From IMG/VR virus record IMGVR_UViG_3300006217_000030, positions 1 to 64,000 of that record: a stretch of 64,000 nt of DNA. The stretch is one strand, 5' to 3'. The DNA comes from a virus. Positions 1 through 64,000 of the stretch are shown in pieces. How positions within the stretch are numbered: position 1 is the first letter of the stretch; each line of letters starts with the position of its first letter. The position numbers were made by a program, and so were the translations under genes. The notes under the pieces were generated by a model that worked only from the letters and a program-made list of their open reading frames with translations, ran no database searches and was not told the DNA's origin.

Positions 1-19
1 GATTGAGAGGTGAAAATAA

Positions 20-427
20 ATGTTATGGTCGTGGAACGAAACAAATGATGAAAATTGGACACATGGTACATTTGATACAAAAGAAGAAGCAATACAGGAT
101 GCTTTAGGATGTAGAAAATGGATTGAAAGAAGTTTATCTACAGATAATCCAACAATTTATGTTGGAGAATGTGAACTTGTCCCACTGAGAACTGATCCTG
201 ATCTAGATAGAATTATGGAGGAGTTAGACGAAGCATATTGTGACGATTCTGGATGTGATACGTATATTTATGATGGTGTAACAGACGAAGAGAAAAAATG
301 GTTAGAGGATAGGCTATCAGAGTTAATGTTTGAATTTCATCAAAAGATTGGTTTGAATCCAGGATGGTTTAAAATTGTTTCTATGGAAGAAATAAAATTA
401 AATGATTATGTGAGGAATGAGACATGA
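20..427 (+). CDS. hypothetical acidic protein (135 aa)
   Basis: Long ORF with AGGTG-like RBS (gagaggtgaaaataaATG). No recognisable motif. Confidence 0.5.
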   Translation: MLWSWNETNDENWTHGTFDTKEEAIQDALGCRKWIERSLSTDNPTIYVGECELVPLRTDPDLDRIMEELDEAYCDDSGCDTYIYDGVTDEEKKWLEDRLSELMFEFHQKIGLNPGWFKIVSMEEIKLNDYVRNET

Positions 428-837
428 GATGGTTGATTAATTATATTTTGTTCATATTTTTGTAAACATGAGTGGAAACTGATGGATAAATCAATAAAAG
501 TTAATCGTTTGAATGAAAAAATAGGGACAAAATGGACATATAGATGTAAAAAATGTGGATATTTTTATACATATGAAGATGATAAATGAATCTATGATTT
601 CATCGGATTGTATTGGAAAAATAAAGACTAGTGGAAGTTGAAAAGATAAGAGATGACAAACGCAGAAAGAATAAGAGAGATGGGTAATAAGTAATTGGCT
701 CATTGGATAGGTAAAAATTTGAAAGTTAGCGGATGTTTTGAATATGAACAATGTAATTTAGATACTGGGATTACTTGTGATGAACTTATTTTACGATGGC
801 TTGAAAGCGAATTTGTGGAGGAATAATAAGGAGAAAA

Positions 838-1029
838 ATGAAATATAACGAGTTACTCAAAGAATTGATAAATAATAATGCTTGTGATAAAAATCAAGAA
901 GTGTATATCATTGCTTCTATTAATAATAAAAGGGGATATTTTTATGGCTCGATTGAGGATATATCATTGGATATTGATGGCAGTGTAGTAGTAGAAGCAA
1001 GCATAGATAAAAAAGCAGTTACTGGATAA
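838..1029 (+). CDS. hypothetical small protein (63 aa)
   Basis: ORF preceded by a strong RBS (aaggagaaaaATG). Confidence 0.45.
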   Translation: MKYNELLKELINNNACDKNQEVYIIASINNKRGYFYGSIEDISLDIDGSVVVEASIDKKAVTG

Positions 1030-1342
1030 TAAAAATATTCTATTTTCAATCAAAATGTTAGAAACAGTGTATAAGAAAAGTACATGCAATTATAAGAGTT
1101 CTGTGAGAGTTAGGAAGGAGTGCTTTGGTTAGGTGAAGGAAAGAATTATTACAATTACTGCGACATTTGATATGACTGAAATTTCAGAAAATATATGATT
1201 ACATCTAAAGAAAAAGTTAAAGAAATAGTTGAAAAAAGATATGATAGGAGTATTTGGATGGGATGAAGGATATAACAGTATAGAAGTTAAGCTTGTAGAT
1301 GTGCTATAAAACCACGCTTTCATTTGGAGGTAATGAAAATAT

Positions 1343-1510
1343 ATGCTAAGTAAAAAACTATTAACTATACAAGAATGTCAATTCAGTCTGCCTAACGACT
1401 TTGAAGGAACTTTAGGAGATGCATTAATGCTATTAGCAAAACATAGATTACAATCTGAATCTAATCAGAAAATCAACATAAAAGATGAAGAATGTGATTG
1501 TTATTACTAA
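1343..1510 (+). CDS. hypothetical small protein (~56 aa)
   Basis: ATG at 1343 preceded by GGAGG (tttggaggtaatgaaaatatATG). Below the 60-aa cutoff of the ORF track, translated by hand. Confidence 0.35.
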   Translation: MLSKKLLTIQECQFSLPNDFEGTLGDALMLLAKHRLQSESNQKINIKDEECDCYY

Positions 1511-1660
1511 GGCGGTTAAATGTCGATGTTTTTACTTGCCTAAATTTCTATCTGCTGCGTTGTCATCAATCGCTGTAGCACTCACTACAGCTCAATCTTC
1601 CGCCTTGCAGATAAAAATTTATTCTGCGTAAAATTCATTCGATATTTAACCGCCTTAGTA
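1505..1660. repeat. Inverted-repeat-bounded structured noncoding element. Arms of ~25 bp (ttactaaggcggttaaatgtcgatg and cattcgatatttaaccgccttagtaa) enclose ~105 bp that contains internal hairpins.
   Basis: Reverse complement of the left arm matches the right arm at ~22 of 25 positions. Internal perfect hairpins gctgtag/ctacagc and gcaga/tctgc. No ORF inside. Confidence 0.5.
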
Positions 1661-1787
1661 ATATACAGAATTAATTAAGGATGATGATATCCTGTGTTCT
1701 ATAAAATATGCACTGTGCAAATTATCTGAAGATGGTACTAAATGGTATCACCTATAAAACAAGTCTTTTATTTATGAAGGAGGCACA

Positions 1788-1967
1788 ATGAAAAAAGCTG
1801 ATTTAATTGATTTAATAAATAGGAATTTTGGAGATGATGACGAGATAAATTTCTATGTTTATGACTATGAATATTCTTCTGGTGAAGATGATTATGAAGA
1901 TGTAGGCAGTGCAGAAATAGTAGAAGTTGATAATAAATATATTACTTTTGGAATACATCATGGTTAA
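1788..1967 (+). CDS. hypothetical small acidic protein (~59 aa)
   Basis: ATG with RBS (gaaggaggcacaATG). The translation is rich in D/E/Y. Confidence 0.35.
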   Translation: MKKADLIDLINRNFGDDDEINFYVYDYEYSSGEDDYEDVGSAEIVEVDNKYITFGIHHG

Positions 1968-1991
1968 AATCGCAATTTTAAAGGAGAAAAA

Positions 1992-2156
1992 ATGTTGGAG
2001 ATTTTACAATTTATATTCAGTAGTTTTTGGATATTTTGTGGAACAATAATTTTGCTATATACAATAGGAATATTTTGTATCACAGCTCCAATTGCTGCTA
2101 TAGCAAGTATTTTTCATAAAGAAGATGAAAAGAAAGAAGAAAATAATAATGTATAA
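1992..2156 (+). CDS. hypothetical small membrane protein (~54 aa)
   Basis: RBS aaggagaaaaaATG. Hydrophobic stretch FWIFCGTIILLYTIGIFCITAPIAAIASIF. Confidence 0.3.
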   Translation: MLEILQFIFSSFWIFCGTIILLYTIGIFCITAPIAAIASIFHKEDEKKEENNNV

Positions 2157-2250
2157 ACAGATAATTATTGCTTGTGAAGAGTTAAATGCGAATCCTAGAA
2201 AATTAGTAGATATGTAAATGGAATGTGTGTTTCAAGGAAGGAGAATGTGA

Positions 2251-4254
2251 TTGGATAAAGTAAAGAGAATAAAAGAATTAACACAGAAACTTAATCAATA
2301 CAGAGATTCATATTATAACGACTCTGTATCAGAAATTTCAGATCATGAATATGATGAGTTATTCGATGAATTAAAGCAACTGGAAGAAGAAACAAATATT
2401 GTAATGGCTAATTCACCAACACATACAGTTGGATATGAAGTCAAGTCAAAACTTGAAAAGGTGAAACACTCGCATCTTATGCTTTCGCTTGATAAAACAA
2501 AGTCAGTAGATGATTTAAAGAAATTTGCTGGCGACAAAAATTGTATACTCATGTGCAAAATGGACGGATTAACTGTATTACTTACTTATGAGAATGGCGA
2601 GTTAATTCAGGCAGAGACTCGTGGAAATGGTGAAGAGGGAGAAATTATAACACACAATGCAAAGGTGTTTGAAAATATTCCATTACATATAGATTATACA
2701 GGACATTTGGAAGTTGAGGGTGAAGCCATTATTACATATAGTGACTTTGAAAAGATTAATAGTAAACTTCCTGAGAACGAAAAATATAAGAATCCACGTA
2801 ACCTTGTAAGCGGATCAGTTAGACAATTAGATAGTAATATTGCAGCACAGAGACATATCAAATTTATTGCTTGGAAAGTTCCCAATATAGAAGATAAGAT
2901 TAAAAGTGATAATTCTATTTTATTTAGATTAAATTATATTGGAGATTTAGGGTTTGATATTGTTCCTTTTTATTCATACACGAATTGTTCGTCAGATAAA
3001 GAAAATATTTATAATATGATAATTTCGTTGCAGGATAGAGCAAAGAAATTAGGTTATCCGATAGATGGACTTGTTGTAGCATATGATGATATTTCATATG
3101 GAGAGTCATTAGGAACAACAGGACACCACCCGAAACATTCTTTGGCATATAAATTCTATGATGACATTTATCCTACAAGATTGTTAGATGTAGAATTTAC
3201 GATGGGCAAGACGGGTGTTTTAACTCCAACAGCAGTATTTGAGCCAGTAGAGATTGATGGGACAATAGTTGAGAGAGCTTCACTTCATAATCTTTCAGTA
3301 ATGAGAGAATTGGGTATTGAATTTATTGGACAAGAAATAAATGTTTACAAAGCAAATCAAATAATACCTCAAATTCATAGTACGACACCAATTATGCCGT
3401 TTAAAGATCCAGAAGATAAAGAAGAAATAGAGAGTATAGTTATTCCTGATAAATGTCCTATATGTGGAGCAGATACAAAAATACCTAAAGATAATGATAC
3501 AGAGATTCTTGTATGTACTAATCCAAACTGTAAAGGTAAACTGCTTGGTAAATTATCACATTTTGTAAGTAAGAATGCAATTAACATAGACGGATTATCT
3601 GAACAAACATTACAGAGATTTATTGATTTAGGATGGTTAAATTCATTCAGAGATATCTATTATTTATCAGAACACAAAGAAGAAATGTATAAACTTGATG
3701 GTTTTGGTAAGAAATCTGTAGATAAACTGTTAGAAAGTATTGAAAAAAGCAGGAAAACTACATTGGATAGATTCATTTATGGACTGTGTATTCCTCTGAT
3801 TGGCAGAACAGCAAGTAAGGATATTGCCAACAATTTTAATTATGATTATGAACAATTTAGAAAATATGGAATAGTTACACATTACAAAGGAATTGATGGT
3901 TTTGGTGATAGTATGAATGATTCAATTCATGATTATCTAAGGAAAAATCATATGATGGTTGAAATGCTTGCAGACGAATTTACTTTTATAGTAAAGGAAA
4001 AATCGGAGAACAAAGTAAATTTATCTAATAAAACATTTGTGATTACTGGTAGTCTAAATTATTATAAAAACCGTGATGAGCTTGTAAATATTATTGAGCA
4101 GTTGGGAGGTAAAGTTTCAGGATCAGTTAGCACGAAAACAAATTATCTTATCAATAATGACACAGAAAGTAATTCATCAAAAAATAAGAAAGCTCATGAT
4201 TTGGAAATACCAATTATAAGCGAAGGTGAATTTATTCAGATGATCACATCTTAA
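2251..4254 (+). CDS. ligA: NAD-dependent DNA ligase (LigA family)
   Basis: Adenylation motif K-x-D-G (CKMDGLTV). Cys4 zinc finger (CPICGA...CTNPNC). HhH region and C-terminal BRCT-like segment (KTFVITGSL...GGKVSGSVSTKTNYLI). RBS gaaggagaatGTG-ATTGG context. Confidence 0.9.
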   Translation: MDKVKRIKELTQKLNQYRDSYYNDSVSEISDHEYDELFDELKQLEEETNIVMANSPTHTVGYEVKSKLEKVKHSHLMLSLDKTKSVDDLKKFAGDKNCILMCKMDGLTVLLTYENGELIQAETRGNGEEGEIITHNAKVFENIPLHIDYTGHLEVEGEAIITYSDFEKINSKLPENEKYKNPRNLVSGSVRQLDSNIAAQRHIKFIAWKVPNIEDKIKSDNSILFRLNYIGDLGFDIVPFYSYTNCSSDKENIYNMIISLQDRAKKLGYPIDGLVVAYDDISYGESLGTTGHHPKHSLAYKFYDDIYPTRLLDVEFTMGKTGVLTPTAVFEPVEIDGTIVERASLHNLSVMRELGIEFIGQEINVYKANQIIPQIHSTTPIMPFKDPEDKEEIESIVIPDKCPICGADTKIPKDNDTEILVCTNPNCKGKLLGKLSHFVSKNAINIDGLSEQTLQRFIDLGWLNSFRDIYYLSEHKEEMYKLDGFGKKSVDKLLESIEKSRKTTLDRFIYGLCIPLIGRTASKDIANNFNYDYEQFRKYGIVTHYKGIDGFGDSMNDSIHDYLRKNHMMVEMLADEFTFIVKEKSENKVNLSNKTFVITGSLNYYKNRDELVNIIEQLGGKVSGSVSTKTNYLINNDTESNSSKNKKAHDLEIPIISEGEFIQMITS

Positions 4255-4447
4255 ACAGAGAAGTAACAAATGTAACTCATAAACATATCATATAAAATTC
4301 AAATTTTAATCCAAGAGGTACAAGTGAATAGATTAAAAATTAAGCTATCAACACCTGAAATGGTGAGATTGAAGTGCAAGCGATCAGTTCTAACGAAAGT
4401 GTTATTTCATCGTTTGTTGAAGACATGAGAAAGTTTGAGGTGTAGAT

Positions 4448-5128
4448 ATGGGAAATGTAATTATTTTAGAGGAAACAACTAAAAATCCAATCACTTTGAT
4501 TGGTAAAAGAGCAGGAGTGTGTTGGGGAGCGGATGTTACAAATGATTCAAAAAATTATAGACGTGGAATTGATTGCATTACATCTAATCATGGAAGAACA
4601 CTTGAATATGTGAATGTAGAAATGATTATTGATGGATATTCTGCTAGAGTCATCCGTGAATGGTATACGCATTTGGGAGGATCACCTACACGTTTGCAAG
4701 CAAGTACAAGATACATAGATTATGAGCACGGATTTGATTATGTTGTTCCTGAAAGTATTAGAAATGATGAAAAAAGATATGAAATTTATACTGAAGCAAT
4801 CCATCAAATCAATAAAGCTCTTGTTGAATTAGAAGATATAGGAACACCTAGAGAGGATTCAGCATTATTACTTCCATTAGGAATGACTACAAAAATTGTA
4901 GATAAACGTAATTTGCGTAATCTTGTTGATATGTCACATCAACGCATGTGTAGTAGAGCATATCACGAATACAGAAAGTTATTTGGAGATATTTGCACTG
5001 AGCTATACAAAATTTCTGAGGAGTGGGCATGGATTGTAGATAATTTATTTGTCCCAAAATGTGATTATCTTAATTATTGTCCAGAGAAAAAATCTTGTGG
5101 AAGAGTAAATAAAAGTAGAGAGGAATAA
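4448..5128 (+). CDS. thyX: Flavin-dependent thymidylate synthase, ThyX-like
   Basis: Size (~226 aa) and ThyX-like signature region (...YTHLGGSPTRLQASTRY...), which diverges from the canonical RHR-x7-S motif. Nucleotide-metabolism context. Confidence 0.65.
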   Translation: MGNVIILEETTKNPITLIGKRAGVCWGADVTNDSKNYRRGIDCITSNHGRTLEYVNVEMIIDGYSARVIREWYTHLGGSPTRLQASTRYIDYEHGFDYVVPESIRNDEKRYEIYTEAIHQINKALVELEDIGTPREDSALLLPLGMTTKIVDKRNLRNLVDMSHQRMCSRAYHEYRKLFGDICTELYKISEEWAWIVDNLFVPKCDYLNYCPEKKSCGRVNKSREE

Positions 5129-5136
5129 ATACACAT

Positions 5137-5229
5137 ATGATTATTGTTTTACTAGGGGCTTCCGGCTCAGGGAAGTCCACAATTGAAAATGAACTGGCAA
5201 CACATCACGGCTTTGAAAAGATTATTTGA
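5137..5229 (+). pseudogene. Truncated P-loop NTPase/nucleotide-kinase remnant (30 codons: MIIVLLGASGSGKSTIENELATHHGFEKII*)
   Basis: Intact Walker-A (GASGSGKST) followed by a premature stop. The segment is locally GC-richer than its surroundings. It lies directly 3' of thyX and upstream of a block of unrelated small genes. Confidence 0.45.
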
Positions 5230-5281
5230 TTGGTAAATATATTACAATTATTGAAAATTTGGAGGTAAATAATTAAATATT

Positions 5282-5500
5282 TTGTACACTGGAAAACAAT
5301 TAAAAGAAATGATAAATAATCATATTGCAGATGATGATATTGTCTGCGTTGGAGGAGAGAAAGATGAATTAGGAATGTATGACCGTCAAATTGTTGGTGT
5401 TGAGAAACGCAAAGTTGGATTTGACGTTGATGATACATATAAAGCAATTATAACTAAGCCATTTGAAGCAAGTGGTGCAATGAAATTTTGGAAGAAATGA
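5282..5500 (+). CDS. hypothetical protein (72 aa)
   Basis: ORF in operon context. Start codon uncertain (TTG at 5282 or an internal ATG). Confidence 0.35.
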   Translation: MYTGKQLKEMINNHIADDDIVCVGGEKDELGMYDRQIVGVEKRKVGFDVDDTYKAIITKPFEASGAMKFWKK

Positions 5501-5521
5501 GGTGATTTTATTCAAAAGCGA

Positions 5522-6220
5522 GTGCTAAGTGGATCATTGATTATAGTTATTTTATTCTCAATATTCACGAACCCAATGCTGTCAAGTGCAGAAGGTAATT
5601 ACAGATATGCTAAAACAACAATAAATATTAGAGCAAAACCAAATGTAAAAAGCAAAATTGTTGGACATGTTTATTGGAATGATAAAGTAAAGATTCTGAA
5701 AAAAATAAACAAAAAGTGGTATATGGTGTCTTATAAGAAACAGAAGAGGTATATACGTAGAAAATATTTGAGAAAAAGCAGAAAGAAATATAAAACGTAT
5801 TCATCGCCAAGTACAAAAACATTTAAGTCTTATGAAGATGCAAATAGGATAACTGACAATTCTTCGTTGGCACAAGGAAAGTTAAAAGAGAAATATCATT
5901 TAGATTACCAATCTGGTGTTTGGATGGTAGGAAATAGATATTGTATTGCTATTGGGAGTTACTACACAAAAAATATCGGAGTAAAAATAGATTTAGTGTT
6001 ATCGCATAATGGCAGAAAGCGCATTCTGAAATGTATAACTGCCGATAGCAAAGCAGATAAAGATACAGTCAATAACCATAAGATTCATAAGGATGGGAGT
6101 GTTGTTGAGTTTGTAGTTAACACGGATTATATATCTAAAAGAGTTCATTTAATGGGTGATGTGTCATACGCAGGTGAAAAATTTAAAGGAAGAATAGTAA
6201 AAATATTTGTTTACAGATAG
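5522..6220 (+). CDS. Secreted protein with bacterial SH3-like N-terminal region. Possible cell-wall-binding protein or hydrolase.
   Basis: N-terminal signal-peptide-like hydrophobic segment (LIIVILFSIFTNPMLSSAEG). SH3b-like segment (INIRAKPNVKSKIVGHVYWNDKVKILKK..WYMVSY). Conserved C/H residues downstream. GTG start. Confidence 0.4.
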   Translation: MLSGSLIIVILFSIFTNPMLSSAEGNYRYAKTTINIRAKPNVKSKIVGHVYWNDKVKILKKINKKWYMVSYKKQKRYIRRKYLRKSRKKYKTYSSPSTKTFKSYEDANRITDNSSLAQGKLKEKYHLDYQSGVWMVGNRYCIAIGSYYTKNIGVKIDLVLSHNGRKRILKCITADSKADKDTVNNHKIHKDGSVVEFVVNTDYISKRVHLMGDVSYAGEKFKGRIVKIFVYR

Positions 6221-6238
6221 AAAGGATTTTTTTTACAT

Positions 6239-6475
6239 ATGGAATTTTTAGTAAAGCTAAGTGCAATAGAAAATGTTAAAAAATTTGTACGTTTTGCAAG
6301 TAATTACAATTGCGATATTTTTGTTAAAAGCCAAGATAAATCTTATATTGTTGACGGCAGTAGTATTATGGGTGTGCTAAGTTTAGACTTGAGATATCCT
6401 ATTGCAGTTTGTATTAAAGATATAGAATCTGGCGAAGATTTTAAAAATGATGTATCAGATTTTGTGATTAATTAG
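6239..6475 (+). CDS. hypothetical protein (78 aa)
   Basis: ORF with upstream AGGA-rich RBS region. No recognisable motif. Confidence 0.4.
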   Translation: MEFLVKLSAIENVKKFVRFASNYNCDIFVKSQDKSYIVDGSSIMGVLSLDLRYPIAVCIKDIESGEDFKNDVSDFVIN

Positions 6476-6611
6476 GAAAGGAGTATTTTGTGAATAAAAT
6501 TAATTTTGATGCAGTAACGATAGAAGACTGCTTGGATATGTATAAAAAGAAAAATAAGTGTGTGATTTTAAATGATGGAAAAGTTTTAGGTTTTTGGGAG
6601 GAATAGAATAG

Positions 6612-7166
6612 TTGCTGATTTTAGTTGGTAAATCTTGTAGTGGGAAATCAACAATTCAGAGATATTTGAAAAAATGTGGAATGTCACCTGTATTGGAGTA
6701 TACAACACGCCCGCAGCGAGATAACGAAGTAGATAATAAATCATATCATTTTGTTTCAGAAAGAGATTTTATAGAACTTAAAAAGAAAAAATTCTTTGCA
6801 GTAACAGCATCATATAAAGTATCCAATGGAGAAATATGGAATTATGGTATAGCATTACATGATTTATCCGTTGAAAAGATGATTGTGACAAACCCTGTAG
6901 GACTTAAAAAGTTAAAGGAATTTACAAATATTCATCCGGTTTCTTTCTATATCAATACAGATGAAAACGTTATATGGGACAGACTTATGAAAAGAAAAGA
7001 TAATATAGATGAAGCACAAAGAAGATTAATTGCTGATAGAGAAGATTTTGTTGGTATTTCTGAGTATGTTGACTTTGTATTTAAGAATAATGGCGAAATA
7101 CAACCATCTGTATTAGCAGAGATAATTAAATCTACATATGACAAGTATATAAGAAATGTAGCGTAA
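6612..7166 (+). CDS. Guanylate-kinase-like P-loop nucleotide kinase
   Basis: Walker-A (GKSCSGKST) followed by the GMP-kinase-like motif EYTTRPQRDNEVDNKSYHFVSERDF. TTG start with GGGAGG RBS. Confidence 0.6.
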   Translation: MLILVGKSCSGKSTIQRYLKKCGMSPVLEYTTRPQRDNEVDNKSYHFVSERDFIELKKKKFFAVTASYKVSNGEIWNYGIALHDLSVEKMIVTNPVGLKKLKEFTNIHPVSFYINTDENVIWDRLMKRKDNIDEAQRRLIADREDFVGISEYVDFVFKNNGEIQPSVLAEIIKSTYDKYIRNVA

Positions 7167-7191
7167 AATAATTGATTAAAGGAGTAAATAT

Positions 7192-8136
7192 ATGAATTTT
7201 TTTGTAGGATCTTTAGGAATATTAGTAGTTATTTTAGCAATTGTTTTTGGTGTTAAAAAGTATCATGATAGTAATATGTCATCAGAAGAAGATTCAGGAA
7301 ATAAATATAAAGGCTATAAAAGCAATATATTTTGTGCCATTATTGGTATTATATTATTTATTTTTGCTTTTAGTTTCGTGATAATCCCTACTGGATATAC
7401 AGGGGTAAAAACAACATTTGGACAGGTATCACGAAAAACGATGTCTAACGGTTTTAACTTAAAGATACCATTTGTACAAGGGATTGAAAAAGTAAATAAT
7501 AAACAGCAGGATATTATTTTCGATAAAAATAAAATATCTTCTGAAACAAGTGAAAGAAATGCAGTAATTTTTAAAGGTATTACAGTTACATATCAGATTA
7601 ATTCAAAAAAGTCAGCGTGGATTTTTGCAAATGTAGCTGATTATAAAGACAATCTTGTTAGTGAATCACTTGTTGCTTCAGCGATAAAAACATCATCAAA
7701 AACACTGACACCAACAGATGTTACTAACAGAAGTATATTAGAACCGAAAGCGCAGGAAAATATACAGAAGTCTCTTGATGAAAAATATGGAGAAGGGGTT
7801 ATTCATATTAATAAAGTTATTATTGATGGAGCAGAATTTGACAAAGAATATGATGATAAAATTGCAAAAAAGCAACAAGCTCAGATGGATTATGAAAAGC
7901 AACAGATTGAAAATAAAAAGAATATAGAGAAAGCTGAAGCCGATGCAACTGTTAAAAAGACAACAGCACAGGCTGAAGCAGATGCTTTGAAGATTGCGGC
8001 AGAAGCAGAGGCAGAGGCAAATAAGAAAGTATCCAATAGTATTACAGATAAACTTGTTGAAAATAAGTTAGCAGAAGCTAGATTAAAGCATGGCTGGGTA
8101 ACTGTCAAAGGTGCTGATACTGTTATATCAAAATAG
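7192..8136 (+). CDS. SPFH/band-7 family membrane protein
   Basis: Two N-terminal TM segments, then an SPFH-like core and a C-terminal Ala/Glu/Lys-rich coiled coil (AEADATVKKTTAQAEADALKIAAEAEAEANKK) typical of HflK/C and YqiK-like proteins. RBS aaaggagtaaatatATG. Confidence 0.55.
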   Translation: MNFFVGSLGILVVILAIVFGVKKYHDSNMSSEEDSGNKYKGYKSNIFCAIIGIILFIFAFSFVIIPTGYTGVKTTFGQVSRKTMSNGFNLKIPFVQGIEKVNNKQQDIIFDKNKISSETSERNAVIFKGITVTYQINSKKSAWIFANVADYKDNLVSESLVASAIKTSSKTLTPTDVTNRSILEPKAQENIQKSLDEKYGEGVIHINKVIIDGAEFDKEYDDKIAKKQQAQMDYEKQQIENKKNIEKAEADATVKKTTAQAEADALKIAAEAEAEANKKVSNSITDKLVENKLAEARLKHGWVTVKGADTVISK

Positions 8137-8211
8137 AATAACTTATATCTATATTAAAATAACAATAGTTACTCCATTTAAATTTTATAGTGGAGTAACA
8201 AAAATTTATAA

Positions 8212-8616
8212 ATGGAGAAAGTATATATGAAGAAAAAATTTATTGATATCCCAGAAAAGAATAAAGTTATTGCAATGATGGAAGAAAAACATTCTATCAT
8301 TGATGAAATATCAAATATGAGTAAAAAATGTGCATTTATTTTAAATAGAATTGATTTTATGTTTGGTAGAAAAGGTTCATCTAACCCATATTTTAAAAGT
8401 GAAGCTGTTGCATATTCGCCTGATACTTTTGATATTAAAACCGGACGTAAAATTGCAGGACAAAAAGTTGATTATAAATACCATCAATCAATGATTAAAC
8501 AGTATAACAGATATATTGAATTGCTTAAAGATATTATTGATACTCTTGAACGATTACGTAATGAACATATTTCAAAAAGAATAAAGATTGTAAATAATAT
8601 GAAAAGATTTAAATAG
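8212..8616 (+). CDS. hypothetical protein (134 aa)
   Basis: ORF with RBS (aaatggagaaagtatatATG). Start could alternatively be the second Met at 8227. Confidence 0.4.
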   Translation: MEKVYMKKKFIDIPEKNKVIAMMEEKHSIIDEISNMSKKCAFILNRIDFMFGRKGSSNPYFKSEAVAYSPDTFDIKTGRKIAGQKVDYKYHQSMIKQYNRYIELLKDIIDTLERLRNEHISKRIKIVNNMKRFK

Positions 8617-8761
8617 CAATTTTAGATAAATATAGAAAGGGGAATTTACTTATGGATACATATGTTATTGAAGTTATCAATTATATCTGTATATAAAGAT
8701 AATGATTTTCTTAATGACATTTTAGATGAATAAAAATTGTTGATGAAAAGGAGATTAAGAT

Positions 8762-9016
8762 ATGGCTATAACAAAAAATATTATTGAAACAAAACAGAGA
8801 AAGTTAGAAGAATTAAGAGTAAAATCAAGTAGGGCATTAGATATTGTTACATCTACTATAAACCAGTTGTTGAATGTTAATGAAGAAATTGCTGCAAATA
8901 TCAGTGAAATATGCGAAGTAAAAGAAAAGTTACAGTCTACAGAGGATGACTTAAATAAAACAAAGGTTCATAATGAAAGAATTATTGATAAATTCAAAAC
9001 TTTGATTGAGGATTAA
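8762..9016 (+). CDS. hypothetical coiled-coil protein (84 aa)
   Basis: RBS aaaaggagattaagatATG. Heptad-like composition. Confidence 0.4.
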   Translation: MAITKNIIETKQRKLEELRVKSSRALDIVTSTINQLLNVNEEIAANISEICEVKEKLQSTEDDLNKTKVHNERIIDKFKTLIED

Positions 9017-9141
9017 ATGCCTGCTTCATTGGCATGGAAAGGAATAGAAATATTGAAAACAATTGTAATAAATTTAAGTGTAACAAATAATCCTAAAGAA
9101 GACTTTTCAATGGAATAAGAAGATATGGAGGAATAATCTTA

Positions 9142-11298
9142 TTGATAGTACAAAAAAGAGACGGACGTAAAGTTAAATTTGATAAAGAGAAAATCAAAAT
9201 AGCAGTCTTAAAAGCATTTATTGATGTTGATGGAGAAGAAACTCAATATGCAAAAGAAAAAGCTAGAGATATTGCTAACTATATAGAATTTTTAAATAAG
9301 AGTATGACCGTGGAAGAGATTCAGGATGAAGTAGTTAATAAATTGATGGCGAGTACAAGAAAAGATGTGGCTACTAAATATGTAGAATATAGATATAAGA
9401 GAAGACTGATTAGAGAAAGTAATACTACAGATAAAAGTATTATTGAGTTGATTGATGGTGTAAATGACTATTGGAATTCGGAAAATTCTAATAAAAGTGC
9501 ATCTGTTGTGACTACTCAGAGAGATTATTTGGCAGGGATTACAAGTACAGATATTACAAGAAGATTTTTATTACCAGAAGATGTTGTACAAGCACATGAC
9601 GAGGGAATTATCCACTTTCATGATGCAGATTATTTTGCTCAACATATGCATAATTGTTGTTTGATAAACCTTGATGATATGCTACAGAACGGAACAGTTA
9701 TTAACGGAACACTAATTGAAAAACCTCATAGATTTTTAACAGCTATGACAATAGCAACGCAGATTATTACAGCGGTTACTTCTTCTCAGTATGGTGGTGC
9801 AACAATTACACTGACACATTTAGCTCCATTTATTAGAGATAGTTATAAAAGGTATCTTAAAAAGTATCTGTCTTGGGGATGTTCAGAAGAAAAATCTATT
9901 GAATGGGCAAAGAAAGATTTACAGAAAGAGATTCAGGATGGTGTACAAACATTTCAGTACCAGTTAAATTCTATGACAAACACAAATGGGCAGTCTCCAT
10001 TTTTGTCAGTTTTTATGTATCTTGGAGAAACTGAAGAGTACAAAGAAGAACTTTCTATGATTATACAGGAAATGTTGTTACAAAGAATTGAAGGACTAAA
10101 GAATGAGGTTGGAATTTATATTACACCAGCATTTCCGAAGTTGTTATATGTATTGGAAGAAGACAATATTCATGAAGATAGTAGATATTGGTATCTTACT
10201 GAACTTGCAGCAATGTGCACGGCTAAAAGATTAGTACCTGATTATATGTCAGAAAAGGTAATGAAACAATTAAAAGATGGAAATATGTATCCTGTAATGG
10301 GCTGCAGATCTGCTTTGACAGTATGGCATGATAAAAATGATAAGCCAAAGTTCTATGGAAGATTTAATCAAGGTGTTGTAACAATTAATTTAGTAGATTT
10401 GGCTCTTTCGTCCAATAAAGATTTTGATAAGTTTTGGGAACTTTTTGAAGAGCGAACAGAATTATGTCATAGAGCTTTGAAATGTAGACATGAGAGATTA
10501 GAAGGAACATTATCCGATGCAGCACCTATTATGTGGCAATATGGAGCATTAGCGAGATTAGATAAGCATAAACCAATAGATGAACTTCTACATGATGGCT
10601 ACTCTACATTATCACTTGGATATGCAGGATTGTATGAATGTGTAAAGTATATGACTGGTAAATCTCATACAGATAATGAAGAAGGAACAGAATTTGGGTT
10701 AAAGGTTATTCAAGCGTTGAATGAAAAGTGTAATCAGTGGAAGAAAGAAGAACATATTGATTATAGCTTGTATGGGACTCCGATTGAATCCACTACATAT
10801 AAATTTGCAAAATGCTTACAGAAGAGATTTGGAGTAACCGAGGGGATAACTGATAAAAACTACATCACAAATTCTTATCATGTAAATGTCAGAGAGGAAA
10901 TTAATCCGTTTGAAAAACTTGAAATAGAAGCCAAATTTCAAGAACTGAGTCCTGGAGGAGCCATTTCTTATATCGAAAGTAGTAATATGAACGACAATAT
11001 TCCTGCCTTATTGGAAGTTATCAAATTTATATATGAAAATATCATGTATGCAGAAATCAATACAAAGTCAGATTATTGTCAGGTCTGTGGTTATAATGGA
11101 GAAATCCAGATTATAAAAGAGAATGATGAATTGCTTTGGGAATGTCCTAATTGCAAAAACCGTGATCAAGACAAAATGAATATTGCCAGACGTACATGCG
11201 GCTATATTGGAAGTCATTATTGGAACCAAGGCAGAACGCAGGAGATTGCTGAAAGATTCGTGCATTTGGATGACCATGAATACAAGGAGAGTGATTAA
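9142..11298 (+). CDS. nrdD: Anaerobic ribonucleoside-triphosphate reductase (class III RNR), NrdD
   Basis: N-terminal ATP-cone (VQKRDGRKVKFDKEKI). C-terminal Cys4 cluster (CQVCG...CPNCK). Glycyl-radical motif RRTCGYIGS near the C-terminus. TTG start with GGAGG RBS. Confidence 0.9.
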   Translation: MIVQKRDGRKVKFDKEKIKIAVLKAFIDVDGEETQYAKEKARDIANYIEFLNKSMTVEEIQDEVVNKLMASTRKDVATKYVEYRYKRRLIRESNTTDKSIIELIDGVNDYWNSENSNKSASVVTTQRDYLAGITSTDITRRFLLPEDVVQAHDEGIIHFHDADYFAQHMHNCCLINLDDMLQNGTVINGTLIEKPHRFLTAMTIATQIITAVTSSQYGGATITLTHLAPFIRDSYKRYLKKYLSWGCSEEKSIEWAKKDLQKEIQDGVQTFQYQLNSMTNTNGQSPFLSVFMYLGETEEYKEELSMIIQEMLLQRIEGLKNEVGIYITPAFPKLLYVLEEDNIHEDSRYWYLTELAAMCTAKRLVPDYMSEKVMKQLKDGNMYPVMGCRSALTVWHDKNDKPKFYGRFNQGVVTINLVDLALSSNKDFDKFWELFEERTELCHRALKCRHERLEGTLSDAAPIMWQYGALARLDKHKPIDELLHDGYSTLSLGYAGLYECVKYMTGKSHTDNEEGTEFGLKVIQALNEKCNQWKKEEHIDYSLYGTPIESTTYKFAKCLQKRFGVTEGITDKNYITNSYHVNVREEINPFEKLEIEAKFQELSPGGAISYIESSNMNDNIPALLEVIKFIYENIMYAEINTKSDYCQVCGYNGEIQIIKENDELLWECPNCKNRDQDKMNIARRTCGYIGSHYWNQGRTQEIAERFVHLDDHEYKESD

Positions 11299-11860
11299 TA
11301 TTAGATATGCACAAATTCGCAGTATGGATTTGTCAAATGGAGAGGGCATAGGGATTGCCCTTTTTGTTCAGGGGTGTCGATTTAGATGTTCCAATTGTTT
11401 TAATCCCGAAACATGGGATTTTAATGGTGGTAAAGAATGGACTGGAAAAACAAAAGATAAGTTTATAGAATTAGCAAGTAAACCATATATAAAAAGGATT
11501 AGTATCCTCGGAGGTGAACCTCTGGCAGAAGAAAACCTTGATGGTGTCTTAGATTTAGTCAATGAAATTCGTCTTTCATGCCCACAAAAATCTATTTGGT
11601 TATATACAGGGTTTACATGGGAGGATATATGGGAGCCTGGCATTCATGGAACGGATTTATATGGAAAACCGTGGAATTCATATAGTATATTTCAAATTAG
11701 AATACAAAACATTGTAAAACAGTGCAATATTTTAGTTGACGGTCAATACATAGATTCGCAGCGTGATATCACACTACCATATAGAGGGAGTAGAAATCAA
11801 AGACTCATAGATGTTATGAAATCTCTAAGGAAAGGAGAAATTGTGCTATGGAAATGTTGA
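11276..11860 (+). CDS. nrdG: Anaerobic RNR activating protein (radical SAM), NrdG
   Basis: NGEGIGIALFVQGCRFRCSNCFNPETW matches the NrdG signature (G-C-x3-C-x2-C-x-N). The start was trimmed from the ORF-track start (11183) to the ATG at 11276. A GTG at 11291 is also possible, so the start is uncertain. Confidence 0.8.
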   Translation: MNTRRVINIRYAQIRSMDLSNGEGIGIALFVQGCRFRCSNCFNPETWDFNGGKEWTGKTKDKFIELASKPYIKRISILGGEPLAEENLDGVLDLVNEIRLSCPQKSIWLYTGFTWEDIWEPGIHGTDLYGKPWNSYSIFQIRIQNIVKQCNILVDGQYIDSQRDITLPYRGSRNQRLIDVMKSLRKGEIVLWKC

Positions 11861-12204
11861 TTAGTAAAGAATACATTTTGCCAAATCCGAATAAGAAGGA
11901 ACTAAAAAGTAATGGTTTTCGCCATAATAAACTTATAGGTGACTCGGAAGGTGATTTTTATTCTATAAGGTTCCCAGTGTTACAATATCATAAAACGACA
12001 ACTGTTGACGGAGAAATTATTATTGATTTAAATTCAGGCAATGTCAAAATTAATGCGTATAGTTATGGAACGAATGGTTGTTATCCTCCATTTTATCAAA
12101 AAAATTGTAGCAAAGTATATGAACCAATTATTAAAAAAATTAATGCTTCATTTCATACAATGTTCAGAAAGATTGGCATTAAGAAAACAGAGGAGAGTAA
12201 ATGA
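11848..12204 (+). CDS. hypothetical protein (118 aa)
   Basis: ORF overlapping the nrdG stop by 13 nt, which suggests translational coupling. Confidence 0.4.
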   Translation: MEMLISKEYILPNPNKKELKSNGFRHNKLIGDSEGDFYSIRFPVLQYHKTTTVDGEIIIDLNSGNVKINAYSYGTNGCYPPFYQKNCSKVYEPIIKKINASFHTMFRKIGIKKTEESK

Positions 12205-12320
12205 TTATGGCAAGTTAATTAATAAAGCAGAAATTATATATAACCATAAATTTGCAAAACAGTATGTTTTATGATGTCAATTAGAAATGGAATAATATAT
12301 CATTATAGGAAGGAAATGTA

Positions 12321-13631
12321 ATGAAAGATATACGCTTAACTTATTTCAATACAGAAATATGTTTTTCAACATATTTTTTGATTTTTTTCCGTATGATAGG
12401 AATTTATGTTCATGAGAGAGTTTTTCGAGTGGATGAAGAGGATAAATATGTATATGATAAAGAGAATGAAGATATAATAAATATTTTTATTATAAGGGAT
12501 AAGTTAGAGCAAGAGAAATTATATCCGTATGTGAGAATCGAAGGAATATTTTTGATATCGGAAACGGTAGAAAATATTTATGGAGAAAAAGTAGTTATAT
12601 ATAATGAGGAATCATCAAAATTATGGATATTAAAGAAAATAATTGGTTGTCTGGCAGAAGATTACGAGGAATTTAACAGAGGATTGAGTGATTTATTATT
12701 GTTAGCGCATATATATGATAATAATTTGCTTATGGAGACTTTCTTAGGAACTAGATTTTTTATTCCCGACATAGTTAGTTATAAGAAGTTTTGTCCACGT
12801 TATATAAGAAGTATTAGAAGAATAGCAAATAACCAGGAAATAAAAGGAGATAGTTTATTTGCTGATTTTGCAATGGCTTATTTAGCGTATGAGTATAATT
12901 ATTATTGTAAACGGTTGGAGAAAGTATTTCTATATGATGTGGATAGTATTTTGGATTTAATACAGGAGTTACAGGCGCAGGCAGATGGCAGGTGGGATTC
13001 TTTAGTATTATTGATTGCTCAAATCAATGGAGATTTGTTAGAAAAATATGATGATGCTTTACGGTATTATCTGCTTGTAACAGACCATTCGTATAATGCT
13101 TTTGCATGGTATAAAATAGGATATATCTATAAGAATCATATAGGGGATTATAAAAGAGCATTTAATTGTTTTAATAATGCAGTTAAAATTAATCCTTTAT
13201 ATTATCGGGCTATTTATCATATGGGAAGCTGCCAATATACCTTAAGGGAAGAACACAGGGCGAGAGTCACTTTTTTAAAGTTTATCTCTATTTTGTCAAA
13301 TAAGGCTCAGGAAAATGTTTTACGTCCAATGGAGGTAGAATATCTTTACAAGACATATCTTTTTTTGGCGCGAATGGAATATAGAATTTATGGTGATATA
13401 TACCGTTCCATTCACTGGTGTCGGAAAGCGGAGAAACTATGGCTGAGGGCGGATGCGGACAGAGGAAGGAATTTAATTGAACATGTAAAGTATAATAAAA
13501 AAATTATAAAAGAACAGTTTGCACAGTGGGTGGCTGTGAATGATGTTTCTCCTATCCGTGAGAGGATTTATTCATTATATAAAAGTGTTGAAGATGAAGA
13601 GGGAGTGCAGGAATACAAAAAATATCTATAA
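12321..13631 (+). CDS. TPR-repeat protein (436 aa)
   Basis: RBS ataggaaggaaatgtaATG. C-terminal half has TPR-like repeats (AWYKIGYIYKNHIGDYKRAFNCFNNAVKINPLYYRAIYHMGSCQYTLREEHRA). Confidence 0.45.
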   Translation: MKDIRLTYFNTEICFSTYFLIFFRMIGIYVHERVFRVDEEDKYVYDKENEDIINIFIIRDKLEQEKLYPYVRIEGIFLISETVENIYGEKVVIYNEESSKLWILKKIIGCLAEDYEEFNRGLSDLLLLAHIYDNNLLMETFLGTRFFIPDIVSYKKFCPRYIRSIRRIANNQEIKGDSLFADFAMAYLAYEYNYYCKRLEKVFLYDVDSILDLIQELQAQADGRWDSLVLLIAQINGDLLEKYDDALRYYLLVTDHSYNAFAWYKIGYIYKNHIGDYKRAFNCFNNAVKINPLYYRAIYHMGSCQYTLREEHRARVTFLKFISILSNKAQENVLRPMEVEYLYKTYLFLARMEYRIYGDIYRSIHWCRKAEKLWLRADADRGRNLIEHVKYNKKIIKEQFAQWVAVNDVSPIRERIYSLYKSVEDEEGVQEYKKYL

Positions 13632-13756
13632 AAGAAAGGAAGGATGCAAATGAAGAGAAAAGGTACAGTGGACTATTGTATTGTCAATCGTCTTAGAATT
13701 GAAACAGTGACTGATTTTGAAAATTCATTATTTACGAAAGGAGTTAAAGTATACGT

Positions 13757-13996
13757 ATGAAACTTAAAATAGTTGATAATAGTTTTAATAAGAATATTGA
13801 CCAAATAAAACCTGCTGAATTGTTTATTGTTTTGGAAAATGAAAAAGATGAATATAAACTTTTTAAAGGTATTTTTATGAAACTAGCTTGTGATAGGACA
13901 AATAATAAAAATGCGGTAAAACTTAATGATGGCAATTTATATCACATTAATGAAAATATTCTTCTGCAAGTTGTTAATGGTGAATTAACCATATAG
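13757..13996 (+). CDS. hypothetical protein (79 aa)
   Basis: ORF with RBS (aaaggagttaaagtatacgtATG). Confidence 0.35.
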   Translation: MKLKIVDNSFNKNIDQIKPAELFIVLENEKDEYKLFKGIFMKLACDRTNNKNAVKLNDGNLYHINENILLQVVNGELTI

Positions 13997-14007
13997 GAGA
14001 AGTTGCC

Positions 14008-14280
14008 ATGTCAAATATTATTTATGGAAATTTACAAAAAAGTGATACTGTAATATTTGCGAGAGTTTTGCCTAAAATCGGATATTATGAATTGTTGGAT
14101 TTACACATTGTATCAGTATATGAAGATTATTGTACAGGTACGGATTTAAAAACAAAACAAACTTTCCTGTTTCATAGAGCACTCGCTGAAACAGTATTAT
14201 TTACAAACAGGAATAAAGCGATTGAATATTTAAATATGAAGAAACGTGAAAATAAGAATGTAAAAATTGCAAAAGAATAG
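14008..14280 (+). CDS. hypothetical protein (90 aa)
   Basis: ORF with RBS (ataggagaagttgccATG). Confidence 0.35.
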
Positions 14281-14290
14281 GAGTGACTGG

Positions 14291-14725
14291 ATGGTAAAAG
14301 TAAAAATTAAATATTTTAGTGATGACGCAGAAAAGATATGTTATATCGAAGGAAAGTCCGACTGGATTGATTTACGTGCTTCAGAAGAGGTAACATTAAA
14401 GAAAGGGGAATTTAAGCTGATTCCGCTTGGGGTGGCGATGGAGCTTCCCAAAGGGTATGAGGCTCATATTGTGCCAAGGAGCAGTACATTTAAGAATTTT
14501 GGGATTATCCAGACAAACCATTGTGGCATTATTGACAATTCGTATTGTGGAGATAATGACCAATGGTATTTTCCTGCGTTAGCAATGAGAGATACAGTAA
14601 TACATAAAGGTGATAGGATTTGCCAGTTTAGGATTTTTAGAAATCAACCAGAGATTAATTTTTGTGAGGAGAAACATTTAAGCGGAAAGGACAGAGGCGG
14701 CTTTGGAAGTACAGGGAAAAAATAA
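14291..14725 (+). CDS. dut: dUTP pyrophosphatase (dUTPase)-like
   Basis: Beta-barrel dUTPase-like motifs (IPRSS-type: AHIVPRSS; GIIDxxYxG: [12 protein letters not shown]; C-terminal GGFGSTG). The start was trimmed to the ATG at 14291 with upstream AGGAG. Confidence 0.7.
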
Positions 14726-14948
14726 TGTTGATAAAATAGAAAAAATAGTATATAATAGTAATGATATTAGTAATAAGGATATGCTTATTATGAATAATCA
14801 TAATGGGAAAAAGAAAAAAACTATAAAAGTTACATCAAGTTATTTGGTTGATAATCCAACACAACAAGATGTTCAGACATTACAAAAAGAAGTACAAAAC
14901 ATTTTGCTTTCAAATATTCATCAAAATACTACAATTCAATCAAAGTAA
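14703..14948 (+). CDS. hypothetical protein (81 aa)
   Basis: ORF followed by a strong terminator. Confidence 0.3.
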
Positions 14949-14960
14949 TACATATATGAT

Positions 14961-14995
14961 ATAGGAGGGTTATAACCCTCCTATATGTGGTTTTA
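14961..14995 (+). terminator. Rho-independent terminator: perfect palindrome ataggagggttataaccctcctat followed by atgtggtttta
   Basis: 10-bp GC-containing stem with a 4-nt loop and a T-rich tail, upstream of the integrase promoter region. Confidence 0.6.
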
Positions 14996-15037
14996 TGAGT
15001 CAATTAACATAATAAAAATTGAAAGGATGATATTTTT

Positions 15038-16681
15038 ATGAATAATGATTATAAGTTAGTACGTATGTTACTACGAGTTAGTTCTAACCAACAATTAGAA
15101 GCGGATGGCGATTTATCTGTACAACGTCAATTAGTAAAAGAATATATTGAATCACATGAAAATTGGAAATTAGATAACAAGGAATATTTCGAGGGCAGTA
15201 AAAGTGGGTATAAGAATACTGTTGTTGAGCGAGATGTGTTACAACAGGCATTACAAGACGCAATAAATCAAGAATACGATATTCTTGTTGTTTATAAAGA
15301 TGATAGAATAGGGCGTAGGATGTGGGAGATTGGTGCTTATGTAATGCAACTAAAAAGTTATAATGTTGACATTTATACAGTTAAGGATGGATGTATTTCA
15401 CCAGAAACAGATGATATTATGGGGCAAATGATGTTAGCCTTAAGATATGGTAATGCACAAAAGAGTAGTTCTGATACTGGAATGAGAGTAAAAGATACTG
15501 CACAAAAGTTAGTCCAAAAGGGTAAATTTATGGGTGGTAAAGCTCCATATGGATATGAATTGGTTTTTTCAGGCGAAATTAGCAAACATGGACGAGCATT
15601 GAAAAAATTGCAAATAGTTGATGAAAAGGCAGATGTAGTAAAATATATTTATAATTTATCGTTAACAAAAGAATATGGATCATATAAAATTGCAGAAGTA
15701 TTAAATTCAAATGACGATTATATAAAACTGGCACCAAATGATTTTTGGAAATCAGGTACGATTACTAGTATATTAACCAATCCTGTTTACGCTGGCTATG
15801 TTGCTTATAAACGCAGAGAGCGTATTAATGGCAAATATTTAAGGCTTAGTGATGATGAATGGATTAAGTCTGAAAACCGTAATGAAAACATTGCTATTAT
15901 TGATGAAGATATATGGAATGAAGTACAACGTAAACGGAAATTGCGCAGTAAAGAGTATCAAAAAAGTTTTGAAGAAAATGAATACAATTTGATTAAAAAA
16001 AATGATGGGTTTCTTCCATTTATAGATGTTGCTTATTGTGGATATTGTGGTACAAAATTAACAAATAATTCACAGTACAATTATTGGACAATAAAAGGGA
16101 CAGGTGAAAAACGCGCAAGTAGAATTGGAGTCTACAGATGTCAAATGGCTCAACAAGGTATCCCTCATGATAAAACATGCAGATTTAGGGCTGATAAAAT
16201 AGAAAATATTATTTTTGAAGATATATGTAAATACTTAGACTCTTTATTAGATAATATTGATTTATCCCAAAACGTAAAGAATATTAAAGATAATGAATGT
16301 CAGAAATTAAAGAAGAATTTAGATAAGAATAAAAGAGAGTTGGTTAAAATAAAAAATGGAATTGATATAATGGAAGAACATATGCCTGAAGCTATGATGG
16401 GTAATTATATATTATCTATAGAAGAATTAGCTCATGCCATTAAAAAACATAAAGCAAACTTAGAAGACACTGAGAAAAAGATAAAAAATATTCAAGAACA
16501 AATAGATGATATCAATAATTCCAACAAAGAAATGGATGATATAAAAAATAATATACCAAAGTGGAAAGAAATATTTATGGGAACTGATAAACATACACAA
16601 CGTGTTATAGTTAACAAAATAATAGATAAAGTTATTATGAAAAAAGATGAAATTCATATTATATATAAAATTAAAATATGA
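15038..16681 (+). CDS. int: Large serine recombinase (phage integrase)
   Basis: N-terminal resolvase catalytic domain with LLRVSSNQQ (catalytic Ser motif) and YKDDRIGRR. Recombinase domain. Cys cluster (CGYCGTKL...CQMAQ). C-terminal coiled coil. Length 547 aa. Confidence 0.9.
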   Translation: MNNDYKLVRMLLRVSSNQQLEADGDLSVQRQLVKEYIESHENWKLDNKEYFEGSKSGYKNTVVERDVLQQALQDAINQEYDILVVYKDDRIGRRMWEIGAYVMQLKSYNVDIYTVKDGCISPETDDIMGQMMLALRYGNAQKSSSDTGMRVKDTAQKLVQKGKFMGGKAPYGYELVFSGEISKHGRALKKLQIVDEKADVVKYIYNLSLTKEYGSYKIAEVLNSNDDYIKLAPNDFWKSGTITSILTNPVYAGYVAYKRRERINGKYLRLSDDEWIKSENRNENIAIIDEDIWNEVQRKRKLRSKEYQKSFEENEYNLIKKNDGFLPFIDVAYCGYCGTKLTNNSQYNYWTIKGTGEKRASRIGVYRCQMAQQGIPHDKTCRFRADKIENIIFEDICKYLDSLLDNIDLSQNVKNIKDNECQKLKKNLDKNKRELVKIKNGIDIMEEHMPEAMMGNYILSIEELAHAIKKHKANLEDTEKKIKNIQEQIDDINNSNKEMDDIKNNIPKWKEIFMGTDKHTQRVIVNKIIDKVIMKKDEIHIIYKIKI

Positions 16682-16765
16682 TATCATATACGAACCAACC
16701 ACGAATTTATGTACACTATATTACCATTCGGTGTACATAAATTCGTGGTTGGTTCATATATGATA
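16682..16765. other. 84-bp near-perfect inverted repeat (35-bp arms, 14-nt spacer) directly downstream of the integrase stop. Candidate attP core and/or integrase terminator.
   Basis: Left arm tatcatatacgaaccaaccacgaatttatgtacac. The reverse complement of the right arm differs at 1 position. Spacer tatattaccattcg. Confidence 0.45.
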
Positions 16766-16793
16766 CTAATCAAATAATTACATCGTAAAAAAT

Positions 16794-16837
16794 AGGGCAG
16801 AAGAGAAGATACAAAAAGTATCCATCTCAACTGCCCT
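16794..16837 (-). terminator. Hairpin (agggcag...ctgccct) with a T-run on the - strand. Terminator of the late operon, convergent with int.
   Basis: 7-bp GC-rich stem. The - strand continues ATTTTTTACG. Lies between convergent genes. Confidence 0.45.
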
Positions 16838-16841
16838 AAAA

Positions 16842-17615
16842 TTATTCTACTTTAAAAAGATAGTTCCTGTCATTATAATATATTTCGTTTCCTATTTTAT
16901 AATATTTCCCAGGTGATAACACCGCACTATTTCCACGTAGCATTGAATAGATTAAGTATGTACCATTATATGCAAGTTGTGGTTCACAAACTAATTTACT
17001 TACAGTATTTAATCCACTTTCTGTATAATAGGTGGAAAAACTTATGTTTTTTAATACATTATAATTATGATTTTTGTTTCTTATGTATTTTGCACCGCTG
17101 CTAGAACTATCAATTTCGTAACCAGAAAAATAATATGCTTCTTCATTAGTGATTAGATTTTTAGCTTTAGCTATTGTAATAATCTTTTTCTCAGAAGTTG
17201 TACTTTTATATGCACCACATGTAATATTTATAAAGTTGTTACTTCCTCGTACAACTATATTATAATCATAATCTTTCTTACTCGTTTCTGCCATCCATAC
17301 ACTATTTGTGGATAATGAAATAGTTGAATTCATTGTTTCTGTATAAATATTTACTATATAATAATAACCACTTTTGATAATTACTACATAAAATTTAAAT
17401 CCCAATACAGTAATAGAATAGTCATCCTCATTCTTAGTAGCATCAGAATATCCGGCATCAATTATTGTTTCATAAACGGAATTTAAAAATTCTTCACTTA
17501 ATTCTTTGATTATCGTCACATTAGTAGTAGAAGTTTCAGATGTCAGTCCTACTATTGTTAAAGTTTCAGAAGTCAAACTATCATAACTACCTGAGTAAGC
17601 ATTTCTTACAACCAT
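16842..17615 (-). CDS. hypothetical tail-fibre-module protein (257 aa)
   Basis: Last gene of the late operon. Ser/Thr/Tyr-rich composition typical of fibre or adhesin accessory proteins. Confidence 0.4.
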   Translation of the reverse strand: MVVRNAYSGSYDSLTSETLTIVGLTSETSTTNVTIIKELSEEFLNSVYETIIDAGYSDATKNEDDYSITVLGFKFYVVIIKSGYYYIVNIYTETMNSTISLSTNSVWMAETSKKDYDYNIVVRGSNNFINITCGAYKSTTSEKKIITIAKAKNLITNEEAYYFSGYEIDSSSSGAKYIRNKNHNYNVLKNISFSTYYTESGLNTVSKLVCEPQLAYNGTYLIYSMLRGNSAVLSPGKYYKIGNEIYYNDRNYLFKVE

Positions 17616-17627
17616 TCAAAATCCTCC

Positions 17628-17930
17628 TTAAAATTGATATTGGGCACTAACATCTTCAACAGGTTTTGCGATTAAATCATTTCCGGTATACGCAATAAAT
17701 TTTTCTACTGGATAAAAATCTTTAATACTGTTACCGTTACTGTTTTTTATCTGCCTGATTTTTTCGCCGTATAATCCCAACTCAACAGTATCATCACACT
17801 CTATATGATTTTCGGTAATGGCAAGCTGGATATCGTCTACGGCGTTGCTCATATACTGTAATTTTTCTGCGATACTTCCCATATCACACCTTCTTTCTGT
17901 TAATTGCATCCAATACTTCTGGTATGTCAC
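17628..17930 (-). CDS. hypothetical protein (100 aa)
   Basis: ORF in the late operon. Confidence 0.35.
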   Translation of the reverse strand: MTYQKYWMQLTERRCDMGSIAEKLQYMSNAVDDIQLAITENHIECDDTVELGLYGEKIRQIKNSNGNSIKDFYPVEKFIAYTGNDLIAKPVEDVSAQYQF

Positions 17931-18447
17931 CTATTACATCTGTAAAGTGGTCATAAACTGTCTTTACTACTTTCGCTGTGGCTCCTTCTGTAATAGAAGA
18001 GGATTTATAGGAATCCAACAGATATTGTTTTGTGAGTAATATAAAATCAGTGCCGTTGAATCCAAGTACAACGGCACCGCCACAGATGATATCATGATAT
18101 GCTAAATGATTCCCATATTTATCAACGATAGAAAAAGTAGTGGAAGAGGAATTTATAACAACTTGTCCGGTATAATTGTCCGTTAAAGAACTGGATGTAT
18201 CGGATTTGAGAATTAGAAGAGTATGTGTATTTATTTTTTCAGCATCCAATCCGTCTACTGTAAAAGTGATTGTATTGTCATTTGTTAATGATATTGTTCC
18301 GTAATAGGTAGATGAGCTGCCTCCTCCAGAAGAAACCAAATCATCAACATACTTTTTATTTACCGCATCCCATTCATCTGTGGGAGTGAAAAGTAATTTC
18401 AGTTTTGATAATATTTTCAATTTATCACCTCCAAATAAAAAAGCCAT
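17884..18447 (-). CDS. hypothetical tail-fibre-associated protein (187 aa)
   Basis: ORF directly downstream of the fibre gene, Ser/Thr-rich. Confidence 0.4.
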   Translation of the reverse strand: MAFLFGGDKLKILSKLKLLFTPTDEWDAVNKKYVDDLVSSGGGSSSTYYGTISLTNDNTITFTVDGLDAEKINTHTLLILKSDTSSSLTDNYTGQVVINSSSTTFSIVDKYGNHLAYHDIICGGAVVLGFNGTDFILLTKQYLLDSYKSSSITEGATAKVVKTVYDHFTDVIGDIPEVLDAINRKKV

Positions 18448-18451
18448 TCGG

Positions 18452-20041
18452 TTATTTCAATATCACTTTCGCAACGCTATCTGAAATAATCTGAATCACC
18501 CTGTATGAATTTTTTGTATCTTCATCACATGCTGTGGCAATACCTTCTGAATTACAGCAACAGTATCCATTAATTTTAAGGCTTCCATCCTGCCAGACAG
18601 AAAGTACTCCAAGCATTCCAACAGGCGACCATTCTGGACGTTCAAAACGAGATACATATGTTTGTGAAGAATCATAATCAGGATTTAACTTAGGACGCAT
18701 TTCATATACTATATCACCATTCTCATCAACAACTTCTTGCTCAACAACTTCTCTATTTTCATTCTCCTGCAATTCAGTTTTAGGAACTTCTTCGTATATT
18801 GTACGGTTGAAATCATCTTTAAGGTACATTCCGTTCCATGTATCACAGTCTCCATTTCCTAATACAAATGGTTCACCAGACACAATGCCTAAAATATAAT
18901 TTTCATTTGACGTTGCAATGGATATCTTATCCCCGTTTATTGTTACAAATTTACCAACCCTGTCTTCTTTGTCAGGGTTTCTGTCTTCCCATTCAAAAAA
19001 TTCTGCATAGTCTGCTGTTGTAGATGATGTAATGGTTGATTGTGCTTTTACCACTCCATCGTAATCAACGGAAAATGCATTATGTCTTATAAGAATAGCA
19101 TTACTAGAATTGTATGAGCCGTTTCCTATGGAGAACAAAACATCTTTCTCTACATTGCAAGTACCACAAGCAAAATTATTCTCTCCTTTTGCTATTGCTC
19201 TATATCCAGAAGCATGAGAACCTGTACCTATGGCTTTTGTGTATCGACCTTCCGCATGAGAACCTGTACCTCTGGCGTCTGTGTAAATACCTTCCGCATG
19301 AGAAAAATCTCCTAATGCTTCTGTGAAATCACCTTCCGCATGAGCTGCTTCTGCATTAGCTTTTGTGCATAGACCTTCCGCATGGGAATAATTACCACTA
19401 GCTTCAACATTACGACCAAAGGCAAAACTTTTTTCCCCAATAGCAGTACCCTCTTTTCTTCCAAAACTGACAGAATCATCACCATAAATGCTCTTTATGG
19501 CGTATGTATCACTAATCTTATTGCCATGACTATCTTTTGTAGCTTTTACAGCACTTGCTACACTCTTTTCGCTATCCGCAGTATTATCAACATTGTCCAG
19601 TCCGATATCTTTTGGGGAAATTGTAACATTTCCGGTTCTAAATTCACTTTCAGCAGAGCCTTTTATTCCGCTTACACCACTGGCAACAGGGGAAGTGGAA
19701 GAGCTGTCATCATTATTGTCACTGTTATCACCGCCCGTTGTGCCATTATTTGTACCATTTATGCCATATATTGTTACACTGTAATTGTCTGCTGCCGAAG
19801 GAGCAATGGAAAATATAATATTGACAGTATTATTATCTACAATATTGTAATCTGTAAAAATCAACCCATCTTCATCATTCATCTCAAACAGAATATCTTC
19901 TGTATCCAAATTATGTTTAATGGTAAAAACAGTTTTTACTCCGTCACCTGTTATAGTTGTGGCATATTTCTTTAAGGATTGCCCATTTGAACCGCCATCT
20001 ACACGGACAATCTCACTTTGTTTTGTCTTATATAAAATCAT
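18452..20041 (-). CDS. Tail fibre / receptor-binding protein with 14-aa tandem SHAEG repeats
   Basis: Repeats of the form ..SHAEGxYTxAxGxG (HAEGDFTEALGDFS / HAEGIYTDARGTGS / HAEGRYTKAIGTGS / HASGYRAIAKGENN). Gly/Asn/Thr-rich N-terminal region. Confidence 0.5.
   Translation of the reverse strand: MILYKTKQSEIVRVDGGSNGQSLKKYATTITGDGVKTVFTIKHNLDTEDILFEMNDEDGLIFTDYNIVDNNTVNIIFSIAPSAADNYSVTIYGINGTNNGTTGGDNSDNNDDSSSTSPVASGVSGIKGSAESEFRTGNVTISPKDIGLDNVDNTADSEKSVASAVKATKDSHGNKISDTYAIKSIYGDDSVSFGRKEGTAIGEKSFAFGRNVEASGNYSHAEGLCTKANAEAAHAEGDFTEALGDFSHAEGIYTDARGTGSHAEGRYTKAIGTGSHASGYRAIAKGENNFACGTCNVEKDVLFSIGNGSYNSSNAILIRHNAFSVDYDGVVKAQSTITSSTTADYAEFFEWEDRNPDKEDRVGKFVTINGDKISIATSNENYILGIVSGEPFVLGNGDCDTWNGMYLKDDFNRTIYEEVPKTELQENENREVVEQEVVDENGDIVYEMRPKLNPDYDSSQTYVSRFERPEWSPVGMLGVLSVWQDGSLKINGYCCCNSEGIATACDEDTKNSYRVIQIISDSVAKVILK
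19210..19380 (-). repeat. Intragenic tandem DNA repeat, ~42-nt period, 4 units (ccttccgcatgag...), encoding the 14-aa SHAEG repeats
   Basis: Directly visible repeated ccttccgcatgag at 19248, 19290, 19333 and 19375. Confidence 0.6.
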
Positions 20042-20130
20042 ATATTTTCACCTGCCTTAAATTATTAGCGTAAGATTTTGCTATTTATATTTATTTGGTA
20101 ACAAATACAAAGTATACGGTATTCTTTTAT

Positions 20131-21795
20131 TTATGCTTCAATGCAGACGAGTGTATAACCACTGATAGTTGACAATTGTTGATATATATCATATATATCT
20201 GTCCATGTTATACCATCATTAGATTTTAATATAAAGCGTCTACTTCTTGCTATTATTGTATTATTATGTTTGACTGCTGTATTTATATAATGGTCAGAAT
20301 CAAGAGGGGTTATATGGTAATCACTACCATCTTCTTTACAAGATAATACATAATCATAATTGATAAAGACTAATCTATTATTTACAAATATTATTGAAAA
20401 AAATGAGGGGGCAACCATAAAATATGCACTAGTAGAAATGTCCAATATTTTAGTCCAAGATATTGCATTACTTGATTTATAAAGTATGAATGTTTTAATA
20501 TCCTCTTTCCTAAAATTAGTTGCATAGCCAGCTAAAAAGAAGTTTCCGTTTACATAAAATGCCCTATATTGATGATTTGTATCTAATCCTGAAATTGCTG
20601 TCCAGTTTTTCCCATTTGTTGAATAATAACTATGCCCATGATTGCCAGCAGCAAGATATAAATTCTTTGTATTGTTGTATACGAAATTTATAATATTATA
20701 TTCTGCGTCAATTACTGGTTCTGTAAAATCCCCTGGATATGCTTCTCTCTCCCTAGTTGATACTGGAATATCTGTTACATTCCAGTTTATACCGCCATCA
20801 ATGGAATAAAAAGAATTATTATATGTACCTCCAATTAATAATATGTTTGTATTACCATATATGCATCCACAATTTTCTGGAATAGTACAATGAACATCCC
20901 ATTGTTTTAGTGTATTACTCTTATAAATTTTTTTTTCATCTCTAACCAGCGCAAAATAGTTATCTTCTATTTTCTGTAGGCTATTACATGCATTAAATGG
21001 AACAATTGGAAAAGGTTCGGCAAGCCTTTTCCAATTATATCCTCCGTCTATAGAGTAATGTGAATATCCACGTCCTCCAACAAGAACCAATGTGCCGATT
21101 TCAAATGCTGTATTACTATTATCAGGACTGTCGCTACCAGAACTATCCATATCCACTTCTTTAATACAAATTAGTGTTTCATCCTCGATCTTCCCCGCAT
21201 CTAGTTCCTTCTTAAAATCTTCATATGTGTCAAAATAAAGAATCTTCCCATTCCCAATTTCCCCACTGTCAAGCAGTCCCTTTATCTGTTCATAGTAATA
21301 CTTTGAGTTATCCTCTGCATCACCTTCACGCACTTCATTATCTGTGCCGACAGCATATGATTTTGAAAGCAAAGCCCATTTTTCAGCTTCTTCAACTAAT
21401 CCGGATACGGTTTTAATGTCATCTGCCGTGTTATTTCCTGGGGAATTAATGACTTTAATTACAAATGGGAAGGTAGTAAGTTGTGTACTATTTTCTGTAA
21501 ATATAAGGACAAGTTTCAGAATCCCGTCATACATAAGCATATCTTCTGTAAGAGTAAAGGTAACAGTATTTACCGTATGACTGTCCACGTTTTTTTGAAT
21601 CGTTAAGCCAACCGGATTCTCACCTTTCAGCTTTATGTTATTTGTACTAATGGTATATAATTTGTTGACATCATACAATGTGGCAGTGATTTCAAATGAT
21701 TTGTTATCCCCCTGCATAGCGCAGATTAACTCAAAATTATTTGGCTGTCCGACATTTAATGATATTTCTTTCTTTACTATTTCCAAAATTTTCAC
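20131..21795 (-). CDS. Receptor-binding protein with a BNR-repeat (sialidase-like beta-propeller) C-terminal domain
   Basis: Multiple S-x-D-x-G-x-(T/N)-W motifs: YSIDGGYNWKRL, YSIDGGINWNV, YSTNGKNWTAI, KSNDGITWTDI. Confidence 0.5.
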   Translation of the reverse strand: MKILEIVKKEISLNVGQPNNFELICAMQGDNKSFEITATLYDVNKLYTISTNNIKLKGENPVGLTIQKNVDSHTVNTVTFTLTEDMLMYDGILKLVLIFTENSTQLTTFPFVIKVINSPGNNTADDIKTVSGLVEEAEKWALLSKSYAVGTDNEVREGDAEDNSKYYYEQIKGLLDSGEIGNGKILYFDTYEDFKKELDAGKIEDETLICIKEVDMDSSGSDSPDNSNTAFEIGTLVLVGGRGYSHYSIDGGYNWKRLAEPFPIVPFNACNSLQKIEDNYFALVRDEKKIYKSNTLKQWDVHCTIPENCGCIYGNTNILLIGGTYNNSFYSIDGGINWNVTDIPVSTREREAYPGDFTEPVIDAEYNIINFVYNNTKNLYLAAGNHGHSYYSTNGKNWTAISGLDTNHQYRAFYVNGNFFLAGYATNFRKEDIKTFILYKSSNAISWTKILDISTSAYFMVAPSFFSIIFVNNRLVFINYDYVLSCKEDGSDYHITPLDSDHYINTAVKHNNTIIARSRRFILKSNDGITWTDIYDIYQQLSTISGYTLVCIEA

Positions 21796-21817
21796 CTCAC
21801 TAAAATAGGGCTGTTAG

Positions 21818-24800
21818 CTATGACAGCCCATGCTTCTGCAATATTTCTTCTAATTTCTCAAATTTGCCTGAAAGTTCATTTACTTGCTTTTTTAGGTTCT
21901 TAATTTCTGTATCTTTTTCATGTATTGTATTTGTTTGTTCTGTAACCATTTCATACAATGCCTGAATTGATGCTACTATAGGAGCTTCAAATTCATCATA
22001 TTTCAAGCCCCATGATAATTTAGAATCGTCAACAGAATCATTAAAATATTCCTCTGCTCCATCATCAGTAATAACAGAAGCTCCATATAATGCTAAATCA
22101 CCCATGTCAAGGTCTTTTGCTGCCTGCGCTACATGTTGTGCCCCAAACCCCATATGAATACGTTTGGAAGTGCTATTCTTAAAAGTATATTCAATTGGTT
22201 TAAGTGTATTGATAAAATTTAATGACTTCTGTTTGTTCATAATACTGATAACATCTTTTTGCTTAAGATCAGAAGTGGAGTTAATATTTGTTGCATGTAT
22301 TTCATTCCATGGGAATGTTATTGTGCCTAATGCGCTTTTTTCACATGCCTGCTCAATTCCATTCTCATCATGGGTATCTGCACGGAAAACCAGACGTTTA
22401 TTAGGAACACCACCGCTGCTTGTGGAACCGTATTCACCAAAAACGGAAAAGTAATAGATTTCATCATCACCGTTATATACTTTACAATGAAAAGCTTTGT
22501 TATCAGAGCCTGTTGAGCTACTTTCGCAATACAGGGCATCTCCTTGTCCGTAATTTGTAACCCGTAATGCTGGAGATGTATCGCTATGCCCAGTAATAAC
22601 AACACTATCATCTATAGTATTAACACCCAATAAGTATTCTCTGTCACCTCGTTCTGAGTTCATGCCTGCTTCGCTTCGGGCATAAATGCCGCACTGAGAA
22701 ATATCAGTATATCCCAAGTTGTCAACAAACCCATTACTGTCGTATAAACCAAATGACCACTTGCCATCATGCATGAAAGAGCAAAAACTTTCATTGATAT
22801 TAGAAGTTTTCTTATAAGAGGCAATCTGCATATTGTTTGGATCTGATTTTAAATAAATGCAGGAAGATCCGTTGTTGTTCATTGAATAGATTAAGTCATC
22901 TTTAATTTTCCAACCACCAATTTCTGCCTTCTTGATCCGAAGCAATTCATTCTCATCTAAATTATAGCTGAGTATTTCATTGTTGCTTTCATCATATACT
23001 TCTATAAACTTTTCTTCTAAATTGATGCACATTCCACTCTCACGAGGAGAATAATCTTCTGACTGTAATATACTTGTAATAATTCCTGCTGTAATCTTTA
23101 ATTTTCCGTTTCCGTCAGAATTGAAATCGAATATATTCTTTTCACCATCATTAATAACCATAGATGGTTTTGCTGGATCAAGCATAATGTGTTTCCCTGT
23201 TTCGCTACCAACCAATACATAACCAGAAAATTTCCCCGTACCATCAATAACTAAGCCATCAGTAGGAGAGTAGTGCATATAAATATGCTTATTTCCATTT
23301 ACTATCTTTGAAATAGAGAATGATGGAGTTCTTGCATCAATTTCAATAGTATTATCATTACAGACAATATGAAATCCGTTATCATCAATAGTATAAGTGC
23401 CAGATTTATTATAGATTTTCAACAACTCCGACATAATCAGTCTTGCAATTAATACCTCTGCATTTAATCCATAAGCCCATTTATATTGTTTTTCGTCATC
23501 ATCATAATAATAGATTTTCCCAAGTGCTAAACGGGTATGTTTCCAGCTATCAGAAGTGAAACATAGAAGATTATTAATCATGCGAATTTGTTCTCTATCG
23601 TATGCATTTTCGATATCATTCCATACACGCCCGGTTATCCCATATCGGTCAATCACAAACTCCTGATTATCAGCATTCGTAATCATGGTATTGGCAACAT
23701 CCAGCCCGGCTTCTTTCATGATAGCAAATTCCTGGTTTGTCATGTATCCTTTCTCAGCCTGTCTTGATACGGAATTAAAGTTTGTTGCAATGGAAGCTGC
23801 CTGTTGGAACAGGCTTTTCAAATCTGTCATTGGATTATTGGACTTTGTAACATCAGAAAATTCCACACTGATATGTGATAAATCAGAATAATCGAATGTA
23901 ATGGAAATCAGGCGCAGTTTGTAGATATCATTATCGACCTGTATGCGAATCCAGTTGCCAAGGGTAAAGTCGTCCCACAATGGTTTAAATTCCTGCATGG
24001 TTAGGAGGTTGCCGATTGTTGTATTGATGGAATAGCTGATTTCACATGCTCTTTCCAATTCTTCCGTGGCTCTCTTAATCAATCCTTCTACATTCTTAAT
24101 TATTTCTTCGTATTTTACTCCATCCCCAATATAATTATCATTTCTATAAGTATCTTCCCTTTTGAAAGAGCATAACTCAATCCAGAGGTCATCTCTGTAA
24201 GAACTATTATTATAATTCTTTAGAAAATTTTCCATATTGCATATTGATTTAATTTCTTTTATTCTATTTTCATATGAATCTCTTTCACTGCTAATAGAGT
24301 TTATCCTGCTTTCAAGATAAGCCATTCTCTCATCAAGTATTACAATACGGTCGTAATATTTTTTCAGCAAATCATTATAAATACCGGATTGATTTCCATT
24401 AGGATTGATATACTTTAACGTGCCAGCGTTATCAGAAGATATCTGTTCACTGTGCTTTGCAATAATCTGACTGCATGATTCGTATGCATCACGGAAAGAT
24501 TTCAGCCGGTTATAACAATATTTTGTATAATGGATAGGAGATAATTTTTGTGGGTCGTTTTCTCCATCATAACTTGCAGATACCCGTGGCTCAAAAGAAA
24601 TAACATCATCTGTCATCTCACTTTTTTCAAGTGACATTTCAAGTTGCTGTTTTAAATACATAAAATAGTCTGTTGTAAAAACTGAATTATCAGCAGAATT
24701 ATTATAATAAATACACCATCCATCTTTTACAGAAAGCGAGACAGAAGCAGTGTATTCATCATTCTGTGTTGTATCATCCTTATATGCATCTTTTAGCCAT

Positions 24801-26086
24801 ATATGGGAAGAAAAAGAAATGTTTGAATTTGATGAGCCTGTTAAAGATAACTCAATATCATATTCATTTGGCATAATCTGTTTTGCAAATGTTTTTATAG
24901 ACCTGAGTACACTATCATAAGTTTGATTCTCAGAAGATTTACAAGCATATGATATTTTTCCTCCGGCACCAAATAATTCTTCGTGTATTGACCTTGCTGT
25001 TGTATTAGACGAAGCCAAACTTGGCATCATTTCTGACTGGTAATACAATATTTTATCAACGCATTCGTTATATCTGTCCCATAAATTATTATATTCATTC
25101 TGATAAGAATTTACTAACGTATCATGTTCTATTAATGCCTTCTGGAGAGGTTCTGACATCTGTGATGTTTGGTCTGGTGAAAATATCCACATATAATTTC
25201 CATCCATCAGTCTGTCACCAATTAAATTAGTGATAATGTCATCAGCACCTTCAATCTTAAAGCAGTTCTTTACAGAATCTTTATCTCCTGTTAAAGTAAC
25301 AGATTCAACAAGATTCTGATTATCAATAAATACTCCTGTGTCTTTCCCATAACCATATGTAATATAATCAGAAGAGTGACAGTGCTGGCATACACCATCT
25401 TTTACCTTTCTATAGTTTCCGGCTGTAATACAAGATTGTCTGTTACAGTGGTCTTTTAGGTCATAACAATTAATTTCCCGTTTGAAATTATCAAAAATAA
25501 AAATACATTCAAGTTCCTCAGCTACAGTCTGTAAGAAATCGTATACCGTTTGGTCATTACAAGAAAAAGTTTTTTGTATACAGGCAACAGAAGCGTCTAT
25601 GTGTCCAATGGTATAGTGTGGCATAGATTTAAATATTCTATGCAGCAATGAGCCTTCTGTATTATTTTGATCATATATTACAGTTTTGACATAATCTTCT
25701 CTGGCAATGTCATCTTCCGTATTGATTTCCAGTGTAACTTTTGTCTGTGAAGTTTCTGCTTCCCCAAGGGATATTCCTGTAACTTGCTTATAAGCACATT
25801 CTTCAACTGTAAGCGGAGTTGCAATTTCAAAATACCCTTTTCCTTCCACAAGAATAATCTGTATATCATTAACCTTATACCAAAATGGATTTATTTCCCC
25901 ATTGTTATTCTTATATATTTTAAAACTGACTTCATCATTCTGATTTAATCGCATTACAGCATGCAAATCTTCAATTGGGTATAATTCTCCCTGTATATTT
26001 AATGTCCTGTCACAGATAAATACTTTATCCTGTTCAACAGAACCATCTAAATTTACAATAAATTGACTCATCTTATGGCAGCACAC
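21818..26086 (-). CDS. Tail-associated lysin / tail fibre (Tal-like, 1422 aa) with a peptidase-S74 intramolecular-chaperone domain near the C-terminus
   Basis: Position directly after Dit and its size. C-terminal region TSDLKQKDVISIMNK...HMGFGAQHVAQ matches the S74 chaperone signature. Terminal coiled coil. Confidence 0.65.
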   Translation of the reverse strand: MCCHKMSQFIVNLDGSVEQDKVFICDRTLNIQGELYPIEDLHAVMRLNQNDEVSFKIYKNNNGEINPFWYKVNDIQIILVEGKGYFEIATPLTVEECAYKQVTGISLGEAETSQTKVTLEINTEDDIAREDYVKTVIYDQNNTEGSLLHRIFKSMPHYTIGHIDASVACIQKTFSCNDQTVYDFLQTVAEELECIFIFDNFKREINCYDLKDHCNRQSCITAGNYRKVKDGVCQHCHSSDYITYGYGKDTGVFIDNQNLVESVTLTGDKDSVKNCFKIEGADDIITNLIGDRLMDGNYMWIFSPDQTSQMSEPLQKALIEHDTLVNSYQNEYNNLWDRYNECVDKILYYQSEMMPSLASSNTTARSIHEELFGAGGKISYACKSSENQTYDSVLRSIKTFAKQIMPNEYDIELSLTGSSNSNISFSSHIWLKDAYKDDTTQNDEYTASVSLSVKDGWCIYYNNSADNSVFTTDYFMYLKQQLEMSLEKSEMTDDVISFEPRVSASYDGENDPQKLSPIHYTKYCYNRLKSFRDAYESCSQIIAKHSEQISSDNAGTLKYINPNGNQSGIYNDLLKKYYDRIVILDERMAYLESRINSISSERDSYENRIKEIKSICNMENFLKNYNNSSYRDDLWIELCSFKREDTYRNDNYIGDGVKYEEIIKNVEGLIKRATEELERACEISYSINTTIGNLLTMQEFKPLWDDFTLGNWIRIQVDNDIYKLRLISITFDYSDLSHISVEFSDVTKSNNPMTDLKSLFQQAASIATNFNSVSRQAEKGYMTNQEFAIMKEAGLDVANTMITNADNQEFVIDRYGITGRVWNDIENAYDREQIRMINNLLCFTSDSWKHTRLALGKIYYYDDDEKQYKWAYGLNAEVLIARLIMSELLKIYNKSGTYTIDDNGFHIVCNDNTIEIDARTPSFSISKIVNGNKHIYMHYSPTDGLVIDGTGKFSGYVLVGSETGKHIMLDPAKPSMVINDGEKNIFDFNSDGNGKLKITAGIITSILQSEDYSPRESGMCINLEEKFIEVYDESNNEILSYNLDENELLRIKKAEIGGWKIKDDLIYSMNNNGSSCIYLKSDPNNMQIASYKKTSNINESFCSFMHDGKWSFGLYDSNGFVDNLGYTDISQCGIYARSEAGMNSERGDREYLLGVNTIDDSVVITGHSDTSPALRVTNYGQGDALYCESSSTGSDNKAFHCKVYNGDDEIYYFSVFGEYGSTSSGGVPNKRLVFRADTHDENGIEQACEKSALGTITFPWNEIHATNINSTSDLKQKDVISIMNKQKSLNFINTLKPIEYTFKNSTSKRIHMGFGAQHVAQAAKDLDMGDLALYGASVITDDGAEEYFNDSVDDSKLSWGLKYDEFEAPIVASIQALYEMVTEQTNTIHEKDTEIKNLKKQVNELSGKFEKLEEILQKHGLS

Positions 26087-26939
26087 TCCTTATTGTTCTA
26101 TAATGAAAAGACAGGTTGCAACTACCACCTGTCACAGTAAATACATTTTTTCTTGTTTCGTTTAATTCTGAAAAATTTATCAATCTCGGATATTTGAAAT
26201 TAAAGTCATTGTTAATATTTTCTCTTGTATGTACAGTATTTTTATTTGTTGCTATCATATGGTTAGCAATTGTAATATGTTCACCATTTTTACAGTTATT
26301 TATCTGTGTTGTGTATTGAATAGTGGGAGAGTAGAGTGTATCCAAATTATTTTTTATCTGTAACTTTTTAGCATCAGAAGTCATTAAAATATCAATTTCA
26401 TCGAAATATAAAGCACCTGTTTTATCACTATCGTTATAGATAGTAAATGAGCTTCCATTACTACATGATGCTTCAAATGTTTGTATATCACTGTATCCAA
26501 ATGGAGCATCGCAGGTAACATCTATCTGTGCCCCAACAATTTTTCCGGTCACACGTATCCATTGTAATTTATTCTGAGTACGAAAGAATGTATTTTCGTA
26601 TCCTTCGTAACCACCTTGAAAAAATCGTAGTAATTTATATCCATCTGTTCGTACCAGCCATCTAAGTAAAAAAGCACAGTTCTGTTGAGATAATTCATAA
26701 TTCCTGTCTTTATTAATACTACAATCAAATTTTCCGATTTGGAAACTTGTTGTTAATGGTGTTTCATATTTGCTTCCATGAAAATTCCACGAATATGAAT
26801 TCACTGGCTTAGAGGTAGTAAATGTAATTTCATTTCCTGCCATGCCGACACCATCATTGGAAAAGCCATCAAAGTTTGCTATATAATATCCGAGGTCAGA
26901 TGACTTGATTCCATTAAATTCAAAAATGTCTGCATACAT
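26073..26939 (-). CDS. Distal tail protein (Dit)-like
   Basis: ~288 aa gene immediately upstream of Tal, overlapping it by 14 nt. Typical siphovirus Dit size and position. Confidence 0.45.
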   Translation of the reverse strand: MYADIFEFNGIKSSDLGYYIANFDGFSNDGVGMAGNEITFTTSKPVNSYSWNFHGSKYETPLTTSFQIGKFDCSINKDRNYELSQQNCAFLLRWLVRTDGYKLLRFFQGGYEGYENTFFRTQNKLQWIRVTGKIVGAQIDVTCDAPFGYSDIQTFEASCSNGSSFTIYNDSDKTGALYFDEIDILMTSDAKKLQIKNNLDTLYSPTIQYTTQINNCKNGEHITIANHMIATNKNTVHTRENINNDFNFKYPRLINFSELNETRKNVFTVTGGSCNLSFHYRTIRSVLP

Positions 26940-26962
26940 CTATAATACCTCCAATTAATTTT

Positions 26963-27223
26963 TTATATTCCAAAGATTCTTCTCGTCTTTAGTCTTAAAA
27001 GCATCATTCTATATTTCCATCTGTTTTTAATACCAGTAATTTTTAGTTTGTCAAGTTCAACATACTTCTCGTACAATTTATCTATTATACTGGAATAACG
27101 TTCAATTTCTGATAATATATTTTCACTGATTTCTTCGTTGTTTATTTCATGCAATCTATTATTTTCATCCATTAATCTTTTATTATCGTTTACCAATAGT
27201 TCAATTTTTCTCTTTTTTGTCAT
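26963..27223 (-). CDS. hypothetical coiled-coil protein (86 aa)
   Basis: ORF. K/E/R-rich helical composition. Confidence 0.3.
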   Translation of the reverse strand: MTKKRKIELLVNDNKRLMDENNRLHEINNEEISENILSEIERYSSIIDKLYEKYVELDKLKITGIKNRWKYRMMLLRLKTRRIFGI

Positions 27224-27241
27224 ATACTCACTCCGTTTTTT

Positions 27242-27499
27242 TCATTTAGATAATTTTTTGCATAGAAAAAGAGCAGGAGAATATGTCTCTTGCTCTACAT
27301 TAAATTTACAATTACTATTTTTTAAATAATTTGTCGTAGAAATATCTATTTCTTTAGTAATGCGCCAAATGTAATTATCAGAAATTACATTTAGCACTTG
27401 ATATTTATTATTTTCCCAATTATCACTTGTGAAAGCAATACTTATATTAGAAAACGACAATCCTTTTGGAATGAAATTATTTTTATTTTTTGATGACAT
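27242..27499 (-). CDS. hypothetical protein (85 aa)
   Basis: ORF overlapping the upstream gene end by 17 nt. Confidence 0.3.
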   Translation of the reverse strand: MSSKNKNNFIPKGLSFSNISIAFTSDNWENNKYQVLNVISDNYIWRITKEIDISTTNYLKNSNCKFNVEQETYSPALFLCKKLSK

Positions 27500-28157
27500 C
27501 CTTTAATCTAATCCTTTCAAATACAACATTATTATTAATTTCAGAATCTATTATTGAACATCTTTCGAATACTTCCATTAAAATATTTTTGTATTGTCGA
27601 ATTGTTGTAAAATCGTATAGTCCTATATCATGATATTGATTAGTTAATTTTTCAAATTCTTCTTTGTGTTCAATTTTTCCAGCACTTATACATTTGTATG
27701 GAAAATCCCATTTTCTTTTTGCAACAAATATACCATTTGGTTGATTGTCATTTGGTGACAAACTAAACGTTGTGCCTTCAAATTCGTTTCCATTATAACC
27801 ACATACAATACTCATTATTTCATATGTTTTAGAATTTGATTTATCGTCATGAATCATTTTCAATTCATTAAATTTCTTTGTTATTATATATACAAACTCT
27901 TTGTATGACATAATTATATCATCGTTTAGTTTTGTTAATCCTTTTTCATTAGAGTAATTACAAAATCCCTCAAATAACTCATAATTATCTTTCACTCCAC
28001 CTGTACAACCAAAAATGATTTGACTATTTAATTTTACTAATTTATTACAACTATCAATCATTGTTCCATCTGGTTTTATTCCTCTTGTTTCAGCAGCAAC
28101 AATAATAAAATTTTCTGTAACAACAGCCTGTACTAAACTCATATGTTCTTCCTCCAA
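27483..28157 (-). CDS. HslV/proteasome-beta-like Ntn-hydrolase family protein (224 aa). Candidate moron.
   Basis: By-eye alignment to HslV: IIFGCTGGVKDNYELFEGF against VIAGFAGGTADAFTLFELF (9 of 19 identical). Upstream NKLVKLNSQI against KKVRRLYNDKV. Putative Thr nucleophile after a 13-aa propeptide (QAVV|TENFIIVAAETRG). Own promoter (TTGTAG-18-TATATAAT on the - strand, ~28178-28215) and RBS GGAGGAAGAACATATG. Confidence 0.35.
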   Translation of the reverse strand: MEEEHMSLVQAVVTENFIIVAAETRGIKPDGTMIDSCNKLVKLNSQIIFGCTGGVKDNYELFEGFCNYSNEKGLTKLNDDIIMSYKEFVYIITKKFNELKMIHDDKSNSKTYEIMSIVCGYNGNEFEGTTFSLSPNDNQPNGIFVAKRKWDFPYKCISAGKIEHKEEFEKLTNQYHDIGLYDFTTIRQYKNILMEVFERCSIIDSEINNNVVFERIRLKDVIKK

Positions 28158-28260
28158 TCATCAGTATATTATAAATTTAATTATATACCAATAATTGACA
28201 AATATCTACAAGAACGTATATTCTGAATTTTTACTTTGGTTATTGTTCATTTATTGATAA

Positions 28261-28283
28261 GAGGGCAGCATTACACCGCCCTC
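28261..28283 (-). terminator. Hairpin gagggcagcattacaccgccctc, 7 nt downstream of the TMP stop
   Basis: GC-rich 6-bp stem. Weak T tail. Separates the TMP from the promoter of the HslV-like gene. Confidence 0.35.
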
Positions 28284-28290
28284 CAAGTAA

Positions 28291-31200
28291 CTAAAACTTT
28301 TTCAGAACATTTTGGAACGGATTTTTAATATCACCCAATACGCATTCCGACATCCTCTGTTTATTTCTTGGCTGGTTTAGCTGTTGGAACATAGATTCCA
28401 TATCTACTATTCCGCTTCCATCTAAATGTACATTAATATCTCCCGTATTAACAGAAGTATTATTCGTGTTATTGACAGGGACACTTTCATACTTTGGCAT
28501 CATGTCAGTATACTCAAACGGCATACCAAGATGTGCCATTAATATCCGTTCCTGCTCTGGCGTAATCTTTGAACCAACAGGTATATACCTGTCTGCAATC
28601 TTCTTTACTGCTTTTGTCTCTTCTTTTGTGAGGACAGCTTCACCTTTCTGTATGGTAATTATTCCGTCATCACCGTTATCCTTTGCAGCTTTATTTAATG
28701 TACTTGCAATACCACCGTCTGCAAATCCAGCGTTCTTAAAGGCATTACGAATTTTAACGGATTCATCATAGGTAATGTTCTTTTTATCCTTAAGGCTGAT
28801 ACCAAGCATTTCGGCAAGTTCCGCTTCCTTTGCTTTGGTCAGATAACCTTTCTTATTGTATTTCTTATCAAGGTACTGCAATAGTTTGTCCGTTGCAATC
28901 CGCATGGATTCTTCCGTATTCTTTGGTTTGCGGAGGTTCTTTTTCAGAAAGGAATCAATTTCCGCATCCTTTCCAACCCTGTTATTATCAGATATGGTTT
29001 CCTTGCCTGCTGTTGCAGTATTGTTTGTGGTATCTGCAACATTATGTTCTGATGACGTTCCGTTTTGTACAGCCTGTACCAGATTATCCTTACTTTTTTC
29101 AACACTTTCACCGAATGCTTCTTTTTCATCCTGCAAAACCTTGTTTAAGTCGCTGGTTGTATCCGTGACACGTTTTACTTCGTAGGTTAAATCGTCTGCT
29201 GCGGAAGTTGTATCATCAATGCTTGTGTCAAACTTATTGTTTACATTCGTGCCTGTCTTGTCATATGTGGATTCATAGGAATTACCGCCATAATCAATAC
29301 TGCTGTTGGTATGTGTCCCGTCCGGGTTATATGTGGTAATAATGGACAGGGCATCTCCGAGTCCGAGTTCATCCAGTGCCCTTGCAACAGCTTCCGGGTT
29401 ATCCGTAACCATCTGTAACAGACTGTCCATGGAACCGTTTATGTCTTTTCTCAGGTCATTCATGATTCTTTCCCAGAAATCCTCTACTTCGTCAGCAAGG
29501 GTATCAAGCATGTCGGTCTGGTCATCATACCACTTATCATACTCCGTGTCCCTTAGTTCTTCCTGTGCTTCCTCAAGGCTGACCTGTAACTTTTGTAGTT
29601 TTGCCCTTGCTTCCTCACTGTGGTCACCTGATAATGCTGCAATCTGTTTCTGTATTAAAGCAATATTCTTTGTCTGCTTTGCAACCTTTTTTTGGTATTC
29701 GTATAAATCTTTCTCTGTTGCCAGTGCATTCTTTTTCTTTTCAATCAGCTCATTAATGGAATCAACCTGTACTTGTAATGCATTCTCTACAAGGTCAAGG
29801 ATGGCATCTTTCTCATCTGCAATGGCTTTTGTGCTGTCCCTTATGATATCAAGCTGCTCCTCACGCTTTGCCATAAATTCCTCTTCGTTGTATCCGTCTG
29901 TACCATCTGCATGTTTTTCATACAGTTTATCCAATTCCTTCTGTGCATTCTCAATAACCTTCTTATGATTATCCATGTTTGAGAATCGGAGCGATATGGT
30001 GGCAAACCCTTCATCCGTCAGACCTCCTGATTCCTTGCTGGTCAGTTCCTCATGTGAGAGCATGTCAACCAAAAAGTCAAGATGGCTCTTTGTGGCATCA
30101 AGCTGCGCTGCCATAAGTGAGAATTTCTTAAAGTCTAATTCATTGATGGCTTTTTGGAATTCAATGGTCTGCTGTGTGCAGGAGTAAAGGGACTGGTCAA
30201 TGGATTCCATGTCATTTTTCCATGCATACCATTCCTTAGAACCGTATTCAAACTTCTTCCCGGCTTCCTCCAGTTCCGAACGTTCCTTTAACAGCTTCTC
30301 TTTTGTGCCTTCATTAATCTTCATCATCCCATCATACAATGACTTGGAAACAGACTGCCCAGCGGCTTCCAGTGTGGCAATTTCAGACTGTATGGTTGAA
30401 ATCCTTGCGTCATTCAGACCTGTCTTATTGTCATATTCCGCTTTGATATTGTCATACATCTTTTGATAGGATTCATTGACTTTTTCCTGTTTCTCAGCCT
30501 GTAAGCGTTTCTGCTCTGTGGCATCGCCTTCCAGTTCAGCAATCTTAATCAGTTTATCGTACTGCTTATTCAGGTATTTCAGGCTTTCGGCTTCATATTT
30601 GTTCTTATCTTTTGCGGAAACAGCATTGGTTTCATACTGCTGGTTCAGGTTGTATTTTGCCTCTGCTTCATCAGCATAGTTTTGCGCCCGTTCTATGCGT
30701 TTCTCACGCATGTTTGTTTCATTCTGCTCTTTGGCAAGTTTCTTATCACGTAAAACATCTGCTACAAAATCAACACTGTTATTGTAGTTAAGAAGCTTTT
30801 GATAGGTTGCCGTATTGTGCTTTCTGACTTTCTTCATAAGGGCAGAAGGGATTTCCTTACCCTGCTTAATCAGTTTTTTGATTTTATTCTTCTCTGATTT
30901 GCTAAGCCCTTTTGTATTATTTACGGCAGACTTTGCAGTTTTCCCGCTCTTATTCCTTTGTGTTTTAGATTCCTGATAGTACTTTTTATATGCCTCGTTG
31001 TCTGACTTGTAGGTATTGATTTCCTTATTCAGAATCTTATGTTTCTCTTTTGCGGTTGTGGCATTGGCGTATCTTGCTTCCTGATAGGTGCGCTTTCTCT
31101 CGTTGTCCTCAAGCTTCAAGTCTAACTTCTGTTTTGAGAGGTCTTTGATTTCTGCTTTGAGTTCCTGTACCGCTTTTTTAGCATCTTTTACTTTATCAAT

Positions 31201-34200
31201 GTAATCCTGATATTTGTTAATCTGCTTTGCAGTCTTTTCACCGTATTCCCTGATTAATTCTGACAGGCTTCCTTTGATGTCACCGTTTCTGACTTTTTTC
31301 TTTAAAGGTTCTGAAAGTTTGATGCTGTCTGCTTTCTTATTGTATTTTGTAACGGCTTTCTGCTGTGCATTAAGAAGTTTTGTAGTCTTCTCTATCTGAT
31401 TCGTCAGGTTATTCTTTTGTCGTTTTACGGAAAACAGGTTGTCAAACTTTGCCTTGGTTAAGTCTATCTTGTCCTGTAATACATCCAGTTTACGTTCAAT
31501 CCAGTCAATAAGCTGTTTGGAATCTTTCTTTTTGTCTTTATCGGATGACTTTTTCGACTTAGATGATTTTTTCTGTGATTTCCTTTCAGAGGAAGAGTAA
31601 GTCCATCCTGGAATACCAGAACCAATAGATGCCCCATTTGTTGAACCAGCGTTATAAGCCATTTTCCCGCGGTTATTGGAAGACGTAATTTTGCCATTCT
31701 TTAAGAGCTGTCTTGTCTGCATATGGTTAAAGACAATATCGCCTTTTTTCAGTTCGGTAAACTGTGCGCCGCCTTTTACGGTGAACCATCTTCCGTCACG
31801 GACGATCAGTTCCTCACCAAGTTCATTGACTAATGCTGTCTGGTCTTTTGGGATGCTGATATTGCCGGAAGCATTTGCAAATCCCTGCTTTGCAAGGTTT
31901 CCTTTTAATAAATTAAAAGTCCCATTTGCATGTGATTTTTTATTATCACTTTTCTCTTCCTTTTCTTTATTTTTACTGTCCTTTTTTGATGGTTTAGAAG
32001 ACACTTTGTCAAGTTCGCTGGAATCAACCTCGACTTTTGCCTTAATGGTTTTCTGAAGTGTCTTATCCATAAACTCATTTACTGCTTTGTCATCAAGCTC
32101 CGTAGTGACTTTTAAAGTTGTCTCTTTCTTTTCTTTTTTATAGGCATCCACTTCTTTGTGGTTTACAATGGCATTGACCATTACATCAATGTCGTCTTTG
32201 CCTAATTTTTTCAGTTCATCCTTTGCGGAAGATATATCGTCAAAATCAATATGGATATCTGAAAGCTCTTTCCCATAATTGGACTTGATTGCTTTGATAT
32301 CACTTTTTATTTTTTTCTCCGTTTCCGATGTATCTGCGCCGATCTTCATCTGGATATCATAAGTATTGATTTCTTGCTGGATTCTTTGCAGCATGGATAC
32401 GACACCGACAGCTTTGCCGCTTAACTGGCTTGCATCAACCTGTAGGATGGCAGGCTTCTCAATCTCCTGTTTTTCTGTCAGTAGTTTGGCAAGGATGGTC
32501 TGTGCTTCCTTCGCGCCTTTTACATTGACATCCACGTTCCCGTCTTTATCCCTGAACGTATTTAATACATTTTTGGCATCTTCAATCTGCGTGTTTACTC
32601 TGCTGATATCGCCTGTATCGAACTTAAATTTCATCTTTTTACCGATTTTACCAAGTTCTTTTAATTTGCTGTAAGCTTTCTCAGCAGCAACCCCCATCAT
32701 TTCAAGGGAACCAAAACTGTCCCCAAAATCAATGTAAAATCCGTAATCAACCAGTTTCCGTAAAATAGCCTGTAAAGCTTCCACGTCAATTCCCAGCCTC
32801 TTGGCAACGTCTTTGTCACTGGAACCGCCTGCACCGAAATCAATCTCCCATGAGCCGTCTTTATTCATATGCGCCCATTCCGAATTGATTTTCTGCACGT
32901 CCTTTAAGAAATTCTCTGCACCCTTGTGCCCATCAGTGAAGTACCTTTCTATCTTGCCAATGCTTTGCTGGTATGCCCTGACAACTTCTTCAGTTGTTGC
33001 ACCTGCTAAGTCTTTTGGCGAAATAAGGTCAACATATGTGCGGAAGTCATCTGTGCCGACCAATCCCTTTTTATATAGTTCCTTTACCGACTTAATGTTA
33101 TTGTAAATGGAATCATACATGTCTCCTTCATTTGCAGTGGACAATGCTTCCTGCCACTTGTTATAGGCAGAGGTAAGCCCTACATACTGGTCTGCAAGCT
33201 GTGCCGCCTGCTGGTACTGGTCGTATAGGCTGTCAACAACGGACTGCTCCTCACCGTTCCTTAAAGCATCCTGCCATGAATTATAGGCATCCTCAACATT
33301 CTGGTAAAACTCTTTTGCGGTATTGTCGTCGTATTCCTTTTTGAGTTTTTCCAGTTCCCTTGTGTTGAGGCGGAGTCCGTTTGCTGTCTTGTCAAGAAGT
33401 TTGTCTTCATCATATCCTTTCAGGTCACTGAACATGGAAGTAACAGCATCAACAGAATCAGAGGATAACCCTGTGCCTGATACGGATTCTGACAGGGCAG
33501 TAGTGAGTGAAGATACATTTTCGGATACAGACTCGTATGTTTCTTTGAGTGCTTCTAACTGCTGTGCGGTTTTGTCAACAGCATCCATGGTAAGATATTT
33601 CCGTTTTGCTTCTGCTGCATTGTCAGCTTCAGCGGCAATTTCTTTCCATGTGTCAATTTCTTCTTTTGTGTTAATGGAATTTTCCTCAAAGAATTTTTCG
33701 AGGTCTTCTTTCTGGCTGTCATCCAGTTTCCATTTTTCTGCTGCGGATTTGATTGCACCATTGTAATCATTTACAAGTTCATCGAGATTGTCAAAGCCAA
33801 GGCTGGAAAGTAGTTTATTCTGTTGGTCATCTGTTTTTAATCCAATAGCGTTGCCGATTGTGCTGATAAGGGAACGGACTTTTGTAACGTACTCATTGAC
33901 AGGAAGTTTGTCTATTCCTTTTCCGAATAGCTGGCTCCATGCTTTGGAGAAATCTCCATCTTTAGAAACATTGTCAATTAACTTTTGGGCAAATATGGCA
34001 ATGTCATCTTGTGATTTTAAGTTTAGGTCATCCCATAATTCACTATTAAAAGATGATACCAAAGTAGTTATGGAATCTCTCTGCTTATCATTTAATTTTG
34101 AGTCATCCCAAAAATCTTCTTTCATATGTAGGGCATTGATTAAATCTGAACGTCCTTTTGCTACATCGGATTCTATATCAGCAGAAAATTGTTCTATTTT

Positions 34201-35505
34201 TGCCGCTATTTTATATTGCAGTTCTTGGAATTTTTCATCATTATATTCCAATATATCATCCACATCGGAGATATCAAGCATATCTGCTAATGTTTTTCTT
34301 AGAACATTTCTTTCGCCTTCTTCAAAATCAGCGAAAGTCCATACTTTTTTTAAATAGTTATAAATTTCTTTTCTGCTTTTGTTCTGTAAATCTTTTAATC
34401 CGTTTAATGCGTCTTCCGTTGGAACAGTATCTTCACTTGCTTTTCCAAATAAAGTAGCGAATCCTGCTTTTACTGTCTTCCAAACCGATTCGAATTTACC
34501 ATATTTTTTGTTATTTTCAATATTATCAAGTGTGTCTTGTACAGTTGCCCCTTCTTCATTGCCATTATAGAATAAATCTTTAGCTTTCGTTTTAATGGTT
34601 CGTTCGTACTCATCATTTAAGTCTGACAATTTCCCTTTGACAAACCCGATTTTTTCTCCCTGTGCATTGAAGTAAGTTGTTAAACTTGGCATTATATCAG
34701 ATACTTGGCTGATAATATCCTTATATTCATCATATTCGCTTGTAGAAAGTGAAACATTTTCGCCAAGATTATTTACACCTTTTGACAATTCCTGATATTT
34801 GGAATTCAAATCAGATAATTTTGATGAATCACTTGCAATATTTTCGTTTAATGAATTAACGGATGATGCAAAGCTATCAGCATTTTCTTTGGCTCTTTCT
34901 GATTCAGTTGCCAGGTCGTGAAGTCCTGTTGCAACTGTAGTTATTACTTCACTGATAGCCCACATAACACCAACATTGAGAGCCACAGAGAGTGCTTTAG
35001 CTGCGACTGTGGCCGCTTTTGCTCCGAGTGTCTGCTGCTTGAGGGCATTGTTGTGGGCGATGGCTGATTCACGGGCTGCTTTGTTGGCTTTGATTAGCCC
35101 TTTTTCTGTGATTATCTGTCCTTCCATCTCTTTGCCTAATTTTGCAAGATGTTTTTCACCTTCTGGAAGTGTATCAAATAAGTCCTGCCATGTTTTCTTG
35201 CCTTCTGCGACGCTTTTTGACATATCTTTAATTTTTGATAATGAATCTGCTATGTTAGATTCATCTATCTTAGGCATTACATCAATAAATTGTTCTTTGA
35301 GGTCTTTCTTATTAGAAAATAGATTACTCCATAAACTTCCAACCTGTTTTTTTGCATCAGATTTACGGATATTTTGATTTGTTAAATCTTTTATTGCAGA
35401 TTTGTAATTTTTTATATTATTTGCGAAATCATTAAATGACTTTCCAAACATACCCCACTTTGAACTTATTTTATCAATATCGCTGTCAAATGTTTTGAAT
35501 ATCAT
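28291..35505 (-). CDS. Tail tape measure protein, C-terminal/major portion (2404 aa): hydrophobic Gly/Ala segment followed by a very long coiled coil
   Basis: TMP-typical hydrophobic region (GAKAATVAAKALSVALNVGVMWAISEVITTVATGL) ~180 aa in, then ~2000 aa of K/E/Q-rich coiled coil. Located upstream of Dit and Tal. No SD-like RBS, and only 104 bp separate it from the divergent upstream gene. Confidence 0.7.
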   Translation of the reverse strand: MIFKTFDSDIDKISSKWGMFGKSFNDFANNIKNYKSAIKDLTNQNIRKSDAKKQVGSLWSNLFSNKKDLKEQFIDVMPKIDESNIADSLSKIKDMSKSVAEGKKTWQDLFDTLPEGEKHLAKLGKEMEGQIITEKGLIKANKAARESAIAHNNALKQQTLGAKAATVAAKALSVALNVGVMWAISEVITTVATGLHDLATESERAKENADSFASSVNSLNENIASDSSKLSDLNSKYQELSKGVNNLGENVSLSTSEYDEYKDIISQVSDIMPSLTTYFNAQGEKIGFVKGKLSDLNDEYERTIKTKAKDLFYNGNEEGATVQDTLDNIENNKKYGKFESVWKTVKAGFATLFGKASEDTVPTEDALNGLKDLQNKSRKEIYNYLKKVWTFADFEEGERNVLRKTLADMLDISDVDDILEYNDEKFQELQYKIAAKIEQFSADIESDVAKGRSDLINALHMKEDFWDDSKLNDKQRDSITTLVSSFNSELWDDLNLKSQDDIAIFAQKLIDNVSKDGDFSKAWSQLFGKGIDKLPVNEYVTKVRSLISTIGNAIGLKTDDQQNKLLSSLGFDNLDELVNDYNGAIKSAAEKWKLDDSQKEDLEKFFEENSINTKEEIDTWKEIAAEADNAAEAKRKYLTMDAVDKTAQQLEALKETYESVSENVSSLTTALSESVSGTGLSSDSVDAVTSMFSDLKGYDEDKLLDKTANGLRLNTRELEKLKKEYDDNTAKEFYQNVEDAYNSWQDALRNGEEQSVVDSLYDQYQQAAQLADQYVGLTSAYNKWQEALSTANEGDMYDSIYNNIKSVKELYKKGLVGTDDFRTYVDLISPKDLAGATTEEVVRAYQQSIGKIERYFTDGHKGAENFLKDVQKINSEWAHMNKDGSWEIDFGAGGSSDKDVAKRLGIDVEALQAILRKLVDYGFYIDFGDSFGSLEMMGVAAEKAYSKLKELGKIGKKMKFKFDTGDISRVNTQIEDAKNVLNTFRDKDGNVDVNVKGAKEAQTILAKLLTEKQEIEKPAILQVDASQLSGKAVGVVSMLQRIQQEINTYDIQMKIGADTSETEKKIKSDIKAIKSNYGKELSDIHIDFDDISSAKDELKKLGKDDIDVMVNAIVNHKEVDAYKKEKKETTLKVTTELDDKAVNEFMDKTLQKTIKAKVEVDSSELDKVSSKPSKKDSKNKEKEEKSDNKKSHANGTFNLLKGNLAKQGFANASGNISIPKDQTALVNELGEELIVRDGRWFTVKGGAQFTELKKGDIVFNHMQTRQLLKNGKITSSNNRGKMAYNAGSTNGASIGSGIPGWTYSSSERKSQKKSSKSKKSSDKDKKKDSKQLIDWIERKLDVLQDKIDLTKAKFDNLFSVKRQKNNLTNQIEKTTKLLNAQQKAVTKYNKKADSIKLSEPLKKKVRNGDIKGSLSELIREYGEKTAKQINKYQDYIDKVKDAKKAVQELKAEIKDLSKQKLDLKLEDNERKRTYQEARYANATTAKEKHKILNKEINTYKSDNEAYKKYYQESKTQRNKSGKTAKSAVNNTKGLSKSEKNKIKKLIKQGKEIPSALMKKVRKHNTATYQKLLNYNNSVDFVADVLRDKKLAKEQNETNMREKRIERAQNYADEAEAKYNLNQQYETNAVSAKDKNKYEAESLKYLNKQYDKLIKIAELEGDATEQKRLQAEKQEKVNESYQKMYDNIKAEYDNKTGLNDARISTIQSEIATLEAAGQSVSKSLYDGMMKINEGTKEKLLKERSELEEAGKKFEYGSKEWYAWKNDMESIDQSLYSCTQQTIEFQKAINELDFKKFSLMAAQLDATKSHLDFLVDMLSHEELTSKESGGLTDEGFATISLRFSNMDNHKKVIENAQKELDKLYEKHADGTDGYNEEEFMAKREEQLDIIRDSTKAIADEKDAILDLVENALQVQVDSINELIEKKKNALATEKDLYEYQKKVAKQTKNIALIQKQIAALSGDHSEEARAKLQKLQVSLEEAQEELRDTEYDKWYDDQTDMLDTLADEVEDFWERIMNDLRKDINGSMDSLLQMVTDNPEAVARALDELGLGDALSIITTYNPDGTHTNSSIDYGGNSYESTYDKTGTNVNNKFDTSIDDTTSAADDLTYEVKRVTDTTSDLNKVLQDEKEAFGESVEKSKDNLVQAVQNGTSSEHNVADTTNNTATAGKETISDNNRVGKDAEIDSFLKKNLRKPKNTEESMRIATDKLLQYLDKKYNKKGYLTKAKEAELAEMLGISLKDKKNITYDESVKIRNAFKNAGFADGGIASTLNKAAKDNGDDGIITIQKGEAVLTKEETKAVKKIADRYIPVGSKITPEQERILMAHLGMPFEYTDMMPKYESVPVNNTNNTSVNTGDINVHLDGSGIVDMESMFQQLNQPRNKQRMSECVLGDIKNPFQNVLKKF

Positions 35506-35609
35506 ACTATATATTTATATTATTGTGGAGTAATACATAAGAGTTGTGGACACTCTTTTGGTTGTATGATAAAATAAGTCTAATAATAGTAATAGTAGGA
35601 GGGCATATA

Positions 35610-36089
35610 ATGAGAATTAAAAATATATGTTTTAATTGTAGCCAAATATCACGTAATAATGATGAAATATGTCCAATATGTAATAATCGTTTTATTAAAG
35701 TTAACATAATTGATGCAATAAAACTTGACAATATGAGCGAGGAAAGTGTATTAAAGTGGATTGAAAGTAAAACAGGATATCCTATAAAAAATGAAGAACT
35801 AGCCAAACATCAAAAATATGTCAACGGTGTACTTCAACAATATCAATGTCAAAAAGAGCAGGAGAGGATTAATAAACAATTCGAAGATTACTCAGCAAAA
35901 TTAGAACATGGACGACAAATTCTTGAAGAGCAGAAGTGTGTTCCGAAGTGTCCTATCTGTAATTCAGCAAATATCAAAAAGATTTCTATTGGAACTAGGG
36001 CAGTAAAGACAGCAGCATTTGGTGTTTATGGTGCTGTCGACGATGCAGGGAAAACATATAAGTGTAGTAAATGTGGTTGTAAGTTTTAG
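35610..36089 (+). CDS. Double zinc-ribbon protein (~160 aa)
   Basis: Start trimmed to the ATG at 35610 with AGGAGG RBS. CFNCSQ...CPICNN and CPKCPICNS...CSKCGC Cys pairs. Opposite orientation to the late operon. Confidence 0.45.
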   Translation: MRIKNICFNCSQISRNNDEICPICNNRFIKVNIIDAIKLDNMSEESVLKWIESKTGYPIKNEELAKHQKYVNGVLQQYQCQKEQERINKQFEDYSAKLEHGRQILEEQKCVPKCPICNSANIKKISIGTRAVKTAAFGVYGAVDDAGKTYKCSKCGCKF

Positions 36090-36155
36090 ATACATATATA
36101 TATTATCAAGTAATTCACATTTAAGAAAATAGCTAATAAGAAAGGATACCTGATT

Positions 36156-37646
36156 TTAGGCATCCTGTTCAATAAAATTTATAGATGTGTCCATTTTATC
36201 ACTTATGCTTTTATACATCTTTAAAGTACCATCAGACATATAAATTAAATTACAATTTTTGCATTTACGTATATGAAGTGTATGTTTAAAGCTACTATCT
36301 TCTTTATAATATGTAACAAGTAATTTATCCATTTGTGTTTTAGTTTTGCATTTTTCACAAAGCTTTATTTTGTTTTTAGGAAGAACATGGACATTTACTT
36401 TTTGTTTGATTTCTTGAGTTACATCAGAAATAGGATTTTTAGATATCCATTTTTCTAATCTATTTCGATGCATTTTCTCGTTCCATTGCATATAAATTAT
36501 GTACACTTTATCGTTTATATGCAATTTTGGATTCTGAGCATAATAGGCGTTCTTTTTATCCTTAGGAATAGTTTGCTCTTTTAATGGTTTTTCATTGTCG
36601 ATTTCCTTCAAAAGTGGGTAAGAAATATTTAAAGTATCTTTACACCAATCTCTATCTAAGAAATTTTTAATATCATATGATAAATTTTTATTTTTAAAAT
36701 ACTCCTGAAAATAATTATATGCAACTTTGGAAACAGAATATTCTGGCTTTGATTCACTATTATTATTTCCATCTTTTTTTGCATTTATCTTCATCTCTGA
36801 TTTGTAATCGTATGTATTATCTTTGTATATTCCCAATGGTTCTTGACCATGTCTAGGATGTCTATCACTTTTTAAATATATTTTAACAGAAGAAGGAGAT
36901 ATTTTATAAATATCAAGCATTTTAAGTATAATTTTTATTTTTTGTGTTGTGCTTGTTGTTCCTTCCAAAATAATACCTGTATTTAAAAATCTTAAAGGAT
37001 TGGTGATATTTTGAGCAATTTTATCATTTTCGTATACAATATATGACTTTTTATGCCCTTTTATCTTATGCCAAGTAGCGATTTCTTTAAACTTATTACT
37101 GTCTTTATTATATAAAATTTCACATAATTTTAACCAAATTTCCTTATATGTTTTTACATTATATGTTTCACCTCTAAATGAGAAACTATGTGGGGTAGTA
37201 TTTTCAAAATCAGAAGATAATGGATATGGTTTTGTATTATCAACTAGATATTTTTTATAATCTATTTTCCCTTCGCGTTCTTCAATCTCTTCATTTTCGT
37301 CTTCTGGAATATCTTCAATATCATTTTCTTCAATCAGTGTATCTTTAGATGTAACAACTTCTTCCATATTATTATCGAGAAAATTATTCAATTGATACTG
37401 AATATATTCTAATTGGTTATCTGCATTTTCAAAGTTATTGATGATTTCATCAGAATTTTTGTTTTTAAAATAGCTTTTGGCAATTGTAATATATTTTTCT
37501 GAAAGGGTAGCACGAGTATGCTCAATAATTTCAAGAAGATTATTTATATATTCATTCAAATCTTTAGCATGACTAGGTACTTCTTTTTGCAAAAAATCCA
37601 TAAGTTTATCCATATCTGCCATCATTCGTTCCTCACAATCATCCAT
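36156..37646 (-). CDS. hypothetical protein (496 aa) with an acidic N-terminal region and a C-terminal Cys4 zinc ribbon
   Basis: Acidic stretch EENDIEDIPEDENEEIEEREG. C-terminal CEKCKTK...CKNCNL. No recognisable enzymatic motif. Confidence 0.45.
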   Translation of the reverse strand: MDDCEERMMADMDKLMDFLQKEVPSHAKDLNEYINNLLEIIEHTRATLSEKYITIAKSYFKNKNSDEIINNFENADNQLEYIQYQLNNFLDNNMEEVVTSKDTLIEENDIEDIPEDENEEIEEREGKIDYKKYLVDNTKPYPLSSDFENTTPHSFSFRGETYNVKTYKEIWLKLCEILYNKDSNKFKEIATWHKIKGHKKSYIVYENDKIAQNITNPLRFLNTGIILEGTTSTTQKIKIILKMLDIYKISPSSVKIYLKSDRHPRHGQEPLGIYKDNTYDYKSEMKINAKKDGNNNSESKPEYSVSKVAYNYFQEYFKNKNLSYDIKNFLDRDWCKDTLNISYPLLKEIDNEKPLKEQTIPKDKKNAYYAQNPKLHINDKVYIIYMQWNEKMHRNRLEKWISKNPISDVTQEIKQKVNVHVLPKNKIKLCEKCKTKTQMDKLLVTYYKEDSSFKHTLHIRKCKNCNLIYMSDGTLKMYKSISDKMDTSINFIEQDA

Positions 37647-37996
37647 ATTTTGGAATAAATTACCAACTTTAATTTATCATATCATAAATTTTGTCAAAAT
37701 GCCATTCGAAACATTTGTTCTGATTTTGACTAATTCTTAAATTAGCTGACGATTGTAATGATAGTTGGTTTGGAATCTTTTGCATTACAGATGGTTATGG
37801 TGTGATCAAGGTGGTTTTCAAACAAAAAATCATGACAGGTGAATATATAAATTACATTCATTGAATTATAAGAAATATAGTGATATAATTACTGATAGAT
37901 GTAGATGTGTTGATGTGCAAGTTGATTAAACGTAGTAGTTGCTTAAAAAGACTTTTCTATTGGAAATTATCAATATTTATAGGTGGTGAATTTTTT

Positions 37997-38788
37997 ATGA
38001 ATGAAAATAGTAAAAAACCTTGGTATGAAAAAATTAGTATTTGCTTAACAATAATTGCTGGTATATGTACAATATTAGGTTTAAGTGTATTCGGTGGTAG
38101 AGCGTTGTTTCCTAATAAAGAAAATAAACCAGTAAGTACAGAAAATCTATCAAATAAGCAATCTAAAAATGAAAATAAAGATGAAGATAAAAATGAGTCT
38201 AAAAAGAATCAAAAAAATACAACAACTGTAAAAGTAAATGGTAAAGATGTTGAATTTGATAATGAAACAAAAATTCCTACAAATAGTAAATATCCAAATG
38301 TTTCTATGGAATTAAAAGATACATCTTTTAAACGTGAGACATCTAAAGAAATGATAGGAATGTATGATGATAATAGTGGATTTGTTTCAGATCCTATTGT
38401 ATCTGCAAAAAATAATAAAGGTAACATATTAAAAGAAATTAAAAAGGAACTATTAAGAAATCCAGTTGTTAGAGATATGGTTGCAAGAGGATTATTATAT
38501 GATACATATTGGTTTAAAGATAATGAACCTTGGCTGAATGAATTTGTTGAGAAAAGCAATTCATATTTTGAAAAAGATTTAAATTCAAACCTTAATAGTC
38601 CTCAAGGGTTGACAGGATATTTTAAAAATGAAAAAAAGAAATGTTACGTTACATTAGAGTATCGAATGTATGCTGAAAAATTATGTGACTTACTTGATAA
38701 ATTTCAAAATTATGGAGTAAAATTATTAAAATTTAATAGTAGCTGGGGGGTTGGGGATGGGTCACTATACACAGCTACAAGAAGTTAG
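37997..38788 (+). CDS. Membrane-anchored protein (~264 aa): N-terminal TM helix, Lys/Asn-rich linker, C-terminal globular domain
   Basis: Start trimmed to MNENSKK (RBS ggtggtgaattttttATG). TM segment ISICLTIIAGICTILGLSVFGG. Opposite strand to the flanking late genes. Confidence 0.4.
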   Translation: MNENSKKPWYEKISICLTIIAGICTILGLSVFGGRALFPNKENKPVSTENLSNKQSKNENKDEDKNESKKNQKNTTTVKVNGKDVEFDNETKIPTNSKYPNVSMELKDTSFKRETSKEMIGMYDDNSGFVSDPIVSAKNNKGNILKEIKKELLRNPVVRDMVARGLLYDTYWFKDNEPWLNEFVEKSNSYFEKDLNSNLNSPQGLTGYFKNEKKKCYVTLEYRMYAEKLCDLLDKFQNYGVKLLKFNSSWGVGDGSLYTATRS

Positions 38789-39028
38789 AGCATGTTTAGT
38801 AAAAATGAAGGATAAACGTAAAGCACTTATTTTATGCAAAAAGACATCATATGGTAAAATTATAAGTATTATTGGATTTGATTTGAGAGATAAGGGATTA
38901 ACACATTATAAACATGATATAGATTTGTAATATATTTTATGGATAATATTAAAATATGAAAAATTGTAATTATTATTGCTGTTATTATGTCATATGATTG
39001 AATAAAATGGATTTACTATAATATATAT

Positions 39029-39198
39029 CAACCACTCACATTGCCATCCTCATCAACCTCTAACAAACCTTCCTGGATCATTCGCATAAGCAGTTCAGTT
39101 TTCTTCTCATCTGAGAAATTCTTAATAACATTTATCAGATAATCCTTTTGTTCGTCAAAATCTAAAGCCTTAAACTCTTCACCACTAATCATATTCAT
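39029..39198 (-). CDS. hypothetical small acidic protein (~56 aa)
   Basis: Hand-translated. RBS AAGAGGT 7 nt upstream of the ATG. MNMISGEEFKALDFDEQKDYLINVIKNFSDEKKTELLMRMIQEGLLEVDEDGNVSG. Confidence 0.3.
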
Positions 39199-39277
39199 AA
39201 CATATACCTCTTAATACATTTTTTATCTAATATTAAAAAAGCAGAAAATAATATTTAATATTGATAATTTAAAAATA

Positions 39278-48236: not shown

Positions 48237-49208
48237 TTAAAGTTTACGAATAATTTCTCTCCAGTAATCCAAACGACCAGCTACATTTACATTATTGCTG
48301 GTTCCTTGTAAACAGAATTGTTTATATGCTTCATTTGTATCGTAATTAGCAAGAAAATCGTTAATAACATCAACTAATTTCTGTACAGATTTATTATCCT
48401 TAATCACACGCATCATCGCATATATAATAAAACTTATGGATGTTTTAGGGATTTTAACATTTTCATCAAATGCGTTATCAAGTTCTGTTAGTGCTGCTTT
48501 AATATCCTCGATTTTTTCATCATCGATCTCATAATTTAAAATAAAATTTTCCATGTCCTTTGCTCTGAATGAAGTAACAGGATTGTCTTTTGAAGCTTCA
48601 GAAAGCATTAACACTTCACGGCAAATATCACGGTCTACATCTTTTTTTATTTGTGTAGGAGTTAAAACTTTTTTGACGAATGGATAAGATGAAAGTTCAA
48701 ATAGGAGATGAGTCAATTCTTTGCTCTGTAAACTTGTCATTTTCTGCGATGGTTTTAATGCTGTACCTGCATTTTGTCTTCGGAACATTTCACGGACATC
48801 CTCATCAGTATACTCAGTTATTTCATATATCTGCAATTCAGAATTGCGGAGGGCTTCCTGTGTATCCTCATCCATCTTTTTGAAACGCAGTCCAGCTATA
48901 TTTTTCTCTTCCCCATTTATTACCACTGGTTTTAAATTTTTAGACAAAGCAAATTTTGAATCAAGAAAGTCCCTGATTGTAGAAAGTCTTTGCACACCAT
49001 CAATAATAGCAAGGACGCCGTTTTCTTTTACAGCATAAGTAGGATTGATAGGATAATTCCTTAACAGGCTGTCAATCAAGTCCGACTTTTGTCTTGCATT
49101 CCATGCTCCTTCTTTTCTTTGCAGATCATGGGAGAGAAGTATCTTTGAAGATTTTGTGATACCTTTGTATAACGCTTGAAGTGTCCTTGTGCGACATGTG
49201 AATTCCAT
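48237..49208 (-). CDS. DUF262 (ParB/Srx-like, GmrSD N-terminal-type) domain protein (323 aa)
   Basis: DGQQR-type motif (IIDGVQRLSTIRDFL) in the N-terminal third. No DUF1524/HNH partner domain. Confidence 0.5.
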   Translation of the reverse strand: MEFTCRTRTLQALYKGITKSSKILLSHDLQRKEGAWNARQKSDLIDSLLRNYPINPTYAVKENGVLAIIDGVQRLSTIRDFLDSKFALSKNLKPVVINGEEKNIAGLRFKKMDEDTQEALRNSELQIYEITEYTDEDVREMFRRQNAGTALKPSQKMTSLQSKELTHLLFELSSYPFVKKVLTPTQIKKDVDRDICREVLMLSEASKDNPVTSFRAKDMENFILNYEIDDEKIEDIKAALTELDNAFDENVKIPKTSISFIIYAMMRVIKDNKSVQKLVDVINDFLANYDTNEAYKQFCLQGTSNNVNVAGRLDYWREIIRKL

Positions 49209-49289
49209 ATTTTATACCTCCAGTTTGGTAAATTTTAGTTACTTTGATGGTAGTACAAGATACGAAAAATGTCAATGATTTATGAAAAA

Positions 49290-49568
49290 TTATTTATTTT
49301 TTCTTTTCATTTCTTCCATCTTTTCGGCATGGGCAATATCAGCAATATGCGAGTAATAGGCAGTAGTAAGATCAGGATTATTTGCAATTTTCTTAATGTT
49401 TTCAATTCCTTCTGTCAGGAATTCAGGGTCTAAAATTCCACTTGCTGAGATACTATCCGATATATCAGATATAATTGTAGCAAAATTATTTAACTTTTTT
49501 AATGTATCCAATAATAATTTACGGGCTTCTCTTTTTACTGCGAAATATTCTTTTATTTTTCTTAACAT
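49290..49568 (-). CDS. hypothetical protein (92 aa)
   Basis: ORF. Confidence 0.3.
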   Translation of the reverse strand: MLRKIKEYFAVKREARKLLLDTLKKLNNFATIISDISDSISASGILDPEFLTEGIENIKKIANNPDLTTAYYSHIADIAHAEKMEEMKRKNK

Positions 49569-49671
49569 AATCTCCTCCGTTATTTTGAAATTGTAATTAT
49601 CCAGTTATAATTATCATTTGTTTCAATGTAGAAATTGCTATCACATGGATTATCTATTTCCCATGAATACA

Positions 49672-50106
49672 TTAATGAGTAATCACCTCTATCTCAGTCC
49701 TTGGATTATCTTTATCTACGTGACATTTAATTGTTAAACTATGTATATGTTCTCTGTCATCATCTACTAAGAAGCCACATTCTACAAATCCGTCATGGAT
49801 AAATTTTGGAGTAAAATTATCTGGGTCTGTTCTTCGTTTTGTTGGGTGATAAATATCATAAATTATATCAATATTGTCTAATTGCATATTTTCATAACCA
49901 AGATCTTTAATCCACCAAATTATGAAATTTTTCCACGACTGTTTTAATGCATTCATCTGAATTCTTGGCTTGATTGCCCAAACGTTTACAGATGGATGAT
50001 ACGGATGTTCGATTTGTTTCTTTTTAGCTCTTGGATGATTTGAAAAATAATATTGATTGTATTTTTCAATTACATTAGTATCTATAGTTAATTTTATTGT
50101 TTTCAC
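49672..50106 (-). CDS. hypothetical protein (144 aa)
   Basis: ORF downstream of the lysin. Confidence 0.35.
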   Translation of the reverse strand: MKTIKLTIDTNVIEKYNQYYFSNHPRAKKKQIEHPYHPSVNVWAIKPRIQMNALKQSWKNFIIWWIKDLGYENMQLDNIDIIYDIYHPTKRRTDPDNFTPKFIHDGFVECGFLVDDDREHIHSLTIKCHVDKDNPRTEIEVITH

Positions 50107-50170
50107 TCCTATTTCTTTACATAATAAACTAAGAGCAATCTCGCAATGAAACTGCTCTTTTATTTATTGT

Positions 50171-50920
50171 TTATATTTTCTTTGTGTATTTCAAACAAAT
50201 CCAACCTTTATCTGTTTTTCCCCATGTTTTAGCTGTATTGTATTTGATAATTTCCACAATAGTATTATTTTTATACTTTCCTAAGCGTGTAGAAGAAGTA
50301 TTTGCTTTTTCTCTTATAACCAACCCTGAAGAAGTATTAACTTTATATTTTGGATATTTAACGGTATTTGTTACTTTATCTGTAACAGCACTTGTTGTAT
50401 TGATTACTTTATATTTAGGTCTTGCAAATCCACGGATAACAGATTTGGAACGGATTCTGCGCATGACAGAACCTCCGTTATCATTACTTGAAAGGCTCGT
50501 ATTCCCCTCAATAACAGTATATGTACCATCTGAATTCTTCTTTTCTACAATACCAATATGTGAAGCCCGTCCTTTACCAAAGTCCATTAAACACAAATCA
50601 CCTTTTTTACCTTTAGTGTTTGAATACCATCTATTGATTTTTTTATAGTATGATTCAACAGTGGGACAGTAGGCAACTTTTTCCCCGCCGCAAAATAAAT
50701 TAGCTGCACCAGTAATATAGAATAACCATGCTATAAAAGCACAACACCACGGATATGCAGCTCCAGAAACTTCTCTACCATAGTACCACGTATTATATTT
50801 TACTTTATTGGAATTGGCGGGTTTTTCCTTAACCCCAATTTCTTTAATAGCCTTGTTTACTATTTTCTTTGCTGTAATTGTAGCCATATTACTCCTTTCC
50901 GCAAACACAAAAGACATCAA
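50171..50920 (-). CDS. CHAP/NlpC-P60-type peptidoglycan hydrolase (endolysin-like) with a C-terminal SH3b-like domain
   Basis: Cys/His catalytic pair context (GAAYPWCCAFIAWLFY ... GDLCLMDFGKGRASHIGIVEKK). C-terminal KYPKYKV...WGKTDKGWICLKY SH3b-like. Confidence 0.6.
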   Translation of the reverse strand: MMSFVFAERSNMATITAKKIVNKAIKEIGVKEKPANSNKVKYNTWYYGREVSGAAYPWCCAFIAWLFYITGAANLFCGGEKVAYCPTVESYYKKINRWYSNTKGKKGDLCLMDFGKGRASHIGIVEKKNSDGTYTVIEGNTSLSSNDNGGSVMRRIRSKSVIRGFARPKYKVINTTSAVTDKVTNTVKYPKYKVNTSSGLVIREKANTSSTRLGKYKNNTIVEIIKYNTAKTWGKTDKGWICLKYTKKI

Positions 50921-50923
50921 TAT

Positions 50924-51475
50924 TTAATCAATGACTTTCCAGGTCTGCATTTCTGGTTCCACTACGCTATGAACAAATGAATTTTTTCCGCCGTGTGCCT
51001 CATACTGGCTGATTAAACCTTCTAAAGATTCTTTTTCCATATGGTTCCAGTATGGGACAGGGGTTTCATCAGAATATTTTCTTTCATTATAATAGCGATA
51101 GCTGTCTCCAATTTTATCTTTATATTCTGCAAGTTTGTCTTCATCCTGTATTTTTCGCATTTCAAAAATAGACGTGGATAAGGAGTCTACTTTTTTATTT
51201 ATATTTGATATATTATCTTGCAAAATTTTATCATGACTATTTGATTCATTTACATCATGTTCATGCTTATGCTGCAATGTAGTCAAGTTTTGTATTGTCT
51301 GCATTAATAATTCGTGATCCTGATTTTTCTTTCGAATCCACAGCATTGGTTTTCCAATGATTTCAGAAAATTTACCTATAATAGAGAACATTGCAATTAC
51401 TGCTGACATGATAATGAAAATGCCCAATATTAATGACGTAATATCCTGTTTAAGTAATAAATTTATTGCATCCAT
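50924..51475 (-). CDS. Membrane-anchored protein (183 aa), lysis-cassette associated
   Basis: N-terminal TM (SLILGIFIIMSAVIAMFSIIG). Gene abuts the lysin start. Confidence 0.4.
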   Translation of the reverse strand: MDAINLLLKQDITSLILGIFIIMSAVIAMFSIIGKFSEIIGKPMLWIRKKNQDHELLMQTIQNLTTLQHKHEHDVNESNSHDKILQDNISNINKKVDSLSTSIFEMRKIQDEDKLAEYKDKIGDSYRYYNERKYSDETPVPYWNHMEKESLEGLISQYEAHGGKNSFVHSVVEPEMQTWKVID

Positions 51476-51494
51476 TCATAATATACCATCCTTA

Positions 51495-51788
51495 TCATTT
51501 TCTATTAGTAATCTGCTTAACACATTGTACGATCTTATCATATCCAAGCATTGAACCTGTTGCGCTTGATAATCCCATTAGTAACATGCAAATAATATTG
51601 TTTGCTGTATAGGAAATATCATTAAATTGATATACAATTGCTGTAGTAGTAATACCAACGATTAATCCAATTACTAAAGCAATAATATTATTTGGAAAAT
51701 TATCAAGAAGTTTTTTCCCTACTTCTGTTAATAATCCGGTTACTAAACTGCATATAAATAGCAGTTCAAGAAATAATGTAACTGTCAT
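51495..51788 (-). CDS. Holin-like small membrane protein (97 aa)
   Basis: Three hydrophobic segments. Charged C-terminus. Adjacent to the lysin. Confidence 0.4.
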   Translation of the reverse strand: MTVTLFLELLFICSLVTGLLTEVGKKLLDNFPNNIIALVIGLIVGITTTAIVYQFNDISYTANNIICMLLMGLSSATGSMLGYDKIVQCVKQITNRK

Positions 51789-51794
51789 AATTAA

Positions 51795-52142
51795 TCATTC
51801 CTCGCTTTCTTCAGAAATTTCATCACCATTTAACTGTTTCTTCAATTTAATATTTTCTTCATTCTGTTTTGCCAGAAATGCCTTACCCATTTGTCCTAAA
51901 AATGTCACACTGTATCCTGTGATTAATACCATTGCAAATTTTGTGTAATTGGAAAATAACATAGAACACATTTTATAGCTTAAGCCATAATGAAAATGGA
52001 AGAGTAATAGTTCCTGACTCAGAAATGGATAAAATATAAGCAGAATAAATACGATTACTGTGAATCTTGCCATCCATTTTTTTGTGTATTCATTTTCGTG
52101 TGAGAAAATAAATTGAAAGAATTTTTTTATTTTATTTTTCAT
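51795..52142 (-). CDS. Small membrane protein (115 aa), holin-like
   Basis: Two or three TM segments. Acidic C-terminal tail (EISEESEE). Confidence 0.4.
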   Translation of the reverse strand: MKNKIKKFFQFIFSHENEYTKKWMARFTVIVFILLIFYPFLSQELLLFHFHYGLSYKMCSMLFSNYTKFAMVLITGYSVTFLGQMGKAFLAKQNEENIKLKKQLNGDEISEESEE

Positions 52143-52166
52143 TCTGTTTCCTTTTTAATATACCAA

Positions 52167-52400
52167 TTAAGTATCATGTCTTTTCCAACGTTCCCAGCAT
52201 TCTTTCGTTCTGTCTTTACCATAATAGGCAATTAACTTTTTATCATATTCAGACTGTCCTATCCAGTCTGGTTGGACTCCCATAACATTTCCATAAAAAA
52301 TAATTTGTTTAATATTTACAATTTTTAATACTGCATCATTATAGTACTGGTATACTTCGTCTAAAGAATCAAATACTATTCCCTGCTTAATTCTAATCAC
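52167..52400 (-). CDS. hypothetical protein (77 aa)
   Basis: ORF. Confidence 0.3.
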   Translation of the reverse strand: MIRIKQGIVFDSLDEVYQYYNDAVLKIVNIKQIIFYGNVMGVQPDWIGQSEYDKKLIAYYGKDRTKECWERWKRHDT

Positions 52401-52486
52401 CTCTAATCGTAAAAAATAGGGCTATAGATAAATACGATATTATGTATTATCCATAGCCCTATAATAATTACAATACACAATATCCA

Positions 52487-52810
52487 TTAATCGTTTTCTT
52501 TTTTCTCTTCTACACTTTTATTAATAGTATCATCAGAAACTTTTTTATTTGTTTTTTTTCTTGTCGTTGTAGTTTTCTCAGTTAATGTAGTACCAGCAGA
52601 GAATTCATTTTTATCCAAAGAATTTGATTCTTTCTCTCTTACTGTTTTTAAAGATTCACGGTAAGCTGTAGCATCTTCAATATATTTTGCTGCGCATTCT
52701 CTTGAGCAGGCAAAATTACGCCATCGGAAAACGTCTTCATGTGCTTTACAGTATGCGCATGGTTCAAAAAGTTCTCCGCATACACGACAAGGAATTTTTT
52801 GTTTTGCCAT
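52487..52810 (-). CDS. Cys-rich small protein (107 aa) downstream of the major tail protein. Possible tail assembly chaperone position.
   Basis: CRVCG...CAYC...CSREC Cys cluster. Lys/Thr-rich tail. Position directly after the MTP. Confidence 0.35.
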   Translation of the reverse strand: MAKQKIPCRVCGELFEPCAYCKAHEDVFRWRNFACSRECAAKYIEDATAYRESLKTVREKESNSLDKNEFSAGTTLTEKTTTTRKKTNKKVSDDTINKSVEEKKEND

Positions 52811-52862
52811 ATTTAACCTCCATAAAAAGGACTACTGCAAAGCAGCAGCCCAATATCAATTA

Positions 52863-53648
52863 TCAGTCAAATACAATGAAGTCCCAAAGTAAACTTTTCC
52901 CAGTACACAAATCAGGAAGTGATGTAAATTCAAACCCCTGAGTTGCTGGATCAGATCCACCTTGGATATCAAATGTACCAGTGAAATCAGCCCTGTCAAT
53001 AATGAACTGGCCGTGGAACAGGTTATCACATCCGTCCTCACATGTTACATCAATAAATACCTGTAATGTCTTACTGTATTTATCAGCGTCATTTGAGATT
53101 TTCTTGCCAGTAACCTCCGCATCATAGAATGCAATTACTTCTGTACCATCTGCTACATCTCCTTCAAAGAAAGTGATTTCTTTTGTTGCGGGGTCATAAG
53201 AGAATTCTCCGGTTGCAGGGGTGGCACTTGTCTGTGTTAATTTCTTTCCACCGGAAATATATGCATTATTTGCATCTCTGACGTAGATAGTTCCGATTTC
53301 ATTACCAACTGTTCCAACAGCAGTTTCGGTGGTAGTTCCGGCATTTGCAGTAACGGTGATTGTATCAGTATATCGAATCTGATACTCACCATCTTCAATA
53401 TCAGAGCCAGTCATAGTAGCGAGTGCACCGCCTGAAAGCATACCGTTTGTACCGCTTCCCGTAACCTTCTTGTTTTTCTTCAGTGAACCAATTGTTCTGC
53501 CGCCTTTACCTGTAATTTCTGTCTTTTCCTCTTCTTGAGCCAGTGAGAAATCACTTAACTCATCAAGAATCATATCCAAATTTCCATTTGTCCTGTCAAA
53601 ACCAATAATCTGGTCATAGGATGTAATTGTAAACTTATCAATATTCAT
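52863..53648 (-). CDS. Major tail protein (TP901-1/phi13-like)
   Basis: Size (261 aa), Thr/Gly-rich beta-rich composition and position downstream of the head-tail joining genes. Confidence 0.5.
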   Translation of the reverse strand: MNIDKFTITSYDQIIGFDRTNGNLDMILDELSDFSLAQEEEKTEITGKGGRTIGSLKKNKKVTGSGTNGMLSGGALATMTGSDIEDGEYQIRYTDTITVTANAGTTTETAVGTVGNEIGTIYVRDANNAYISGGKKLTQTSATPATGEFSYDPATKEITFFEGDVADGTEVIAFYDAEVTGKKISNDADKYSKTLQVFIDVTCEDGCDNLFHGQFIIDRADFTGTFDIQGGSDPATQGFEFTSLPDLCTGKSLLWDFIVFD

Positions 53649-53709
53649 TAATTGTTCCTCCTTATTTTTGTGGGTAGTGCTATAAAATATAAAAAGATTT
53701 TTACAGTCT

Positions 53710-54435
53710 TTAATTTTTTTGTGGAATCCATGTTAAGCAATCCCTATTACTAATTTTTGATGTATCCACTGTTCCTGCGTATACACCAACCATTGTATTA
53801 TCAAATGCGATTTTATGTTGGATTTGTTTAAGACTTTGATTAAAACGATATATAGATAAATTCATACATGAATCGTAGTCATATGAAAATTCACTTGTAT
53901 TAACCAAAGCGATAACTAATTTTTCTAAAATAGGTTCAGATTTTTTTTTCGCATTACGTTTTTGTTTTTTTCGCTCTTTTTCTAAAAGATATTTTCTGGC
54001 AGATTCATTACCAGGCTTGTGTTTCACTTTCTCAAATAGATTTATTTTTCTTATAACTTCAGCCAAATCATTATATACAAATTCATCGATGCTAATATTA
54101 TTTTTGGGACTATGAATTATTTCCTTATTATTCTTTTCATCTATACAAATAGTAAAATCTGACATATCTATATCACCAAAAAGTATTGATAAATCAAACC
54201 TAATGAAAGAGAGAAATAAAATTTTAAATAAATCATAATCACTTATTGTTGTATAATCTATCCCCATATCATCCAATTGAACCATATATTGAAATGGGCT
54301 TGCAGTAAGTGCAGAAACTATACTATAATACAAATATTCATTATCTAATATTTCACCTACTGTTGGTATTCGTATAGAAAGATTTGGAATGATATCAATA
54401 GATGCTAAATTAAGCCAACTTTTTCTATTTTCCAT
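53710..54435 (-). CDS. hypothetical head-tail connector-module protein (241 aa)
   Basis: ORF in the structural operon, overlapping the upstream gene by 11 nt. Confidence 0.4.
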   Translation of the reverse strand: MENRKSWLNLASIDIIPNLSIRIPTVGEILDNEYLYYSIVSALTASPFQYMVQLDDMGIDYTTISDYDLFKILFLSFIRFDLSILFGDIDMSDFTICIDEKNNKEIIHSPKNNISIDEFVYNDLAEVIRKINLFEKVKHKPGNESARKYLLEKERKKQKRNAKKKSEPILEKLVIALVNTSEFSYDYDSCMNLSIYRFNQSLKQIQHKIAFDNTMVGVYAGTVDTSKISNRDCLTWIPQKN

Positions 54436-54925
54436 ATTTTAATCCATTATTAAAATCCTTTACGATGAATTTTAATAACCTTCCTTTATATTTCTGCTGC
54501 GGACAATATGGAGTATTACTTATAAGAGTTGTTTTCCCAACACCTAATATATTCTTTTCACAGAAAATATTATCTAGCTCACAAGCTACTAAATCATACC
54601 AAAGATAAGTTCTAGCGTTTTCTTCGTATAACATAATATCTTCATGACAAACAACAAAAAAGTAAATAGTTAAATCCTTGAATGTGTTATTCCTTGAATC
54701 AATATTTGCACTGATTTCATAATTGATAAATCTATCTGTAACTTTCTGAGTACCAGGTATGTATTCATGTGGAAACGAATATTTTTTAGGAATAATTTCT
54801 TCAGGATATTCTTCATCTTCACAACCAAGTAATTGTATAATTCGATCGGATGTACATAACTGACGTTCAATAATCTTACGATATTCTATAATTTCATAGC
54901 TTCTTGATTTTCCGATAAATATCAC
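54425..54925 (-). CDS. hypothetical head-tail connector-module protein (166 aa)
   Basis: ORF in the structural operon. Confidence 0.4.
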   Translation of the reverse strand: MIFIGKSRSYEIIEYRKIIERQLCTSDRIIQLLGCEDEEYPEEIIPKKYSFPHEYIPGTQKVTDRFINYEISANIDSRNNTFKDLTIYFFVVCHEDIMLYEENARTYLWYDLVACELDNIFCEKNILGVGKTTLISNTPYCPQQKYKGRLLKFIVKDFNNGLKYGK

Positions 54926-54931
54926 CCCCCA

Positions 54932-55969
54932 TCATTCGACAATATTTACTTTTATCTCAGACAGCGTAGATTCGCCAATACAAACAGATACAAAAAAAGA
55001 ACCTCCGATAAGGTTCTCGTCATTAACAGAAACGGTTATTTTATTTTCATTTATAGTCTGCTTTACATCAAAATCTGATTTTATATTCCAATGATAATCA
55101 ACTTCCTGACAATCAATAGAATTACCATCCTTATCGGTAAATGTTACAGTATATGTACGTCTATATCCATTTTTAAGATTTGTATTACCAGTGATCAAAC
55201 ACCTTAAATCTGTCGTTTCATTGGGGCCTGTGGGAGAGGGTGGGAGAGGAGAGAATGGATCTATATAGTCACAGATTCGTAGTTCCTGGTTATCTTTTTC
55301 AGGATTGAATTCAACTTTATCTCCAATAAAACTCAACAACGATCCCATATTACCAGCGTTATATAGAACATCATCACTACGAGTAATTTTGAATACTTTT
55401 ATAGGATTAACAGGCGTCATATCTATGAATACCCGCTTTCCTTCAAGCTCAAATCCCTCTTCACAATATCCGATTAGAATTGCATAGTTATTGGTACTTA
55501 ATACAATTGTACTATTCCCATTTTCTCCATCATCATATTTGGATGCTGTGACTATATTTGCCCATCGTTTGATGATTTTTCCATTTGAAAGCTGCCACTT
55601 TAAAAGATAGTTACACTGAATCATTTTTCCTTCGTAATGTACATCATTTATATTGAACGAGTTATAGATAAGCCAATATGTATCATCTTTCGTATCATGT
55701 ATATATTCACCAATTTTTACAGGGTTATCATGTGTAGTTAAAAACTGTTGATAATTTCCATTTAATGAACTATACTTTCTACTATGAATACGCAGTTTTG
55801 CAGGTCTGTCATCACATTCCAATATTGGATTCCAGAAATACATAGTAGGAGAGTAGGATGAGTCATGTTCAAGTTCTTCTTTCAAAAGATTCTGTCCATC
55901 AATAATCATTTCTTCTCTGGCTGAGGAACCACTATACTTAATTCGTTCTTTCATAAGTCGAAGGCTCAT
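54932..55969 (-). CDS. hypothetical structural protein (345 aa)
   Basis: ORF in the structural operon. Pro-rich linker (PLPPSPTGP). Confidence 0.4.
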   Translation of the reverse strand: MSLRLMKERIKYSGSSAREEMIIDGQNLLKEELEHDSSYSPTMYFWNPILECDDRPAKLRIHSRKYSSLNGNYQQFLTTHDNPVKIGEYIHDTKDDTYWLIYNSFNINDVHYEGKMIQCNYLLKWQLSNGKIIKRWANIVTASKYDDGENGNSTIVLSTNNYAILIGYCEEGFELEGKRVFIDMTPVNPIKVFKITRSDDVLYNAGNMGSLLSFIGDKVEFNPEKDNQELRICDYIDPFSPLPPSPTGPNETTDLRCLITGNTNLKNGYRRTYTVTFTDKDGNSIDCQEVDYHWNIKSDFDVKQTINENKITVSVNDENLIGGSFFVSVCIGESTLSEIKVNIVE

Positions 55970-55970
55970 A

Positions 55971-56432
55971 TTACACCTTCTTCCTATTAGTCACTAAATC
56001 AAACAACTTAGAATCTTTATACGATTTGTTGATTGCTAATTGGTCATTTTCGGATTTGAGTATAGTGCGTAGTTCCATTACCTTTCCCAACATATTTGAA
56101 AGCTGAAGTGAATGAAAGTCACTTGTCGAAAGACGAGATTTAAGAGCAGTAGATGTTAAAATGAAATTTGCATTGAGCCATTCGATAACCATATAATTTA
56201 CTAAAATAATAAATGTTTCATCTGTAAGAGTAAAGTTAAACTGCTCAAGCTCATTATCTCTATCAGATAGATCCTGTTTTGCAGACTGGAAAGCAACAAT
56301 AGCAGGACGCATATAGCCAATAACAATCTGATAGGCAATTTCTTCATCTATACTTGCAAAATCTATATCCTTAATTTTATTAAATACTGCATCGGCAAGT
56401 TCTCTATATGTAGTATTAGCCATATGTGTCAC
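55971..56432 (-). CDS. hypothetical structural-module protein (153 aa)
   Basis: ORF abutting neighbouring genes. Confidence 0.4.
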   Translation of the reverse strand: MTHMANTTYRELADAVFNKIKDIDFASIDEEIAYQIVIGYMRPAIVAFQSAKQDLSDRDNELEQFNFTLTDETFIILVNYMVIEWLNANFILTSTALKSRLSTSDFHSLQLSNMLGKVMELRTILKSENDQLAINKSYKDSKLFDLVTNRKKV

Positions 56433-56443
56433 CTGCCTTTATC

Positions 56444-57190
56444 TTACTCTGCATCGGATAAATCAAAAGATAATTTTCTTTCCAATAGGCGAATAATGTT
56501 TATATCAACCAATTTCTTTGTCTTATACATCTGTCTAACCTTACTAATAAGAATATCCCTCATATTTACACGTAAAGCGTCATCAATAACATGCTCAATT
56601 GTCTGCATATCAGAATTGAAAACTTCTTTCAAATTATTCAGTTTTGCAACATTCTCATATACTGGTGTAAGCCTAAACTTCTTAACAGCACGTTCGTCCA
56701 TCAGAATAACCAAAGGTTTATTAAGAAATGCACTCTTATAGTTGTTCATTTCATTTAATTCAGCAACAGTCATGTACTGAATAGCACCAATCTGATTCCA
56801 TCTGAGAACAGCATTTGTTGACCTTGACTTATAAGTAAGACCACCAAAAGTAATAGACTTTACAGGAATAGAAGTATCAAGTTCCAAAGTGTTGTTATAA
56901 TCATCTTTATCATCAACGGCTTCATCTAATTCATCAATTGTCTCTGAAATGGCATCTAGTAATGATCCGGATTTAGTTTCTGTATTTATTACTTCTTTAT
57001 CCTTGTGTATTTCCTGAATAATGTTTTCTTTGTTTTCAGTTAAGTCTTCATCCTCAGAAGTTACAACACTAAAAGTATCATTCTCTTTTAATTTTGTAAT
57101 AAGCTTATCTTTGCCAATGTTACCGATTTTAATATTTCTTGACTTTGCTAATTCTTTTAATTCGTCAAGTTCCATACTTGTATAATCCAT
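56444..57190 (-). CDS. Acidic protein with an N-terminal Rho-N/SAP-like motif (248 aa)
   Basis: MELDELKELAKSRNIKIGNIGKDKLITKLKE resembles the Rho termination factor N-terminal/SAP-type helix-turn-helix. Confidence 0.4.
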   Translation of the reverse strand: MDYTSMELDELKELAKSRNIKIGNIGKDKLITKLKENDTFSVVTSEDEDLTENKENIIQEIHKDKEVINTETKSGSLLDAISETIDELDEAVDDKDDYNNTLELDTSIPVKSITFGGLTYKSRSTNAVLRWNQIGAIQYMTVAELNEMNNYKSAFLNKPLVILMDERAVKKFRLTPVYENVAKLNNLKEVFNSDMQTIEHVIDDALRVNMRDILISKVRQMYKTKKLVDINIIRLLERKLSFDLSDAE

Positions 57191-57194
57191 ATGT

Positions 57195-57404
57195 TTATAA
57201 TTCCTCCATCTTTGATTTTTCTTTCAACTTATTCCATCTTTTAATAGCAGAGTTTAATTCATCTGATTTTTTAAATGTGAAATATGTCAAATTGTTAGTT
57301 CTATTTTTTGATTTTTTAACATAATTAAGCCCTTGAGATTTTAAGAAATGATATAAGTTAAAAGAGTAACAATGGAAAAATGAATTTTTTTGTTCTTTTT
57401 CCAT
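57195..57404 (-). CDS. hypothetical protein (69 aa)
   Basis: ORF downstream of the capsid-gene hairpin. Confidence 0.3.
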   Translation of the reverse strand: MEKEQKNSFFHCYSFNLYHFLKSQGLNYVKKSKNRTNNLTYFTFKKSDELNSAIKRWNKLKEKSKMEEL

Positions 57405-57427
57405 ATATTTACCTCATTGATTTATTT

Positions 57428-57472
57428 TCAGCACCAATTTAAGCATAAAAATAACACCTAAATTGGTGCTGA
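57428..57472 (-). terminator. Strong 14-bp perfect hairpin (tcagcaccaattta / taaattggtgctga) just downstream of the candidate major capsid gene
   Basis: Perfect 14-bp stem, 17-nt loop. No clear T-run, so it may act as an attenuator or RNA-stability element. Confidence 0.35.
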
Positions 57473-57493
57473 ATAAAAGTGCCTTATTCTAAA

Positions 57494-64000: not shown

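Follow-up and report, generated by a model that had tools for sequence, protein, structure and literature searches.

Gene content of the integrase region

The analysed stretch (the window) comprises 64,000 nucleotides, positions 1 to 64,000 of the IMG/VR virus record IMGVR_UViG_3300006217_000030. The features of the region around the integrase gene are compiled in Table 1. The product of int was classified as a large serine recombinase because it carries the Pfam domains Resolvase (PF00239), Recombinase (PF07508) and Zn_ribbon_recom (PF13408) together with the catalytic-serine motif RVSSNQQ near its N-terminus; a long C-terminal region follows. Genes for an anaerobic ribonucleotide reductase (NrdD), a dUTPase and a DNA ligase are encoded on the plus strand to the left of int, and genes for tail, tape-measure and portal proteins on the minus strand to the right. 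Phage genes are thus present on both sides of int, as stated in the original prediction. The GC content is approximately 30%, and the GC skew changes its sign at the inverted repeat beside int, where the two convergent gene modules meet.

All tblastn matches of the integrase in a phage collection were at or below 25% identity, and a megablast search of positions 14500-18500 against the same collection gave no match. A large protein collection contained an identical integrase and a graded series of relatives. Within the tail region, the minus strand of the window also carries an open reading frame for 2404 amino acids (28291-35505) without a PHROG match, which is separate from a tape-measure-like protein of 658 amino acids and has a local GC content of approximately 40% compared to 30%.

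Table 1. Positions and supporting observations for the features of the attachment region (window coordinates, except for the target gene, which is given in contig coordinates)
Feature	Position	Strand	Basis or remark
int, large serine recombinase, 547 aa	15038..16681	+	Pfam hits, translation, distant PDB matches to phiC31 integrase
Whole 84-bp inverted repeat, attP in the broad sense	16682..16765	.	Repeat finder, fold, shuffles; both prophage junctions inside
Int-proximal arm, P half-site plus outer extension	16682..16716	.	Stays beside int in lysogens; L002 identical throughout the arm
Probable functional attP, about 54 bp	16697..16750	.	Int-proximal half conserved among relatives; conservation decays past about 26 bp
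14-bp common core of attP, attB, attL and attR	16722..16735		Plus strand TACCATTCGGTGTA; host-gene orientation TACACCGAATGGTA
Putative crossover dinucleotide AC (GT in host-gene orientation)	16723..16724	.	Repeat geometry and position in the core
Tail-module-proximal arm, P' half-site plus outer extension	16731..16765	.	Stays at the other prophage end (L098, then 3' part of the host gene)
Separate terminator-like hairpin	16793..16838	-	Followed by six T on the minus strand (16792-16787); sequence and fold
257-aa phage gene flanking attP on the tail-module side	16842..17615	-	Anchor for finding the second junction
Target gene in the lysogen	5' fragment L002 11687-11947; 3' fragment L098 1979-2578		Intact in the L010-L088 group

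Structure of the inverted repeat

The repeat finder returned an inverted repeat of 84 bp with two arms of 35 nt each (97% complementary, one mismatch), separated by a gap of 14 nt (16717-16730, TATATTACCATTCG). Since the TGA stop codon of int occupies positions 16679-16681, the repeat begins at the base directly after the stop, with a gap of 0. In the original prediction, two 35-bp arms with a single difference and a 14-nt spacer had been described as abutting the int stop codon, and this geometry was reproduced exactly. Half-sites of large serine recombinases are typically about 25 bp long, and the 35-bp arms exceed this length considerably.

The repeat scan of the window revealed no longer local inverted repeat. 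The second-longest one, located in the early-gene region (1502-1526 and 1639-1663), has arms of 25 nt with 96% complementarity, which are 112 nt apart. With up to 3 mismatches allowed, the arm sequence was found at two places in the window only and did not occur in 100 shuffles. The calculated folding energy of the repeat region was -74.6 kcal/mol, compared to -24.6 +/- 3.4 kcal/mol in shuffled sequences (z = -14.7). The lone mismatch between the arms, at position 16756, is polymorphic: the contig L098 and two Logan unitigs carry a variant that yields a match of 35/35. There are consequently two phage alleles (T or C at 16756), which both retain 34 to 35 matching positions out of 35.

Searches for further copies were performed in viral and metagenome collections. 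Scans of IMG/VR with a 25-mer of the arm, the integrase, the 257-aa neighbour and a junction pattern yielded nothing relevant, and a 21-mer of the arm had 0 matches in the JGI metagenomes. A degenerate palindrome pattern matched only the coding sequence of an unrelated gene (L109-L111) and was discarded, as were two JGI hits to the junction pattern, namely L095, a coincidental match within coding sequence, and L094, where the contig end is ambiguous. Logan unitigs from three samples (L004, L099 and L100) all stop exactly 30 nt into an arm (...GAATTTATG). These were not accepted as biological ends and are best explained as breaks in the de Bruijn graph, because a perfect 35-nt palindrome is longer than the probable assembly k-mer. 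Graph breaks of this kind could hide such attachment sites in short-read unitig sets.

Phage form and prophage junctions

Contigs encoding an identical integrase fell into two classes, the attP form and a junction with host DNA. Contigs of the attP form, found either via the identical integrase (L001 and L003) or via neighbouring phage genes (L006-L008, L096 and L097), matched the window across the repeat and into the tail genes. Several independent samples yielded this form, in which the repeat is flanked by phage genes at either end.

The host junction on the int side was found in contig L002 (ENA ERZ14651000, NODE_623), which agrees with the window at every base from int to position 16735. 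The first mismatch occurs at 16736, followed by bacterial DNA; the bacterial part has a GC content of 41% and the phage part of 31%, and bacterial genes lie past the junction. The opposite end was located by look-up of a phage protein of 84 amino acids encoded on the tail side of the repeat. On the contig recovered, L098 (ERZ14651000, NODE_3939), the genes for the 84-aa and 257-aa proteins are followed by the terminator-like hairpin, by arm 2 and finally by bacterial DNA (43% GC). L098 is identical to the window down to position 16722 and diverges first at 16721. Both prophage junctions are therefore present in one metagenome assembly, and both are located inside the repeat.

From the limits of L002 (16735) and L098 (16722) a shared core of 14 bp at positions 16722-16735 was deduced. 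It consists of the right part of the 14-nt gap and 5 nt of arm 2, and is identical to the host target. The hybrid junctions are reciprocal and conservative: the attB rebuilt from both flanks restores an in-frame gene, with no base gained or lost.

The repeat had been proposed as attP, with lysogen junctions breaking within it and a search for attB as possible checks. Both ends of the prophage in ERZ14651000 break in this way, the int-proximal junction does so also in seven relatives with integrases of 50-93% identity, and the rebuilt attB contains a 14-bp core identical to that of attP. The assignment as attP is upheld by these results. As a refinement, the 14-nt spacer is not neutral, since its right part belongs to the host-identical core.

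Host target gene

The bacterial side of L002 contains the first 87 codons of a gene (...LNRVYTEW), to which the phage adds a TAA stop codon directly after W87. The remaining 194 codons, starting with YRNRGKNFTITSS..., are found on the bacterial side of L098; there, gene callers let the 3' fragment begin with an ATG that belongs to the phage arm (MYTEWYRN...). When the flanks were joined through the core, an in-frame open reading frame of 281 amino acids was obtained; it aligns without gaps to the uninterrupted genes of L010 and L026, at 91.6% identity. The reconstructed attB reads CTGGCAATCCAGTCTATCACATTGAACCGCGTT-TACACCGAATGGTA-CAGGAATCGCGGCAAAAACTTTACCATTACCAG.

For a survey of the host gene, one genome per species was used, and the best 80 loci of more than 500 homologues were kept. 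The gene is uninterrupted at codon 87/88 in nearly all of these 80 loci, and a full-length open reading frame of about 280 amino acids is present in 61 of them. Across the site, the uninterrupted genes read ...ACNGARTGG TAYCGNAAY..., and the gene is intact in most related Lachnospiraceae genomes.

The protein of 281 amino acids exhibits a weak SpoIID-like match in its N-terminal part and a PG_binding_1 domain at the C-terminus. Comparison to PDB entry 9h68_A (Spore cortex-lytic enzyme pre-pro-form) gave an E-value of 3e-102 over residues 219-476, and the target was thus considered a homologue of mature SleC. As judged from this homology, the target gene appears to be related to the gene of the spore cortex-lytic enzyme SleC. 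The insertion point between codons 87 and 88 (...RVYTEW|YRN...) lies within the SpoIID-like region.

Junctions of related integrases

Seven relatives with integrases 50-93% identical to that of the window (L093, 93%; L112, 91%; L005, 84%; L091/L092, 73%; L089/L090, 72%; L014, 55%; L069, 50%) interrupt this gene too, with the break at TGG|T(A) as in L002 and int 26-60 nt away from it. The int-proximal halves of L002, L093, L112, L005, L089, L091 and L014 were compared in a junction alignment. On the element side, the sequence AACCAYGAATTTATGTAYAC-TATATTA, which covers the first 26 positions counted from the dyad centre and matches the inner arm, is common to the 72-93% relatives; it is matched only partly in L091 and especially in L014. 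The motif AACCACGAATTTATGTAYAC of the int-proximal arm is likewise kept in the integrase relatives. Beyond approximately 26 bp from the centre, the P-side sequence differs in the relatives with 91%, 84%, 73% and 72% identity, and a similar outer arm is kept only in L093.

In one relative with an 87%-identical integrase (contigs L106-L108), the stop codon is followed by 60-72 nt that bear no relation to the repeat, and a site abutting the stop codon is therefore not universal. Since all three contigs end within 72 nt of the stop, the attachment site must be located elsewhere or further downstream. The second arms of the relatives were sought via a 199-aa C-terminal gene product, and an attP form was recovered for no relative. 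The candidates P0188 and P0218 ('MYTEW...') were rejected as junctions, as they represent GTG starts inside host genes.

Two additional observations were made on related elements. In L094 (1820-1885), the arm motif CCGAATTTATGTACAC stands on the coding strand after an integrase gene with 60% identity, and GGAGTGGTATCGGAAT, which equals the core in host-gene orientation, comes next; this order suggests an attachment site inverted relative to int, near an ambiguous contig end. In the 72% prophage, a gene for an IS605 OrfB/Cas12f-like TnpB protein (L089, 2197-3399) is located about 1.6 kb upstream of int.

Probable crossover point and functional extent

Strand exchange must, to judge from the junction sequences, take place within the 14-bp core 16722-16735, although the core alone does not fix the position of the cut inside it. 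The repeat has its dyad centre between 16723 and 16724, where the dinucleotide is AC; this dinucleotide is non-palindromic and located inside the core. The junctions of L014 and L091 read TGGT|C, which places the exchange at or left of GT in these two. At the L104/L105 junction, which has the other polarity and belongs to an element of uncertain type, only GTAC... is common to the host gene, and the exchange is therefore at or right of GT. From these limits and the symmetry of the repeat, the crossover was assigned with moderate confidence to AC/GT at 16723-16724.

The conserved part of the half-site, about 26 bp, is presumably bound by protein. Its length agrees with the minimal attP sites of characterised enzymes, which span 39-52 bp (PMC5499854). 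Since only the inner 26 bp or so of each half-site are conserved, the functional site probably has the usual size of about 50 bp. Positions 27-42 from the centre, which make up the outer 16 bp of either arm, are specific to this phage lineage. As they are not conserved in the 84% and 91% relatives, part of the 84 bp may lie outside the functional site.

Evaluation of alternative explanations

The repeat might chiefly act as an RNA hairpin, terminating or stabilising the int transcript, and merely lie near the real attachment site. The predicted stem is very stable, the repeat is located between convergent genes, and on the minus strand the sequence behind the stem is moderately rich in T (TCATATTTTAATTTT). 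However, the int strand carries no U-tract after the stem past 16765 (CTAATCAAATAA), the terminator scan found 0 terminators, and a separate hairpin with a T-run is present 28 nt downstream of the repeat. The latter (16793-16838) was not called by the simple terminator scan, lies downstream of the convergent 257-aa gene and looks like its terminator from sequence and predicted fold. The suggestion that the repeat doubles as an intrinsic terminator was consequently not sustained, at least for one of canonical type. Both prophage junctions lie inside the repeat, which makes it an attachment site whatever other role it may have, and an explanation by a hairpin in place of attP is very improbable. 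A secondary role of the hairpin in addition to attP is conceivable. As integration separates the arms, the 84-bp hairpin would form only in the excised form, where it could conceivably affect int transcripts. It is a possibility that expression of int depends in this way on the integration state. With their near-perfect inversion over 35 bp and the short centre between them, the arms also resemble the ends of a MITE, and their outer sequence is lineage-specific, so that the terminal repeats of a MITE-like non-autonomous element or another selfish palindrome beside int were considered. Against this origin, the window holds one copy, exact scans of viral and metagenome collections revealed no copies, the inner arm is kept as int-proximal half-site in the relatives, and the exchange with host DNA takes place inside it. 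It is regarded as hardly credible, and like the terminator it was rejected on the evidence of the junctions.

A further reading refines the assignment as attP without contradicting it. The attP would comprise only the inner 50 bp or so, and the outer 16 bp per arm would be a recent palindromic extension without function, generated for instance by template switching between the arms. Both the P-side divergence past about 26 bp in the four relatives mentioned above and the size of characterised minimal sites are in favour of a short attP. Retention of 34-35 of 35 matches in both alleles at 16756 argues against it, as does the similar outer arm of L093, and the chances of such an extension are considered even.

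Proposed integration mechanism

In every respect examined, the site behaves like an attP of a large serine recombinase. The 84-bp repeat is regarded, with a probability of about 0.93, as the attP of a temperate phage whose host is a gut bacterium of the Lachnospiraceae type. It separates the end of int from the convergent tail module. In the proposed mechanism, integrase subunits would bind the two near-identical half-sites, and attP is paired with the chromosomal attB inside the 281-aa SleC-related gene at codons 87/88. Strands are exchanged within the 14 bp common to both sites, most likely at AC/GT at the dyad centre; being non-palindromic, this dinucleotide would at the same time determine in which orientation the phage inserts. 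The repeat is split on integration, with the int-side arm left beside the 5' 87 codons and the other arm beside the 3' 194 codons. The integrase alone would presumably be sufficient, and the inner 50 bp or so would be enough as a substrate.

A complete set of sites (attP, attB, attL, attR and the 14-bp core) is thereby provided for an integrase with 25% identity or less to those of the phage collection. Such sets are raw material for genome-engineering tools. In addition, an uncultured phage of approximately 86 kb is linked to a Lachnospiraceae host.

Repeated insertion into the target gene

Among the best 80 loci of more than 500 homologues, six are interrupted at codon 87/88. Seven further loci of the same 80 (L035, L050, L054, L056, L057, L066 and L072, at about 4400-4460 in each) are interrupted within codons ~150-180. 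The insertion at this second site in L072 has a size of 2.3 kb and encodes a large serine recombinase of 486 amino acids (4394-5857) and one open reading frame for 117 amino acids; it resembles the minimal gin element of gerE (PMC5595907). In three further genomes (L055, L068 and L070, at about 4190-4260 in each locus) the gene is likewise broken at TGG|TA, by elements whose adjacent sequence is unrelated to the attP described here. In L068, the junction forms part of another inverted repeat (GAATGGTAGGGCAGTCAC...GTGACTGGCCCTACCATTC), and a serine recombinase gene lies about 2.3 kb from the junction in L055 and L068. A second split of the 5' part of the host gene, close to codon 30, is seen in L005 and L112, both from sample 3300010163. 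The insertion in L005 (2920-7777, about 4.9 kb) contains genes for a Tn916-type Xis, a tyrosine integrase, an endonuclease and a chemoreceptor; that in L112 extends from 1945 onwards.

The target gene thus appears, from these loci, to be an insertion hot spot that is hit repeatedly by different serine-recombinase elements. The repeated hits are a hint of regulated gene integrity in gut spore formers, and a germination enzyme would be a possible case of it. No paper naming a sleC-type gene as target of intervening elements was found in a literature search. By analogy, the phage might act as a reversible switch of the SleC-type germination gene, itself a previously unrecognised hot spot for serine-recombinase elements in Lachnospiraceae, an extension of the attP assignment that is put forward tentatively and is rather doubtful. 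If it were true, the gene would be split in the lysogen and rebuilt only upon excision by the integrase, for example in the sporulating mother cell as for SPβ and skin, and complete phages would enter the hot spot at codon 87/88, whereas minimal elements made up of a recombinase alone would do so near codon 150.

Comparison with known systems

Attachment sites of serine integrases on the phage genome lie close to int and consist of two inverted half-sites around a non-palindromic central dinucleotide, with little similarity to attB beyond a short core. The classical attP sites of phiC31, Bxb1, TP901-1 and A118 have sizes of 39-56 bp and cores of 2-12 bp (PMC5499854, PMC1470463). The site described here shares with them the position near int, the inverted half-sites around a non-palindromic dinucleotide and, outside a short core, the low similarity to attB. 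It differs by its symmetry, which is imperfect in the four classical sites and near-perfect over 35 bp per arm here, and by its core of 14 bp.

The elements skin in sigK and gin in gerE are serine-recombinase elements that interrupt spore genes at a fixed position (PMC5025042, PMC5595907). The present element likewise occupies a fixed position in a putatively spore-related gene; unlike skin and gin, it is a phage of full size, which several samples also contained in the excised form.

The closest known system is SPβ with its integrase SprA, which inserts into spsM of Bacillus subtilis. The SPβ attP has perfect arms of 16 bp and a 16-bp core identical to attB in spsM, with a minimal site of 52 bp, and its authors had not seen so symmetric an attP in other enzymes of the family (PMC5499854). 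In both systems, a large serine recombinase acts on a symmetric attP enclosing a core identical to attB, and the prophage splits a coding sequence that contains attB and is, or in the present case appears to be, related to spores. The integrases are only distantly related, and the arms measure 35 bp here compared to 16 bp in SPβ, the cores 14 bp compared to 16 bp. The AA crossover of SPβ is located in the middle of the core, whereas the dyad centre of the present site falls at core positions 2-3, and the core is therefore one-sided and reaches 5 bp into one arm. The long near-perfect symmetry of this attP exceeds that which was called exceptional for SPβ.

Follow-up and report, generated by a model that had tools for sequence, protein, structure and literature searches.

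A proteasome-like Ntn hydrolase as candidate accessory cargo beside the tape-measure gene of a large phage

The window analysed here is a stretch of 64,000 nucleotides of viral DNA (positions 1 to 64,000 of IMG/VR record IMGVR_UViG_3300006217_000030), and the locus of interest lies on its minus strand. Read along that strand, it opens with the gene for a 2404-aa tape-measure-like protein (28291..35505), followed by a gene for a proteasome-beta/HslV-like Ntn hydrolase (27483..28142), an 85-aa ORF (27242..27499), an 86-aa coiled-coil ORF (26963..27223) and the gene for a Dit-like tail protein (26073..26939) that matches PF20195 and PF20753, the N and C domains of DUF6558. The original prediction had placed the hydrolase between a tape-measure protein (TMP) and Dit, and both flanks were recovered, with the two small ORFs lying between hydrolase and Dit. 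The 2404-aa protein has no match in Pfam or PHROG; BLASTP shows it to be homologous to the TMPs of related phages, including the PF10145-positive protein of locus L029. The 86-aa ORF was considered as cargo and rejected, given that small coiled-coil genes like it lie ahead of Dit with any cargo, and it is a positionally conserved gene of the tail module. The G+C content of the 27-28 kb interval, the cargo region, is 0.25, compared with 0.31-0.42 in the flanks.

The stop codon of the 2404-aa gene is followed, 6 nt on, by a terminator-like G+C-rich hairpin of 10 bp (28260..28284, minus strand, about -18 kcal/mol). It had been proposed to separate the hydrolase from the TMP gene; the hairpin is present, but it has no canonical U tract and was not called by the terminator scan. 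The hydrolase reading frame, earlier given as 27483-28157, is likewise present on the minus strand, and its GGAGG ribosome-binding site (28151..28155) was correctly recognized and is kept in the alignment of related upstream regions. The start had to be moved, however, since the listed TTG (28157) falls within the Shine-Dalgarno sequence. The true start is the ATG at 28142-28140, which GGAGG precedes by 8 nt, and the product is a protein of 219 aa that begins MSLVQAVVTENF... (also given as MSLVQAVVTENFIIVAAETRG...).

Profile comparisons place this protein among the proteasome-type hydrolases. The Pfam profile PF00227 covers residues 6-69 with a score of 27.5 bits (cut-off 22.4, E 3e-6), and it also hits 91 of 105 relatives, the best with an E value of 1.8e-10. 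When a profile of 16 homologs was compared with the PDB by hmmsearch, all 45 matches were proteasome or HslV chains (E ~1e-3), and hhalign aligned the 105-member family with Escherichia coli HslV at a probability of 95% (E 1.9e-8). Both methods give the pairing NKLVKLNSQI / IIFGCTGGVKDNYELFEGF with HslV, which reproduces exactly the core alignment first drawn by eye; the hhalign and PDB matches span hydrolase residues ~6-62 only. The single sequence retrieved nothing relevant from the PDB, and searches with the hydrolase found no HslV or other match in NCBIfam at E<=1 and no match in PHROGs.

The predicted structure agrees with the profiles. An AlphaFold2 model of high confidence (pLDDT 92.2, pTM 0.89) has the four-layer alpha-beta-beta-alpha sandwich that defines PF00227 and MEROPS T1, and a Foldseek search with it gave 1021 matches at E<=0.001; among the matches listed, all are proteasome subunits or HslV. 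The membership in an Ntn-hydrolase family that had been suggested from the letters of the sequence thus holds for both profile and fold. In the model, helix H1 is reduced to residues 50-56 (7 residues), a beta-hairpin comes after it (61-71), a long helix occupies residues 80-99, and only 4 residues lie between S3 and S4.

Relatives of the hydrolase form 17 clusters among 5.8 billion proteins and 148 clusters (50% identity) among 1.84 billion proteins, and no member was found by megablast or tblastn in GenBank phages (INPHARED) or PLSDB plasmids. Only two named relatives were found, a hypothetical protein of Sporosarcina and the Bacillus gobiensis protein WP_053602186.1, which is annotated as 'Ntn hydrolase family protein'; BFVD adds about 20 further viral proteins with the same fold. 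The clade is rare and almost wholly metagenomic, and is nearly confined to metagenomes of Firmicutes and their phages. Homolog-bearing contigs include a Lachnospiraceae bacterium, a Robinsoniella MAG, a MAG labelled Paludibacteraceae and viral contigs of 80-160 kb. SPbeta-like traits are found among them (YomN, large serine recombinases and giant tape-measure proteins), and in the best explanation the carriers are large SPbeta-like temperate phages of Lachnospiraceae.

Proteasome homologs of phages (PPH, AAH, CPH) and Firmicutes (FC1-FC5) were catalogued in 2021 by Fuchs, Alva and Lupas, who described them as proteins of unknown function with no informative genomic context (PMC8665760). Like the hydrolase, these homologs have a Thr1/Ser1-Asp17-Lys33 triad, no propeptide and no AAA+ partner, and they include an expansion in Firmicutes in which FC4 is linked to phage-tail-like domains. 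Our protein may belong to one of FC1-FC5, whose representatives are WP_075525441.1, WP_000217171.1, WP_098409529.1, WP_076223917.1 and WP_106036939.1 (PMC8665760). PPH is a protein of ~140 residues without helix H2 (PMC8665760), so the 219 aa and the long helix at 80-99 rule out that assignment. What distinguishes the hydrolase from the catalogued homologs is the context seen here, namely a promoter cassette, a candidate partner ORF and a hotspot.

The candidate partner is the 85-aa ORF, which shares 17 nt with the 3' end of the hydrolase gene and carries the motif FTSDNW. At nearly all loci a small ORF adjoins or overlaps the hydrolase gene at this end, and in 7 of 10 non-redundant loci it has a motif of the form [FV][TS]x[DN]x[WF] near its N-terminus (FTSDNW, VSKDHW, FTPNTW, VTKDYW, FSNDYW, FTNDYF and VTPDYW), against a background of 0.007 per ORF, a statistic that is indicative only because the data had been seen when the motif was defined. 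The stretch that overlaps the hydrolase frame does not include the motif, and the FTxDxW ORF occurs only with hydrolase cargo and is absent from other cargos. Across hydrolase loci the small ORF evolves fast. No homolog of the 85-aa ORF was found by sequence search among 5.8 billion proteins, so its tie to the small ORFs of other loci rests on the short motif. A terminator scan detected none downstream of the ORF. We suspect that hydrolase and FTxDxW ORF form a two-gene cargo unit, in which the small protein would be a substrate, an inhibitor or a specificity factor (adaptor) of the enzyme.

One way to read such a pair is that the hydrolase is a connectase-like or peptide-processing enzyme, which would recognize the FTxDxW leader of the small protein and cleave or ligate it to yield an active peptide or a modified protein. 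The model speaks against a connectase proper: the two-helix insertion between S3 and S4 that covers the active site of connectases is absent, its place being taken by the 4-residue connection. In addition, the motif was recognized post hoc, and loci L012 and L006 lack the motif ORF altogether. We consider this reading unlikely.

Upstream of the hydrolase ATG lies a promoter and 5' untranslated region (5'UTR) of ~85-90 nt that is conserved far above the level of the protein itself. This cassette (28140..28228, minus strand) is recovered with an E value of 2.6e-14 by an nhmmer profile of 47 cassettes from related phages, and the copy before the hydrolase is the only one in the window. Its core is an invariant 16-mer, ATTATTGGTATATAAT (28180..28195, minus strand), whose last six bases (28185-28180) are a perfect -10 hexamer, TATAAT. 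The 16-mer is identical, and the cassette as a whole nearly so, before homologs that share only 35-50% protein identity, with one copy per locus. A weak -35-like hexamer, TAGATA, lies 17 nt from the -10 (28203..28208, minus strand). Promoter-like hexamer pairs are near chance in this AT-rich window (17 found, 11.7 +/- 3.5 expected), and it is the comparison of cassettes across phages that makes the promoter convincing. A -35/-10-like promoter, as described by the original prediction, is present at the sequence level. The alternative that TATAAT is a mere part of an RNA element transcribed from farther upstream was rejected, as no conserved upstream promoter was found.

Farther upstream, the cassette contains a palindromic box, GAATATACGTTC (28212..28223, minus strand), which fits GAAC-N4-GTTC with one mismatch and is a candidate operator. 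Of 42 cassettes, 34 have a box of this type, and its distance from the -10 is fixed at 26-27 nt; the background is 0.014 per 40 nt. The pattern GAAC-N4-GTTC is that of Gram-positive LexA sites (the Cheo box). The cassette promoter is probably controlled by a repressor.

The cassette also holds a conserved inverted repeat of RNA type (28155..28197, minus strand; RNAfold and RNAalifold). Its 5' arm (28183-28197) contains the -10, and its 3' arm (28155-28169) abuts the Shine-Dalgarno sequence and takes in its first G. RNAalifold predicts 13 pairs, in which changes are nearly always pair-preserving and G.U pairs are many, and this pattern points to pairing at the RNA level on the sense strand. Rfam has no family that matches the hairpin. 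The 5' arm would be missing from any transcript begun at the promoter of the cassette, so the helix could form only in transcripts that read through from the late operon. There it would mask the Shine-Dalgarno sequence, and in this way may insulate translation of the hydrolase from late transcription.

Two known systems offer parallels. In IS10/Tn10, fold-back inhibition of transposase translation was reportedly described by Davis, Simons and Kleckner in 1985; as proposed for the cassette, the ribosome-binding region pairs with sequence that lies ahead of the element's own start of transcription, and only transcripts of the internal promoter are translatable. In the cassette, by contrast, the fold-back is deduced from sequence and covariation, and the genes that it would govern are phage cargo rather than a transposase. 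The second parallel is SPBRE, the SPbeta repeated element that is bound by the master repressor MrpR (PMC10516654). Both are short elements that recur in promoters of accessory or early genes, a toxin gene among them, of large temperate Firmicute phages; their sequences are unrelated as far as seen, and the cassette box is LexA-site-like. If the cassette works as the SPBRE/MrpR regulon does, the genes behind it could be silenced in the lysogen and come on at induction; as a point against the reading preferred below, a repeated promoter element of this kind could denote early-lytic rather than lysogen-expressed genes. Use and regulation of the promoter are read here from the DNA.

In IMG/VR the 16-mer has at least 120 matches, about 50 of them with the full cassette (AAACATATGTTCTGATAGTATTCTGTCGATTATTGGTATATAATGGTAATATTAAATACTAATGATTGGGG...ATG). 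These full cassettes precede 19 unrelated gene clusters, among which the hydrolase is the commonest. The others include at least three families of PemK/MazF-like toxins, two of DUF3800, several proteins that have a transmembrane segment at the N-terminus and a GmrSD nuclease that matches PADLOC PDC-M55C at 8e-55. The cassette may serve as a marker with which to find new accessory or defence genes in related gut phages.

The position of the cassette is also recurrent. In most cases the hydrolase comes after a TMP gene or part of one (in the window and in L003, L004, L006, L009, L016 and L029), and the hydrolases at these loci are only 33-64% identical. In related phages of 100-160 kb, the same cassette is found at the TMP/Dit junction before other cargo, namely MazF-like toxins, a GmrSD nuclease, DUF3800 and membrane proteins. 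For instance, L044 and the hydrolase carrier L016 have TMPs that are 91% identical and Dit proteins that are 90% identical, and different cargo between them, which in L044 is a 43-aa basic peptide and a 215-aa membrane protein. In L075, a 520-aa GmrSD/DUF262 nuclease lies between TMP and Dit, and L069, L120, L051 and L114 have yet other cargo at the junction. Hydrolase homologs are also found away from tails: beside an integrase, near ArdA and a YoeB/Phd pair, and alone in a chromosomal context. Given this replacement of cargo between TMP and Dit genes that are ~90% identical, and the homologs in non-tail contexts, adjacency to the TMP does not amount to a functional tie.

These observations bear on the possibility that the hydrolase is a tail-morphogenesis protease, which would process the giant TMP or another tail component and for that reason sit beside the TMP gene. 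The near-constant adjacency could still reflect such a role, since at the loci named above a TMP gene or its C-terminal fragment stands directly upstream of the hydrolase gene despite the divergence of the hydrolases, and the FC4 proteasome homologs of Firmicutes are fused to phage-tail-like domains (PMC8665760). Against this stand phages with ~90% identical TMP and Dit and unrelated cargo in place of the hydrolase (L044, L075, L069 and L120), a cassette of the hydrolase's own that is common to toxins and a nuclease, the homologs in non-tail contexts and the atypical G+C content. The hairpin, moreover, would block translation when the late operon is read through, whereas a late morphogenesis gene would need the reverse. 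A function in tail assembly is, in our view, improbable.

An independent moron-type unit inside the tail module, as the gene had originally been described, is strongly supported by the comparison of loci: the cassette stands at the TMP/Dit junction before other cargos, and the cargo itself is replaced in syntenic relatives. At the sequence level, the unit has the promoter of its own that is expected of a moron, a perfect TATAAT within an element conserved across cargos and phages. In P2 and P4, alternative cargo that includes defence genes is found at one fixed position. The hydrolase site resembles such hotspots in that related phages carry alternative cargos at one fixed position. It also resembles the gp15 moron in the tail module of HK97 (PMC3430355). 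Such a moron is self-contained and lies with its own promoter inside a late operon. A difference from known morons is that promoter, 5'UTR and ribosome-binding site here form a conserved, portable cassette that stands before at least 19 families of cargo. We know of no proteasome-like peptidase function among morons.

Three alignments, including those from hmmsearch against the PDB and from hhalign, agree on one indel-free register in which residue n of the query corresponds to residue n-1 of HslV and the beta subunits: Ser2 pairs with Thr1, Glu18 with Asp/Glu17, Lys34 with Lys33 and Gly48 with Gly47. Conservation was counted over 105 full-length relatives, with identities down to 15-25%. Ser2 is kept in 102 of them and replaced by Thr in none, position 18 is Asp or Glu in all 105 (Glu in the window protein), Lys34 is kept in 102 and Gly48 in 105. 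The candidate equivalents of the supporting residues Ser129, Asp166 and Ser169 are less uniform: Asp199 is kept in 93 of 105 relatives, residue 201 is Thr or Ser in 92 of 105 and Glu in the window protein, and position 153 varies. In the sequence alignment of the 105 relatives, conservation is lacking for the Ser129 equivalent and imperfect for that of Ser169. By profile, fold and conserved catalytic residues, the identification of the protein as a proteasome/HslV-like Ntn hydrolase is supported.

N-termini across the family read MS[LIV][VI]; database starts with MIGG... or MVGG... ahead of MSLV are mis-called. We predict that the nucleophile is Ser2, the equivalent of Thr1. As this residue follows Met1 directly, maturation should need removal of Met alone and no propeptide. 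Methionine aminopeptidase prefers a small second residue, a specificity by which Met1 should be removed and Ser exposed. The N-terminal Ser would then act together with Glu18, Lys34 and Gly48, the last contributing the oxyanion hole. Ser is able to replace Thr in the proteasome active site, although less efficiently (PMC4792962). We infer from these residues that the hydrolase is catalytically active.

The reverse has also to be considered, that the protein is a catalytically dead scaffold that has kept the proteasome fold, in the manner of an alpha subunit, for binding or assembly only. The poorly kept equivalents of Ser129 and Ser169, Glu201 in the window protein and the truncated H1 would all fit a loss of activity. 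On the other hand, the near invariance of Ser2, Asp/Glu18, Lys34 and Gly48 at 15-25% identity is hard to explain without catalysis, and we regard a dead scaffold as a poor prospect.

A peptidase acting through Ser2 shares with HslV (ClpQ) and the 20S proteasome beta subunits (MEROPS T1, PF00227) the alpha-beta-beta-alpha Ntn fold and, in register, the N-terminal nucleophile, Asp/Glu17, Lys33 and Gly47; with HslV of Gram-negative bacteria it would also share the lack of any propeptide beyond Met1. It differs in the family-wide Ser for Thr, in its length (219 aa compared with ~175 for HslV), in the 7-residue H1 followed by the beta-hairpin, in the Ser129 equivalent that is not conserved and in the lack of an HslU/AAA+ neighbour. 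A search of the window for an AAA+ partner found Walker-A matches only in three ORFs of 181-225 aa; these are far too short for an HslU-type unfoldase, so the window encodes none, and no AAA+ partner gene was found in the homolog loci either. Together with the absence of an NCBIfam match, these differences set aside the filing of the protein as HslV proper. The protein belongs to a clade of proteasome-beta/HslV-like Ntn hydrolases that is uncharacterised, and is an unstudied relative of the proteasome/HslV peptidase.

The idea of an autoprocessed Thr9 nucleophile was a reasonable one, since HslV of Staphylococcus aureus sheds 8 residues and exposes Thr9 (PMC7468587) and the window protein does have Thr at position 9, but it is inapplicable here. 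An HslV orthologue that removes an 8-residue propeptide to expose its own Thr9 and teams with host HslU is rejected as highly implausible, in view of the indel-free register on Ser2, a Thr9 register that would leave Gln41 and no Lys at the position of Lys33, the variability of Thr9 (kept in 53 of 105 relatives) and its place in the turn that joins S1 (residues 4-8) to S2 (12-18) in the model, and the missing NCBIfam HslV match and AAA+ gene.

The explanation that we prefer is that of an accessory Ser-Ntn peptidase with a small partner, carried as cassette-driven hotspot cargo and having a regulated role in phage-host or phage-phage conflict, and we hold this reading, taken whole, to be probable. 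In this scenario, the two-gene unit would stand behind a portable cassette with its GAAC-N4-GTTC-like box, perfect -10 and fold-back hairpin, at a hotspot next to the tape-measure gene that can hold many different cargos; as one of these swappable cargos, the hydrolase would be accessory rather than tail-building. Its role may be in defence, exclusion or takeover. The roles originally proposed, in host takeover, lysogenic conversion or inter-phage conflict, would be backed by the cassette and hotspot that the hydrolase has in common with toxin and defence genes; this guilt by association is weak, given that GmrSD is the sole established defence family among the cargos. PADLOC 2.0 found no defence-model match at E<=1 for the hydrolase or either small ORF.

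A more specific proposal, which we put forward as speculative and doubtful in its entirety, is that hydrolase and FTxDxW partner constitute a new two-component, protease-based conflict module, acting for example in abortive infection, exclusion or connectase-like peptide processing, and delivered into TMP-side hotspots by an undescribed portable cassette with an SOS-box-like operator and an insulating fold-back hairpin. If true, a proteasome homolog carried by a phage would for the first time have a biological function assigned to it, and large gut phages would use the cassette to plug interchangeable toxin and defence cargos in beside the tape-measure gene. The unit offers three testable handles, the invariant Ser-Glu/Asp-Lys active site, the putative dedicated small partner and the membership in a set of interchangeable cargos. 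Together, these would point to microbial conflict and give a direct experimental route in phages that are abundant in the human gut.

Among close alleles, 8 variable codons are synonymous and 10 non-synonymous, which is roughly consistent with moderate purifying selection.

In IMG/VR phages of 100-160 kb, an 85-nt promoter/5'UTR/RBS cassette with the core ATTATTGGTATATAAT recurs in front of cargo genes, at least 19 of them unrelated to one another, and in most cases the big tape-measure gene lies directly 5' or 3' of it. The cassette occupies positions 28140-28228 (minus strand) of the window, and it also occurs in related phage loci L033-L152. Cargos include MazF-like toxins, DUF3800 proteins, a GmrSD nuclease and membrane proteins.

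Further cassette cargos have a two-gene layout (L044 4979-5754, L103 8098-8907, L120 and L051). One type pairs a very basic peptide of 43-46 aa with a membrane protein of ~200-215 aa, and another pairs a membrane protein of ~380 aa with a protein of 70-81 aa. This organization is reminiscent of toxin/immunity pairs.

The MIGG, MIGE and MVGG starts in public gene calls are artefacts, because ATGATTGGAGG of the cassette, which comprises a hairpin arm and the SD, has been read as a start codon. Affected are database proteins P0019, P0033, P0034, P0039 and P0082, as well as cargo ORFs in L033, L071 and other loci.

Two tape-measure-like genes are present in the window, separated by ~6 kb of other ORFs. 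The 658-aa product of the first (41687-43663, minus strand) carries PF10145 and matches residues 552-949 of a 2625-aa tape-measure PHROG, and the 2404-aa ORF (28291-35505, minus strand) has no Pfam match. Among related phages, a single fused gene occurs in L029 and two genes occur in L003, which leads us to suggest that the tape-measure gene of the window was split by accessory islands. The 2404-aa gene shows a strong AT skew, and its GC content is unusually high, reaching 0.42 where the window as a whole has ~0.31. In L016 (921-7859), a GIY-YIG/NUMOD homing endonuclease gene separates the tape-measure gene (1638 aa) from an ORF of 186 aa. Because this ORF shows homology to the C-terminal end of intact tape-measure proteins, the homing endonuclease appears to have split the tape-measure gene. 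The same arrangement recurs in L014 and L103.

Amid tail-fibre-like genes lies a second defence-type gene of the phage structural region (48237-49208, minus strand), whose 323-aa product contains a GmrSD_N (DUF262) domain; the cassette is not present before this gene. Three tail proteins (18452-20041, 21818-26086 and 44725-46464, all minus strand) have intramolecular chaperone or autoproteolytic domains, Peptidase_G2 in one (pre-neck-appendage-like) and Peptidase_S74, the chaperone of endosialidase, in two.

Adjoining the tail genes on the opposite (plus) strand are genes for an NAD-dependent DNA ligase (2251-4254), the anaerobic ribonucleotide reductase NrdD (9142-11298) and a large serine recombinase (15038-16681), a set consistent with a large SPbeta-like temperate phage that infects an anaerobe. 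The GC skew of the window flips near 16.8 kb.
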